In this document: positions 1-64,000 of the stretch, piece by piece
Numbering within the stretch: position 1 is the stretch's first letter
Layout of the letters: every line of letters begins with the position of its first letter
NCBI GenBank assembly: GCA_963921275.4
Contig: OZ001293.3
Location: forward strand, 6,720,001 to 6,784,000
DNA length: 64,000 bases
From: an uncultured Hormoscilla sp.
Lineage (GTDB): Bacteria > Cyanobacteriota > Cyanobacteriia > Cyanobacteriales > Desertifilaceae
Direction: 5' to 3'
The notes under the pieces: generated by a model
Seen by the model: the letters and a program-made list of their open reading frames with translations, nothing else
Told to the model about the DNA's origin: nothing
Databases searched by the model: none
Position numbers and translations under genes: made by a program

Positions 1-404
1 TGGGAACTCGCCGCTGTGGCGATCGCGATCACAGATGCAACATTCTCAGGATAGCGTACTGCATAACTCAGGGCCACCATGCCACCATAGGAAGTTCCCA
101 TGAGTACGATTTTTTCTAGACCCAGGTATTGACGCAGTGCCTCCATGTCCTCTACATTGTTTTCTAAGGTATAGGTCTCTTTCGGTCCACGACCCGATCG
201 CCCCTGTCCCCGATGGTCGAAATAGACCAGTTGCAACTTATGACTGAGACGAGAAAATGTGGGTTTATAGGAACTATGGTCGGCACCGGGACCGCCGTGA
301 ATCACGAAGGCAACTGGTTTCTCTCTCATCCGAGGACCGTCTGGGACTAACCCCGCACCTTCTATATCAAAATAAATCTCTGTATCTCTGATTTTTGCTC
401 GCAT
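1..404 (-). CDS. Alpha/beta hydrolase, proline iminopeptidase-like (3' part outside window)
   Basis: Manual translation from ATG at 404: MRAKIRDTEIYFDIEG...IHGGPGADHS...FDHRGQGRS...MGTSYGGM (HGGPG and GxSxG motifs). Confidence 0.85.
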   Translation of the reverse strand, partial: MRAKIRDTEIYFDIEGAGLVPDGPRMREKPVAFVIHGGPGADHSSYKPTFSRLSHKLQLVYFDHRGQGRSGRGPKETYTLENNVEDMEALRQYLGLEKIVLMGTSYGGMVALSYAVRYPENVASVIAIATAASS

Positions 405-539
405 TTTTATTTGTTAATGATTCACTGTTCATTCCCATTATATCAAATTATGCTCAATTACTATCCTCGATCGCCTATCTATAAACCTAGTTTCTGGATA
501 GTATTGCCTTGCTTTTGATAATTTTGCATTTTGAATTGC

Positions 540-3325
540 TTAGGATTGGTTGAGATATTGCTTGACCAACTCATTAATTTCATCAACTTCAAATTCTCGA
601 GCTAATTGCATAACTTTCTCAGCAAAGGTACCATATTTGGCATCCAACTGCTTGATGCGGTTGGCTTCTTCTTCCACTCCTTCAATATACCCGATCCTGG
701 CCGCCTTGCCTAGGGCTTCTAGTTCCTCAGGTGGCGGTGCGATAATTTCTAGTATAGGCCGATCTCCCTGGACTGTATCATCCTTCTGTGCATAAATCCA
801 TTCCAGTCCCAAATGCACCCGTAACTTTTCCAAGAGGTCTGGGGCCTGGACTGGTTTGGGCAGAAAATCATTGCCACCACCAAACTTTTGTGCTTGTCAG
901 CTTCAAACACGCTAGCAGAGGAAACAATGATTAACAGATCTTGGAATTGAGGTAATTTTCGCAGGCGTTGCATCATCTGGTAGCCATCCATCACGGGCAT
1001 GGCTAAATCAGCGATCATCAAGTCGGGATTAAAGCTTGCTGCCTTCTCCAAACCCTGCTGACCATTCTCTGCTTCCATCAGTTCAAACCCGATACTCTTC
1101 AACAGATTAACTATCACGGCCCGATTTTCCCAGCGGTCATCTACGATCAGTATTTTCCGCTTGTTGCTTGTGAAGCCAATAATCTTTTCATCAGTATTAA
1201 CTGGGGCAGCAACTGTACTGTTGGCGGCCCTCGGCAAGTCCAAGTCTACCCAAAAAATGCTCCCTTTTCCGGGTTGCGATCGCACTTGTAATTTACTCCC
1301 CATGATTCTAATAATTCTCTGACTAATTGCTAATCCCAGTCCCGTCCCTTCTGACTTGCGATCGTCTTCTCCCACCTGTTCAAAGGGCAAGAAGATTTTT
1401 GCTAATTCTGTGGGGGTCATACCCACCCCCGTATCTTGGATTTTAAACCTAATTTTGTCGATCTTATCACTTTCTCTAGCTAGGAGATCGACTGATAAAT
1501 TCACCCCGCCCTTGTCAGTAAACTTAATGGCATTCCCCAGCAAATTAATCAGCACTTGTCGCAAGCGTTTTTCATCAGCATGGATGGCCGTGGGGAGTCC
1601 CGCGCCCGGTTGGTAAATAAACGAGATTTCTTTTTGCTCGGCTTTAACCCGACAGATTTGCGCTACCCCTTGGAGAAATAAGGTAAAATTAAAATCAGTA
1701 GGGTAAAGTTCTATTTTACCCGCTTCAATCTTAGATAAATCTAAAATATCATTAATCAGGGTCAGTAGGTGATTGCCGCATTGATGGATAATATTAATGC
1801 CATCTTTTTGCTTGTCCATTGCATCAGGGTCTCGTTCCAGGATTTGCGCATAACCCAAAATGCCATTCAGCGCAGTTCGTGAGACATGTTCGCCAGAGAT
1901 TCGCTTTTAGCGTGGTTCGCAGCATCCGCTACTTTCTTCGCTTCTTTCAGTTCTGCCGTCCGTTATTCTACCCGAATTTCTAGTTGTTCGTTGGTATTAA
2001 CTAGGGCGGTATTTGCCTCTTCTAGGGCAGTAAATGACTCTTGCAACTGCGATGCCATTTGGTTGAAAGAGTTGGCCAGCACGCCCAGTTCATTGATAAC
2101 GATCTCTTCTACCTCTTGGTCCAGTTCTCCATTGGCGATCGCCTGACTGGCGGTACTTAATTTCAGAATTGGTTGCGCGATCCAGCGGGAGGTAAATATT
2201 CCCAAGCCTGTAGCTATTATTAATGCTAATATACACAGACCGACGGTCAGACGAGTGTTAGCATTAATTTGCTGCATAAAGTCAGCTTCTGGAACCACCA
2301 CCACAATCAACCAGTCCAAACCATGGGGGTCTTTCAGAGGCGTTACTTGCAGGAAATGTCGCGCCCCATCTAGGTCGAAATTCAGCTGTTGGCTTGACGA
2401 TATTTGCTTGAGGTCGCCAAACTGTTTTGCTAAATAGTTGGCTGTTGCTCTAATTAACAGAGTATGGCTATTTGATGCTTTAATCCGTTCCGTCCGATCG
2501 CCATCTATGGTAAATACTGGGGATGTTGTTGACGTACTCACCAACATCCCCGATCGCTCGATAATAAAAGTCTCTCCCGAATTGCCAATTTTTAAGCTAT
2601 CAAGAAAATCATTAATTTTGTTTAATAGTAAACTGCTACCTAACACTCCTTGGAGATTGCCCACCCGATCGTAAACTGGCTGGGCCGCAGTAATTTCCAG
2701 AGTGTTGAACCTAATTTCGGTGTAAATTTCACTCCAGATGGGTTTTCCCGCTGCCACAGCAGCAATGTACCAGGGTCGCAAGCGCGGGTCTTCTTTGGTC
2801 CGGACTACCATTAACTGGATCCGATCGCCGAAGCTATTTGTGCCATAGTAATGATAAGTTTTGTTATTATCCGTTGAACTGTCTCCTACGATCGTCTCTA
2901 ATCTCCCATCCACCCGCCGTCCCGTCCCATAAAAATATCCTTCCGGGTTAATTATATAACTGTTACTGATTGATGCAAATGATTGCACCTGCTTCCCAAA
3001 GTGCCGATCGCGCACTTGTATATTTTGCAAGTCTAACTGACCGTTCTCTATTGCTTAGCATTCAACTTATTCACCAAATGGGGGTTAGCCACACAACTTT
3101 GAATGCGTTCTTGGATGCGGGCAGTAATTTCACTGCGCAGTTGCCTAGCAAGGTCGTTAACCGCTTTTTGCCCGTTCTGTAATGAAAGATACCCCACCAG
3201 TCCTACTGCCGCAAATATTTGGACGACGAAGGGCACCACTAAGATCGCAGCGGTACTTGCTTTAACCCCACTTTTTTGGTTAACATTTTTAACACCCCGA
3301 CTAATTGCTGATTGCTCACTGACAT
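540..3325 (-). pseudogene. Hybrid sensor histidine kinase (Cache-HAMP-HisKA-HATPase-REC) split by stops and frameshifts
   Basis: Consecutive ORFs 3048-3239, 1963-3030, 749-1858 and 540-833 carry Cache (RPWY...WS), HAMP (ELGVLANSFNQM), N-box (RLRQVLINLLGNAIKFT), GTGLGL and REC (ILIVDD...DLAMPVMDG). Start approximate. Confidence 0.85.
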
Positions 3326-3328
3326 TAG

Positions 3329-5305
3329 CTAATTGTGAATCGTACCATCAGGCATAGTTGCTCCAGTCAGAATCGCCTGGTGCCGATCGACTGAGGATAT
3401 AATCGCATTTCTCAGACTAGCATAACTGAGGTTTGCCCCCGTGAGAATCGTCCCTTGTAAATCACTCCCCCACAAATATGCTTCCCTGAGACTGGTGCCG
3501 CTCAGATTGGCCTCGCACACAAATTCATGTTCGCCCCAGTCAAATCTGCCTCAGTTAAATCTGCTGCCGTTAAGTCTACCTTAGACAAGTTTGCCTGACA
3601 AAAACTCGCTTTACCGAGGGATGTCCCCATCAGATTAGCAGCTCGCAGGTTAGCCAGATCGCAGATTGCCAGACGCATCTGAGTCCCACTCAAGTTCGCC
3701 GACGTCAGGTTCGTCCCCATCAGGTTAGCACCACTAAGTTTCGCCTCAGACAAGTCCACTCCATCCAGATGCCATTCAGGTCAACTCCATTCATGTATGC
3801 TTCATCCAGTTTAACACCATTCAGCTGGGGTGTGGTCATAAGTAGTTGATAGCCGGGTGCATCTCAGAGACATATATATAGCCCCGCGCAGGCGGGCGAA
3901 GGTTCATGTAGCCCCACCCTTTGGGGGCGGCTACGATGTCCTCCAGGCATCGAAGTGCGTCCTCCAGACATCAAGCTCCCAGGAGACATCGAGCTCCCCC
4001 GAGACATCGAGCTGGACCGGGGACATCGAGCGCGCTTTAGACATCGAAGCCAAGGCGATCGCCCCTTAACGATAGATATATTTGATCATGGAATAACTCA
4101 GTCATGCCCCTCTGTGACTGAGTTATTTTTTGGAGTGACTGAGTTATTCCTTGGGGTAATTGTTCAGTTCCTGAAGTAACTGTTCAGTTCCTGGAGTAAC
4201 TGGGTCATGCCACCGAGTACGAGAGTCATGCCCTGGCGGCACCAAGCTTTGCTTTGACTTGAAACAATGTTACCAAGGGCGATCCGAGTCACTCTCAGGC
4301 CGGAAAAAGTCTCTCCAAGGCCGGAGTCAAATCCGTTCGCGCAGCGTGGCGCAGCCATTCGCGCAGCGTGGCGCAGCCATGGCCAGAGTGAATATTCCGG
4401 CTGGACTGAGTGAGGACAAAACAAAATTTAGCTAGGTCGTCACTGACAGATGTTGTAAAGTGGCCATTTTGCTCTAACTGGCGTTTGGGGATGGGTGTGG
4501 TCAAAACTCGTTGGTACTCGGCCTCGCCGCCCGAACCCTAAAGGGTCCGGCTACATGAACAAAGCAATTGTCGCTCGCGAGCGCAGAGGAGATGCACTCG
4601 CGCTCTGAGCACTACCCCTCGCGCATCGTGGCAACCTTCCTGCGATGTCTCCTGTGTGCCGTATCCCTTGCGGGAGCGCGCAGCGCAATCGCGTAGCGTG
4701 GCGTAGCCATGTCCCCTGGGACTTAAGCTCTGGCAGAGATATCGAAGCGGGCTATATTACATGCATCTAAGATGCGGCTATCAACTACTTGTGACCGCAC
4801 CCTTCAGCTGTGCCCCCCGAAGCAATGCCCCACTCAACCTCGATCCCGACAAATTTGTCCAGCTCAAGTTGGCCCCTCTCAAATCAGCAGCACGCAGGTT
4901 AATTCCACTCAAGTATGCACCGCAAAGATTAACACCCTGCAAACAGGCCCCATATAGACTGACCCAAGTGAGAATAGCACCAGTAAGTTTAGCTCCACTC
5001 AAGTCTACTCTGGCCATGTTTGCCCCTTTCAGGTTCGCTTTCGTCAAGTCAGCTTTCTGCAAATTAGCACCTTTGAGCTTGACATAATTCAGGTTAGCTG
5101 CATAGATAAAAGCCCCAGTTAAGTTTGCCCCTTCCAGCATAGCTCTGCTCAGGTCAGATCTTGCCAGAGATGCCCCGCTCAAATTAGCCCCATTCAGGTT
5201 AATTCCTTTCAGGTTCGCCCCTATTAAGTTTGCCCCTGCCAGATCCGCCCCCGTCAAACTTCTCTGGCCCTCTGTATATAGCTCTATCAGTTCATCAGCA
5301 TTCAT
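3329..5305 (-). pseudogene. Pentapeptide-repeat protein interrupted by a 975-bp TIR element and frameshifted
   Basis: MNADELIELY start at 5305; A(D/N)LxG repeats continue across the insertion (LRGAQL|NGVKLDEA); ends GATMPDGTIHN. Confidence 0.85.
3828..4802. mobile_element. Non-autonomous composite TIR element (975 bp)
   Basis: 27-bp imperfect TIRs GGGTGTGGTCATAAGTAGTTGATAGCC / GGCTATCAACTACTTGTGACCGCACCC; 8-bp TSD TTCAGCTG (3820-3827, 4803-4810); no transposase; interior is a mosaic of short repeats. Confidence 0.85.
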
Positions 5306-5387
5306 CTCATTACCCTCAACTAGGTAAAAAGGCCGAGATATCCTCATCGGCAGCCAACAGACTGAAGGAGGCAACCTAATTCCTCAT

Positions 5388-7969
5388 CTACTCATGCTTG
5401 CTACCATCAGGCATGATTGCCCCTTTCAGAGTTGCATTCCGCAGGTTAGCTCTACTCAAGTTAGCATCTATCAGCATCGCCCCATTCAGCATAGCATCAG
5501 TTAGGTTAGACCAGCTAAGTTTTGCCTGATACAAGTTGGCCGATCGCATGTCTGCTTCCCGTAGCACTGTCCAACTGGCATTTACCCGCCGCATGTTAGC
5601 CTTATAGAATATCGTCCCTTTCAGGTTGGATGGGGTCGAGCCGGGAATCGCTTCCCGACCCTCCCTTGAGGAACCGGACTTGCGATTTTCACCGCATCCG
5701 GCTACTGGGTACTAGGCCCTTTTCATAGGTAGACTTAATAGGAATTACTTCCGTTAGCCCTTGCCGCCTGTCTTTTCTTCCCTTTCCTGGTTTAGCGAGT
5801 GGTTGTTCTGATAACCGTTAGTATCACCATTTTCAAGTCAGTTTTACCAGTTATCCATACCTTATCCTCCACTTGCGTTTCGGATTAGTTCCGTGGCTTT
5901 TTAGGATTACTCATTCCAGCAGCTTCCTAGTATCACCGACCCACGTCAGCGCTGGCTACCCAGCATCATCTACATTACTGTAGATGTTATCCCAGGAATT
6001 ACCCCGGGCATTCGCTTCTTGGGCCATCCCTCCCCCCGTGGCTTGCGCTTAACATCTAACTTGTCCTGATGGACAGCACACGAGAGGTTACTTCGTTCCC
6101 TAACAACATTTCGCGATACCTTTAGGTCCACACTATACCCCGGGAGCTATTTGAGTACTATATTAGCCAGAGTCTAAAACTAATACTAGCTACCATTTCC
6201 TTTTTAGGCCAGCGCATATAGCCTTATTTCGCTGGTTCCTTATAACGAGGCTTGCACATGTTTGCCTGCTCTAACCTTGGATATCTTTCCTAGCGGCGTC
6301 ACCGGCTTAGGCTGCCAGTTATCCTACATTTGAGTCCTCGCTTAGCACCACGATGATGTCGCTTCGTAGCACCGAGGACCGGTGTCACCCCCGTACCTGG
6401 GGGGAGGGGAATTTAACCCCCATGCGGTCAGAGTTCCCGGCTAATGAAACCGGGCTAGCGTTCCGTGTTTGACCACGTTAGGCTAGAACGAATCGCACAG
6501 ATCCACTCAGGTTAGCAAAGCTCAAGTCGGCGCGACTGAGGTTAGCGGACTCCAGACTTGCCCCAATCAATATAGCATTCGTCAGGTTCGCCCCCTCTAA
6601 GTTAGCCAGACTTACGAAACTGTAAGTCTGGTTCGCCCCCTCTAAGTTAGCCCGCATTAGGGATGTCTGAAGCAGTCGCGATCTGATCAGGGTAGCATGG
6701 CGCAGATTAGCATCGGACAGTTCGATCCCGCCCAGGTTAGTTTCGCTCATGTTAGTCTGAGAGAGGTCAGCCTTCGAGAAGTCAGCTTCACTGAAATTAG
6801 CGCCACGCAAATTGCTGCCCGCTAGATCTGCTGCCATCAACTTGGCTTTACTCAAGTTTGTGCCAATTAGGTTAGCATCTTGCAATATCGCCTCAGACAG
6901 GTTGGATGGGGTCGAGCCGGGAATCGCTTCCCGACCCTCCCTTGAGGAACCGGACTTGCGATTTTCACCGCATCCGGCTACTGGGTACTAGGCCCTTTTC
7001 ATAGGTAGACTTAATAGGAATTACTTCCGTTAGCCCTTGCCGCCTGTCTTTTCTTCCCTTTCCTGGTTTAGCGAGTGGTTGTTCTGATAACCGTTAGTAT
7101 CACCATTTTCAAGTCAGTTTTACCAGTTATCCATACCTTATCCTCCACTTGCGTTTCGGATTAGTTCCGTGGCTTTTTAGGATTACTCATTCCAGCAGCT
7201 TCCTAGTATCACCGACCCACGTCAGCGCTGGCTACCCAGCATCATCTACATTACTGTAGATGTTATCCCAGGAATTACCCCGGGCATTCGCTTCTTGGGC
7301 CATCCCTCCCCCCGTGGCTTGCGCTTAACATCTAACTTGTCCTGATGGACAGCACACGAGAGGTTACTTCGTTCCCTAACAACATTTCGCGATACCTTTA
7401 GGTCCACACTATACCCCGGGAGCTATTTGAGTACTATATTAGCCAGAGTCTAAAACTAATACTAGCTACCATTTCCTTTTTAGGCCAGCGCATATAGCCT
7501 TATTTCGCTGGTTCCTTATAACGAGGCTTGCACATGTTTGCCTGCTCTAACCTTGGATATCTTTCCTAGCGGCGTCACCGGCTTAGGCTGCCAGTTATCC
7601 TACATTTGAGTCCTCGCTTAGCACCACGATGATGTCGCTTTGTAGCACCGAGGACCGGTGTCACCCCCGTACCTGGGGGGAGGGGAATTTAACCCCCATG
7701 CGGTCAGAGTTCCCGGCTAATGAAACCGGGCTAGCGTTCCGTGTTTGACCACGTTAGGCTAGAACGAATCGCACAGCACCAGTCAGGTTAGCTTCCCGTA
7801 GGTTCGCCCCCTTCAGGTTAGCGTCACTCAGGTTGACTTCCGTCATCTCCGCTTCCCGCAGGTTAACCTCCACTAGGTCAAGACCCCCCATAAAGGCCCC
7901 AGAAAGTTTCACCTTGCGAAAATCTCTTTCCCCTGCATCATATCGCTTTTTTAGTTCCTTCGCGTTCAT
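5388..7969 (-). CDS. Pentapeptide-repeat protein with two group II introns; exons 7775-7969, 6499-6903, 5388-5627 (about 279 aa spliced)
   Basis: Removing both 871-nt inserts gives an open frame with unbroken pentapeptide register: ANLTG A|NLSE AILQD and ANLSG S|NLKG TIFYK. Confidence 0.9.
5628..6498 (-). mobile_element. ORF-less group II intron, copy 1 (871 nt)
   Basis: 5' GTGCG; domain V TAGCCGGATGCGGTGAAAATCGCAAGTCCGGTTC with AGC triad and GAAA loop; domain VI hairpin with bulged A; no RT ORF. Confidence 0.95.
6904..7774 (-). mobile_element. ORF-less group II intron, copy 2 (871 nt)
   Basis: Matches copy 1 apart from one substitution I noticed (gcttt vs gcttc near 7641); same boundaries. 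Confidence 0.95.
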
Positions 7970-8010
7970 AATTATCTCTGTCATAATCATAGATGCACTT
8001 TCCTGATTTT

Positions 8011-8048
8011 GTTAGTTGTCAGTTGTCAGTTGTTAGTTGTCAGTTGTC
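8011..8048. repeat. Heptamer tandem repeat (GTCAGTT/GTTAGTT), STRR-like
   Basis: Direct inspection; related heptamer runs at about 26535-26587 (ATTGTCA/ATTGCTA) and 62025-62090 (ACTGACC). Confidence 0.7.
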
Positions 8049-8249
8049 AAGGTTTTCATTTTTTATTTGTACCAGACACGGGACCGTAAAATGGCAAAAG
8101 TAGTCAAACAAACATCTATTACTTTGACATATATATAATACAGCGTTTTTCACCCTACTAGCTTGAGAAACGCTATAGTATAGGTGATTAAATCTGCATG
8201 TTGGGGTCAGAACTAGACTTAGGGTTGATAGCATTAAAGGAGAACGCCA

Positions 8250-9926
8250 ATGGAGTTGAACAAAAGAAGCAAAGTCGTAACCCAGGGAGTGCAGCGATCG
8301 CCCAACCGGGCCATGCTACGGGCAGTAGGGTTTGGGGATGACGATTTCACGAAGCCGATCGTAGGCATTGCCAATGGTTATAGCACAATTACGCCTTGCA
8401 ATATGGGGCTAAACGATCTGGCAGTCCGAGCGGAAGCGGGTGCGCGAGCTGCCGGTGCTATGCCGCAGATGTTCGGTACGATCACGGTCAGCGACGGGAT
8501 CTCGATGGGGACTGAGGGGATGAAATATTCCCTGGTGTCCCGGGAGGTGATCGCAGATGCCATTGAAACGGCCTGCAATGGCCAGAGTATGGATGGGGTA
8601 CTGGCGATCGGGGGTTGCGATAAGAATATGCCGGGGGCGATGATAGCGATCGCCAGGATGAACATTCCGGGGATATTCGTTTACGGCGGTACGATCAAAC
8701 CGGGAAATTACGAAGGACGGGACTTAACCGTTGTCAGCGCCTTTGAAGCAGTCGGAGCATACAGCGGTGGTAAGATCGATCTGGCGGAACTGACGGGAGT
8801 GGAACGGAATGCCTGTCCCGGTGCCGGGGCCTGTGGGGGCATGTTTACAGCTAATACCATGTCTTCGGCCTTTGAAGCAATGGGTATGAGTTTGCCCTAT
8901 TCTTCGACAATGTCCGCTGAGGATGCGGAAAAAGCTGATAGTACGGAAAAATCTGCTTTTGCCCTGGTCGAAGCAATTCGCAATCAGATTCTACCAAGTC
9001 AGATTCTCACCCGCAAGGCATTTGAGAATGCTATTTCTGTAATTATGGCCGTGGGCGGATCCACAAATGCGGTGCTGCACCTGCTGGCGATCGCCTCAGC
9101 AGCGGGGGTAGACTTAACCCTGTCGGACTTTGAAACCATTCGCGATCGAGTCCCAGTGCTGTGTGACTTAAAACCCTCTGGTCGATACGTGACTGTTAAC
9201 TTGCACCAAGCAGGCGGCATTCCCCAGGTAATGAAAATGCTGCTAGCACATGACCTGTTACATGGTGACGCCCTGACGATTACAGGCAAGACTATTGCTG
9301 AAGTTTTAGCAGATGTACCCGCAGAACCTCCAGGGAACCAAGATGTGATTCGTCCCTGGGATAATCCGATATACGATCGAGGACATTTGGTGATTCTGCG
9401 AGGAAATTTAGCTACTGAAGGTGGGGTGGCGAAAATCAGTGGAGTCAAGAAGCCCAAAATTACTGGTCCAGCGCGGGTATTTGAATCGGAGGAAGCTTGT
9501 TTAGAAGCAATTCTAGCAAAGAAAATTAAAGCAGGAGACGTGATTGTCGTCCGCTATGAAGGGCCCAAGGGCGGTCCGGGAATGCGGGAAATGCTAGCTC
9601 CCACTTCCGCTATTATTGGAGCTGGATTGGGTGATTCTGTGGGATTAATTACCGATGGGCGTTTCTCTGGCGGGACTTACGGTATGGTCGTGGGTCACGT
9701 GGCACCAGAAGCAGCAGTCGGAGGAGCGATCGCCCTTGTAGAAGAAGGGGACAGCATTACAATTGACGCCCCAGGAAGGTTATTGCAACTGGAAGTATCT
9801 GACGAAGAATTAGCACGACGCCGTGCCAACTGGCAACCAAAACCACCCCGTTACACGAAAGGAGTACTGGCAAAATATGCTAAGTTAGTATCTTCTAGCA
9901 GTGTCGGCGCGGTGACAGACAGTTAA
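8250..9926 (+). CDS. ilvD: Dihydroxy-acid dehydratase
   Basis: 558 aa; [44 protein letters not shown] motifs; RBS AAGGAG. Confidence 0.97.
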
Positions 9927-9940
9927 CAGCGATCGGTAAC

Positions 9941-9963
9941 AAAAAGCCCGCCCAGGCGGGCTA
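9941..9963 (+). terminator. Short hairpin AGCCCGCC-CA-GGCGGGCT after ilvD (REP-like or terminator)
   Basis: Inverted repeat; the same GCCCGC..GCGGGC motif recurs inside the MITEs. Confidence 0.4.
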
Positions 9964-10042
9964 TATTACTTGCATTAAGATGCTCTCAGGGAAGATCGCC
10001 ACAGTTTTGTCCGATATATCCGAACAATCGTAATAATATAAT

Positions 10043-10161
10043 TGGCGTTGCACGGGGGATGATAGCATATGCATGCACACGCTACGCTACTGAAAGTGAC
10101 TTATACTCTAGCTTTCAAACATTTGCAAAATTCCCATCATCGGTGTGATTGTGCAACGCCA
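10043..10161. mobile_element. MITE with TGGCGTTGCAC/GTGCAACGCCA ends
   Basis: Perfect 11-bp TIR; related element at 13843-13988. Confidence 0.55.
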
Positions 10162-10187
10162 TTCAATTATCCAGCACAGATTAGACT

Positions 10188-11464
10188 ATGCAGTTCTCCA
10201 CATCACAAAAGGATCGTCCTTTTTCCTTTGCAGCAGCTTACGGCCACCCAGGAGACCTCAAGCAAAAGGACCGCAAGGGTTCTCGCAAGCAAGTTGGTAT
10301 TATCGGCGGTGGTATTGCAGGACTCACCAGTGCCTATGAATTAAGTCAACTCGGTCACGATGTTACCATTCTCGAAGCGTCCGATCGCCTGGGGGGGCGC
10401 TCTTAAAGGAGTTGGTAGATACCCTCTCCGACTGGGAAAAGTGGGAGATGTTCTCCCCCTCCTTTACCAGTTCCCAGCTCAAGCAGTACGATCGGATGAC
10501 TTTTACTCAGTTTTTTCGCGATCGCCTCTCCCGTGATGCCTTTGAACTGGTGGGCCACGCTACGGGGATGATTCATTACGATCGGGTTTCTCTCTTAGGC
10601 GGATTAATTGACTTCTTTGCTTGGTATCGGGCCGAACAATACCAGCTTGTCGGCGGCATGGAAACTTTAGTGAAGGCTTTTGGACAGCGTTTGCCCGGGA
10701 AAGTCCAGTATAATGCTAAGGTAAATCTAATTGTGATGACCGACAGGGGAGTTCACCTTCGTTGGGACAATTTGGATAGCCCCAAAGAACAAGAGTTCGA
10801 CTATGTTATCTGCACCGTTCCCACTACCGCTTTAGCACGAATAGAATTCGATCCTTCTCTCCCAGAAGATCAAATGCAGGCTATTCGCGGTCTTGGTTAC
10901 AGCAATGCGGCTAAAACTATCTTTCACTGTACGGCCCGCCCTTGGGAACTTGACGATAATATCTATGGTGGGGGTAGCTTTACAGACTTACCCATGGAAA
11001 AATGCTGGTATCCTTCCGATAATGCTATCTTAGCTGACGAGGGGGCAGAAAATCCCCGTTGGGTGGCGCGAGACCCGGAACTTTCCCATCAACCGACTGC
11101 TTTTACCGCTGCTTACCGTTGGGAAAGTAATGCCCGGCATTTTCTCTCCCTTGAAGAAGGTAAACGAACTGAGGAGACTTTGAAGGAGGTGAAGCAACTG
11201 CATGGGCAGATAGACAAATATGTTGATGATGTGGTTCATTGTATTTGGGATGAAGAGGCTAAACCCGGTTCTGGGGCTTATGCTTTTTTTGCTCCCGGGG
11301 AACACGAACGCTATCAAGGACCGCTGTGTCAGCCTTATCCTGTAGAAAAGCCTCGCGTCTTTTTTGCAGGTGAACATTTGGGTCTCAACCATGCTTCGGT
11401 TCAGGCGGCCATTCAAACTGCAGTTGCAGCCGTTATTGAGGTTCTGGGAGGGCCAGTTTATTAG
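10188..11464 (+). pseudogene. Flavin monoamine oxidase / L-amino-acid oxidase family, broken after the FAD-binding N-terminus
   Basis: [17 protein letters not shown]...EASDRLGGR then stop; downstream ORF has GGMETLV, DYVICTVP, FFAGEH; the join looks like an internal deletion. Confidence 0.8.
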
Positions 11465-11568
11465 AAGCAGTTAAAATAGATGACTGAAGTTGGCAGCTGT
11501 TCTGAAGAAGAGAGAGCGTGCAACTGGTCCGCAGTTTGTTAACATTAGATAGTGATGAATGAGTTGAG

Positions 11569-12555
11569 ATGATCGATAAATTGACAAGATTCCAGCAATC
11601 TTTTTTCGCTGAGCCAAAGAAAAGGGCGCTCGCTGTTCTAGCGAGCGGTGTATTTGCTTTGTCATTTATGCCAATCCTTGTCCGGTTAGGAGAGAGAGAA
11701 ATTAGCCCCACTGCTGTCATCTTTGACCGCTTTTGGATTTGTACTATTATCTTGGGGTTGTGGAATGGACTGCTAACCGTAAGGCACAAGCGCCCCAAAG
11801 ATGTAGCCAACCAATACCTATATAGCAATCGGACGCTTGGACTATTGCTTGGAGGCGGAATCTGTTTTACGGCTGGACAATTGATATGGGCATGGTCGCT
11901 GACTCAGACAAGCATTGCCAACTCATCACTCCTGCACAGTTTTATACCCTTATTCGCGACTTTAGGAGGGTGGCTATTTTTTGCTCAGAACTTCGATCGC
12001 AGATTTATTATTGGCATGATAGTTGCTATTATCGGCTCCATAATTCTTGGATTTGACGACTTACTATATCAGACTGACAAAATACAAGGGGACACAATTG
12101 CTTTAATTTCTACGTTGTTTTTTACTACCTATTTACTTCTAGTTGAACGAATCAGAGATCATTTCAAGCTCGTAACAATCATTTTCTACTATTGCGCGAT
12201 CGGTATTGTGATGCTTATACCTTTTGTCTTGATAAGTAACGAACCGATTTTACCATCTTCTTTGAGTGGATGGTTAGTACTCATCGGTCTAGCTGTAAAT
12301 CTCTTGTTAGTTTATATAACTACAGCATATACACTGAAGTGGTTATCATCTGCACTGGTTACCGTCGTCTTGCTGATCGACCCAGTTTTGAGTGTTATCT
12401 TGGCTTGGGTCATCTTTTCTGAAGCACTAGATTTCTGGAATTTAGTCGCTTTTCTTGTAGTTTTGTTTGGTATATACTTAGTAACAACGAGCGAATCTGT
12501 CATTAAAGATAAAGATGAAGCAGAAGCATCAATGCTCATTCGAGATAAGGTTTAA
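11569..12555 (+). CDS. DMT/EamA family transporter
   Basis: 328 aa, about 10 hydrophobic segments in two EamA-like halves (TSIANSSLL, LLIDPVLSVILAWVIFSE). Confidence 0.88.
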   Translation: MIDKLTRFQQSFFAEPKKRALAVLASGVFALSFMPILVRLGEREISPTAVIFDRFWICTIILGLWNGLLTVRHKRPKDVANQYLYSNRTLGLLLGGGICFTAGQLIWAWSLTQTSIANSSLLHSFIPLFATLGGWLFFAQNFDRRFIIGMIVAIIGSIILGFDDLLYQTDKIQGDTIALISTLFFTTYLLLVERIRDHFKLVTIIFYYCAIGIVMLIPFVLISNEPILPSSLSGWLVLIGLAVNLLLVYITTAYTLKWLSSALVTVVLLIDPVLSVILAWVIFSEALDFWNLVAFLVVLFGIYLVTTSESVIKDKDEAEASMLIRDKV

Positions 12556-13797
12556 TATCTTTATAAATCTGCTTCGCAATTATTAAATTGCCATTTGGAG
12601 AAACATGACAAAAGTCAATGTAGATGTACTCATCACTCGAAAACATATCTGTATAATCTACTATCCACTTATGTCCGCGCTTTCGCATAATATCTTTAAT
12701 AAGTGGATACACGGTTTTATACTGCAATTCCCTTTCATTATCCCATTGATTGAACTTTAAATGAGCTAATTTTGGGTTGCCAACATAGGCAACTGGCTGC
12801 AATATCGCCAAAAACTTGATGCCCTTTGCTTCTGCTATAGCATGAGCTATTTCCCAGTAGTTAACAATTGACTCTGCCACCCTTTGAGCCCGTTCCTTCG
12901 AGTTGTCGCAGACAAAATAATCATCAACATAACGTTTTATCGGTATTGATTCGCCTTCACGTTTCACAGTCTGAAAACTAACTAGATCGTTTTTGACCTT
13001 TCCAGCTAAGCTTCTCGTACCAAACAAGAAAACAAAATCAAGGTATTGTAAAAATTACCTCCCATTCAATGATAGCTTTATCTTCTCGTTTGTTAGATAA
13101 TTATCGGCTACTTTTTTATCATCTTTTGCCCCTTCTAATTTTTTACCCATTCGTCTCCTAAAAAATGCCGTTTCCCATGTTCGCCCACACCAATATCTGC
13201 TCTACAACTATAGTTTACATCGTTAACCCCATCGTAAAATATAGCAATATCAATTTCTTCTCCCCGAGCTAAAATATTAACTAATCGAGCGAGGCTTTGA
13301 CGGCTATTAAAGCCTCGCTCTCCCTTGTTGTAAGACGGCATTCCTGAAATTGAATTAAACAAAGCAGGAATAGTGCTATTGTCTGACGCGCCTAGACCCC
13401 ACATAGTCGAGCCCCCGAAAAAGTAAACTGATTTATTGCTCTTATCTACAAGAACATTCTCATGCAGCCTATCTCCATTATTGTCGATAGTAATTGTTTT
13501 GCCTTGAAAAGGTTGAGAAGTCCAAGCAATATATGGTTCGTATGACGAATTAAACTGCCCGTCCTCCTTGAAATAAACCTTCATAAATTCTCTATTATTA
13601 TCATAATTCGGGAGAACGTATAAATTTGCATATCTACCCGGTCCATTATCATACAGCTCTTCAGTATTGCCCTTGACGAACAACATTCTTATTTCTTCGT
13701 TCGCAAATAGTACGGCGCTACTCAAAAAATTGATACTTGCAATAAATATAACAGTTAAAGCTATATTTATCAATACTAAACGAATCTTGTCTTTCAT
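12536..13797 (-). pseudogene. SGNH/GDSL hydrolase-like membrane-anchored protein, split in two ORFs
   Basis: N-terminal TM; FFGGSTMWG, FYDGVND in 13135-13797; LQP and DFCHVSPNGN in 12536-13027. Confidence 0.75.
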
Positions 13798-13842
13798 TTT
13801 TTCATTGCTCCCAACCAGCCTAATTTTCGTTACTTAATTTTT

Positions 13843-13988
13843 GTTACACAATTCCGGGATGATAAGGGTTGCTAATTGCTAATTGTCAATAGTAAATTGA
13901 AATAGTCATAAATAGCCATAGATGGATGTCTGAACGATTTTCAATTTTCAACCATTGACTGCTATCATCCCCAAAATGTGCAACGCCA
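13843..13988. mobile_element. Degenerate MITE of the 10043 family
   Basis: GTTACACAATTCCGGGATGATA ... TATCATCCCCAAAATGTGCAACGCCA imperfect TIRs enclosing heptamer repeats. Confidence 0.5.
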
Positions 13989-14046
13989 ATTTTTCTATGT
14001 TACCACCTCTAAGCAGTCCTGGCAAGAAGCGGGAATCAGCCTAAAA

Positions 14047-14925
14047 TTATTTGAAAGAAGACGTCTGTTTATTGATGCCTTCTGGCTTGCTTTCTTTCCG
14101 TTCAAAGCCTAAAAAATGTTCTTTAATCTCCTTGCTCTTCTGCATTATTTTACGATCGCCCGTGTCTGCTGCAATCCGTTCCAACCAATCATAAATTAAA
14201 GCTGGGTTTACCTCTTTACTAAAGGATATTTTGCTTAAAATCGTTACGATTTCTTTAATGTTGCGATCGCTGATAATTCTGCTCAGACTATAAATATCGC
14301 TTATATCCTCATAAGTTAGAAATTTTCGAGCGATCGCCATTGGTTTTGTTTTTGGTATTGTCGTTGATTTATCCTTAAATAAATTTTGGATTGGTATATC
14401 AGAATCAAAATCCAAAATTAAGTGAAGGCGGGAGTCTGAGGACAAGTTAATTACGCTATGAACGAGGCTTCCGTCATGTAGCCAAATTTCCCCAAATCTC
14501 ATGTGATAGACACTTATTTCATTTAGATAAAGTGCATCGGGATTAGTTTTAAGGGGTATATGAATGCGCGTTAAACAATTTTCTAATTCGAGGTAGTCTC
14601 TATGAGGAAGTAAACACGATCCCTCCCTAAGGTCAAAAATGCGAGCGAATTTCATCCACTCTAAGAAAAATGTATCTTCAACTACCTTCCTAATATGTGA
14701 AAGTTCCTTGTCCAATTTTGTTAACTGAGCTGCACCTACATAATCGGAATATTGACCATCTTGGGCATTTCCTTCGCGATTCCACAAGGGATATACTTCT
14801 AACAAACCAACTTCTTTTATGCTAAATCCAACATAGCCTTGTATAGTTTTAAGCCAGTTAAGATCTTTTTCTAAAAGAGTCAAATCAAACTTATTACCAA
14901 TCCAACCTATGATTTCAGTCTTCAT
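14047..14925 (-). CDS. Fe(II)/2OG dioxygenase of the aspartyl/asparaginyl beta-hydroxylase fold, resembling L-proline cis-hydroxylases
   Basis: ARIF...LLPHRDYLEL...RIHIPLKTN...HMRFGEIW...HSVIN...RLHLILDF plus a helical C-terminal domain. Confidence 0.8.
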   Translation of the reverse strand: MKTEIIGWIGNKFDLTLLEKDLNWLKTIQGYVGFSIKEVGLLEVYPLWNREGNAQDGQYSDYVGAAQLTKLDKELSHIRKVVEDTFFLEWMKFARIFDLREGSCLLPHRDYLELENCLTRIHIPLKTNPDALYLNEISVYHMRFGEIWLHDGSLVHSVINLSSDSRLHLILDFDSDIPIQNLFKDKSTTIPKTKPMAIARKFLTYEDISDIYSLSRIISDRNIKEIVTILSKISFSKEVNPALIYDWLERIAADTGDRKIMQKSKEIKEHFLGFERKESKPEGINKQTSSFK

Positions 14926-14966
14926 CTTAATCTTAGCGTTGATTATCTAATTTTTTTTTTCGAGTA

Positions 14967-15057
14967 AGTAACTGGACTTACTTATTTACACCGTGAATTC
15001 TGAGTGGCAAAGGCTTTCTCAGAATAATTTTATGGTAAGTAATTTAGTCCAGTTACT
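14967..15057. mobile_element. About 90-bp MITE flanked by TA (IS630-like)
   Basis: TA-AGTAACTGGACT ... AGTCCAGTTACT-TA perfect TIR with TA flanks; family assignment inferred from the TA target. Confidence 0.6.
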
Positions 15058-15068
15058 TAAACCTCGGA

Positions 15069-15347
15069 TCAAGCAAAGTTTGGGTAATGTATCCAGCAAA
15101 CGCGACTGACTGTCTTGCCATGATTGCTCGCGGTGTGAGGTTCTTTAGCTGGAACCATAATTTCCTGACCAATATTAAGCTGAGAAACCTTACCTTGGCA
15201 AGAAACTTCCATTTGTCCCTCTAAGAGAACGAAAAATTCATCAGTTTTATGACCTGGATCTGACCAAGCATCTCCGGGAGATAACTCCCAGACTTCACAA
15301 ATCATTCCTCGCTCTTCCCACTTTTTCTTTATTTTTTCTGCGTCCAT
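15069..15347 (-). CDS. Cupin domain protein
   Basis: PGD...HKTDEFFVLLEG...VPAKEPHTASN cupin motifs. Confidence 0.85.
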   Translation of the reverse strand: MDAEKIKKKWEERGMICEVWELSPGDAWSDPGHKTDEFFVLLEGQMEVSCQGKVSQLNIGQEIMVPAKEPHTASNHGKTVSRVCWIHYPNFA

Positions 15348-15383
15348 TTTTATCCCCGATTGTAACTATTTGAGTGAATAGAG

Positions 15384-16139
15384 CTAACTACCGTTATGCT
15401 TTCCAACTATTTTGAGTATGGAATTCCAATTTTTGGAAGCATTATAACCGTACATATCCTGGTAATAAGCATCAACCACATACTCATCTTGATGCTTCAT
15501 TAACCATTGTCTCAAGTCATCCATTTTGCGAGCACCCCGCCCGATTAACTCCCGGTCTTCCCAATCAGACCATACTTCCCACATAAATTTATTTGTGTCT
15601 TCAATAATCAGGTAATCTCCAGTTTGCAGGCCATTGTGATGAAAATGATCGAGGATACCAACTAGATTATCATGAACGTCCTCTATAACTAACCAGGGAT
15701 GAGGCATATTAGAAAGCAATTGAGTCGGTAAAACAGCGCTTATTTCTCGACAATCTCCTTCTAAAAAATGAATTCTAGAGTCTGCTTTGGCTTTTTCATC
15801 AAGCTGAGAAAGGTCGCTATCTACACAGTAGATCTCGCCTTCGATCCCAAACTGTTGCAAATGATCTGCTAGCCAAATCGCACTTCCTCTCTTCAGGGCA
15901 CCCAGTTCAATAATGGTTTTGGGTTGCAATTCCCCCAGCAGCATAGGGTAGGCTGCTATTTGCATCGGGTCTTTTTCCAAAAGTACCCCTTTCCACGTTT
16001 GCAAATAGGCATTTTCAGTAAGAGGTCTCCAAGCCGACTTAGGAATATCGCATCTATCTTCTCGGTCAGATATTTTGACAAACCGATTATCTTTTCCCTC
16101 GACTCTCTCGACATTTTGATTGTCTTTTAGTGCCTTCAT
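15384..16139 (-). CDS. CmcI-like (cephalosporin hydroxylase family) methyltransferase
   Basis: WKG...KDP...YPMLLGELQPKTIIELG...GSAIWLAD...LVIED...GDYLIIEDT; 4-bp overlap with the upstream methyltransferase. Confidence 0.8.
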   Translation of the reverse strand: MKALKDNQNVERVEGKDNRFVKISDREDRCDIPKSAWRPLTENAYLQTWKGVLLEKDPMQIAAYPMLLGELQPKTIIELGALKRGSAIWLADHLQQFGIEGEIYCVDSDLSQLDEKAKADSRIHFLEGDCREISAVLPTQLLSNMPHPWLVIEDVHDNLVGILDHFHHNGLQTGDYLIIEDTNKFMWEVWSDWEDRELIGRGARKMDDLRQWLMKHQDEYVVDAYYQDMYGYNASKNWNSILKIVGKHNGS

Positions 16140-16765
16140 AGCGATCGCTCTTTTCTAAACGTCAAAATATAGATCGCATCTTGCTCTACGAGCCCAAGCT
16201 CATCTTGACTGAGCCAACTCCAAGGCAGTTTATCCAATGCTTCTTGCATCTGGTTGCGGTAGTCTCTCCGTATGGTCATCACCAGAATGCCGTCTGGCTT
16301 TAAAAAACCGAACAGGCTGTGCAAAACAGCAACCCCAGCATGGGCCAATGCAAATACGCCTGTCGCTAGTATAGCATCAAAGGTCTCTTTGGCAAAGGCT
16401 TGAGAGTCTTCCAGATTACACTGGTACAATTCCTTGTAAACTTGTTTCTTCTTAGCAACTGCCAACATCTCGCGGGAGAGGTCGGCCGCGACAACATTAG
16501 TATATCCTAACTTAGCCAAGGCTTCGCCCAATAATCCAGTACCCGCCCCTGCATCTAGGATCGAGGCATCCAATTCTGGCAACACTTTGGATAAAGCTAC
16601 AGCAGCTTTCTCTGGCATACAACGCCAATCATCCTCTACATCGCGATCGTAGCTATTTGCCCAGATATCATACTTATCTGACAACTCTGAAGTCGTTTTG
16701 CTATCGCATATCCATGATAGCCACTCTCTTTTCTTCTCTCGATCTGGGACGCGAGCTTTTGTCAT
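16136..16765 (-). CDS. Class I SAM-dependent methyltransferase
   Basis: YDIWANSYD, ILDAGAGTGLLG, ADLSREMLAVA. Confidence 0.9.
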   Translation of the reverse strand: MTKARVPDREKKREWLSWICDSKTTSELSDKYDIWANSYDRDVEDDWRCMPEKAAVALSKVLPELDASILDAGAGTGLLGEALAKLGYTNVVAADLSREMLAVAKKKQVYKELYQCNLEDSQAFAKETFDAILATGVFALAHAGVAVLHSLFGFLKPDGILVMTIRRDYRNQMQEALDKLPWSWLSQDELGLVEQDAIYILTFRKERSL

Positions 16766-16990
16766 TTTAGCCTTCGATATCCTCTACTACGGTATCTGGC
16801 GGGAGCATGCAATTTTGCAGCCCCCAGCTTATGCGATCGCCAGGGATAGCGGCGTATCGTTATAAAAATTGAGACCATCCCTATCTGACTCTATCCTTTG
16901 CCGGTGCCAGTTAGCTACTCCTTGTTCATCACTCCTTCGTCGTTTTCATCGTTACCATACCGAGTTTTTCCTAAAAAATAACAATGTCTA

Positions 16991-18039
16991 TTAGGTAGGC
17001 CACAGTCTCGGACAAAAAGTGGGATCTCTGTAATCCGGACTGCCATCACTCAATCTACGGCATAGCATATCGTTCGTGTGATAAATCAGGTTATTTTGTT
17101 CGTCATAAACCTTACGGTAATGATTCGCTTTATCTTGGATAAATAGAACAACAGCTAGGCGCGGACGCTCGGAAACATTTGGCCCGGTGTAATGAAAAAC
17201 CTGTGAATCTATAAAGCAACACTGACCTTTCTTAAGGCGAGTCTGCGCTACTTTTAAATGCTCGCCAGCCATTAGCTGCTTATCTAACTCGCTAAAGTCA
17301 TCGCAAATAAAGTTTTTCCCCTCTCTCAAACCATTCATACGATCATCATCTTGCTTTAAGTGACTTCCTTCAAGAAAGCTGGGCGTTCCCATAGTTTCAT
17401 CGCTATCTTGAAGCGGAATCCAAGCAGCTAACATTTTTTCTGACGTACATGTCTTAAAATAGGCTATATCTGTATGTTAACCAATAGTCTCTTTCTCTTG
17501 ACGGTCCCGATCTTGAGGTAATTTGCATATAAGAGAGCTATTAAACATTCTAATTTCATCGCTGCCTGCCAGAAGGGCCGCACAAGCGCCCAGTAATGGA
17601 TTCTTCATTAATTTGCGAATTTGATAATTATAACTCAAGTTGCGACCTACAGAACCTCAACCCCAAAATTAGGTCGGCAAAATTAGCTAAAATTACCTTG
17701 TGATTTACCCAAAAAAGGCATAGTTTTGAATTTTTTTAGCAAAAATGTTGTCTCAGATGTCAAAATTTTTATAGGTAGCAACTTAGGTTAATTATAGTGC
17801 GCTATGTAGGTATCAACTCTAAGGTTATCTCCTTTCCAATCTGACAAATGGGGTTTTACCTTTTCAGGCAAATCTGCATCAAGTTCTCCTTTGTAATAAC
17901 GTTTTACCCCTAACAAAGCTTTTTCTATTTCATATTCTGATAAGATTGTTTTTGTTATGTACCATCCTTTTTGCTTATACTCCTCTATTTCTTCTGGAGT
18001 TGGAAGCAATGCAATTTGTTCGTCAGTCAAGTTATCCAT
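16991..18039 (-). pseudogene. Phytanoyl-CoA dioxygenase (PhyH) family enzyme disrupted by a MITE and an in-frame TAA
   Basis: Removing the MITE plus one TSD copy gives ...AHYNYQIRKLMKNP...ETIG*HTDIAYF...AWIPL...EGSH...HYTGPN; stop at 17477-17479 just before the HxD motif. Confidence 0.85.
17633..17788. mobile_element. 156-bp MITE with the ends of the IS982-family element at 45614
   Basis: Ends ACTCAAGTTGCGACCTA / TAGGTAGCAACTTAGGT; 8-bp TSD TAATTATA. Confidence 0.88.
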
Positions 18040-18042
18040 CCT

Positions 18043-19392
18043 TCACTCCCTGCTATTTCCCAAAAATCCACAGTCAATAACGTCAATCACTCTATTATAC
18101 TCTACATTTTTTAGATGCCAGTTAGTTATTTCTTCCCCCGGTATCAAAATCGGACTCCCTGGGGGCAGTTTCGTTAAGCAGCTACAACTTATCTTGCCTA
18201 AAGCTCTATCTATCGGCAATCTTTCCTTAGAGGCAAAAAACGCCTCTCTTGGCAACCTTCTCATCACCGGCTTCCGACAATAGTCTAATTCCACCTCTGG
18301 ACGCTTTGGTTTTGGCAAGATTATTTTTTGTATCTCTTTCAGCGCTCTCGCTACATATTCAAAATCCTCCTCTGTATGTTGAAAGGAAAAGATCGCTAAC
18401 GCGCCCTTTTCATCAGCATATTCGTCATCTATACCCCTTGAGTACAACAGATGCTCGATTTCTTTTCCCGAAGCCCGATCACTCTCCAGAAACAGCTTCA
18501 GCGGATCTCGCACTCCCTCATTATAACTTAACACCTCCCCGAAATTCCGAATCTGCTTTCTCAGTTGATCGCAATTTCTGGCCGCTTTTACAAACTCCGA
18601 TCTCCCCTCCTGGCCAAAGGCCGTATATATCGAGTCTTCGATACTCAATATTAACAGATTACTGCGAGTTGTGGTTTCAAACAGCGACAAAGCTGTCTGC
18701 ACTTCTTCTTTTGTCACCTGGGACTCTGCCTGCAGATGGAGTAAAGCAGTTTGGACTAAACTACCCGCATATTTGTGCAGACTGTGAACCACCACATCAG
18801 CTCCTTCTTCCAGCACTGAGTCCAACTCTGGCGATATAAAGGGAAAGTGAGTGCCATGGGCCTCGTCCACCACCAATTCTATCTTTCTGGCGCGACAATA
18901 TGCAACTATTTTGCCGACATCTGTGACTCTACCATCATAACTGGGATGTGTCAAGATTACAGAAGTAACATCTTTTCCTTCCCCCTCCAATGCCGCTATC
19001 ACTTCTGCCGCCGTTGGCATTACTTCCTGCGACTGGATGAAAAACGGCTCCAAACCCGACAGCACCAGTCCGTTAATTACCGCTGCATGGCTGTTCAACC
19101 CCAGGGCCACTCGACGATGCTTCCTGGCCAACAGGGCGCAGACCACCAACATTCCTTGGGTCGCTCCTCCAGTCAGAAAGAAGGTCTGTTTAGTATTGTA
19201 CAACTGCGATAAATTTTTCTCCACACCCTCCGTTCTGCTGCGGTTGAGCCAAGTAAAATCTAACCCATATATTTGGTCCTCAAAGTATTGAGTTTTCCCC
19301 GATCGTCCCTGATGCGCCGGCGTACACAGGCGCACCTTCATCCCATCGGCGCGCGATTTGATTATCTCATAGGCAGGGGATTTAGTATTCAT
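18043..19392 (-). CDS. PLP-dependent Orn/Lys/Arg decarboxylase family protein
   Basis: LCTPAHQG, FLTGGATQG, THPSYDG, VVDEAHG, VHSLHK, PPGSPILIPGE. Confidence 0.88.
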   Translation of the reverse strand: MNTKSPAYEIIKSRADGMKVRLCTPAHQGRSGKTQYFEDQIYGLDFTWLNRSRTEGVEKNLSQLYNTKQTFFLTGGATQGMLVVCALLARKHRRVALGLNSHAAVINGLVLSGLEPFFIQSQEVMPTAAEVIAALEGEGKDVTSVILTHPSYDGRVTDVGKIVAYCRARKIELVVDEAHGTHFPFISPELDSVLEEGADVVVHSLHKYAGSLVQTALLHLQAESQVTKEEVQTALSLFETTTRSNLLILSIEDSIYTAFGQEGRSEFVKAARNCDQLRKQIRNFGEVLSYNEGVRDPLKLFLESDRASGKEIEHLLYSRGIDDEYADEKGALAIFSFQHTEEDFEYVARALKEIQKIILPKPKRPEVELDYCRKPVMRRLPREAFFASKERLPIDRALGKISCSCLTKLPPGSPILIPGEEITNWHLKNVEYNRVIDVIDCGFLGNSRE

Positions 19393-20515
19393 ACCCCTCG
19401 CTTTCCTTTAGAAAAATGGGAGCCAGTTGGGCCATTGGACGCTGGGTTGTTTCCGGCACTATCCCATTTCGCAACGCCAGCAGCATCCCGGCAGCTTCCA
19501 TATAGCTGTTTACATAATATATCTTCCTGCCGTCATGGTCAATCTTCAACAGTGCTGGCGTAATCTTGTACTGGGTCGGATTCTTCACCAGTATTATCGG
19601 GATGTTCTGATCCAAACTAGCAAAGAAGGGAATGTTCCCCACCGTCGTTTCTGGCCTCACCACTGCCGATATATTCTCCACTCCCAGTCGCTGACTGCCC
19701 TCCGGCACCGCTGCCGACACTGGCACCGGACGCGGAGAATAAGTCAACCCCTTCAACGGAGAACATAGGTAAGAGCTAGAGATCAATTCTGCTCCATCCC
19801 GCGGATCTACCAGCTTGCCAAACCCCGTATGTTCCCACTCTAATAATAAGGGAGCGTGGGCCGCTGTAAATGGATAAAAATTCGTGAGCATGTGGGTGAG
19901 GATTGCTTCTGCTCCTCCCCAAGGATTGGGAATCGCATCTCCTTTATAATAACGCTGTCGTATCGCATCGTCAACCATCAGGGTTGTCATCAGGGCCACC
20001 GCTGTAGCTGAGCTTCTTTCGACCACATCCAGGGCCCGCATCAATTCGTCTATGCCCTTATATTCCCCTGACGCATTCCCGTATTGGGAATAGGTACAGG
20101 TTGTTTCTATTTTTCCGCTTGTCACTATCACCGGTTCTACCTGAACCCCTCCCACGGTTCGCAACCCATTGAGAGCGTTGAGGACATTATTCAAGAATCT
20201 TTCGTCTCTGGGCTTTTCTATAATTGCGGCCACGTTTTTCCGTTGTTCGGGAATCACCGCCAGATTCCCCAATAGCAACTGGCAAATTAAGTTCCCTTCC
20301 AGGTAAAGAACGTTTTCATGAGCATAATACAGGTCTGAGGCCGTGACTGCATTCGGATTTGTCACTAAGTAGTCGCAGGCCGTGGCCAAAAGATTGGTAC
20401 TGGGGGTGCCATCGCCGGCGAATCCCCCGATTTCCGCCCGCACCCCTGTGGGGATAATGCTGACTGCCACAAAGGGTTTCGTCGCCGCCTCTTGCCGGAC
20501 GTTCATATCCAGCAA
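19382..20515 (-). CDS. DUF3326 domain protein (may have a decayed N-terminal extension to about 20715)
   Basis: IIPTGVRAEIGGFAGDGTP...TNPNAV...YLEG, WGGAEAILTH, AAHAP, SYMEAAG. Confidence 0.75.
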   Translation of the reverse strand: MLDMNVRQEAATKPFVAVSIIPTGVRAEIGGFAGDGTPSTNLLATACDYLVTNPNAVTASDLYYAHENVLYLEGNLICQLLLGNLAVIPEQRKNVAAIIEKPRDERFLNNVLNALNGLRTVGGVQVEPVIVTSGKIETTCTYSQYGNASGEYKGIDELMRALDVVERSSATAVALMTTLMVDDAIRQRYYKGDAIPNPWGGAEAILTHMLTNFYPFTAAHAPLLLEWEHTGFGKLVDPRDGAELISSSYLCSPLKGLTYSPRPVPVSAAVPEGSQRLGVENISAVVRPETTVGNIPFFASLDQNIPIILVKNPTQYKITPALLKIDHDGRKIYYVNSYMEAAGMLLALRNGIVPETTQRPMAQLAPIFLKESEGYEY

Positions 20516-20757
20516 TGAGGGCCATACTGGCGGTTTTGAGGTTTGAATAAAGCTACATTAAAATGTGAGCCGGTTGTCCGATACTGAGGTTAATATCAGT
20601 CTGATGGGAACTCCCGGTAGGGGCAGTTCCCCAATCTTGGGACCAATGAACCGCCAACTCCGCTCTTGGGGCGGACAGTCTATTTGCAAATCTTTGGTAA
20701 AAACTTCTGACACTCAGCCAGCTCCCTGATTTATGGCATTTTCATAAATCACTAGAC

Positions 20758-20909
20758 AGTGCGAAGTTCTAATGTAACTGCTTGTCATAAGCGGGTTTGG
20801 GCCCGATGGACCGACTAGAGGCAATCACCAGGAGCATACGGGCTGTAAGCCCCTCCCGGCAATGGTTTCAGCTTTTATAGTATGTCTTGTTTGAGGAGAA
20901 CTTTGCACT
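20758..20909. mobile_element. Possible MITE
   Basis: AGTGCGAAGTTCT ... AGAACTTTGCACT, 12/13 inverted match; no clear TSD. Confidence 0.4.
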
Positions 20910-20915
20910 CTCCAG

Positions 20916-21006
20916 TAAATAACCTTCACTATCTTAACCCCCTCGGAACTCAACTAACAATGATTTATGTTAATTTATGTTAACAATTGTTAGCTTGTAG
21001 GTTCTG
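20916..21006 (+). repeat. 91-bp imperfect direct repeat, copy 1 (copy 2 at 24949-25039)
   Basis: ACCTTCACTATCTTAACCCCCTC...TGTTAATTTATGTTAACAATT...AGCTTGTAGGTTCTG in both. Confidence 0.85.
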
Positions 21007-21068
21007 TTGGAGTTTAGACTAATTGCTATCAGGCACATGAATGGGCGGGCATGGTAAAATTGCTCACC

Positions 21069-21193
21069 GGTTCAGTCCAATTAAAAATATCGCCTGAAAC
21101 CCTCACCCAGTAAGGGATATAGCCCTTTTAGCTCAGATTGCCTAAACCCCTTCCCTGTCAGGGTTTCAGCAGTTTGATTAATCAAACTGAACC
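21069..21193. mobile_element. Possible MITE
   Basis: GGTTCAGTCCAATTAA ... TTAATCAAACTGAACC imperfect TIR, internal CTGAAACCCT/AGGGTTTCAG inverted pair. Confidence 0.45.
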
Positions 21194-21522
21194 AGTGCCG
21201 GTGCTGGCGGCGGCTTGAGAGGGGATTTATAAAAAAAGATTAAGAAAAACAAAAGGTAGGACAATCCGATGACATATTAAGAGTATATTGGTTGTGAGTG
21301 AGCGCATTCCGAGCGCGAAGCCTGGCGCCAGCCATGCAGAAGCTATCCGACAGACCGGTTGCGACGAGCAGTCGGTCCTAATGGAACCCCTACTGCTAGC
21401 AGTGGCCATTCCACCTCTGGGGTCGGAGAAGAGATATGGCGTCAATGTTATTGAGGCCAAAGTTAATTGAGGGCCTGTAGTAATTGTAATGTTGTAATTC
21501 ATTTTTTGAATATTTGATCGCG

Positions 21523-23224
21523 ATGAAAATTTCGGAAAAACAATTAAAAAATTACCATAAAAATGGCTTTTTGATTTTAGAAAATTACCTATCAAAAGCA
21601 GAAATAGATATCATCAAAACAGCAGCGGGTAAAAGACTTGAGGAGGACACATACCAGAGAGTTTTAGAAAAAAGTGGAGACACAAAATCGTACCTGGGGA
21701 TACATAAAGCTAATAAAGTGACGGATTGCTTAGGACGGCTTCCTCGACTGGTCGAGCCAGCGAAACAAATTTTAGAGAGTGACGTTTATGTCCATCAATC
21801 TAAGTTGAACCCCAAGGTTGCTTTGCAAGGCGAGCAACTAGAATGGCATACGGATTTCTGGTACTGGCAGAGAGAGGATGGTATGCCAACGCCTCGGGCA
21901 GTCACTGCTGGGATTTTCTTGGATAACGTCAATGAGTTTGTGCGATTCGTTCTAGCCTAACGTGGTCAAACACGGAACGCTAGCCCGGTTTCATTAGCCG
22001 GGAACTCTGACCGCATGGGGGTTAAATTCCCCTCCCCCCAGGTACGGGGGTGACACCGGTCCTCGGTGCTACGAAGCGACATCATCGTGGTGCTAAGCGA
22101 GGACTCAAATGTAGGATAACTGGCAGCCTAAGCCGGTGACGCCGCTAGGAAAGATATCCAAGGTTAGAGCAGGCAAACATGTGCAAGCCTCGTTATAAGG
22201 AACCAGCGAAATAAGGCTATATGCGCTGGCCTAAAAAGGAAATGGTAGCTAGTATTAGTTTTAGACTCTGGCTAATATAGTACTCAAATAGCTCCCGGGG
22301 TATAGTGTGGACCTAAAGGTATCGCGAAATGTTGTTAGGGAACGAAGTAACCTCTCGTGTGCTGTCCATCAGGACAAGTTAGATGTTAAGCGCAAGCCAC
22401 GGGGGGAGGGATGGCCCAAGAAGCGAATGCCCGGGGTAATTCCTGGGATAACATCTACAGTAATGTAGATGATGCTGGGTAGCCAGCGCTGACGTGGGTC
22501 GGTGATACTAGGAAGCTGCTGGAATGAGTAATCCTAAAAAGCCACGGAACTAATCCGAAACGCAAGTGGAGGATAAGGTATGGATAACTGGTAAAACTGA
22601 CTTGAAAATGGTGATACTAACGGTTATCAGAACAACCACTCGCTAAACCAGGAAAGGGAAGAAAAGACAGGCGGCAAGGGCTAACGGAAGTAATTCCTAT
22701 TAAGTCTACCTATGAAAAGGGCCTAGTACCCAGTAGCCGGATGCGGTGAAAATCGCAAGTCCGGTTCCTCAAGGGAGGGTCGGGAAGCGATTCCCGGCTC
22801 GACCCCATCCAATGGTCCAATGCTAATAATTCCGGGTTCTCATAACCAGTCAGCTCAATTAGAAGGCAACAACCCGTCTTCTTTGAGGGCAGAGAGCAGC
22901 TCCGAACGGGACGAAAAAGAACCTTTTTGGATGCAGTCAGTGATTCCAAAATACCCAATAGATAAGGATGCTCTTGCTAGAGTTATTGCCGAGTGCGGCA
23001 TTGTCTCGGTCAAGGGAACAGCCGGATTGGTTATATTCTTCCACAGTTGCGTGCTGCACGCAGCATTGTGCAATATGTCGCCGTGGGATCGATATGCTAT
23101 TTTTATTAGCTATAACAGTATTGAGAATAGTCTTATCAAGGCTGGAAGACCTCGTCCGGCATTCATCGCAGAATCTGAATTCAGTCCTATAGTCACAGTG
23201 TCGGATAGAGCTTTGTTAGAATAA
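21523..23224 (+). CDS. PhyH-family Fe/2OG dioxygenase (L-proline trans-4-hydroxylase/EctD-like) with a group II intron; exons 21523-21939 and 22811-23224 (about 276 aa)
   Basis: VYVHQSKLNPK...WHTDFWYWQREDGMP; splicing restores IFLDNVNEF|NGPMLIIPGSH; second His in FFHSCVLH. Confidence 0.9.
21940..22810 (+). mobile_element. ORF-less group II intron, copy 3 (871 nt)
   Basis: GTGCG start; candidate EBS1 loop AGACTC 22263-22268; domain V 22734-22767; domain VI to ...GACCCCATCC. Confidence 0.95.
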
Positions 23225-23257
23225 AGGTAAAGTCGATCGAGGTGCAATTTATTTCTC

Positions 23258-24887
23258 ATGGATTATCAGAAGACAATAAAACAAGCAAAACACAAGATCG
23301 AACCTCTTAAGCCAGATCGGTTCGTTAAAATTTCCGATCGCTCGGATAAATGTGACTTGTCCTCGTCCAGTTGGCGGTCCCTGATGAAAAATTCGTGCCT
23401 ACAGACATGGAAAGGGATGCTTCACCTAAAAGGGCCTGTGCGATTCGTTCTAGCCTAACGTGGTCAAACACGGAACGCTAGCCCGGTTTCATTAGCCGGG
23501 AACTCTGACCGCATGGGGGTTAAATTCCCCTCCCCCCAGGTACGGGGGTGACACCGGTCCTCGGTGCTACGAAGCGACATCATCGTGGTGCTAAGCGAGG
23601 ACTCAAATGTAGGATAACTGGCAGCCTAAGCCGGTGACGCCGCTAGGAAAGATATCCAAGGTTAGAGCAGGCAAACATGTGCAAGCCTCGTTATAAGGAA
23701 CCAGCGAAATAAGGCTATATGCGCTGGCCTAAAAAGGAAATGGTAGCTAGTATTAGTTTTAGACTCTGGCTAATATAGTACTCAAATAGCTCCCGGGGTA
23801 TAGTGTGGACCTAAAGGTATCGCGAAATGTTGTTAGGGAACGAAGTAACCTCTCGTGTGCTGTCCATCAGGACAAGTTAGATGTTAAGCGCAAGCCACGG
23901 GGGGAGGGATGGCCCAAGAAGCGAATGCCCGGGGTAATTCCTGGGATAACATCTACAGTAATGTAGATGATGCTGGGTAGCCAGCGCTGACGTGGGTCGG
24001 TGATACTAGGAAGCTGCTGGAATGAGTAATCCTAAAAAGCCACGGAACTAATCCGAAACGCAAGTGGAGGATAAGGTATGGATAACTGGTAAAACTGACT
24101 TGAAAATGGTGATACTAACGGTTATCAGAACAACCACTCGCTAAACCAGGAAAGGGAAGAAAAGACAGGCGGCAAGGGCTAACGGAAGTAATTCCTATTA
24201 AGTCTACCTATGAAAAGGGCCTAGTACCCAGTAGCCGGATGCGGTGAAAATCGCAAGTCCGGTTCCTCAAGGGAGGGTCGGGAAGCGATTCCCGGCTCGA
24301 CCCCATCCACAGAAATCGCACTTTACCCGATGCTTCTATACGAGATTCAGCCAAAAACGATTCTCGAAATTGGTGCTTTCACTGGTGGCTGCGCGGTTTG
24401 GCTGGCCGATCTTCTGGATGTGTTGTAGATTGAAGGTTGTATCTACTCTGTCGATATCGATCTTTCACTCCTTGAGGAGAAAGCAAAAACTGACTCTAGA
24501 ATTCATTTTGTGGAGGGAGATTGCAATAACATTCAAGCAGCTTTTCCTCCAGACTTGCTTGCTAAGCTCGCTCATCCTTGGCTTTTGGTTGAAGATGCGC
24601 ATGTAAACACAATCGGAGTCGTTGAATATATTCACAATAATGGTCTCCAGACTGGAGACTATCTTATTATTGACGACACCAACAAACTGCAGATAGAATC
24701 ATGGGGAAGTTTGGGGGAAGATGGGGAAAATAGATTGGAAGCTGTAGAACAAGGGAAGCAAAAGATAGATGAATTGAAAGCTTGGTTAATGCTTCACTCA
24801 GATGAGTATTTAATTGATACTTACTATCAAGACATGTATGGCTATAACGGAGCTAGGAGTTCAAATTATATTCTCAAAAGAGTCTAA
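23258..24887 (+). pseudogene. CmcI-like methyltransferase paralog with a group II intron (exons 23258-23437, 24309-24887) and an in-frame TAG at 24426-24428
   Basis: Spliced junction WKGMLHLKGP|TEIALYPMLL aligns without gaps to WKGVLLEKDPMQIAAYPMLL of 15384-16139. Confidence 0.88.
23438..24308 (+). mobile_element. ORF-less group II intron, copy 4 (871 nt)
   Basis: Same sequence and boundaries as copies 1-3. Confidence 0.95.
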
Positions 24888-24948
24888 GTTGCGTATTACT
24901 TGGTATTCGACAATAAGACGTGCGGAATGTAGATTGTTTGCAACTCCA

Positions 24949-25039
24949 TAAATCACCTTCACTATCTTAACCCCCTCCGAGAGCAAGTAACAAGATTTTT
25001 TGTTAATTTATGTTAACAATTATGAGCTTGTAGGTTCTG
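24949..25039 (+). repeat. 91-bp imperfect direct repeat, copy 2
   Basis: See 20916-21006. Confidence 0.85.
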
Positions 25040-25049
25040 CCTACCCTGA

Positions 25050-25340
25050 CTATAGCTTTGGTCGATCGCCCCCTCGATCGCCCCCCCGATCGCCTCTCTC
25101 CGTAGCAGGAACTGTGGTAACTTCATTCAAAGACCAGCGATAGTCAATGGGCAAGTTAGCCTGGTGGCAACTTTCTTCCAGTTGTCTCTGTTGGGCCAGG
25201 GCTTTTCGCAGGGTAATAATCAACTGATGGACTTGTTCCTGCTGCGGAGACTGGTTACTAACAGCTAACCATGTCTGCCGTTCTAAAAGTTGCAGTAGCA
25301 GTTCGTAGTGAATGTGAGAAGGAATGGGAATAGGCTCCAT
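25050..25340 (-). CDS. Conserved cyanobacterial hypothetical protein (DUF5340-like)
   Basis: MEPIPIPSHIHYELLLQLLERQT...LRKALAQQRQLE...YRWSLN; C-terminal HIP1-based 12-bp repeats (GDRG). Confidence 0.7.
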   Translation of the reverse strand: MEPIPIPSHIHYELLLQLLERQTWLAVSNQSPQQEQVHQLIITLRKALAQQRQLEESCHQANLPIDYRWSLNEVTTVPATERGDRGGDRGGDRPKL

Positions 25341-25496
25341 CGATGTAAATATCCCAAAAAATTGTAGTATAGACTGTCGCTCATTTAATTTGCACCCAAG
25401 AAAAGCTGATATCATTGTTGCCAATAATTTTAATTTTGAATTGCTTATAATTGATGCCTGTTATTTTTTATTCCAGGCATCAATCCGGTTTTTTTC

Positions 25497-26522
25497 TTAG
25501 GGAAACAGATGCCCGATCTCCTGTCCAGGTTCGGGCTGTTTCACTAGCGATTCGCCAATCAATACAGCAGCAGCACCCGCATCGCCAACCAGTTTCAGGT
25601 CAGTTGGAGTATGGAGTCCCGACTCACTCACTACTAATATACCCCGTGCTTGCAAAATATGCCCCCGGGCCTCTAGCAGCTGGCAAGTTGTTTGCAAGTC
25701 TACGGAAAAATCTTCCAAATTGCGATTATTAATCCCGACTATGGTAACGTCTTTCAGAGCTAAAACTCGGTCTAGTTCTGCTAGAGAGTGAACTTCTATC
25801 AAGGGAGTCATCTGCAATACCCTCGCGATCTTCACAAAGTATTGCAGATCCCGATCGCCCAGAATGGCCGCTATTAACAGTACCGCATCCGCGCCATAGA
25901 TCCGGGCCAGATATATTTGGTAAGGATAGATGATAAACTCCTTACATAACAAGGGCAAGTCTACAGCATTTCTGACCTGACCCAGGTTTTCAAAGCTGCC
26001 TTGAAAGTATTTTGCATCCGTGAGCACCGACAGGCAAGTTGCGCCCCCTTGCTGGTAGGAACGGGCGATCGCCACTGGATCGAAGTCCTCGCGAATCACC
26101 CTTAGAAGATGCTGTGGGCGAATTACCAGATCATGCGCTATGAGTAGGGAGCAGGGAGCAGGGAGCAGGGAGAGGGGAGAGGGATGAAATCATTGATTTC
26201 TGGTGGTTCGGGACAACTGGGGGTGAAACCCCAGTTAATTACCCCACAGTATCTTAGAAGGAGAGACCTTTTTCACTTCAGCGATGAGGGCGGGGGAAGT
26301 TTTGCCCCTGCGCAAGGCCCCGACAAAGTCCCGGGATGCTGGCGCTTTCTCTACCTGACGCTTCAGGTCGCTCAAAGGTAACTTTGAGCGCCTCTGGTCA
26401 ATTTCCTTTTCTTTGTGCCAGACAATTTATATATTCTGGGGGGCGCTATCAGGCAAAGTTACCTCATAACGCAGGTTAAGTAGATCTACAGGCGGGCTGG
26501 GGGAACGGCGACGGATTTGCAT
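25497..26522 (-). pseudogene. trpC: Indole-3-glycerol phosphate synthase, disrupted
   Basis: MQIRRRSP... then TAA near 26428 ([12 protein letters not shown]); [11 protein letters not shown] is cut by a 144-bp MITE; intact C-terminal part [31 protein letters not shown]. Confidence 0.9.
26109..26252. mobile_element. 144-bp MITE inside trpC
   Basis: TIR ATGCTGTGGG / CCCACAGTAT; 8-bp TSD CTTAGAAG; internal GGGAGCA heptamers. Confidence 0.8.
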
Positions 26523-26796
26523 AAATTACTCATTGTTAATTGTCAATTGCTAATTGTCAATTGTTGATTGTCAATTGTCAATTGCTAAAAAGGGATGGTG
26601 CCGACCACCTCCGGACAGGCGGGACGTCCGTCCTACCCATGAGACATCGCCCGTTTATAGGCATCGTCCAGGACTTCTGAGAGTGTGGGATGGGTGTGAA
26701 CCAGATGGCCCAGGGTATTGACTGACTGACGTGAGGCGATCGGCAACTTTTTGATTAAGTCTATCACATCTTTAATAAAATGGTATTAGTTTTGTC

Positions 26797-27864
26797 TTAC
26801 ACTTCAACTGGTGTATCCTCCCGAGGCTGGCTACCATTTCCGGACACCTCCACTTCGATGTCTCCGGAGACATCGACCCGAGGTTGTAGTAATTCTTGGC
26901 GGAAAGCTTGCTTGGTTTGAACATTCAAGTACCGATGCTGTAAGCTTTGCCATTGCTGCCATGCTTGGTAACGGTTGTTGGCCAACAGTCCGGCGAGGTG
27001 AGGAGTTTTGGTGCGGATGCCCGAACCAAAGACATGGTTGAGGAATTCTTCCAAAACTTGAGAGTCTTGAATGTCACCCAAGACTGTTTGCACCTGCTTC
27101 ACGTCTTCCACATAATCTTGATAAGTAGGACCATACAGATCGGTAAATAAGCTCATTTGGTAGCGCACCCGCTTGGCTTGTTTGCGGAGGCTGTGCAGCA
27201 TCTTTCCCTGAGTGGCTATTAGTGACTCGACAGTTGCGGGTGTCATTTTCTGGGGACTGTCACTCGACCTATCGGAAAGTTGCACTCCCACTAGCCAACC
27301 GGGGTGCAGCAGCAGCTGGCTGCTCAAGGACAAAAGTATATCTGGCAGCACATCTGTAACTGGCATCTGGGCGAATTCTTTATAGGTCGGCAACCCCAGC
27401 CACCCTTGCAGAGTTTGCTTCAGTTTCTGGTATTCTTTCTGATGCTTGAGGGTTGTCTGTACTTGTTTTAAGGCTTTGCGTCGCTGTTTTGCCAGCTTCG
27501 TCAGGGCGAACTTCACTTGGGGCTGTTCTTGAGTCGGTACGGCAGGTTGGTAACGGCTTTTCAGGGCTTCTTGGAGGACATCTAGATCTCTGAGGTTTCC
27601 CAGGATGCGGACAATTTTGCCAATTTCTTTCTCACTAGCGGCTTTGGGTAAGTCTAAGGCGGCTGCGAAACCTGTCACTATTGTCCGCAAGCGCCGCATC
27701 ACGATCCGCATTTGGTGCAGTGCTTCTGGATCTCGGTCCTTGAGCACGTCGCTTTCGTACTTGATGGTTTTCTGGAAATATTTGGCGATCGCCAACTTGG
27801 CCCAGTCTCCGAGAGTTTCTGTCTGGCCTCGGGTTTGTATGCTCATTGTATATACTACCTCCAC
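26797..27864 (-). CDS. CHAD domain protein (polyphosphate-binding family)
   Basis: DPEALHQMRIVMRRLRT, LGNLRDLDVL, LHSLRKQAKRVRY, QTVLGDIQDSQV. Confidence 0.88.
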   Translation of the reverse strand: MEVVYTMSIQTRGQTETLGDWAKLAIAKYFQKTIKYESDVLKDRDPEALHQMRIVMRRLRTIVTGFAAALDLPKAASEKEIGKIVRILGNLRDLDVLQEALKSRYQPAVPTQEQPQVKFALTKLAKQRRKALKQVQTTLKHQKEYQKLKQTLQGWLGLPTYKEFAQMPVTDVLPDILLSLSSQLLLHPGWLVGVQLSDRSSDSPQKMTPATVESLIATQGKMLHSLRKQAKRVRYQMSLFTDLYGPTYQDYVEDVKQVQTVLGDIQDSQVLEEFLNHVFGSGIRTKTPHLAGLLANNRYQAWQQWQSLQHRYLNVQTKQAFRQELLQPRVDVSGDIEVEVSGNGSQPREDTPVEV

Positions 27865-27924
27865 AAGTCAGTAAGGGTTCAAACTATTCTCACTTCAGCT
27901 GAATGTCACTGCTGTGTCCCCTAT

Positions 27925-28125
27925 GCATGTGCTCCTACGATGTCTCCGCCGTGTCTCCTGGGTAGTGCTCCTACGATGTTCCCCGGGTAGTGCGATTACG
28001 ATGTCTCCGGAGTAGTGCTCCTACGATGTCTCCTGGGTAGTGCTCAACCGCGCTCCCAGGAGACATCAAGCTCTCCAGAGACATCGAGCTCCCGGGGAAC
28101 ATCTAGCGACCAGGAGACACGGCCT
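27925..28125. repeat. Short repeats CTACGATGTCTCC and inverted GAGACATCGAGCTC
   Basis: Direct inspection; same family at about 3930-4050 inside the 975-bp element. Confidence 0.7.
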
Positions 28126-28177
28126 GGGTAGTGCGGCTGGAGGGAGGCACGGCTTATTTCGCTGCCATTCCACTTCA

Positions 28178-28220
28178 GTTTAACTTCAATTCATCTTTAG
28201 GTTAACACAAAGTTAACAAA
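28178..28220 (-). promoter_or_regulatory. Possible SphR (Pho-box-like) 11-bp-spaced TTAAC repeats upstream of the CHAD gene
   Basis: Minus strand GTTAACTT-tgt-GTTAACCT-aaa-GATGAATT-gaa-GTTAAACT, imperfect match to PyTTAAPyPy(T/A). Confidence 0.3.
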
Positions 28221-28629
28221 ATCAGCCTATCTGATGACAATATTTTGTAATGCTACTAATAACTTAAGTGGGCTAGCTGTATAAATTGACATGGGATGAT
28301 TTTATCTGTTGCACTCAATCGCGATAAAAACCTTGTTATCATTATATGTAGCATGATTTAATAGAAATAAATTATTTTCATATTATACTGCGAACGGTCA
28401 GGAACTGAGCTTTTTGGGGCTGTAAAGAATGTCACTGGACAGTGGGAAGTTCTTTCGATGTATGCCATTAGAAATACGAACAAGGGAACAGAGGTGAGAC
28501 AAAAAAACACTCCCGCAGGCTTGGCCACAGGAATGTTATATACTGGTAGAGTTATGGAGACTCAACCAGTAGAAATCAATTATGGGCATTCTAGAATCTC
28601 TCGGCATTAATATTATTACCACAGAGTCA

Positions 28630-29034
28630 GAAGTTAACCGCAAAGATGTCCTGCAACTGCTACGGGAAATACAATATTACTAGCGCAGTCGCCGCATTCG
28701 TCAAGGACATGCCCGCAAACGCCTGCAAGGTAAACCGCCACCGGGTAAAGTACCCTACGGATACAAGCGGGGTAAAAATAGCTATGCGATCGATCGGGCG
28801 GCGGCGCCAGTAGTGAAGGATTTTTTTGCACAATTTCTGCTGTATGGTTCTTTGCGGGGTGCGGTGCGCTATTTGGAGAAGAGATATGGCAAGAAGATAT
28901 CGGTTTCTACAGGACGGCGGTGGCTGACTAACCCCGTGTATCGGGGGGATACGGCTTTCCGAGATGGTGAGATTATCTCGGATACCTATGTAGCAATTAT
29001 TTTACGAGAAGAGGCGGCCCAGGTAGTAAATTAG
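28630..29034 (+). pseudogene. Fragment of a cyanobacterial large serine recombinase-like gene
   Basis: RIRQGHARKRLQGKPPPGKVPYGYKRG...FLLYGSLRGAVRYL...WLTNPVYRG; no N-terminus, premature stop. Confidence 0.7.
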
Positions 29035-29106
29035 GGGGGCCGAGCTGCGGGAACCGCAAGATTTGACGGCCACAATTCGTCCCCTGCAATGCTGCGGTGC
29101 TGAGCT

Positions 29107-32100
29107 CTAGGTCGGTAGGAGAGGAGTGCTATTCTGATCGCTCACGTAAATCTTTGAAATCCCCTGTAGGGTGACCAGGGTGTCCCTTTCAAAGTTAATC
29201 AAGGTATCTAGGCCCTGATAGACGTGAGCCAAATCTACCGTTCCGGAAAAATCGCGTCCAGCCCGATCGCGTTCAGCCCCGTCCGTATAATCTTCAAAGT
29301 CTATGATAGTACCCATCATGTCCGACTCCAGAACAAAAATATTGGCCTCTGATCCTTCGTAGAGACGATCGCTTCCATGGTTTCCGTAGACGCGATCTCT
29401 TCCCTCCCTGCCGATCAGAGTGTCCTCCTCCTCCTTCTCAAAGAGTGATAAAGTTAGGGGTTGGGGGTTGAGAGTTAGGGATTGACGAGTATTGCTGAAG
29501 TTAAGGTCGGTAGGAGAGGAGTTGACATTGTTGACATTAATAGTAAAAGCCTCCGAGTAACTAAGCCCACCAGCATCAGTAGTCTGGACGCGGATGCTGT
29601 AACTGGACTGGGTCTCAAAGTCAGGGGAACTGTTAATTTGCAGTGAGTTCCCTTCTATGGTGAAGGCGTCGTTATCATCGGCACCAGCGCCTCCGACTAA
29701 CTGGTAGGTAAAGGTATCGGAAGAGTCAGGATCGGTAGTTGAGAAAGTCCCTACGACTGCATTATCAGGGGAGTTAGAATCAATGCTGCTGCTGCTAAGG
29801 ACTAGGTCGGTAGGAGACTCGCCGACATCGTTGACATTAATAGTCAAGACCTCCTCAAAACTATTACTAGCAGAGTCAGTAGTCTGGACGCGGAGGCTGT
29901 AACTGGACTGAGTCTCAAAGTCCAAAGAACTGTTAGTTAGCAGTTGGTCCCCTACTATAGTAAAGGCATTGTTGCCCGATCCAAGCATGTAGGTAAAGCT
30001 ATCTCCCTCGTCGGGGTCAGTAGTAGACAAAGTCCCACAACTGCACCCAATGGAGAGTTAGAATCAATGCTGCTGCTGCTAAGGACTAGGTCGGTAGGAG
30101 ACTCGCCGACATCGTTGACGCTAATAGTCAAGGCTTCTGAGTAACTGTTCCCAGTAGAGTCAGTAGTCTGGACGCCGATGCTGTAACTCGATTTTCTCTC
30201 AAAGTCAGGGGAACTGTTAATTTGCAGTGAGTTCCCTTCTATGGTGAAGGCGTCGTTATCATCGGCACCAGCGCCTCCGACTAACTGGTAGGTAAAGGTA
30301 TCGGAAGAGTCAGGATCGGTAGTTGAGAAAGTCCCTACGACTGCATTATCAGGGGAGTTAGAATCAATGCTGCTGCTGCTAAGGACTAGGTCGGTAGGAG
30401 ACTCGCCGACATCGTTGACATTAATAGTCAAGACCTCCTCAAAACTATTACTAGCAGAGTCAGTAGTCTGGACGCGGAGGCTGTAACTGGACTGAGTCTC
30501 AAAGTCCAAAGAACTGTTAGTTAGCAGTTGGTCCCCTACTATAGTAAAGGCATTGTTGCCCGATCCAAGCATGTAGGTAAGCTATCTCCCTCGTCGGGGT
30601 CAGTAGTAGACAAAGTCCCCACAACTGCACCCAATGGAGAGTTAGAATCAATGCTGCTGCTGCTAAGGACTAGGTCGGTAGGAGACTCGCCGACATCGTT
30701 GACGCTAATAGTCAAGGCTTCTGAGTAACTGTTCCCAGTAGAGTCAGTAGTCTGGACGCCGATGCTGTAACTCGATTTTATCTCAAAGTCAGGGGAACTG
30801 TTAATTTGCAGTGAGTTCCCTTCTATGGTGAAGGCGTCGTTATCATCGGCACTAGCGCCTCCGATTAACTGGTAGGTAAAGGTATCGGAAGAGTCAGGAT
30901 CGGTAGTTAAGAAAGTCCCTACGACTGCATTATCAGGGGAGTTAGAATCAATGCTGCTGCTGCTAAGGACTAGGTCGGTAGGAGAGGAGTTGACATTGTT
31001 GACATTAATAGTAAAAGCCTCCGAGTAACTAAGCCCACCAGCATCAGTAGTCTGGACGCGGATGCTGTAACTGGACTGAGTCTCAAAGTCCAAAGAACTG
31101 TTAGTTAGCAGTTGGTCCCCTACTATAGTAAAGGCATTGTTGCCGGAGACAAGCATGTAGGTAAAGCTATCTCCCTCGTTGGGGTCGGTAGTAGAGAAAG
31201 TCCCTACGACTGCACCCAATGGAGAGTTAGAATCAATGCTGCTGTTGCTGAGTTCTAGATCGGTAGGAGGGGAGTTCTCTATAACAATGTCAAAGGTATC
31301 TGTCACTTCAGATTTCGCTCTGTCGATGGCGGTTACCGTCACGGTAAAGGTGTCTGCGGTAGTAGGGATACCGCTGATAACTCCCTGAGAGTTGATCGTT
31401 ACGCCCCCTGGTAAACCGGTAGCTGTGTAATTGTCGATGTTGTTATTGATGTCGCCGAAATTTGCGCTAATGTCTATGTTGAGGTTATTACCTAGCAAGA
31501 GTTGGACGTCGGGAATCTCGGTTAAAACATAAGGGGGGTTTTCCAATCGCTTTGAGGCACTCAAATCTAGAACCTCTTGGGGGATGCTGCCAGTCAGTTG
31601 GTTGTCGGACAGCTGGAGAAACTCCAAATTGGAAAGATTCCCTAACTCCGTCGGGATGCTGCCAGTCAGTTGGTTGTCGGACAGCTGGAGAAACTCCAAA
31701 TTGGAAAGATTCCCTAACTCCGTCGGGATGCTGCCAGTCAGTCGGTTTCTGTCCAGCTGGAGATCCTTCAAATTGGAAAGATTCCCTAACTCCGTCGGGA
31801 TGCTGCCAGTCAGTTGGTTGGAGTTCAGCTGGAGAAGTTGCAAATTAGAAAGATTCCCTAACTCCGTCGGGATGCTGCCAGTCAGTTGGTTGGAGAACAG
31901 CTGGAGATCCTCCAAATTGGAAAGATTCCCTAACTCCGTCGGGATGCTGCCAGTCAGTTGGTTGTCGGACAGCTGGAGAAACTCCAAATTGGAAAGATTC
32001 CCTAACTCCGTCGGGATGCTGCCAGTCAGTTGGTTGTCGGACAGCAAGAGATTCTCCAAATTGGAAAGATTCCCTAACTCCGTCGGGATGCTGCCAGTCA

Positions 32101-33017
32101 AGTTGGTTGGAGGACAGCCGGAGATTCTCCAAATTGGAAAGATTCCCTAACTCCGTCGGGATGCTGCCAGTCAGTTGGTTGGAGAACAGCCGGAGATCCT
32201 CCAAATTGGAAAGATTCCCTAACTCCGTCGGGATGCTGCCAGTCAGTCGGTTGTTGTTCAGCCAGAGCGACTCCAAATTGGAAAGATTCCCTAACTCCGT
32301 CGGGATGCTGCCAGTCAGTTGGTTGAAGCTTAGGATGAGCCTTATCACCCTGTCGCTAGTTACCGTCACTCCATGCCAACCATTAACAACAGAAGCTTCG
32401 GGGGGAATTGCGCTGTTGAAATTCCAGTCCCGCCAGCCTGTATTGCTCCTCCAAGAAACCCCATTGGTGCTTTGATAGAGAGCCCTTAAGGCCTGATACT
32501 CCTGCTGGGAGATCAATATGCCCCCATAGGCCATCTGAGCTTCTGCGGACAATGCTAAGGGAGTTTTCATCCCCGGAGTTCGCCACTCCAACTTCCAATT
32601 TCCGCCCCGGGCTGCTGCCCCTGTCCGGGTAGTAGAGGCGGCGAGGGATGCCCCGGTTAGGGTCTGTAGCTTAGTCATCAACTCCTCTCCTGCATCTCCG
32701 GCGGCGACGTTACAGCCGTAGAGTAGGAGTTGTTTTACCTTCCACTTCTGCAGGGTAGAGGCGTAATCTCCTAGAGTATCTAAACTCAGTTGGGAGTTTC
32801 CCAGATACAGACAACCAGGGCTGCCGTGGGAAAGTAGGTGCAGGACTTCTGTTTCCTTATGCTGTTGGAGAAGTTCGCTGATCTGTTTGATGCCATCGGA
32901 CCGAAGGTCTAAGAGGAAAGATTTGGCCCCAGGCCGGATGCCGTCTATAAGCTGCTGGTAGTTTTCTAGGGAGGCATCCACTACTACGATGGTGTTGGTA
33001 AAAGATTTATGCTTCAT
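29107..33017 (-). pseudogene. DUF4347-LRR-Ig-cadherin repeat surface protein (chimera of paralogs B and A) with three single-base frameshifts
   Basis: ATG 33017 MKHKSFTN; HLLSHGSPG, LLLYGCNVAAG (DUF4347); 10 full 24-aa LRR units; 3 x 585-bp double-cadherin units; indels near 32101, 30580, 30035. Confidence 0.85.
31582..32325 (-). repeat. 72-bp LRR-coding tandem array
   Basis: Near-invariant scaffold of about 50 bp (AAATTGGAAAGATTCCCTAACTCCGTCGGGATGCTGCCAGTCAGTYGGTT) alternating with variable segments of about 21 bp. Confidence 0.95.
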
Positions 33018-33049
33018 TTTTTGGTTGCTGAATTGATTTTTCTGTCGAG

Positions 33050-33346
33050 GTGCCGGTTCGCATTGCTGGGCTTCAAGACGTTTCAAAACCCGTTCGTCAG
33101 CATCATAAGCTTTGTCTGCGAGTAACGCATCAGCAGCATAGACAAATAAGCGGTTATCCTTAGCTGTCCCCCCACATAACCCTCCCGACCTGGCAATAGG
33201 TCCCTGATTCTCTCCCACCGGTCATCTCTTAAAGCATAGCGACGCATTTCTCAAATTCTCCTGCTCTAACCTTTACCAACTCAATCATCTTGTTATATAT
33301 TTTTGGTGGGGATCCATATCGTTAATCTAACTGATGACACGCCCTA
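33050..33346 (-). mobile_element. Internally deleted IS5-family remnant
   Basis: End CTAGGGCGTGTCATCAG; ATG 33247 MRRYALRDDRWERIRDLLPGR..GGTAKDNRLFV fused to ADALLADKAYDADERV. Confidence 0.8.
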
Positions 33347-33782
33347 GATCTCGTAGAGGAAATATTGAGCACACTCCGTTCGCGCAGCGTGGCGCAGCCA
33401 TAAGCGTATTTAGTCTGGCTTAGGCTAACGCGCAGCGTGGCGCAGCCATAGAGATGGTTCCTACTATGTTCTGGGCAGACAGCGGTGACTCCTTATCTGA
33501 ACGGCTTGAGCGAATACTACTACCATCAGAGGATGTTTGTAAAGTAGCAAAAAGCACTCAATATGTAAAAAAGGCTTCCTGGGAAAAGAGCTGAAATATT
33601 AAAATCATCCGTTAGTCATTCAGAAAGCCATGACAAAGCGCATATACCACCGAAGGAACCCAACTACAATGGGAGTTGTTAGAATCTCTCTTACCACCGA
33701 TCACTATTATTCCCCAGGATTGGAGCTGGAGCCACACAGTCAGATAATGTTATAATGGATAGTTGTGTATTCTTTGGCAGCT

Positions 33783-35075
33783 GTGACCACGACCCCTATT
33801 CGTCCGGCGTCTTCCGCATGCTCTTGTCCTGAAGGACTCGGCATGTTCCAGACACCGCCAGATAATCTAGTCGCTGTACCCCAACGCCCCGATCGCCTGG
33901 GACGTTTTGGCAAGTTTGGCGGCAAGTACGTACCGGAAACCCTAATGCCAGCTTTGCTGGAGCTGGAACGGGCGTTTCACCAATACCGCCAGGATCCAGA
34001 TTTTCAACAAGAACTGCAAGGGCTACTCAAAGATTACGTGGGACGGCCCAGTCCTCTGTACTTCGCGGAACGCCTGAGCGCCTATTATACTATACTTGGC
34101 AGTACCCCGCAAATTTATCTGAAGCGGGAGGACTTGAATCACACGGGCGCTCATAAAATCAATAATGCCCTAGCTCAGGCCCTGCTAGCCAAGCGGATGG
34201 GCAAGCAGCGGATCATTGCTGAGACTGGTGCTGGGCAGCATGGGGTGGCGACAGCAACGGTTTGCGCCCGGTTTGGACTGGACTGTGTCATCTATATGGG
34301 CGTCCATGATATGGAACGCCAAGCGCTGAACGTGTTTAGAATGGGACTGTTGGGAGCGGAGGTGCGACCGGTGGAAGCGGGAACGGGTACCCTCAAGGAT
34401 GCTACGTCGGAAGCTATTCGGGACTGGGTGACGAATGTGGAGACTACCCATTACATCTTGGGTTCTGTAGCTGGCCCCCATCCTTACCCGATGATGGTGC
34501 GGGACTTCCATGCAGTTATTGGTCAGGAAACTCGCGCTCAAGCAATGGCTTTATGGGGCGAACTGCCCGATCTTCTCCTAGCTTGCGTGGGCGGCGGTTC
34601 TAATGCCATGGGGTTGTTCCATGAGTTTGTCGAAGAGCGTGAGGTGCGACTGATCGGCGTTGAGGCGGCGGGTGCAGGAGTTGATACTGATAAACATGCT
34701 GCTACCCTGACTCGGGGACGAGTAGGAGTCTTGCATGGGGCCATGAGTTATCTGTTACAAGATGAAGATGGTCAAGTGGTGGAGGCCCACTCGATTAGTG
34801 CTGGTCTGGATTATCCTGGCGTTGGTCCGGAACATAGTTATCTCCAAGATACGGGTCGGGCCGAGTATCATAGCGTGACCGACCAGCAGGCTGTGGATGC
34901 TTTTGAGCTGCTGTCTCGCTTAGAGGGCATTATCCCAGCTCTGGAAACCGCTCACGCGATCGCCTATTTGCCTACTCTCTGCCAGCAGCTGACTGGTAGT
35001 CCCCGCATTGTCATTAATTGTTCGGGGCGCGGCGATAAAGATGTGCAGACTGTAGCTAAATTTGCTAGCCATTAA
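33783..35075 (+). CDS. trpB: Tryptophan synthase beta chain
   Basis: [62 protein letters not shown]; exact start uncertain. Confidence 0.97.
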
Positions 35076-35229
35076 AGCCTCTAGTTCGAGATCGTTCCCC
35101 TGGCTCCCGCCTGGGAACGGGCCTGCTGAGGCTCCCGCTTCTAGTTCGAGATCGTTTCCTGATTGTAGCATTGTCCTTACCCAAAGAAGCAACATTCGGG
35201 TAAATCATTCCTGTTGCCAGCGCGAAATT

Positions 35230-35560
35230 ATTTTACTTACAAAATCTATCTTTTACACGCAAGAGGCAGAGCCTATAAGATAGCATTCCGTGGCTGAGCC
35301 ACGGAACGAGGAAAGGGAGCATTTCATATTTGGGAAGATATCTGTAGGGGCGTTTAGCGGAGCTGCTAGCATTACTGCGACAATCTATGATATAAGTTGA
35401 TAGATATACTAGCGTAATGCTTCGCCCGCGCCAAAGCGAGATGCACCCACGAGGAAATCCCCCGTGTTGCCCGAAATTATTTTACCTACAAAATCTATCA
35501 CCTACACACAAGAGGCAGAGCCTCAAAGATAGCATTCCGTGGCTGAGCCACGGAACGAGA
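35230..35560. repeat. Pair of about 80-bp direct repeats with CGTGGCTGAGCCACG palindrome (REP-like cluster after trpB)
   Basis: TACAAAATCTATC...AAGAGGCAGAGCCT..AAGATAGCATTCCGTGGCTGAGCCACGGAACGAG at about 35238 and 35486. Confidence 0.7.
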
Positions 35561-35625
35561 AATACCCGTCGATTTATCTGTGACTGGCGCTGGTGGGCGA
35601 TGCCTACCCTACAGCACAAATAATT

Positions 35626-35943
35626 TCAAGAAGTTGGGGAATCACCATTAGGAGTTTGGCGCATCAGATATTGCCATATCCGCTTGATCTCCGCTCGATC
35701 CACCTCAGCATGGCGAATCGAATTTTCGAGAGTTAGACCTACAGCATCGACAGTACAAGCTGTATTATCGACCTGGCGGGATAAATTATCCATAGAGGTT
35801 TCCATAGCAGCGAGACGCCGTTCCGTTTCTTCCGCAAAGCGATCGAGGCGAGTATCTATGCGCGTGATCGCCTCTGCATGTGCCTGCTGCATCAGAGCCG
35901 TTTGTGCGAGAATCTGTTCTATTTGGTCAAGTTTGCTCGTCAT
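35626..35943 (-). CDS. Hypothetical coiled-coil protein
   Basis: 105 aa heptad-rich, ends EIKRIWQYL; purine-rich RBS. Confidence 0.6.
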   Translation of the reverse strand: MTSKLDQIEQILAQTALMQQAHAEAITRIDTRLDRFAEETERRLAAMETSMDNLSRQVDNTACTVDAVGLTLENSIRHAEVDRAEIKRIWQYLMRQTPNGDSPTS

Positions 35944-35979
35944 CTTTTTTTCCTTTTTGTCAGTTATTAAAATATAATT

Positions 35980-36120
35980 GACTTATTCTTGGCAAAAGTA
36001 AGCTTAATGTCAGAGATAATTGACTTATTCTCGCCAAGACTAAGCCTATCGGGAGCGAAAATCGACTTATTCTCGGTCGGAATAAATTTATTCTCGGTCG
36101 GAATGGATTTATTCTCAGTC
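35980..36120. repeat. 21-bp-period degenerate tandem repeat (GACTTATTCTCGG core)
   Basis: About 7 units seen directly. Confidence 0.65.
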
Positions 36121-36514
36121 AACACCCCCAACCTACCTTGGCCGGAGTTGCGACATGCTATGCGGGGTTGTTCTGCAATAGTGGGGGTCTAAAAGTTGCG
36201 GTTTATTTTATCACTCTTGTGGCTATTGTAACGCTCCTCCAGGATCTACTTATGAGGCGATCGGCCCTGCATCCGAGACAACGAACCACCGGTAAGTAGG
36301 CAAAGGTTTATAGACTTGTAGGATTTGTGGATACCTGAAGCTACGCGATGTGCAACTTTCTACGGAAGAATAACGGTTTGGTGGTCTTTGGCTGAAAATG
36401 TTGTTCTCAAAACTCCCTAAATCTCGTTGGTTGGAAAAAGTTGCACATGGCGTTGAAGCTTCTCTCAAATGCGAGCGAGTACCAATGGTTTGGGGTAGCT
36501 CAGTTCCTTCCAAA

Positions 36515-36776
36515 GACCAACCACAAACCCTAGCTAAAAACCGCTAAAGCGGTTTTTAGCTACTCAGGTGGATCAAGCTCACCCGCAAGAATAAACGTTA
36601 TAGGTCAGGACGGGTACGAGGCTAGCTCCAAGCTCTGTCGAGTGTCGTTAAACAGGCAACCGGGTGCTGAATTGCCAATGCGACATTTGCAAAAAGCCAT
36701 TATAACCGATTTTTCCGGAACGGTGCGAAGCCAACTTTACAAGCAATTCCGTTGAGACGCAACAATGTCTAATTAC
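36515..36776 (+). ncRNA. Probable orphan IscB omega RNA (HEARO-like), IS200/IS605 remnant
   Basis: Hairpin TAGCTAAAAACCGC-TAAA-GCGGTTTTTAGCTA, then ordered motifs ACGTTATA, GCTAGCTCC, GCTCTGTCG, TTAAACAG, AAAAAGCC, TATAAC, GCGAAGCCAACTTTAC, then ATGTCTAATTAC (MSNY) with no IscB ORF; recognised from memory of the family. Confidence 0.65.
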
Positions 36777-36871
36777 ACACTTATTTGATCGCACCCAGTC
36801 GAAGAGGACCAGAAATATGGTAAGTTAAGAGAGTTACCGGGTTTCTTAACGAGATCGGATGGTGATTACAC

Positions 36872-37786
36872 ATGCCAAAACAATTTGCTAACATGTTCGT
36901 AGCCCTCATACTTGGCTTGAGTGGCGGCTCTATCTTATATCTGAGAGCATTTCCGAATATATCTTCTTCACCTTTAACTGTGTCTCATCGAACATCTTCA
37001 TCTATTGCGGCCCTAGAGGAACGGGTTTATGCCGAGGTGAATCAATATCGGACATCCCGGAATTTGCCCCCTTTGCAGCTTGATGCTAAAATTAGCGCCG
37101 AAGCCAGAAATCATAGTACTATAATGGCCAGAAGAGGGGAAATTAGTCAGGATGGGTTTGAAAGACGAGTTAAGGCGATCTCCCGCGAGATTCCCTATAG
37201 CAGGGTGGCGGAAAACATCGCTTATAATTCCGGTAATGCTGACCCGGTGAAAGCAGCAGTAGAGGGTTGGATTAATAGCACCAGTCATCGTCAAAATCTG
37301 ACCGGTGATTTCGATTTGACGGGCATTGGCATTGCCAGAAACGAGCGGGGGGAATATTATTTCACTCAAATCTTGATTAAAACTCCGAGATCTATAGCAG
37401 TTGCGGTTCTGGAGGAACGAGTTCACGTTCAGGTAAATAAATATCGGGCTTCCCGGAACTTGCCTCCTCTGAAACTTAATGCTATAATCAGTGAAGAAGT
37501 AAGAAAGCACTCTCAGAGGATGGCGAGAAGAAGGGAAATCAGTCATGATGGGTTTGAAGAGCGCATTCAGGCGATCGGTCGCTGGATTCCCTATGGTGCA
37601 GCGGCTGAGAATGTGGCTTCAAATGCCGGTCACGATAACCCAGCTACTGTGGCAGTAGAGGGGTGGATTAAAAGTCCCGGACATCATCAGAATATGATCG
37701 GTGATTTCGATCTGACGGGCATTGCGATCGTTCGAAACGATCGGGGAGAATATTATTTTACGCAAGTATTTATTAAAGGCAGGTAA
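36872..37786 (+). CDS. Tandem CAP (SCP) domain protein with signal/anchor
   Basis: Two copies of VNxYRxSRNLPPL...HS..MA...AENxA.N...AVEGW.xS.xH.QN.xGDFDLTGI. Confidence 0.9.
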   Translation: MPKQFANMFVALILGLSGGSILYLRAFPNISSSPLTVSHRTSSSIAALEERVYAEVNQYRTSRNLPPLQLDAKISAEARNHSTIMARRGEISQDGFERRVKAISREIPYSRVAENIAYNSGNADPVKAAVEGWINSTSHRQNLTGDFDLTGIGIARNERGEYYFTQILIKTPRSIAVAVLEERVHVQVNKYRASRNLPPLKLNAIISEEVRKHSQRMARRREISHDGFEERIQAIGRWIPYGAAAENVASNAGHDNPATVAVEGWIKSPGHHQNMIGDFDLTGIAIVRNDRGEYYFTQVFIKGR

Positions 37787-37789
37787 GAA

Positions 37790-38413
37790 ATGAAGCAGAC
37801 TCAGGTGCGCGATCGGGATCTTTCTCAGAATATTCTCTCTGCATACCTCTCAGCAGAAGCGGTGGCAGTAGATACGGAAACAATGGGATTGCTGCCCATG
37901 CGCGATCGGCTATGTCTGGTGCAGTTGTGCGATTCTGAAGGTAGAGTAACAGCAATCCGCATTGCCAAAGGACAGACCGAAGCCCCCAATTTAAGGCAGT
38001 TACTGGAAGCAAATAACGTTCTGAAAGTGTTTCATTTTGCCCGCTTCGACCTGGCGATGCTGCGCTACCATCTCCAGATCGAAGTAAAGCCCGTATTTTG
38101 CACGAAAATTGCTAGCCGACTAGCCCGAACCTACACAAATAGACATGGATTGAAGGAGTTAGTACTAGAATTAGAAAAGGCAGAACTGGATAAATCCGCT
38201 CAAAGTTCCGATTGGGGAAATCCGGGGAACTTATCTGCAAAGCAGTTGAGCTATGCTGCCAATGACGTGCGTTATCTGTTGGGGGCGCAACAGAAGTTAG
38301 TAGAGATGCTGCAACGCGAGGAACGATGGGAATTGGCGCAGCAATGTTTTACCTGTTTGCCCGTCCTAGTTTCTCTGGACTTGCTTCAATATAAAGATGT
38401 GTTTGAACATTGA
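37790..38413 (+). CDS. rnd: Ribonuclease D-like 3'-5' exonuclease
   Basis: AVDTETMGL...RDRLCLVQL, KVFHFARFD, QSSDWG, YAANDV. Confidence 0.88.
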   Translation: MKQTQVRDRDLSQNILSAYLSAEAVAVDTETMGLLPMRDRLCLVQLCDSEGRVTAIRIAKGQTEAPNLRQLLEANNVLKVFHFARFDLAMLRYHLQIEVKPVFCTKIASRLARTYTNRHGLKELVLELEKAELDKSAQSSDWGNPGNLSAKQLSYAANDVRYLLGAQQKLVEMLQREERWELAQQCFTCLPVLVSLDLLQYKDVFEH

Positions 38414-38649
38414 GAATTGTTAATTTTCAATGGAGAATACACTCATTCCCTGTGTCTCGCAGGGAATGAGAGATCGCTCGTTCCCTGACTCGGGCAGCGA
38501 TCGCGGACTACTCGGCGCGACAAGAAACAGGGTTTCTGCGATAATTGTGGCATTACAACGGATATTTAAGCTTAAGAAACCCGGTTTCTGACCGCCAAAC
38601 CGAAAAGTATTGCCTGTCTGGTATCGATAGAAAGACCTTTTCCCTCCTC

Positions 38650-40836
38650 CTAGTCTTTAGATGACTCTGAGTAATTAAACATGAAGACAAACTTGTTTTT
38701 CGGGAAAATCAGCGTTGGCAGATATAGAGGTTGCTCGTCCCAATCTTTTGCCTTTTCACCTTTTTCATACATCACAACCAACATCGGCACATCTGGATAT
38801 TCCCGTTTTGGCTTAGTTATCCATTTACTGTATGCAAAATTAGAACTCTTCCCCAAAGGACTCCTTCCCCAAGGTCTCAGGCGGTTAGCCAAGTCTAGTC
38901 CCTCACCATTTTTACCTCGGCGAACGTTGAGCATTCCTTCATGAATATTCTCTGCTTTCATAGCCCTGAGAGCTTCCTTGACTTGCTTATCCTCCCATGA
39001 AGCTCCAGCGCAAGGTTCGCTTGGCATATGTTCGAGAACCTGGATTAAAAAGTCAATGTCTACCTGGCGGTATTCCTCATCATCGTTGTATGCAGCTAGA
39101 AGTTCATTGAGGGAGTCTGTATGTTTCTTGACTTCTGAAGCTTTCCAAAGCGGATCGCGAGGGAAAATAGCCGATCCTGGCGTGAAAGCCTCTATTTCCG
39201 CCGGATTCAAAACGTTAGAACGAGTTGGCTTGAGCTTTCGACCAACCCAGACAGGCTTAATCTTAATTTTGCTGGGATCGTCCCCGATCGCCTGGCGCAT
39301 ACCTTCATCAGCCTCATGGATAGCGCAAAAGTCCTCATAAATGTGCTGAGGTACAAACAGACGAGTCACATCTAACAATTCTGGGCGATAACCATACATC
39401 CGTGCGTGTTGATGCACGGTATCCATCAATTTTTGCTTGGGATCGCGCCCGTAGTAAGTAACCATCAACCCCTCAATGGTAACACCGCGCCCTAGGCGGT
39501 TCCCTCCAATCAGAATATTCATTCCGGGGTTATATGTCACTTCTTTATTGGGATTATCTGCATTGATTACTTCTGGGATAGCATTCCGCAGCTTATACTT
39601 TAGCTTCTCGACCAATTCATCAACTGATGGTAAATCCTGTGCTGTTTTGCTTAACTCCCCATGAGCTTGCTTTAAACACTTCAGCGCCTCCTCTTGCTTC
39701 GTTGCAGAGGATTGTCCTCGAATCGCCTTGTCAAGTTCCACAACAAAGTTGCGAATCACTTTTTCCAAATTGCTGTGATTTATGCGCCTGTGGCAAATAT
39801 GGGCGAGGAAAGAATAGACAGCAGAACGATCTTTGGCAGATTTCATCTTGTAAATTGAACCCAAAAAGAAACAGCATAGGGCCAGTTTCAGACCCGGAGG
39901 AATATTCCAGTTATTGCCTAGATTTATATCTCCTCCCTGTTTTTTTAACATATCTAGTTCTTCCGCTTCTACTTCTGTGTAGCAGAAGCTGCGATCGTCC
40001 TTAAAAAACAGGTCTCCTCCCATGTACTTCGCGCCCGGTTGAGAAAGAACACAGAAAGCCGGCTTACATTCATGGTCAATATTTTGCAGCAGCAGACTTT
40101 GGGGAGTAGCTGTAATCTGTAAATAGATATGATTTGCAACCTCTTCCCTAATCTTCCCGATTTTGTCAAAAGTAGAACTATCTGGAACTGTATCTTTCCC
40201 CTTCTTTGATTGCTGGGCCTCATTGGTGTTCAGACTAGCATTGTCAGCTTCGTCATCAAATATAATGGTAGGAACACCACGGGCTTTAGCATCCTTAAGC
40301 ACCTTAAGCAACTTATCTAGGTGATCTTTCTGCTTTGTGGATATCAGGACAACGCCCGTCTCTTTTATATAGTCAAGCAATTGCTGAGTCGCAAATTCTC
40401 CTGGATCCTTTTTCCATTGTTCCCAGTTAAAGACAACCGGTCCACCTTCTAGTTTATTTTTGAAACGTCTAGCAGTTTGTTTCCCGAGCCATACATTATT
40501 AGATGTCAAGACAATAAAACAACGAAATCCATTTGCTTGAGCCATTGCCAGAGTAGCAATGGTAGTCTTAGTCTTGCCGCTTTGGACTTTTCCGTAGATT
40601 ATTCCAGTCGTGCCATTGGGAATTTTGCCTTTGTGAGGCTTACTGACAATACCCGAACCGGTAGCGCCAACATCACCAGCGCCGAAGGTCTTGTCGTAAA
40701 CATCAACACAGTTTTGGACAATTTCCACAGCGGTTTGCTTTAACTGCTCTGCGGCCTTATCCTTTAATTCGTTGCTTACCACCTCAAGCAGGTTATTGAT
40801 GCAATATTCATCAGTCTTAATCGGAGTTTTACTCAT
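38650..40836 (-). CDS. SF2 helicase-Z1 domain protein (728 aa)
   Basis: Walker A GKVQSGKT, Walker B DDEADNAS, TATP, Z1 motif ILIGGNRLGRGVTIEGLMVTYYGR...DTVHQHARMYGYR. Confidence 0.88.
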   Translation of the reverse strand: MSKTPIKTDEYCINNLLEVVSNELKDKAAEQLKQTAVEIVQNCVDVYDKTFGAGDVGATGSGIVSKPHKGKIPNGTTGIIYGKVQSGKTKTTIATLAMAQANGFRCFIVLTSNNVWLGKQTARRFKNKLEGGPVVFNWEQWKKDPGEFATQQLLDYIKETGVVLISTKQKDHLDKLLKVLKDAKARGVPTIIFDDEADNASLNTNEAQQSKKGKDTVPDSSTFDKIGKIREEVANHIYLQITATPQSLLLQNIDHECKPAFCVLSQPGAKYMGGDLFFKDDRSFCYTEVEAEELDMLKKQGGDINLGNNWNIPPGLKLALCCFFLGSIYKMKSAKDRSAVYSFLAHICHRRINHSNLEKVIRNFVVELDKAIRGQSSATKQEEALKCLKQAHGELSKTAQDLPSVDELVEKLKYKLRNAIPEVINADNPNKEVTYNPGMNILIGGNRLGRGVTIEGLMVTYYGRDPKQKLMDTVHQHARMYGYRPELLDVTRLFVPQHIYEDFCAIHEADEGMRQAIGDDPSKIKIKPVWVGRKLKPTRSNVLNPAEIEAFTPGSAIFPRDPLWKASEVKKHTDSLNELLAAYNDDEEYRQVDIDFLIQVLEHMPSEPCAGASWEDKQVKEALRAMKAENIHEGMLNVRRGKNGEGLDLANRLRPWGRSPLGKSSNFAYSKWITKPKREYPDVPMLVVMYEKGEKAKDWDEQPLYLPTLIFPKNKFVFMFNYSESSKD

Positions 40837-41308
40837 AGTTACTGTCTTGTGATGACAAAAATACGCCAGGCCAGTCACTTTGGGGCACGCTTTGGGCCAT
40901 CTGCTGCCTGCCAGGACCACTTACATGATAGCTTCCGCGAGGTCGCCTCGACACTGATATGTGCTGACCGCCAATCCCAAGGTCTCTGTCTAAGACACTG
41001 CGAAGGCGATCGGCGGCTATGCAGCAAATGCCGTCTTTGTGACAGACTAGGGCCAGGAATACCGAAAAGCCCAGATGCTGGCGATGCAGGGTATTCAGGG
41101 CCGAATCTTCCTGAGAGCTTAAGGTGAAGGACCATGCAGATGTCGGTTTCGTGGACACCTTAAATATAATAGCAGACTGAGTGCGCTCATTTTCAACTAG
41201 GTACAGTGAGGGATGGATCTCTCTGGCATGGGTGATGGTAATTTTGTCTCCATAGTTAATTAGCTTTAAGATGGCGGCACCGTGAAGAAATTCCCGATCG
41301 TTGATCAT
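40829..41308 (-). CDS. Hypothetical 159-aa protein overlapping the Z1 gene start
   Basis: MINDREFLHGAA...FKVST...WSFTL...LVCHKDGICCI; 8-bp overlap with the Z1 ATG. Confidence 0.7.
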   Translation of the reverse strand: MINDREFLHGAAILKLINYGDKITITHAREIHPSLYLVENERTQSAIIFKVSTKPTSAWSFTLSSQEDSALNTLHRQHLGFSVFLALVCHKDGICCIAADRLRSVLDRDLGIGGQHISVSRRPRGSYHVSGPGRQQMAQSVPQSDWPGVFLSSQDSNYE

Positions 41309-41387
41309 TTGCAGTCACTTCCCTGACAATTGCATACTATCTCTACTCATAGGTTATTAAAGAGTGCGATCGCCCTTCCCCATATCA

Positions 41388-41954
41388 CTACTCCTGTTCG
41401 CCAAGGCCCGATCGGACCGCAGCGGCAAACTGGGGCGCAACCAGGGCAATATCGGACAAAACCTCTTCCACTGTCATCGGCGGTTTGCGAAGTCCTGCTG
41501 CTTGTTCCCTGACGATCCCCATCATCGTTTCCGAATCTCGTCTAAACAGAATCATCAAGAACTGGTCGGGGGATTTCGCCTCAATCTCGAATGGTGCTAA
41601 CGCCCGATCGGGGAAGTCCTTTAAATTACTCGTTACAATCAATTTTGCATTGTCTGCCACCGCTGCTGCTAAAACATGCCTATCTTTCTCATTATTAGTC
41701 ATAGCAGGAATCAGGCCCTCAAACGCACTCACCGTAACGAAGGGAAAGAATTCGTCCATTCTCCTAACAAGTCTCTGGGCCTGCTGTGGACTCATTCTAC
41801 CAGTTTTTACCAGATTGCGGCTAACTTCCTGTAGAATCATATCACTCCATCTGACTCTATAAAGTTGGGCTTCAGCAGCAGGCAGCAATGGATCTCGTAA
41901 GCTTGCAGGAAAAATAACGCAGGCGTCTAAAACCGCCTTCAATACTTCTGCCAC
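41388..41954 (-). CDS. PIN-domain (VapC-like) toxin
   Basis: AVLDACV, WSDMILQE, DRHVLAAA, IVTSNLKDFP, SPDQFL. Confidence 0.88.
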   Translation of the reverse strand: MAEVLKAVLDACVIFPASLRDPLLPAAEAQLYRVRWSDMILQEVSRNLVKTGRMSPQQAQRLVRRMDEFFPFVTVSAFEGLIPAMTNNEKDRHVLAAAVADNAKLIVTSNLKDFPDRALAPFEIEAKSPDQFLMILFRRDSETMMGIVREQAAGLRKPPMTVEEVLSDIALVAPQFAAAVRSGLGEQE

Positions 41955-41976
41955 CTACAGTCTCCTAATGCTTACT

Positions 41977-42477
41977 CTACTCGGCTGGATTATGCTGCTT
42001 ATTAGTCGGCGTCTTCACCATCGGGTACAAGCCGCACTCCTGGCTAATTTCTGCTAACTCTTGTATACCCCGCCGATGCAATTCCGACAGCTTTTGCTTG
42101 TGCTCCATCACGACATCTAACTCAATTCTCTGCTCCCAACCCGTATCAATAAAAGGAATTTCTCCATTTTTTACGAGGCGCACTACATATTTCCAATCTA
42201 CATTTAGCAAAGCGGCAGCTTCGGAAATTGTCAATGGCTGGTGAAAGGTGGAAATTATTACCCCATTGCCTTTGGTTAACTGATGCGCCGCCTGACGCAG
42301 TAAACGAAACATCGACTCGGGCAGTTCTATTTCTTCTCCCTCTGGGCTGACAAGTCGTGGCAGTTGGGGACCCGATCCATTACTCGGTCCATTCAACAGC
42401 TTCGACAATAAAGCCAACTCGGCGAGTTCTTCGGAGGTTGCCACTATTGGTTCGGGCTCAATGTCAGTATAATTCAT
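41977..42477 (-). CDS. Excisionase-family HTH protein (putative antitoxin), paralog 1
   Basis: EIELP...LTISEAAALLNV...GEIPF...QRI...RRGIQELAEISQECGLY. Confidence 0.85.
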   Translation of the reverse strand: MNYTDIEPEPIVATSEELAELALLSKLLNGPSNGSGPQLPRLVSPEGEEIELPESMFRLLRQAAHQLTKGNGVIISTFHQPLTISEAAALLNVDWKYVVRLVKNGEIPFIDTGWEQRIELDVVMEHKQKLSELHRRGIQELAEISQECGLYPMVKTPTNKQHNPAE

Positions 42478-42525
42478 CGGCTTACTGAAAATGCGTTTAC
42501 TCTCTATTCTATACTATTTCCCCAT

Positions 42526-42993
42526 CTAGTACAAACCGCACTCCTGGCTAAGGGACGCCAACTCTTCTATGCCCTGCCTATGCAACTCAGACAGCTTCTG
42601 CTGATGAGCGATCGCATCGGATAGGCGAATGAGGCGCAGTCTTCCATCCTGAATGAAAGGAATTTCCCCCTTGTCAAGCAATTTATTTACATATTGCACT
42701 TGAGAACCGATCAAAGCAGCAGCTTGCCAGGTTGTCAATGGATCGTGAAATATAACAGTACTCATGCCATTCCCCCGCGCTAACTGATACACCTGCTCGC
42801 GCAGCAAGTGAAATACAGACGCCGGCAGTTCTATTTCTTCTCCATCTGAGCTGACAAGTCGTGGCAGTTGGGGACGTGAGCCATTACTCGATCCATTCAA
42901 TAGCTTGGACAATAAAGCCAACTCCGCGCGTTCCTGCTCCGTTGCCACTATCGGTTCGGGCTTGATGTCACTAGAATTCATGTGCTTACTCAA
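42526..42993 (-). CDS. Excisionase-family HTH protein, paralog 2
   Basis: LTTWQAAALIGSQVQYVNKLLDKGEIPF. Confidence 0.85.
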   Translation of the reverse strand: MSKHMNSSDIKPEPIVATEQERAELALLSKLLNGSSNGSRPQLPRLVSSDGEEIELPASVFHLLREQVYQLARGNGMSTVIFHDPLTTWQAAALIGSQVQYVNKLLDKGEIPFIQDGRLRLIRLSDAIAHQQKLSELHRQGIEELASLSQECGLY

Positions 42994-43012
42994 AATGCGT
43001 TTGCTCTCTATT

Positions 43013-43459
43013 CTATACTATCTCTTCCGATAGGAGTGCCGTCGAGTACAAGCCCAAATCATCGCACATCCGCGTCATTTCTGCCAAACCCTGCCGCCGT
43101 AACTCATCCCACTTCTGCTTATAAGCCATCAGATCTTCAAACCGAATTCGGCGCTCCAAACCATATCCAGTAGAAGGAATTTCCCCATCTTTCAGCAGTT
43201 GCACCAGATGCTGTCGCGGCACATCAAGTAACTTAGTAGCTTCCCAAATTGGTAATGGATCGTGAAAGATAACAGTCATCACGCCATTGCCCCGCGCTAA
43301 CTGATACAACTGCTGACGCAGCAAGCGCAATACAGACGCAGGCAGTTCAATTTCTTCACCCTCTGGGGTGACAAATCGTGGCAACTGCGAGCCATTACTC
43401 AGTCCCTTCAACAACTGGGACAATGAAGCCAAGTCAGCGAGTTCTCGTTCTGTTGCCAC
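43013..43459 (-). CDS. Excisionase-family HTH protein, paralog 3 (N-terminus trimmed)
   Basis: [30 protein letters not shown] start abuts the stop of paralog 4. Confidence 0.75.
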   Translation of the reverse strand: MATERELADLASLSQLLKGLSNGSQLPRFVTPEGEEIELPASVLRLLRQQLYQLARGNGVMTVIFHDPLPIWEATKLLDVPRQHLVQLLKDGEIPSTGYGLERRIRFEDLMAYKQKWDELRRQGLAEMTRMCDDLGLYSTALLSEEIV

Positions 43460-43522
43460 TACAGGCCGAACTCTTGACTCATTCGAGCCAACTCTTCTAT
43501 ACCCCGCCGATGCAACTCAGAC

Positions 43523-43687
43523 GGATGTGGTCATAAGTAGTTGATAGCCAAGTGCATCGCCCGATACATGTATATAGCCCGCGCAGGCGGGCTTTGTTCA
43601 TGTAGCCGGGCCCCTCGTTCCCACGGCTCCGCCTGGGAACGGGTTCGGGCGGCGAGGTCTCCTACCAACGGGCGCAAGACCACACCC
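43523..43687. mobile_element. 165-bp MITE with the end of the 3828-4802 element
   Basis: GGATGTGGTCATAAGTAGTTGATAGCC ... GACCACACCC; 9-bp TSD AACTCAGAC. Confidence 0.85.
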
Positions 43688-43987
43688 AACTCAGACAGCT
43701 TCTGCTTATGAGCGATCGCATCGGATAGCCGAATGAGGCGCAGTCTTCCATCCTGAATGAAAGAAATTTCCCCATCGTCAAGCAATTTATTCACATATTG
43801 CACCTGAGAACCGAGCAAAGCAGCAGCTTGCCAGGTTGTCAATGGATCGTGAAAGATAACAGTACTCACGCCATTGCCCCGCTAATTCTATTTCTTAACC
43901 TTCTGGACTGACAAGTCGTGGCAACTGCGATCCATTACTCAGTCCATTCAACAACTGGGACAATGAAGCCAACTCCGCGAGTTCTTG

Positions 43988-44111
43988 AGGAGCATCTCAG
44001 TTTTGTAATTTAGCCCGCGCAGGCGGGCTTTGTTCGTGTAGCCGGGCCCCTCGTTCCCACGGCTCCGCCTGGGAACGGGTTCGGGCGGCGACGCAAATAT
44101 GAGATGCACCT
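43988..44111. mobile_element. 124-bp MITE
   Basis: AGGAGCATCTCA / TGAGATGCACCT TIR; 8-bp TSD AGTTCTTG; shares an 80-bp core with the 43523 element. Confidence 0.8.
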
Positions 44112-44472
44112 AGTTCTTGTTCTGTTGCCACTATAGGTTCGAGCTTGATGTCACTAGAATTCATCTGCTTACTCAAAATGCGTTTGCTATCTATTCTATA
44201 CCTGTGTTCTGGCGCCAGATGAGTTTTGAACAGGTAAATTTATGACTTTAACACCACCGACAGCAGACCCAAGATTGCTCTATTAATTAAACTAAAAAAG
44301 AGCAGTCGCCAGCGGGGCACAAAACAATGAGGATGAAAGTACACAAGCAGGAAAACTTGGTGTTGACAAACCAAAGTTCGGAAGTTCTAGTCGAGCGAGC
44401 CTGGCCAATAATAGCCGCCCTACCCATTCCTGTAAGTGACAGAAATCACATTTAGTCGGTGACGCTCCATAC

Positions 44473-44567
44473 CCGAGCCGAAGTCGAGCCGAAGTCGAGC
44501 CGAAGTCGAGCCGAGGTCGAGCCGAGACCGAGCCATTAGCGAGCCATATACGAGCCGTAGTCGAGCG
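44473..44567. repeat. 11-bp tandem repeat GTCGAGCCGAA (longer array at 55379-55506)
   Basis: Direct inspection. Confidence 0.8.
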
Positions 44568-45263
44568 ATAACCCCGCCTAATGGACTCCCTCCTTACCTG
44601 GAGCCTGCTCTCAGCCCATTCTCAACGCACTGGACCATATCCCCACCCTAGCCTCGCCATAATATATATACCCTCGCCAGGGAGCCCTGGGCGACAACCG
44701 GCACCCCATACCCCAATAAACAAAGCTTAAGTGTAGCAACCTTTTTAACAAATAGAAACCCCCATAAATGAACGCGATCGCCTGAATAAAAGCTCTCTTA
44801 TACTTAGAGTAATTTCCAATATAAATTCTGACAAAGCAAGCTGTACTAGCTGAAATATTTACCGGTTAAGAGAGCAAATATTGCTCTACTCTATCAACCA
44901 CTTTTAATCGCACCCATTCTCCCATTCTCTACTATCAGAGAAAGCAATGTTATCGCTTGGCTCCAATTGCCACCAGTAATGTTGTAAATTGGGTTTCGTG
45001 CTGCCATGCCGGAGATGCCCTGTTATGCCGGAGATGCACGGGTTGGGTTTCGTTCTCCAGACCCAACCTACGAACGGATCCATCCCTATTTTGTGATTAA
45101 GCCCGCCCGGACTTAGTTCATGGCCGGAGATGCACGGGTTGGGTTTCGTTCTCCAGACCAAACCCACGAACGGGTGCATTGAAGAGAGGAAATTACAGGC
45201 TTGAGTTTAGCAACTTGTTCGCAAATGGTATCATACTAAGGAACCTCACATTTGTCACAAACT

Positions 45264-45496
45264 ATGCATCCAGCCAGTGGCGTCATTATCTGTTTAGCTT
45301 ATATTCTGGGCTTGCTATCTACCGCCAGCCCTTGGGGAGGGTATACAGTCCTAGTTCTGGGAGTCGCCGCCGCCGCGTGTAGATTCTGGCGCATGGGACC
45401 GAAACCTGGTATCTGGCTAACAGCAGGACTGGTAGGATTGTTAGCAAGTTTCTATTTGCCAATGCGGGTGCCCCAACCCCTGGACAATGATATCAG
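45264..45496 (+). pseudogene. comEC: 5' fragment of comEC truncated at the duplication junction
   Basis: Near-identical to 56205-56437 up to PLDNDI. Confidence 0.9.
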
Positions 45497-45613
45497 ACAA
45501 AAAAACACTCCCGCAGGCTTGGCCACAGGAATGTTATATACTGGTAGAGTTATGGAGACTCAACCAGTAGAAATCAATTATGGGCATTCTAGAATCTCTC
45601 GGCATTAATATTA

Positions 45614-46625
45614 ACCTAAGTTGCGACCTATTAAAAAAAATATGAATTACCCACTTAGACTTTACAGATATTTGGGATATTTCATAGCTTTTGATACAAA
45701 ATTATATTTTTTTTGTGCTAGACGGCGGGTTGGCTGTTTATAGGTTATAATGTACTAAAATAATAGTTAATTGCTGGGGGATGTAGATGATGGAAGATAT
45801 GATTACAACAATTTTTGTTCTTTGTGACGAGCTACTAAAAGCGTTAAATATAAAAGAAGATCCACAAGTAAAAATGAACAATGCCGAAGTGATGACAGTC
45901 GGATTAGTTGCTGCATATTTTTTCGGAGGACACCACGATCGCTCTTGTCAATTTATGGTCGAACACAAGTATATAAAAAATCTGTTAAGTAAAAGTAGGT
46001 TCAATCGTCGATTACACAATATTGAGGAACCAATTTGGATGTTTTTCTTCCAAGTTATAGCTCAAACATTTAAAGAGCTCAATCCGGGTCAAGAATATAT
46101 TCTTGATAGTTTCCCGGTGCCAGTATGTGATAATATTAGGATTGATAGATGCCAAATTTATAACAAGGAAGAATATCGAGGGTATATTGCCAGTAAAAAA
46201 CGTTATTTTTATGGATTAAGAGTTCATATGTTGGTAAACAAAAATGGAAAGCCAATAGAATTTTATCTAGATCCTGGTAGTTATAATGATGTTAAAGTTT
46301 TGCAATCTTTTGGCTTTGACTTACCATCAAATTCAATAGTTTATGGAGATAAAGCTTATAATGATTATCAATTAGAGGATTTACTAAAAGAGTCGTCAAG
46401 TATAATGTTAAAACCTTTGCGAAAAAAGAACTCAAAAAGAAAAGAATCTTCTTGTTTTGAATATATACAAAAAGTAACAAAAAAACAAGTTGAAACCTGT
46501 TTTAGTCGAATCACAAATTTGTTTTCCAAGTCAATTCATGCTGTTACATCTAAGGGATTAGAGTTGAAAATAATTCTCTTTATCATAGCTTTTTGTATCC
46601 AATTTTTATAGGTCGCAACTTGAGT
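45614..46625 (+). mobile_element. IS982-family insertion sequence (1012 bp)
   Basis: TIRs ACCTAAGTTGCGACCTAT / ATAGGTCGCAACTTGAGT; 8-bp TSD TAATATTA; empty site visible at about 28608 in copy 1; AT-rich. Confidence 0.92.
45787..46611 (+). CDS. IS982-family DDE transposase
   Basis: LSKSRFNRRL, ILDSFPVPVC, YFYGLRVH, GDKAY, VETCFS. Confidence 0.9.
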   Translation: MMEDMITTIFVLCDELLKALNIKEDPQVKMNNAEVMTVGLVAAYFFGGHHDRSCQFMVEHKYIKNLLSKSRFNRRLHNIEEPIWMFFFQVIAQTFKELNPGQEYILDSFPVPVCDNIRIDRCQIYNKEEYRGYIASKKRYFYGLRVHMLVNKNGKPIEFYLDPGSYNDVKVLQSFGFDLPSNSIVYGDKAYNDYQLEDLLKESSSIMLKPLRKKNSKRKESSCFEYIQKVTKKQVETCFSRITNLFSKSIHAVTSKGLELKIILFIIAFCIQFL

Positions 46626-46647
46626 TAATATTATTACCACAGAGTCA

Positions 46648-47052
46648 GAAGTTAACCGCAAAGATGTCCTGCAACTGCTACGGGAAATACAATATTACTA
46701 GCGCAGTCGCCGCATTCGTCAAGGACATGCCCGCAAACGCCTGCAAGGTAAACCGCCACCGGGTAAAGTACCCTACGGATACAAGCGGGGTAAAAATAGC
46801 TATGCGATCGATCGGGCGGCGGCGCCAGTAGTGAAGGATTTTTTTGCACAATTTCTGCTGTATGGTTCTTTGCGAGGTGCGGTGCGCTATTTGGAGAAGA
46901 GATATGGCAAGAAGATATCGGTTTCTACAGGACGGCGGTGGCTGACTAACCCCGTGTATCGGGGGGATACGGCTTTCCGAGATGGTGAGATTATCTCGGA
47001 TACCTATGTAGCAATTATTTTACGAGAAGAGGCGGCCCAGGTAGTAAATTAG
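46648..47052 (+). pseudogene. Second copy of the serine recombinase-like fragment
   Basis: Near-identical to 28630-29034. Confidence 0.7.
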
Positions 47053-47124
47053 GGGGGCCGAGCTGCGGGAACCGCAAGATTTGACGACCACAATTCGTCC
47101 CCTGCAATGCTGCGGTGCTGAGCT

Positions 47125-50100
47125 CTAGGTCGGTAGGAGAGGAGTGCTATTCTGATCGCTCACGTAAATCTTTGAAATCCCCTGTAGGGTGACCAGGGTG
47201 TCCCTTTCAAAGTTAATCAAGGTATCTAGGCCCTGATAGACGTGAGCCAAATCTACCGTTCCGGAAAAATCGCGTCCAACCCGATCGCGTTCAGCCCCGT
47301 CCGTATAATCTTCAAAGTCTATGATAGTACCATCATGTCCGACTCCAGAACAAAAATATTGGCCTCTGATCCTTCGTAGAGACGATCGCTTCCATGGTTT
47401 CCGTAGACGCGATCTCTTCCATGGTTTCCGTAGACGCGATCTCTTCCCTCCCTGCCGATCAGAGTGTCCTCCTCCTCCTTCTCAAAGAGTGATAAAGTTA
47501 GGGGTTGGGGGTTGAGAGTTAGGGATTGACGAGTATTGCTGAAGTTAAGGTCGGTAGGAGAGGAGTTGACATTGTTGACATTAATAGTAAAAGCCTCCGA
47601 GTAACTAAGCCCACCAGCATCAGTAGTCTGGACGCGGATGCTGTAACTGGACTGGGTCTCAAAGTCAGGGGAACTGTTAATTTGCAGTGAGTTCCCTTCT
47701 ATGGTGAAGGCGTCGTTATCATCGGCATCAGCGCCTCCGACTAACTGGTAGGTAAAGGTATCGGAAGAGTCAGGATCGGTAGTTGAGAAAGTCCCTACGA
47801 CTGCATTATCAGGGGAGTTAGAATCAATGCTGCTGCTGCTAATGACTAGGTCGGTAGGAGACTCGCCGACATCGTTGACATTAATAGTCAAGACCTCCTC
47901 AAAACTATTACTAGCAGAGTCAGTAGTCTGGACGCGGAGGCTGTAACTGGACTGAGTCTCAAAGTCCAAAGAACTGTTAGTTAGCAGTTGGTCCCCTACT
48001 ATAGTAAAGGCATTGTTGCCCGATCCAAGCATGTAGGTAAAGCTATCTCCCTCGTCGGGGTCAGTAGTAGACAAAGTCCCCACAACTGCACCCAATGGAG
48101 AGTTAGAATCAATGCTGCTGCTGCTAAGGACTAGGTCGGTAGGAGACTCGCCGACATCGTTGACGCTAATAGTCAAGGCTTCTGAGTAACTGTTCCCAGT
48201 AGAGTCAGTAGTCTGGACGCCGATGCTGTAACTCGATTTTCTCTCAAAGTCAGGGGAACTGTTAATTTGCAGTGAGTTCCCTTCTATGGTGAAGGCGTCG
48301 TTATCATCGGCACTAGCGCCTCCGACTAACTGGTAGGTAAAGGTATCGGAAGAGTCAGGATCGGTAGTTGAGAAAGTCCCTACGACTGCATTATCAGGGG
48401 AGTTAGAATCAATGCTGCTGCTGCTAATGACTAGGTCGGTAGGAGACTCGCCGACATCGTTGACATTAATAGTCAAGACCTCCTCAAAACTATTACTAGC
48501 AGAGTCAGTAGTCTGGACGCGGAGGCTGTAACTGGACTGAGTCTCAAAGTCCAAAGAACTGTTAGTTAGCAGTTGGTCCCCTACTATAGTAAAGGCATTG
48601 TTGCCCGATCCAAGCATGTAGGTAAAGCTATCTCCCTCGTCGGGGTCAGTAGTAGACAAAGTCCCCACAACTGCACCCAATGGAGAGTTAGAATCAATGC
48701 TGCTGCTGCTAAGGACTAGGTCGGTAGGAGACTCGCCGACATCGTTGACGCTAATAGTCAAGGCTTCTGAGTAACTGTTCCCAGTAGAGTCAGTAGTCTG
48801 GACGCCGATGCTGTAACTCGATTTTCTCTCAAAGTCAGGGGAACTGTTAATTTGCAGTGAGTTCCCTTCTATGGTGAAGGCGTCGTTATCATCGGCACTA
48901 GCGCCTCCGACTAACTGGTAGGTAAAGGTATCGGAAGAGTCAGGATCGGTAGTTGAGAAAGTCCCTACGACTGCATTATCAGGGGAGTTAGAATCAATGC
49001 TGCTGCTGCTAATGACTAGGTCGGTAGGAGACTCGCCGACATCGTTGACATTAATAGTCAAGACCTCCTCAAAACTATTACTAGCAGAGTCAGTAGTCTG
49101 GACGCGGAGGCTGTAACTGGACTGAGTCTCAAAGTCCAAAGAACTGTTAGTTAGCAGTTGGTCCCCTACTATAGTAAAGGCATTGTTGCCCGATCCAAGC
49201 ATGTAGGTAAAGCTATCTCCCTCGTCGGGGTCAGTAGTAGACAAAGTCCCCACAACTGCACCCAATGGAGAGTTAGAATCAATGCTGCTGCTGCTAAGGA
49301 CTAGGTCGGTAGGAGACTCGCCGACATCGTTGACGCTAATAGTCAAGGCTTCTGAGTAACTGTTCCCAGTAGAGTCAGTAGTCTGGACGCCGATGCTGTA
49401 ACTCGATTTTCTCTCAAAGTCAGGGGAACTGTTAATTTGCAGTGAGTTCCCTTCTATGGTGAAGGCGTCGTTATCATCGGCACTAGCGCCTCCGACTAAC
49501 TGGTAGGTAAAGGTATCGGAAGAGTCAGGATCAGTAGTTGAGAAAGTCCCTACGACTGCATTATCAGGGGAGTTAGAATCAATGCTGCTGCTGCTAAGGA
49601 CTAGGTCGGTAGGAGAGGAGTTGACATTGTTGACATTAATAGTAAAAGCCTCCGAGTAACTAAGCCCACCAGCATCAGTAGTCTGGACGCGGATGCTGTA
49701 ACTGGACTGAGTCTCAAAGTCCAAAGAACTGTTAGTTAGCAGTTGGTCCCCTACTATAGTAAAGGCATTGTTGCCGGAGACAAGCATGTAGGTAAAGCTA
49801 TCTCCCTCGTTGGGATCGGTAGTAGAGAAAGTCCCTACGACTGCACCCAATGGAGAGTTAGAATCAATGCTGCTGTTGCTGAGTTCTAGATCGGTAGGAG
49901 GGGAGTTCTCTATAACAATGTCAAAGGTATCTGTCCCTCGATTTCTCGCTCCGTCGATGGCGGCTACCGTCACGGTAAAGGTGTCTGCGGTAGTAGGGGT
50001 ACCGCTGATAACTCCCCGACTGTTGATCGTTACGCCCCCTGGTAAACCGGTAGCTGTGTAATTGTCGATGTTGTTATTGATGTCGCCGAAATTTGCGCTA

Positions 50101-51290
50101 ATGTCTATGTTGAGGTTATTACCTAGCAAGAGTTGGACGTCGGGAATCTCGGTTAAAACATAAGGGGGGTTTTCCAATCGCTTTAAGACCCTCAAATCTA
50201 GAACCTCTTGGGGGATGCTGCCAGTCAGTTGGTTGTCGGACAGCTGGAGAAACTCCAAATTGGAAAGATTCCCTAACTCCGTCGGGATGCTGCCAGTCAG
50301 TTGGTTGGAGTACAGCTGGAGACGAATCAAATTGGAAAGATTCCCTAACTCCGTCGGGATGCTGCCAGTCAGTTGGTTGGAGTACAGAAAGAGAAATCGC
50401 AAATTGGAAAGATTCCCTAACTCCGTCGGGATGCTGCCAGTCAGTTGGTTGGAGTACAGCTGGAGACGAATCAAATTGGAAAGATTCCCTAACTCCGTCG
50501 GGATGCTGCCAGTCAGTTGGTTGTCGGACAGCCAGAGATCCTCCAAATTGGAAAGATTCCCTAACTCCGTCGGGATGCTGCCAGTCAGTTGGTTGTCGGA
50601 CAGCAAGAGCAAAGTCACCCTGCCGTTAGCTACCGTCACCCCACGCCAACCATTAACAACAGAAGCATCGGGGGGAGTTGGGCTGTTGAAATTCCAGTCC
50701 CGCCAGCCTGTATTGTTCGTCCAAGAAGCCCCATTGGTGCTTTGATAGAGAGCCCTTAAGGCCTGATACTCCTGCTGGGAGATGGTCAATATGCCCCCAT
50801 AGGCCATCTGAGCTTCTGCGGACAATGCTAAGGGAGTTTTCATCCCCGGAGTTCGCCACTCCAACTTCCAATTTCCGCCCCGGGCTGCTGCCCCTGTCCG
50901 GGTAGTAGAGGCGGCGAGGGATGCCCCGGTCAGGGCCTGTAGCTTAGTCATCAACTCCTCTCCTGCATCTCCGGCGGCGACGTTACAGCCGTAGAGTAGG
51001 AGTTGTTTTACCTTCCACTTCTGCAGGGTAGAGGCGTAATCTCCTAGAGGATCTAAACTCAGTTGGGAGTTTCCCAGATACAGACAGCCAGGGCTGCCGT
51101 GGGAGAGTAGGTGCAGAACTTCTGTTTCTTTATGCTGTTGGAGAAGTTCGCCGATCTGTTTGATGCCATCGGACCGAAGGTCTAAGAGGAAAGATTTGGC
51201 CCCAGGCCGGATGCCGTCTATAAGCTGCTGGTAGTTTTCTAGGGAGGCATCCACTACTACCATAGTGTTGGCATTGGTATTATGTTTCAT
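47125..51290 (-). CDS. DUF4347-LRR-Ig-cadherin repeat surface protein, paralog A (ORF 47319-51290; 1-bp deletion near 47330 shifts the tail)
   Basis: 1323-aa ORF; DUF4347, 5 full LRR units, 4 x 585-bp double-cadherin units, RTX-like GxxGxDxLY tail. Confidence 0.88.
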
Positions 51291-51928
51291 TTTTTGGTTT
51301 CTCTTGTATTTTTCTGTAGAGGTGCTGGTGTAATACTAGCCCGACTATCGTCATATTTCTGACTTACGCCGGAACGAGTGGCACGTTTGTTTATTATAAC
51401 TCAAGTGTTGGTTACCGGCGACATTGGTAACATTTCCTGCTTTAACTACAGTCATTAAAACATATTTTACGGAAATTATCAAATTTATTTGCTACTATAC
51501 CGTCGGAGTTGGGTGTCTTTCAATTTAACCCATATTTCGCAACCTCATACCCCAGCAGGTTTCCTCCGACGCTGGCTTTCTTCGTCTACGATTCTTATAC
51601 GAAATGAATCACTTGCTGTTGCTGAAAAGCGGTCTTTTATATCTACCGGCCCCATTTGTTTCACGCTTCCCATACATAGAGTCCCCCGACTGAGTCAGGC
51701 ACTTCCCCGACTGAGTGCGGCACTTTACCTCAGTAGTCAGGCACTTCCCCGTGCTTCTTTTCTATCGATGTCCTCCCCATCGCAGAAGATTGCCAAAGTA
51801 GGAGGTAGAGGGTCGGAGCTTTCAACTAGATCGTCCTTTCGATGCCTACCTACCGCGCTCCCCTCCCGCACGGCGAAAACTCGGAAGGCATCGCTCAGAC
51901 CTCGCGGTTCCCCCAATCGTGGTAAACT

Positions 51929-53396
51929 TCAATTAACCACAGTGAAATCATCGACATTAATCAGGGTCTCATCAATCCCCGGAAGGGTGGCGATGGTTTT
52001 CGATTCAAAATTAATCCAGGTATCGAGGCCCTAAGAACCTCCTGCTAGCCTGATAAAGTCCGTGCCATCTTCAAAGTCTATGATAGTACCCATCATGTCC
52101 GACTCCAGAACAAAAATATTGGCCTCTGATCCTTCGTAGAGACGATCGCTTCCATGGTTTCCGTAGACGCGATCTCTTCCCTCCCCGCCGATCAGAGTGT
52201 CCTCCTCCTCCTTCTCAAAGAGTGATAAAGTTAGGGGTTGTGGGTTGAAAGTTAGGGGTTGACGAGTATTGCTGAAGTTAAGGTCAGTAGGAGACTCGGC
52301 AACATTGTTCACATTAATAATCAAAGCCTCCGAGTAACTGGCCCCAGTAACGTCAATAGTCTGAACGCGGACGCTGTAACTCGATCTCATCTCCAAAGCC
52401 GGAGAACTATTAATTAGCAATTGGTCCCCTACTATAGTGAAAGCAGCGTTATCATCCTCACCAAAACCAGAGATTAACCCGTAGGTAAAAGTATTTCCCC
52501 CGTCCGGATCGCTAGTTCCGAAAGTCCCCACGATCGCACCCACACGGGAATTAGAATTAATGCTGCCATTACTAAGAACTATATCAGTAGGAGACTCAGC
52601 AACATTGTTCACATTAATAATCAAAGCCTCCAAGTAACTGTTCCCAGTCGAGTCGGTAGTCTGAACGAATATCCTGTAAATCTCCTGAGTCTCAAAATCC
52701 GGAGAACTGTTAATTCGCAGTTGGTCCCCCACTATAGTGAAAGCAGCATTATCATCGTCACCCTCGCCCGAGACTAACTGGTAAGTAAAAGTATCTCCAT
52801 TATCGGGATCGCTAGTAGACAAAGTCCCCACAACTGCACCCTCAGGGGAATCTTCATTGATGCTGCTGCTGCTAAGGACTAGGTCGGTAGGAGACTCGCC
52901 GACATCGTTGACGTTAATAATCAAGACCTCCGAGTAACTGGCCCCAGTCGAGTCAGTAGTCTGGACGCGGAGGCTGTAACTCGACTGAGTCTCAAAGTCA
53001 GGAGAACTGTTAATTCGCAGTTGGTTCCCTACTATGGTGAAGGCATTGTTGCCCGAGACAAGCATGTAGGTAAAGCTATCTCCCTCGTCGGGGTCAGTAG
53101 TTCCGAAAGTCCCCACGACAGTATTGGCTGGGGAGTTTTCGTTGATATTGATGAGTATCTAAACTCAATTGGGAGTTTCCCAGATACAGACAGCCAGGGC
53201 TGCCGTGGGAAAGTAGGTGCAGGACTTCTGTTTCCTTATGCTGTTGGAGAAGTTCGCTGATCTGTTTGATGCCATCGGACCGAAGGTCTAAGAGGAAAGA
53301 TTTGGCCCCAGGCCGGATGCCGTCTATAAGCTGCTGGTAGTTTTCTAGGGAGGCATCCACTACTACGATGGTGTTGGTAAAAGATTTATGCTTCAT
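51929..53396 (-). pseudogene. Paralog B with internal deletion (partial DUF4347 fused out of frame to cadherin domains)
   Basis: MKHKSFTN...LSLDT| junction at about 53152 into cadherin repeats; TAG at 52031 before the C-terminal DFTVVN*. Confidence 0.8.
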
Positions 53397-53428
53397 TTTT
53401 TGGTTGCTGAATTGATTTTTCTGTCGAG

Positions 53429-53757
53429 GTGCCGGTTCGCATTGCTGGGCTTCAAGACGTTTCAAAACCCGTTCGTCAGCATCATAAGCTTTGTCTGCGA
53501 GTAACGCATCAGCAGCATAGACAAATAAGCGGTTATCCTTAGCTGTCCCCCCACATAACCCTCCCGACCTGGCAATAGATCCCTGATTCTCTCCCACCGG
53601 TCATCTCTTAAAGCATAGCGACGCATTTCTAAAATTCTCCTGCTCTAACCTTTACCCTCTTATATAACACCAATATATCCTGGTTGTCAACTCAATCATC
53701 TTGTTATATATTTTTGGTGGGGACCCATATCGTTAATCTAACTGATGACACGCCCTA
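53429..53757 (-). mobile_element. IS5-family remnant, second copy
   Basis: Matches 33050-33346 with about 30 extra bp. Confidence 0.78.
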
Positions 53758-53903
53758 GATCTCGTAGAGGAAATATTGAGCACACTCCGTTCGCGCAGCG
53801 TGGCGCAGCCATAAGCGTATTTAGTTTGGCTTAGGCTAACGCGCAGCGTGGCGCAGCCATAGAGATGGTTCCTACTATGTTCTGGGCAGACAGCGGTGAC
53901 TCC

Positions 53904-54496
53904 TTAGAATGGGACTGTTGGGAGCGGAGGTGCGACCGGTGGAAGCGGGAACGGGTACTCTCAAGGATGCTACGTCGGAAGCTATTCGGGACTGGGTGAC
54001 GAATGTGGAGACTACCCATTACATCTTGGGTTCTGTAGCTGGCCCCCATCCTTACCCGATGATGGTGCGGGACTTCCATGCAGTTATTGGTCAGGAAACT
54101 CGCGCTCAAGCAATGGCTTTATGGGGCGAACTGCCCGATCTTCTCCTAGCTTGCGTGGGCGGCGGTTCTAATGCCATGGGGTTGTTCCATGAGTTTGTCG
54201 AAGAGCGTGAGGTGCGACTGATCGGCGTTGAGGCGGCGGGTGCAGGAGTTGATACTGATAAACATGCTGCTACCCTGACTCGGGGACGAGTAGGAGTCTT
54301 GCATGGGGCCATGAGCTATCTGTTACAAGATGAAGATGGTCAAGTGGTGGAGGCCCACTCGATTAGTGCTGGTCTGGATTATCCTGGCGTTGGTCCGGAA
54401 CATAGTTATCTCCAAGATACGGGTCGGGCCGAGTATCATAGCGTGACCGACCCGCAGGCTGTGGATGCTTTTGAGCTGCTGTCTCGCTTAGAGGGC
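53904..54496 (+). pseudogene. trpB: Internal fragment of trpB (copy of 34336-34928)
   Basis: Near-identical DNA; both ends removed by deletions. Confidence 0.9.
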
Positions 54497-55082
54497 TCCA
54501 AACCATATCCAGTAGAAGGAATTTCCCCATCTTTCAGCAGTTGCACCAGATGCTGTCGCGGCACATCAAGTAACTTAGTAGCTTCCCAAATTGGTAATGA
54601 ATCGTGAAAGATAACAGTCATCACGCCATTGCCCCGCGCTAACTGATACAACTGCTGACGCAGCAAGCGCAATACAGACGCAGGCAGTTCAATTTCTTCA
54701 CCCTCTGGGGTGACAAATCGTGGCAACTGCGAGCCATTACTCAGTCCCTTCAACAACTGGGACAATGAAGCCAAGTCAGCGAGTTCTTGTTCTGTTGCCA
54801 CTACAGGCCGAACTCTTGACTCATTCGAGCCAACTCTTCTATACCCCGCCGATGCAACTCAGACGGATGTGGTCATAAGTAGTTGATAGCCAAGTGCATC
54901 GCCCGATACATGTATATAGCCCGCGCAGGCGGGCTTTGTTCATGTAGCCGGGCCCCTCGTTCCCACGGCTCCGCCTGGGAACGGGTTCGGGCGGCGACGC
55001 AAATATGAGATGCACCTAGTTCTTGTTCTGTTGCCACTATAGGTTCGAGCTTGATGTCACTAGAATTCATCTGCTTACTCAA
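54495..55082 (-). pseudogene. Remnants of excisionase-HTH paralogs 3 and 4 with a hybrid MITE (about 54865-55017)
   Basis: Matches 43153-44176 with the segment between the two MITE cores deleted. Confidence 0.8.
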
Positions 55083-56204
55083 AATGCGTTTGCTATCTAT
55101 TCTATACCTGTGTTCTGGCGCCAGATGAGTTTTGAACAGGTAAATTTATGACTTTAACACCACCGACAGCAGACCCAAGATTGCTCTACCAATTAAACTA
55201 AAAAAGAGCAGTCGCCAGCGGGGCACAAAACAATGAGGATGAAAGTACACAAGCAGGAAAACTTGGTGTTGACAAACCAAAGTTCGGAAGTTCTAGTCCA
55301 GCGAGCCTGGCCCATAATAGCTGCCCTACCCATTCCTGTAAGTGACAGAAATCACATTTAGTCGGTGACGCTCCATACCCGAGCCGAGGTCGAGCCGAAG
55401 TCGAGCCGAAGTCGAGCCGAAGTCGAGCCGAGGTCGAGCCGAGACCGAGCCATTAGCGAGCCGAGACCGAGCCATTAGCGAGCCATATACGAGCCGTAGT
55501 CGAGCGATAACCCCGCCTAATGGACTCCCTCCTTACCTGGAGCCTGCTCTCAGCCCATTCTCAACGCACTGGACCATATCCCCACCCTAGCCTCGCCATA
55601 ATATATATACCCTCGCCAGGGAGCCCTGGGCGACAACTGGCACCCCATACCCCCAATAAACAAAGCTTAAGTGTAGCAACCTTTTTAACAAATAGAAACC
55701 CCCATAAATGAACGCGATCTCCTGAATAAAAGCTCTCTTATACTTAGAGTAATTTCCAATATAAATTCTGACAAAGCAAGCTGTACTAGCTGAAATATTT
55801 ACCGGTTAAGAGAGCAAATATTGCTCTACTCTATCAACCACTTTTAATCGCACCCATTCTCCCATTCTCTACTATCAGAGAAAGCAATGTTATCGCTCGG
55901 CTCCAATTGCCACCAGTAATGTTGTAAATTGGGTTTCGTGCTGCCATGCCGGAGATGTCCTGCCATGCCGGAGATGCACGGGTTGGGTTTCGTTCTCCAG
56001 ACCCAACCTACGAACGGATCCATCCCTATTTTGTGATTAAGCCCGCCCGGACTTAGTTCATGGCCGGAGATGCACGGGTTGGGTTTCGTTCTCCAGACCA
56101 AACCCACGAATGGGTGCATTGAAGAGAGGAAATTACAGGCTTGAGTTTAGCAACCTTGTTTGCAAATGGTATCATACTAAGGAACCTCACACCTGTCACA
56201 AACT

Positions 56205-58523
56205 ATGCATCCAGCCAGTGGCGTCATTATCTGTTTAGCTTATATTCTGGGCTTGCTATCTACCGCCAGCCCTTGGGGAGGGTATACAGTCCTAGTTCTG
56301 GGAGTCGCCGCCGCCGCGTGTAGATTTTGGCGCATGGGACCGAAACCTGGTATCTGGCTAACAGCAGGACTGGTAGGATTGTTAGCAAGTTTCTATTTGC
56401 CAATGCGGGTGCCCCAACCCCTGGACAATGATATCAGTCAGTTTGTCTCCACACCCATTACTGCTTCGGCGGAAAGACCCGTGGTGAAAATAGGGGGCAA
56501 GGTGGCCAGTAATCCCCGTCTCACCCGATCGGGACGGGCTCAATTCTGGCTTTTAGCCCGGGAATTCCACGAAATCAGTGGTTCCGTCCAACCCCTGGTG
56601 ATGGGAAAAGAAGTGACAGGTAAGTTGTACGTGACCGTGCCACTTTTGCAAGCAACGGGTCTGCATCCAGGACGGACCGTAAAAGTAACGGGAACTTTGT
56701 ATAAACCCAAACCAGCAGCTAATCCAGGTGCCTTCGATTTTAAAGATTACCTGGCCCGCGAAGGCTCTTTTGCAGGCATGAATGGCGATCGCCTGAGCAT
56801 GAGTGACGCCCCCAGATCCTGGGGATGGTGGCAGTTGCGACAGAGAATAGTCCGGGCCCAAGTCCGGAGTTTGGGAGTCCCAGAAGGGATAGTTGTCAGT
56901 GCCATGGTGCTGGGACGTAAGGCCGTGGACTTGCCCTACGATATCCGCGATCGCTTCATCAATGTCGGGTTAGCCCACGTGCTAGCGGCCTCAGGATTTC
57001 ACGTTTCCCTACTGCTATTTTTAGTCCTAACTCTGACGCGCCGCCTGCCCGTGCAAGGACAGTTTACCTTTGGGCTAGCAGCTTTAATTATCTATGTCGG
57101 TCTCACGGGTTTTCAGCCCTCAGTGCTGCGAGCAGCCGTGATGGGGTTCGGGGCCTTGCTAGCCATACTTACGGACCGGAAAGTTAAGCCCCTCGGAACC
57201 CTATTACTGGCCGCAGTCCTGTTGCTTGCCATCAACCCCCTGTGGATTAAGAATTTAGGCTTTCAGTTGAGTTTTTTAGCCACTTTAGGATTAGTAGTCA
57301 CCGTGCCAGGACTCCTTCAACGCCTGGACTGGTTGCCACCCGCGATCGCCTCTCTCATCGCAGTACCTCTGGCAGCCTCTATCTGGACTCTGCCCCTGCT
57401 ACTCTACAGTTTTGGTAAGGTCTCTCCCTACAGCATCTTTGTTAACATCATTACTACCCCACTCATTAGCGCGATCGCCCTAGGAGGGTTCATCAGCGCC
57501 CTGGCCGCTGTAATTTGGCCCACCGCAGGCAGCGCGATCGCCTGGTTGCTGTATCACCCCACCCACTTGCTAATTCAACTCGTAGAGTTTTGCAGTCAAT
57601 TGCCAGGTAATTCCCTAGCTATAGGCAATATCTCTCTATGGCAGCTACTCCTACTCTACGGATTAATTGGCGCCGTCTGGCTGTTAGCCCCCAGAAAGCA
57701 AAACCAATTTATCATTAGCTTCAGTCTCGCTAGCGCGATCGCCCTCATTATAATTCCCGCCATGCTGGCCCAGGCAACAATGTTTCGGGTCACCGTCTTA
57801 GCCACATCAGGAAAGCCGGTCATCGTCATCCAAGATCGAGGAGAAATCACCCTAGTTAACAGTGGCAACGAATCTACCGCCCTCTATACGATCCTCCCCT
57901 TTCTCCAACAACAGGGAGTCAATCAAATAGATTGGGCGATCGCCACCAGTCTGGTCCGGAATCATCGCAGCGGCTGGTTTCAGATTTTCAGCAAATTTCC
58001 CATTCAACAATTTTATGATATCTTACATTTAGATGCGGCGGCAAATCAAGTCGAATTTCAGGCCCTGCAAAAGGCCATACAAGAGCATCAGGGCAAATAC
58101 CAGCCTTTGCCCCTGGAAAAACCCCTGCAAATTGGCTCCACATCTGTGACATTAATCAACTTTCAACCACAGATAATCTCCTTGCAGATTCTCGACCAGA
58201 CATGGTTGCTCTTAGCAGACCTCAAACCAGCAGACCAAAACCTATTGCTGGGCGCAGGAAAGCTGCCCAAAGCCGAAGTAATTTGGTGGCCCGGCAGCAG
58301 CTTAAACGATGATTTACTTTCCGCCCTGCAACCACAAGTGGCGATCGCCTCAGCAGGAGCAATTGACGAAAACACCAGATATGAGTTGCTAAGAAGTAAG
58401 ACAAAACTGTATAGTACAGAGCAGAATGGAGCCATCCAATGGACACCAGAAAATGGGTTTGAAACAACTCTTTATTTAGAAAGTAATTTTGCCGAGAATG
58501 GAGAATTGAGAATGGAGAATTAA
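56205..58523 (+). CDS. comEC: ComEC/Rec2 competence protein
   Basis: NPGAFDFKDYL, GLAHVLAASGFHVS, PSVLRAAVM, GFQLSFLAT, NGAIQW. Confidence 0.93.
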   Translation: MHPASGVIICLAYILGLLSTASPWGGYTVLVLGVAAAACRFWRMGPKPGIWLTAGLVGLLASFYLPMRVPQPLDNDISQFVSTPITASAERPVVKIGGKVASNPRLTRSGRAQFWLLAREFHEISGSVQPLVMGKEVTGKLYVTVPLLQATGLHPGRTVKVTGTLYKPKPAANPGAFDFKDYLAREGSFAGMNGDRLSMSDAPRSWGWWQLRQRIVRAQVRSLGVPEGIVVSAMVLGRKAVDLPYDIRDRFINVGLAHVLAASGFHVSLLLFLVLTLTRRLPVQGQFTFGLAALIIYVGLTGFQPSVLRAAVMGFGALLAILTDRKVKPLGTLLLAAVLLLAINPLWIKNLGFQLSFLATLGLVVTVPGLLQRLDWLPPAIASLIAVPLAASIWTLPLLLYSFGKVSPYSIFVNIITTPLISAIALGGFISALAAVIWPTAGSAIAWLLYHPTHLLIQLVEFCSQLPGNSLAIGNISLWQLLLLYGLIGAVWLLAPRKQNQFIISFSLASAIALIIIPAMLAQATMFRVTVLATSGKPVIVIQDRGEITLVNSGNESTALYTILPFLQQQGVNQIDWAIATSLVRNHRSGWFQIFSKFPIQQFYDILHLDAAANQVEFQALQKAIQEHQGKYQPLPLEKPLQIGSTSVTLINFQPQIISLQILDQTWLLLADLKPADQNLLLGAGKLPKAEVIWWPGSSLNDDLLSALQPQVAIASAGAIDENTRYELLRSKTKLYSTEQNGAIQWTPENGFETTLYLESNFAENGELRMEN

Positions 58524-58547
58524 TTGTAGGGTGGGCACCTTGAGGTT

Positions 58548-59036
58548 CTAGATAATTTCAAATTCCCGCTCATAGGTAGACAATAAATCACAAGTATCGT
58601 GGTCGTTGATATTCGTATCGCTGAGTTCCAGGTTGTAAAAGTCGATGGACTCAGCAGTGAAAAGCGATCCAGCGTGCCAGGTACCCAGATGCAACTTAAT
58701 AAAACAATTCCCCGGAATCCGAAATGCTACAATATCCTCTAAACCAGGTTTGGCAGCTTGACATGGGGGTGCTACCCCCATCAACCAATCGATAACTGCC
58801 ACAGAACCCAGACATTGGGTACATTGGACATGGCGAGTGATATGATGAAATCTCAGAGCTCTTGGCCGCAGACGCATAATGTAAAATCGCGGTATGCCTC
58901 GATCGAGTACCAACTGGGCATCCTCTTCATCAAAAGGTTTTTCGTTTTCAGCGGCTGAGATAACCTGGCCGTAAGGTGCGAAATTCTCTTTTGTCACCCA
59001 CTCCGCCTGCAATTGCACAATTACCGATTCGCTCAT
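58548..59036 (-). CDS. Ureidoglycolate lyase-like protein
   Basis: ENFAPYGQVI, ITRH..CTQCLGS, KLHLGTWHAG, FYNLELSDTN. Confidence 0.8.
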   Translation of the reverse strand: MSESVIVQLQAEWVTKENFAPYGQVISAAENEKPFDEEDAQLVLDRGIPRFYIMRLRPRALRFHHITRHVQCTQCLGSVAVIDWLMGVAPPCQAAKPGLEDIVAFRIPGNCFIKLHLGTWHAGSLFTAESIDFYNLELSDTNINDHDTCDLLSTYEREFEII

Positions 59037-59074
59037 ATCTCTCCTGCTGTCCCTATAATACTTGCCAACTCTCA

Positions 59075-59476
59075 ATGGACATTATAGCTACTCTCAAACA
59101 AGATTACCAAAGATTTCCAGCCGATCAGACCTACAGCATCTATGACCCAGATGTCTATTTTCAGGACCCCCTCAACCAATTCCGGGGTCTTGCACGGTAC
59201 AAACGCACGATCAGCTTCATCAGTACCTGGTTTAGGAACGCTAAGATCGATCTGCATAATATCTTCCTTGCAGATGACACCATTCACACCCGGTGGACTC
59301 TTAGCTGGAATACCCCCCTACCCTGGAAACCTCGCATCTCCATCTCTGGACGCAGCGAACTACAGATTAATCAGGCAGGATTGATTATATCCCACATTGA
59401 TTACTGGGATTGTTCCCGCCTGGATGTCCTCAAGCAACACTTTTTCTCCAAAACCAGATACAGTAAAGGAATATGA
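59075..59476 (+). CDS. DUF2358 (NTF2/SnoaL-like) protein
   Basis: [38 protein letters not shown]. Confidence 0.82.
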
Positions 59477-59495
59477 ACAAGTTAGGGCAAAACTG

Positions 59496-60668
59496 ATGCG
59501 TGTAATTTTGATGACCGGAAAAGGTGGGGTGGGTAAAACCTCTGTAGCAGCAGCGACAGGGTTGCGTTGTGCCGAACTTGGGTATAAAACCTTAGTTCTC
59601 AGCACTGACCCCGCCCATTCCCTGGCAGATAGCTTTGATTTAGAATTGGGACATGAGGCGCGATCGATCCGCCCCAACCTCTGGGGGGCAGAGTTAGACG
59701 CCCTGATGGAATTGGAAGGAAATTGGGGCGCTGTCAAGCGTTATATCACTGAAGTCTTGCAGGCCCGGGGACTAGATGGGGTGCAAGCGGAAGAACTAGC
59801 CATTCTCCCGGGTATGGATGAAATCTTTGGACTCGTCCGCATGAAACGTCATTACGATGAAGGCAAGTATGAAGTGCTGATTATTGATTCGGCACCGACG
59901 GGCACCGCCCTGCGACTCCTGAGTATCCCCGAAGTGGGTGGCTGGTATATGAGACGTTTTTACAGGCCCCTACAGGGCATGTCTGCCGCCCTGCGACCCC
60001 TGTTTGAACCGATCTTTAGACCGATCGCGGGCTTTTCCTTGCCGAATAACGAAGTGATGGATGCTCCCTATGAATTCTACCAACAAATTGAGGAGTTAGA
60101 AAAGGTCTTAACTGATAACAGTCAGACATCAGTGCGCTTAGTCACAAACCCAGAAAAGATGGTGATTAAAGAATCTTTACGGGCCCATGCCTACTTGAGT
60201 CTGTATAATGTGGCGACAGATATGGTGGTGGCTAATCGGATTATACCCGATCGGGTAACAGACCCATTTTTCCAGCGCTGGAAGGAAAATCAGCAGCAAT
60301 ACCGGCAGGAGATTCACGAAAATTTCAGTCCCTTGCCCGTGAAGGAAGTGCCCCTGTATTCTGAAGAAATGTGTGGAATGGAAGCTTTGGCAAGGTTGAA
60401 AGAAACACTTTATGCAGAGGAAGATCCAACGCAGGTATATTACAAAGAAAATACCATTAGAGTAGTGCAGGAGCAAGGTCAATACAGTTTAGAACTGTAC
60501 TTGCCTGGAGTGGCGAAAGAAAAAATCCAGTTAAATAAGAATGCGGATGAATTGAATGTCCGCATTGGTAACCATCGCCGGAATTTGGTATTGCCGCAAT
60601 CTTTGGCAGCATTACAACCCGCAGGAGCAAAGATGGAGGATGATTATCTCAAGATTCGCTTTTCCTAA
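59496..60668 (+). CDS. arsA: ArsA/Get3/TRC40-family ATPase with C-terminal HSP20-like domain
   Basis: [27 protein letters not shown]. Confidence 0.9.
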
Positions 60669-60766
60669 AGTAAGTTCGTAGTAAGCGCAGGGCGGGGCGA
60701 TGGCCTCGCCACCCAAACGATCGCCTGCATATCTGCTAATAATTGTTCATTGTTCATTGAGAATTG

Positions 60767-61830
60767 CTAATTACCATGAACTATCAACTGACCACTATCA
60801 ACTACAGGCGTCATCAAGAAGGCATGAGCTTGACCATTAAAAGTCCCACCGCCGACAATCTGCCCACTGCTATTAATATCCCATGCCTCCGATATTTCCC
60901 AGCCTGAATTTTTAGGTAGCAGTCTATTGAGACAAGTCATAGTACCATTGGACCACAAGAAGCCGCCACGATCGCAATTGCCTACCACCTGCCCTGCATT
61001 GTTAATGCCCCAAGCATGAGAGTATTTGCCTCCGACTTTGCCCAGGTTGAAAATTTTGCCATTGGACCACAAACAGCCGCGCCCCTGTCTACTCTTAGTA
61101 TAGGAATAGCCCACTACTTGCCCGACATCGTTAATATCCCTAGCTTCGCCTGGGGTCCCCGCCCAAGGTTCCCAAGTCCTTTATCGTACCCTGGGACCAT
61201 AAGCAGGCGCGATCGGACCCACTGCTACTATAAGCATAGCCCACCACCTGTCCCTGATTATTAATGCTCCAGGCTTCCCTCGAGTGACTGCCCAGGAGGG
61301 TGCCCAGATCCTTTATGTCACCCAGGGACCACAAGCAGGCACGCCTCTGGCCCCTGCTAGTGCAGGAATAGCTTACCACCTGCCCAACATCATTAATATC
61401 CCTAGCTTCACTGTCGTCCCCGCCCAGAGTTCCCAGATCCTTTATGTCGCCCTGGGACCACAAGCAGGCACGCCTCTGGCCCCTGCTGGTCTGCCCACAG
61501 CCAACTATTTGCCCCGAGCTGTTGATGGCCCTAGCTTCGCTGTGTCGCACTACCCGGGGGACACAGCGCTGTACTTGCCGCCCAGGGTGCCCAAGTCGAT
61601 TATGTCGCCCTGAGACCACAAGCAACCCCGCCCCGCCCCGCTGCTAGTTTCCGAATAGCCCACCACTTGCCCCCCGTCGTTGATACCCCAAGCGATGCTG
61701 TAGTTACCGCCCAAAGTGCCTAGGTCAGTGATGGCATACTTTGATGCTGCCCTAGTAGACCGGTGGATTCTCTGGATAATTAAGGCGACTCTAGCACTCG
61801 CCGTCCCTATCACTGCTGCGCTCATCATCA
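60767..61830 (-). pseudogene. HAF-family extracellular repeat protein, frameshifted
   Basis: Repeated DLGTLGG..S.A.xIN..GQVVG..., terminal HAFLMTP; spread over three frames. Confidence 0.8.
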
Positions 61831-62116
61831 GCCTTCTTTCTCCCCAAAGGTGGATTGTCATCGGTGCGACAGTTTGCTGAACGCGCTCCTCTATCCTTAA
61901 CTCAGGCAAAACTAACCTTGAAGTTACGAAAACCAAATATTTGTAACCCAAATTAACAATTTGAGTAGCGGCTCTGGGGAGATTGATGCTTGGCCTGCCA
62001 GTCAGCACCTACCAGGCCGAGTGACCGCTGACCACTGACCACTGCCTGACAGGCGAGACGCCTGTCCTACGCAACTGACCACTGACAACAATAACTGGGT
62101 GCCTTTCGCCATTTCC

Positions 62117-62132
62117 GTTCGGGAACCCGTAC
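62117..62132 (+). promoter_or_regulatory. K-box upstream of groESL
   Basis: GTTCGG-GAAC-CCGTAC fits GTTCGG-NNAN-CCNNAC. Confidence 0.8.
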
Positions 62133-62143
62133 TAAAAAAACCC

Positions 62144-62173
62144 TTGCCAGTCCTCTCTAGGTTTAGCTACATT
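62144..62173 (+). promoter_or_regulatory. Sigma70-type promoter of groESL
   Basis: -35 TTGCCA, 18-bp spacer, -10 TACATT overlapping CIRCE. Confidence 0.65.
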
Positions 62174-62198
62174 AGCACTCAAGAGTTGAGAGTGCTAA
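62172..62198 (+). promoter_or_regulatory. CIRCE element (HrcA operator)
   Basis: Perfect TTAGCACTC-N9-GAGTGCTAA. Confidence 0.97.
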
Positions 62199-62304
62199 CT
62201 CAACCAGTAAACCAGGCAGCAATTGGAGCTACCACAAGGTCAAAAAGTGGTAAGCCCGATCGCACTCCAGAATTGAAAATCTGAGATTGAGGAGTAGTGA
62301 ATTT

Positions 62305-62616
62305 ATGGCAGCAGTATCTCTAACGGTATCGACAGTTAAGCCACTAGGCGATCGCGTGTTCGTAAAGATCAGCGAGGCGGAGGAAAAGACAGCAGGTGGC
62401 ATCATATTGCCGGACAATGCTAAAGAGAAACCGCAAATTGGCGAAATCGTGCAAGTAGGTCCTGGCAAGCGTAACGACGACGGAACTCGTCAGGAAATGG
62501 AAGTGAAAGTGGGCGACAAAGTGCTTTACTCCAAGTACGCTGGCACGGACATCAAACTTAGCAACGATGACTACGTGCTCTTGTCGGAAAAAGATATTCT
62601 CGCAGTCGTTAGCTAA
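62305..62616 (+). CDS. groES: Co-chaperonin GroES
   Basis: [20 protein letters not shown]...[10 protein letters not shown]...YSKYAGT. Confidence 0.97.
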
Positions 62617-62729
62617 TGGGGTTCCCTGACTATGGGAACGCGGAATGGCGAATGTAAACAAAGAAAAATTCGCCATTACCAATGAATATGGCAATTAACA
62701 ACATCAGGTAATCAAGGAGACTGAAACCT

Positions 62730-64000
62730 ATGGCCAAGCGGATAATTTACAACGAAAATGCTCGTCGCGCTCTAGAAAAGGGCATGGATATTCTGACCGA
62801 ATCAGTAGCTGTAACCCTGGGCCCGAAAGGTCGCAACGTGGTTCTGGAAAAGAAGTTTGGCGCACCGCAAATTGTCAATGACGGCGTGACTATTGCTAAA
62901 GAAATTGAACTGGAAGACCATATTGAGAATACAGGGGTTTCTCTGATTCGGCAAGCGGCTTCTAAGACAAATGATGCTGCTGGTGACGGGACGACTACGG
63001 CTACGGTTCTGGCCCACGCCATGGTCAAGGAAGGACTGCGGAATGTGGCTGCTGGCGCTAACCCGATCGCCCTGAAGCGCGGCATTGACAAGGCGACAGG
63101 TTTCCTGGTAGACGAGATTGCCAGCCATGCTCGTCAGATCGAAGGTTCTAAGGCGATCACGCAAGTAGGATCCATCTCAGCGGGTAACGACGAGGAAGTC
63201 GGTCAGATGATCGCCGAAGCGATGGACAAGGTGGGCAAGGAAGGGGTCATCTCCCTGGAAGAAGGGAAGTCCATGACTACCGAACTGGAAATCACCGAAG
63301 GGATGCGCTTCGACAAGGGTTACATTTCTCCCTACTTCGCTACTGATATGGAGCGGATGGAAGCTATTTTGGACGAGCCTTTTATCCTGCTGACCGATAA
63401 GAAAATCACCCTAGTACAAGACCTGGTCCCCGTGTTGGAGCAAGTAGCTCGTGCGGGCAAGCCCTTAGTGATTATCGCTGAAGATATTGAGAAAGAAGCT
63501 CTGGCTACCTTGGTGGTCAACCGCCTGCGGGGCGTGCTGAACGTGGCAGCGGTGAAAGCTCCTGGGTTTGGCGATCGCCGCAAAGCCATGCTGGAAGACA
63601 TTGCCGTGCTCACGGGGGGTCAAGTGATCACCGAAGACGCGGGTCTGAAGTTGGAAAGTGCCAAGCTGGAAATGCTGGGCAAATCTCGTCGCATCACCAT
63701 CACCAAGGACAACACTACCATTGTGGCCGAAGGTAATGAAAAAGCAGTGAAAGACCGTTGCGGACAAATCCGCCGTCAGATGGACGAAACTGATTCTTCC
63801 TATGACAAGGAGAAGCTGCAAGAACGTCTGGCTAAGCTAGCTGGCGGTGTGGCCGTAGTGAAGGTGGGTGCTGCTACGGAAACGGAAATGAAAGACCGCA
63901 AGCTGCGTCTGGAAGATGCGATCAACGCGACCAAAGCAGCAGTGGAAGAAGGTATTGTTCCCGGTGGTGGTACGACACTGGCGCACCTGACTCCCGATCT
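62730..64000 (+). CDS. groEL: Chaperonin GroEL (runs off the window end)
   Basis: Manual translation [18 protein letters not shown]...[10 protein letters not shown]...[12 protein letters not shown]...[12 protein letters not shown]. Confidence 0.97.

What the first reader, a model, noticed from the sequence alone, without database searches (positions are those of the whole stretch)
31582..32325. LRR arrays with a DNA-invariant scaffold and hypervariable binding-face codons (VLR-like diversification)
Seen: each 72-bp unit is almost identical, including synonymous sites, except the xxLxLxx codons: ESLWLNN, EDLRLFS, ENLRLSS, ENLLLSD, EFLQLSD, EDLQLFS, QLLQLNS, KDLQLDR here, and EDLWLSD, IRLQLYS, RFLFLYS in paralog A (50213-50600). 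Changes fall mostly at codon positions 1-2 with the third base kept (NNT, NNG, NNC, NNC; a few exceptions). Unit number differs (10 vs 5) and identical cassettes recur. Established: these positions form the concave ligand-binding face; LxGxIPxELGxL is the plant-type LRR. Inference: a diversifying surface receptor/adhesin on a cadherin stalk, shaped by cassette shuffling plus strong positive selection. The codon pattern also resembles DGR-type mutagenesis of AAY codons, but no RT or template repeat is in this window.
Basis: partly seen in the sequence, partly recalled or inferred. Interest (0 to 1): 0.7.

Follow-up and report, generated by a model that had tools for sequence, protein, structure and literature searches.

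The report
Fast-evolving binding face, frozen LRR scaffold
A cyanobacterium related to sponge symbionts carries about 300 leucine-rich repeats in some 33 adhesin-like gene loci (many broken); over half share an almost identical DNA framework but differ at five codons of the predicted binding face, likely because copying between repeats plus selection for new surfaces keeps remixing them, as in fungal immune-type receptors.

Summary
Observation confirmed: the window's 15 LRR units differ at 4 of 855 non-face bases but 70 of 225 face bases. The arrays belong to about 297 units at about 33 loci in a Hormoscilla-related cyanobacterium. Face codons lie on the predicted concave strand and show excess amino-acid change (within-array pN/pS 1.84, 95% 1.6-2.1). 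Paralogues 98.7-99.8% identical in the stalk share 1 face block. Linkage decays inside the 27-nt face, so mixing is likely finer than whole cassettes. The DGR option fails: no DGR-type RT, Avd or template found, no adenine bias. Best reading: concerted evolution plus diversifying selection, working like fungal het-e/NWD repeats, in probably secreted bacterial adhesins. Ligand, secretion and within-population switching are untested. The scan noted this family three times before elsewhere in this genome and similar patterns in other genomes. New variant of a known kind; interest 0.5.

The parts
29107..33017 (-). Gene B: DUF4347, N-cap, 10 LRR, putative Ig (He_PIG), about 6 cadherin repeats, RTX-like tail; broken in the assembly by three 1-bp indels
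32514..32990 (-). DUF4347 domain of B
   Evidence: Pfam PF14252 E 2.5e-52; tblastn coordinates
32319..32513 (-). N-terminal cap of the LRR head, ending in a first, also variable strand (IRLILSFNQ)
31598..32318 (-). Array of ten 72-bp plant-type LRR units; codons 16, 17, 19, 21, 22 of each unit hypervariable
32101..32101 (-). Extra base at the unit 3/4 junction (frameshift; real or assembly error unresolved)
31280..31597 (-). C-cap and putative Ig domain (He_PIG) of B
   Evidence: PF05345 E 1.6e-12
29504..31269 (-). Cadherin-repeat stalk of B (about six repeats) with 1-bp losses at about 30578 and 30035
29107..29503 (-). C-terminal tail with a weak RTX nonapeptide; candidate type I secretion signal (inferred)
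   Evidence: PF00353 20.1 bits, below the cut-off of 23
47319..51290 (-). Paralogue A, 1323 aa: DUF4347, N-cap, 5 LRR, He_PIG, 8 cadherin, RTX; last about 65 codons cut by a 1-bp loss near 47330
50229..50588 (-). Five-unit LRR array of A; shares only the last unit with B
52031..53597 (-). Paralogue C: half DUF4347 joined out of frame to cadherin and RTX, no LRR head (likely deletion derivative)

Best explanation
The array is the LRR head of a probably secreted, stalked adhesin-like protein, one of about 33 related loci whose repeats are likely kept near-identical by frequent copying within and between genes while diversifying selection likely favours change at five codons of the predicted ligand-binding face. 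Shown: architecture, scaffold invariance, excess amino-acid change at the face, units shared between distant loci, heads differing between paralogues with near-identical stalks. Inferred: (1) the 45-bp invariant scaffold is the homology on which unequal crossover and short gene conversion act, adding, deleting and swapping units; (2) conversion tracts often end inside the 27-bp face, so two-codon sub-blocks recombine combinatorially; (3) point mutations arise across about 300 copies and those that change the face are retained, which keeps each scaffold family's founder third base while positions 1-2 saturate; (4) broken copies can still act as donors; (5) the protein is exported by type I secretion and the head meets a variable partner in the sponge habitat (host surface, other microbes or phage). 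No dedicated diversifying enzyme is needed.
For: Non-face pS 0.043 versus face pN 0.59 in 139 distinct main-scaffold units. Without a scaffold filter, within-array face pN/pS is 1.84 (bootstrap 1.6-2.14 over 41 arrays) and face pN is 8.9 times non-face pS, while exposed convex-side residues have pN 0.05. A codon model gives omega far above 1 for the face (2 delta lnL about 50 against omega = 1) and 0.40 for other codons. 18 of 18 single-base face differences between distinct units are non-synonymous, against 8 of 14 elsewhere. L18 and L20 inside the face keep their codon in 166 and 164 of 168 units, arguing against a local mutation hotspot. Model strands fall on D-L-W-L-S-type segments; fold hits are PGIP and plant receptor ectodomains. 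The nearest unit lies at another locus for 74 of 166 units (same locus 66, tie 26). The two-unit run QLLQLNS-KDLQLDR, including a synonymous TCT marker, recurs at C1:6423485. A versus C1:2456084: 99.8% over 600 nt of stalk, heads of 5 and 10 units, 1 shared block; B versus A 98.7%, 1 shared. Association between face sites falls with distance (rho -0.32, 3 of 720 codon-order permutations as strong). The main scaffold occurs 170 times in G000 and 1, 0, 0, 0 times in four congeners. An HlyD-type gene passes the cut-off.
Against: Recombination and a tree built from the same sites inflate omega; the value 41 is not a real estimate. Face pS is itself raised (0.28-0.33), partly through multi-base differences, so the face pN/pS is only about 1.8. 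Linkage decay could also come from epistasis between neighbouring residues. The family is damaged in this assembly: 4 of 33 loci have DUF4347, all units and a tail in one frame (crude motif test, A counted though its end is cut), 8 of 33 have units in more than one frame, and 6 DUF4347 copies carry an antisense intron. Selection may therefore be past rather than current. At least five of B's eight distinct face blocks occur letter for letter in contigs of two other samples, so turnover is not instantaneous. The RTX signal is weak (25.1 bits in A, 20.1 in B). The single-sequence model has mean pLDDT 62.5 (80-96 in the LRR part).
Confidence: 0.7

Rival explanations
1. Programmed, VLR-like or antigenic-variation-like assembly: a dedicated mechanism copies units or sub-unit patches from silent copies into expressed heads within a population, making a combinatorial repertoire in real time.
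For: Linkage decay inside the face; 19 of 37 unit pairs that differ in one face codon differ by 2-3 bases; many broken copies as possible donors; a 65-nt exact LRR piece plus a 37-nt RTX piece patched in frame, with 2-6 nt microhomologies, into two copies of another gene; the codons around the face (AAT TTG, CTC, CTG, AAC) are shared by three scaffold families that differ at synonymous sites elsewhere.
Against: Genes carry full arrays; no single expression site or incomplete germline gene was seen. No intact recombinase beside the arrays, only a broken serine-recombinase fragment 3' of B and A. Face blocks persist across samples. Ordinary recombination among about 300 copies can give the same patterns.
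Confidence: 0.12
2. Same evolutionary mechanism but opposite purpose: the face varies to escape recognition (host immune receptors, phage, grazers) rather than to gain new binding.
For: Surface-exposed position on a long stalk; no signalling domain; high loss rate of whole genes.
Against: Escape should also vary the exposed convex side, N-domain and stalk, yet convex pN is 0.05 and stalks are 95-99.8% identical. The face is rich in W, Y, R, D, N, S, as binding surfaces are (own knowledge).
Confidence: 0.1
3. Recent tandem amplification of one unit with merely relaxed constraint or a local mutation hotspot at the face; no positive selection.
For: Face pS is higher than scaffold pS; the family is partly decayed.
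Against: Neutral change would put face pN near non-face pS (0.04-0.06), not 0.5-0.6. Four-fold sites of L18 and L20 inside the face are nearly invariant. Only 1 of 297 units has a stop in the face, at a truncation.
Confidence: 0.05
4. A diversity-generating retroelement mutates adenines of a template copy of the unit.
For: Third bases are kept at four face codons; one congener, G003, holds a DGR remnant.
Against: All 54 RT motif matches are group II intron type; of 28 further RT matches inspected none is DGR-like. No Avd in G000. No A-rich template: best unit has 7 of 10 A at face positions 1-2, and all 9 BLAST hits outside arrays are other pieces. Scaffold adenines vary no more than G or C (1.7%, 1.9%, 1.3%); TTA to TTG is seen in 0 of 141; A is 6% at codon 19 position 1. 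The G003 remnant lies beside a formylglycine-sulfatase/C-lectin-type gene (motif recalled), not an LRR.
Confidence: 0.02

Closest known systems
Podospora het-d/het-e/NWD WD40 repeats and other high-internal-conservation repeats of fungal NLRs (PMC1805685: abstract, outline, section 15; PMC4986451: passages)
   Same: Repeats exchanged within and between paralogues, variable repeat number, positive selection at four to five codons of the interaction surface, inactive copies in the pool.
   Different: LRR instead of WD40/ANK/TPR; probably secreted stalked protein without NACHT or effector domain; bacterium; no RIP; about 33 loci rather than 10.
Ectocarpus ROCO and LRR-kinase LRR exons (PMC3341825: passages)
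   Same: LRR units shuffled between loci with positively selected sites on the concave face.
   Different: There each unit is an exon and the proteins carry GTPase or kinase domains; here units are contiguous and DNA-homogenised in an adhesin-like frame.
Plant LRR receptor ectodomains and PGIP (8ikw, 1ogq, MIK2 8weh)
   Same: 24-residue LxxLxLxxNxLT/SGxIPxxLGxL unit, N-cap, same fold, concave binding face.
   Different: Single-protein repeats there are diverged in the scaffold (plant hit P0099 scaffold identity 0.59).
LRR eukaryotic-like proteins of sponge symbionts including Hormoscilla (PMC6520454: one passage) and bacterial multi-module plant-type LRR proteins
   Same: Same repeat class and taxon; postulated role in bacterium-sponge recognition. 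Okeania P0039 has the same DUF4347-LRR-Ig-cadherin order.
   Different: The passage reports presence only (COG4886), nothing on homogenised scaffolds or selection. Most bacterial relatives tested have saturated synonymous sites (G041 non-face pS 0.73, L093 0.78).
Protochlamydia LGR proteins (PMC2216083: abstract and outline)
   Same: Bacterial paralogue family with 5-18 LRRs that grew by adjacent duplication.
   Different: 28-residue RI-like repeats; the abstract reports no hypervariable face or positive selection.
Agnathan variable lymphocyte receptors (mentioned in PMC3341825 passages; details recalled)
   Same: LRR modules with conserved framework and variable concave face.
   Different: No evidence here of an incomplete germline gene, somatic assembly or a deaminase.

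Membership tests
Diversity-generating retroelement | DGR-type reverse transcriptase | tested here: not met
   93 RT matches; 54 of 54 motif hits group II type; 28 others inspected: intron pieces, one retron-like, one unclassified without TR/VR pair within about 6 kb
Diversity-generating retroelement | Template repeat about 90% identical to the variable region, differing at adenines | tested here: not met
   feature from PMC8632793 passages
Diversity-generating retroelement | A-to-N bias | tested here: not met
   non-face mismatch A 1.7%, G 1.9%, C 1.3%, T 0.15%; TTA kept in 140 of 141
Diversity-generating retroelement | Accessory Avd (in over 70% of DGRs, so not obligatory) | tested here: not met
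   0 matches in G000; 1 of 4 congeners has one
Fungal HIC-repeat NLRs (het-e/NWD type) | High internal repeat conservation (over 85% amino-acid identity over 100 aa in PMC4986451) | tested here: inconclusive
   DNA 92%; protein scaffold 0.96 but face 0.22 in paralogue P0111, about 0.81 overall; exact criterion not computed for B
Fungal HIC-repeat NLRs (het-e/NWD type) | Exchange of repeats within and between family members | tested here: met
   genome-specific scaffold
Fungal HIC-repeat NLRs (het-e/NWD type) | Positive selection at a few codons of the interaction surface | tested here: met
   position on strand
Fungal HIC-repeat NLRs (het-e/NWD type) | Repeat-number polymorphism between strains at one locus | tested here: inconclusive
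   numbers differ between paralogues; unitigs do not give unit order or number
Fungal HIC-repeat NLRs (het-e/NWD type) | STAND NTPase (NACHT/NB-ARC) and N-terminal effector domain | tested here: not met
   Pfam shows DUF4347, LRR, He_PIG, cadherin, RTX only
Variable lymphocyte receptors | Incomplete germline gene filled from flanking cassettes (recalled) | tested here: not met
   loci carry their own arrays between N-cap and Ig domain
Variable lymphocyte receptors | Cell-to-cell (somatic) diversity | not testable with these tools
   only Logan contigs, no raw reads
Plant-specific LRR class | 24-residue LxxLxLxxNxLT/SGxIPxxLGxL consensus and fold | tested here: met
Type I-secreted RTX adhesins | C-terminal RTX nonapeptides and repeated Ig/cadherin stalk | tested here: inconclusive
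   stalk clear; RTX 25.1 bits in A (cut-off 23), 20.1 in B
Type I-secreted RTX adhesins | Type I exporter in the genome | tested here: met
   HlyD-type gene over the cut-off at C1:777916, unlinked; ABC and outer-membrane parts not searched
Type I-secreted RTX adhesins | Actual export and surface display | not testable with these tools
   no expression or proteomic data

The most novel reading that the evidence does not exclude
A sponge-symbiotic cyanobacterium runs a combinatorial, antibody-like surface repertoire. Short DNA patches, down to two codons, are copied between about 300 LRR units by microhomology-guided template switching, perhaps fed by natural transformation (ComEC is in the window) or by its abundant group II intron reverse transcriptases. 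Fixed anchor codons around the face would guide the copying, so that heads differ between filaments within one host and are selected against host or phage ligands.
Probability: 0.12. Interest if true: 0.85.

Novelty: new variant of a known kind. Interest (0 to 1): 0.5.

Why it matters
LRR proteins of sponge symbionts are postulated to mediate host recognition (PMC6520454), but in the passage I read only their presence is reported. A family with a strong, position-specific selection signal on the concave face, and sister genes that differ only in the head, gives ready-made matched pairs for finding the ligand and for testing whether a bacterium uses the repeat-remixing strategy of fungal and algal immune-type receptors. 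The near-constant scaffold with five free positions is also a natural analogue of designed repeat-protein libraries. Limits: the principle is known from eukaryotes, a weaker form is common in bacterial plant-type LRRs, and this particular copy may be dead.

Tried and rejected
DGR: see rivals. Expression: no RNA holder listed, no evidence either way. Read-level heterogeneity: runs X1-X3 and X5 are contigs only, paralogues collapse onto the array, no piece spans it. Bins without cover at 99% (for example 31744-31772) prove nothing, and the frameshift at 32101 could be neither confirmed nor corrected. Assembly error versus decay: 1-bp indels occur at 31 per 121.6 kb (26 in homopolymers) in 140 copies of a non-coding repeat, so about one is expected per 4-kb gene; B has three, A one; unresolved. 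The intron inserted at the same site of six DUF4347 genes was first taken as a sign of gene conversion and then dropped, because the element has about 140 copies with a sequence-specific target and the paralogues offer the same site. The recombinase fragment 3' of B and A is broken and occurs in seven places, not at most loci; not taken as the mechanism. Universal anchor codons across phyla: seen in L100 and partly G042, not in G041, G044, G043, G396; not supported as general. Collection scans were shallow: 8 loci from genome contigs, 4 from metagenome contigs. The omega of 41 is not used as an estimate. Complex prediction was not run because no candidate ligand exists. Literature: ten searches listed no paper describing DNA-homogenised LRR arrays with a selected face in bacteria; one search returned only irrelevant papers, most subscription journals are not covered and no supplements were read.
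Full report
Observation. The stretch is a tandem array of ten 72-bp units on the minus strand (31598-32318), each encoding LTGSIPTELGNLSNLxxLxLxxNQ. Across the 15 units, 4 of 855 non-face bases and 70 of 225 face bases depart from the majority; third bases are kept at codons 17, 19, 21 and 22 but not 16. All four change the length of a short run. Such indels occur once per 3.9 kb in 140 copies of a non-coding repeat, so error and decay cannot be told apart.

Anatomy. B and A read DUF4347, N-cap, LRR array, putative Ig, cadherin repeats (about 6 and 8), weak RTX tail. A third copy at 52031-53597 has no head. An HlyD-type exporter gene exists elsewhere; secretion is inferred. A single-sequence AlphaFold model of A's head (mean pLDDT 62.5, 80-96 over the repeats) puts the strands on the DLWLS, RLQLY and FLFLY segments, and its fold hits are PGIP and plant receptor ectodomains. 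That this strand and the following turn form the concave binding face is established LRR knowledge, also stated in PMC3341825 (passages). Three of six window housekeeping proteins found in the collection cluster at 90% with Hormoscilla proteins; Hormoscilla are sponge symbionts whose LRR proteins are postulated to act in host recognition (PMC6520454, one passage).

Family. Three searches gave 275, 299 and 297 units at 33-34 loci. Three scaffold families cover nearly all (185, 50 and 19 distinct units, 3 others). 168 units lie within two bases of the main 45-bp scaffold; two broken ones were dropped, leaving 166 (141 distinct). That scaffold occurs 170 times in G000 and 1, 0, 0, 0 times in four congeners, although all four hold many related heads (23-109 matches). 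Many loci are damaged: 4 of 33 have DUF4347, all units and a tail in one frame by a crude motif test, 8 of 33 have units in several frames, and six carry an antisense group II intron in DUF4347.

Selection. In main-scaffold units face pN is 0.59 and pS 0.33; the other 19 codons have pN 0.018 and pS 0.043. Because that set was chosen on the scaffold, I repeated the count within all 41 arrays of three or more distinct units without such a filter: face pN/pS 1.84 (bootstrap 1.6-2.14), face pN 8.9 times non-face pS, convex exposed residues pN 0.05. All 18 single-base face differences between distinct units change the residue, against 8 of 14 elsewhere, and the four-fold sites of L18 and L20 inside the face are almost fixed; a local hotspot or mere relaxation does not fit. 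A codon model on one tree prefers omega above 1 for the face (2 delta lnL about 50) and 0.40 elsewhere; recombination inflates this, so only the direction is used. Each scaffold family keeps its own third base at codon 19 (mostly G, C, T), as expected if faces diversified from a family founder at positions 1-2.

Exchange. 18 of 235 distinct face blocks, involving 47 of 297 units, occur at more than one distant locus. B's QLLQLNS-KDLQLDR pair recurs at C1:6423485 in a different array position. The nearest unit is at another locus for 74 of 166. Sister genes differ in the head far more than in the stalk: A and C1:2456084 are 99.8% identical over 600 nt behind the array and 97.6% before it, yet have 5 and 10 units with one shared block; B and A are 98.7% and 96.9% with one shared block. 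Inside the 27-bp face, association between sites falls with distance (codons 16-17 z 10, 21-22 z 5.3, 16-21 z 1.4; rho -0.32, 3 of 720 permutations), and 19 of 37 single-face-codon differences span 2-3 bases. This suggests conversion tracts ending within the face, though epistasis between neighbours is an alternative. Separately, a 65-nt exact LRR piece and a 37-nt RTX piece, whose closest matches lie 2 Mb apart, sit in frame in place of a 57-nt segment in two copies of a related gene family, with 2-6 nt microhomologies. Short-homology patching therefore occurs among these genes, although serial deletions of a lost fused gene could explain part of it.

DGR. The defining parts (PMC8632793 passages) are missing: RT motifs are group II intron type in 54 of 54, none of 28 others is DGR-like, no Avd, no A-rich template, no adenine bias. 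One congener has a DGR remnant next to a non-LRR target.

How general. Of the best 120 of 7976 protein hits, all with six or more distinct units were scored (120 rows, three from this genome, one plant): scaffold identity 0.58-0.96, face 0.07-0.47. A conserved scaffold with a variable face is thus ordinary at protein level. DNA homogenisation is graded: face pN over non-face pS is 8.9 in G000, 4.4 in G003, 2.4 in G004, 1.2 in G002, 0.9 in G041, 1.5 in G042, 2.1 in G396, 6.2 in L100 and 0.8 in L093 (for other genomes only stretches picked from the best hits, several with 1-3 arrays). G000 is the extreme of a continuum. 10 of 400 other genomes of the phylum had a match at E 1e-25 or better, with at most seven candidates scored each.

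Other samples. Only contigs were available. At least five of B's eight distinct face blocks are contained exactly in contigs of X1 or X3, so blocks persist between samples; unit order and within-population variation cannot be read.

Comparison and verdict. It works like the Podospora het-e/NWD system, with concerted evolution within and between paralogues plus positive selection at a few interface codons (PMC1805685 abstract and section 15; PMC4986451 passages), and like Ectocarpus LRR exons. It is a member of neither, having no STAND NTPase and no exon structure. It is not a DGR target, and nothing shows VLR-like programmed assembly. Ten literature searches listed no bacterial description of this pattern; coverage is incomplete and supplements were not read. 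The scan's own notes record this family three times elsewhere in this genome and similar cases in other genomes; these are not independent support. Added here are the within-face linkage decay, the head-versus-stalk contrast, the cross-genome gradient and the patch insertion. New variant of a known kind; interest 0.5; novel case 0.12.

Noticed in passing
G000:C1:2454141-2454242 (+) and C1:3981217-3981116 (-): A 65-nt piece identical to an LRR unit at C1:6388859 plus a 37-nt RTX piece (closest C1:4393684) replace a 57-nt Gly-rich segment, in frame, in two of about 20 copies of another gene family; junctions show 2-6 nt microhomology.
   Followed up: partly
window 5626-6500, 6902-7776, 21939-22812, 23436-24309: 869-bp ORF-less group II intron (RF00029 hits) with about 140 near-identical copies genome-wide, inserted after GGAT in the orientation read; six copies sit antisense at one site of DUF4347 paralogues.
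   Followed up: partly
G000 genome-wide: 93 reverse-transcriptase matches, nearly all group II intron type; one retron-like (C1:1227407) and one unclassified RT (C1:4242457) beside phage-tail-like genes.
   Followed up: partly
window 28684-29028 and about 46700-47046 (+): Broken serine-recombinase fragment (PF07508) directly 3' of both B and A; seven near-identical copies in the genome.
   Followed up: partly
window 53904-54496, 54495-54997, 54911-56437: Patchwork of local duplications: a trpB fragment (99.5% to 34336-34928) joined to copies of 43153-43655 and 44004-45496.
   Followed up: no
L072, L074, L083-L088 (G002): In one congener a single LRR gene with non-homogenised units is present as many identical whole copies, as if carried by a mobile element or collapsed in assembly.
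   Followed up: no
L103 (G003:C502): DGR remnant: Avd, truncated RT start interrupted by a PIN-like gene, and a frameshifted sulfatase-modifying-factor-type target (labels partly recalled).
   Followed up: partly
L100:5235-5670: A metagenome contig with GC-rich codon use holds a six-unit LRR module with the same pattern (non-face pS 0.10, face pN 0.63) and the same TTG, CTC, CTG, AAC anchor codons in most units.
   Followed up: partly
window 56205-58523 (+): Intact ComEC competence gene, a possible route for LRR units from other strains.
   Followed up: no
window 44473-44572 and 55373-55509: 11-bp tandem repeats (CGAGCCGAAGT) and three CRISPR-DR28 Rfam hits at 43575, 44011 and 54917 that do not form an array.
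   Followed up: no
G000:C1:5740540 onward (+): A Gly-rich N-terminal domain replaces DUF4347 in front of a ten-unit LRR head, showing N-domain swapping in the family.
   Followed up: no
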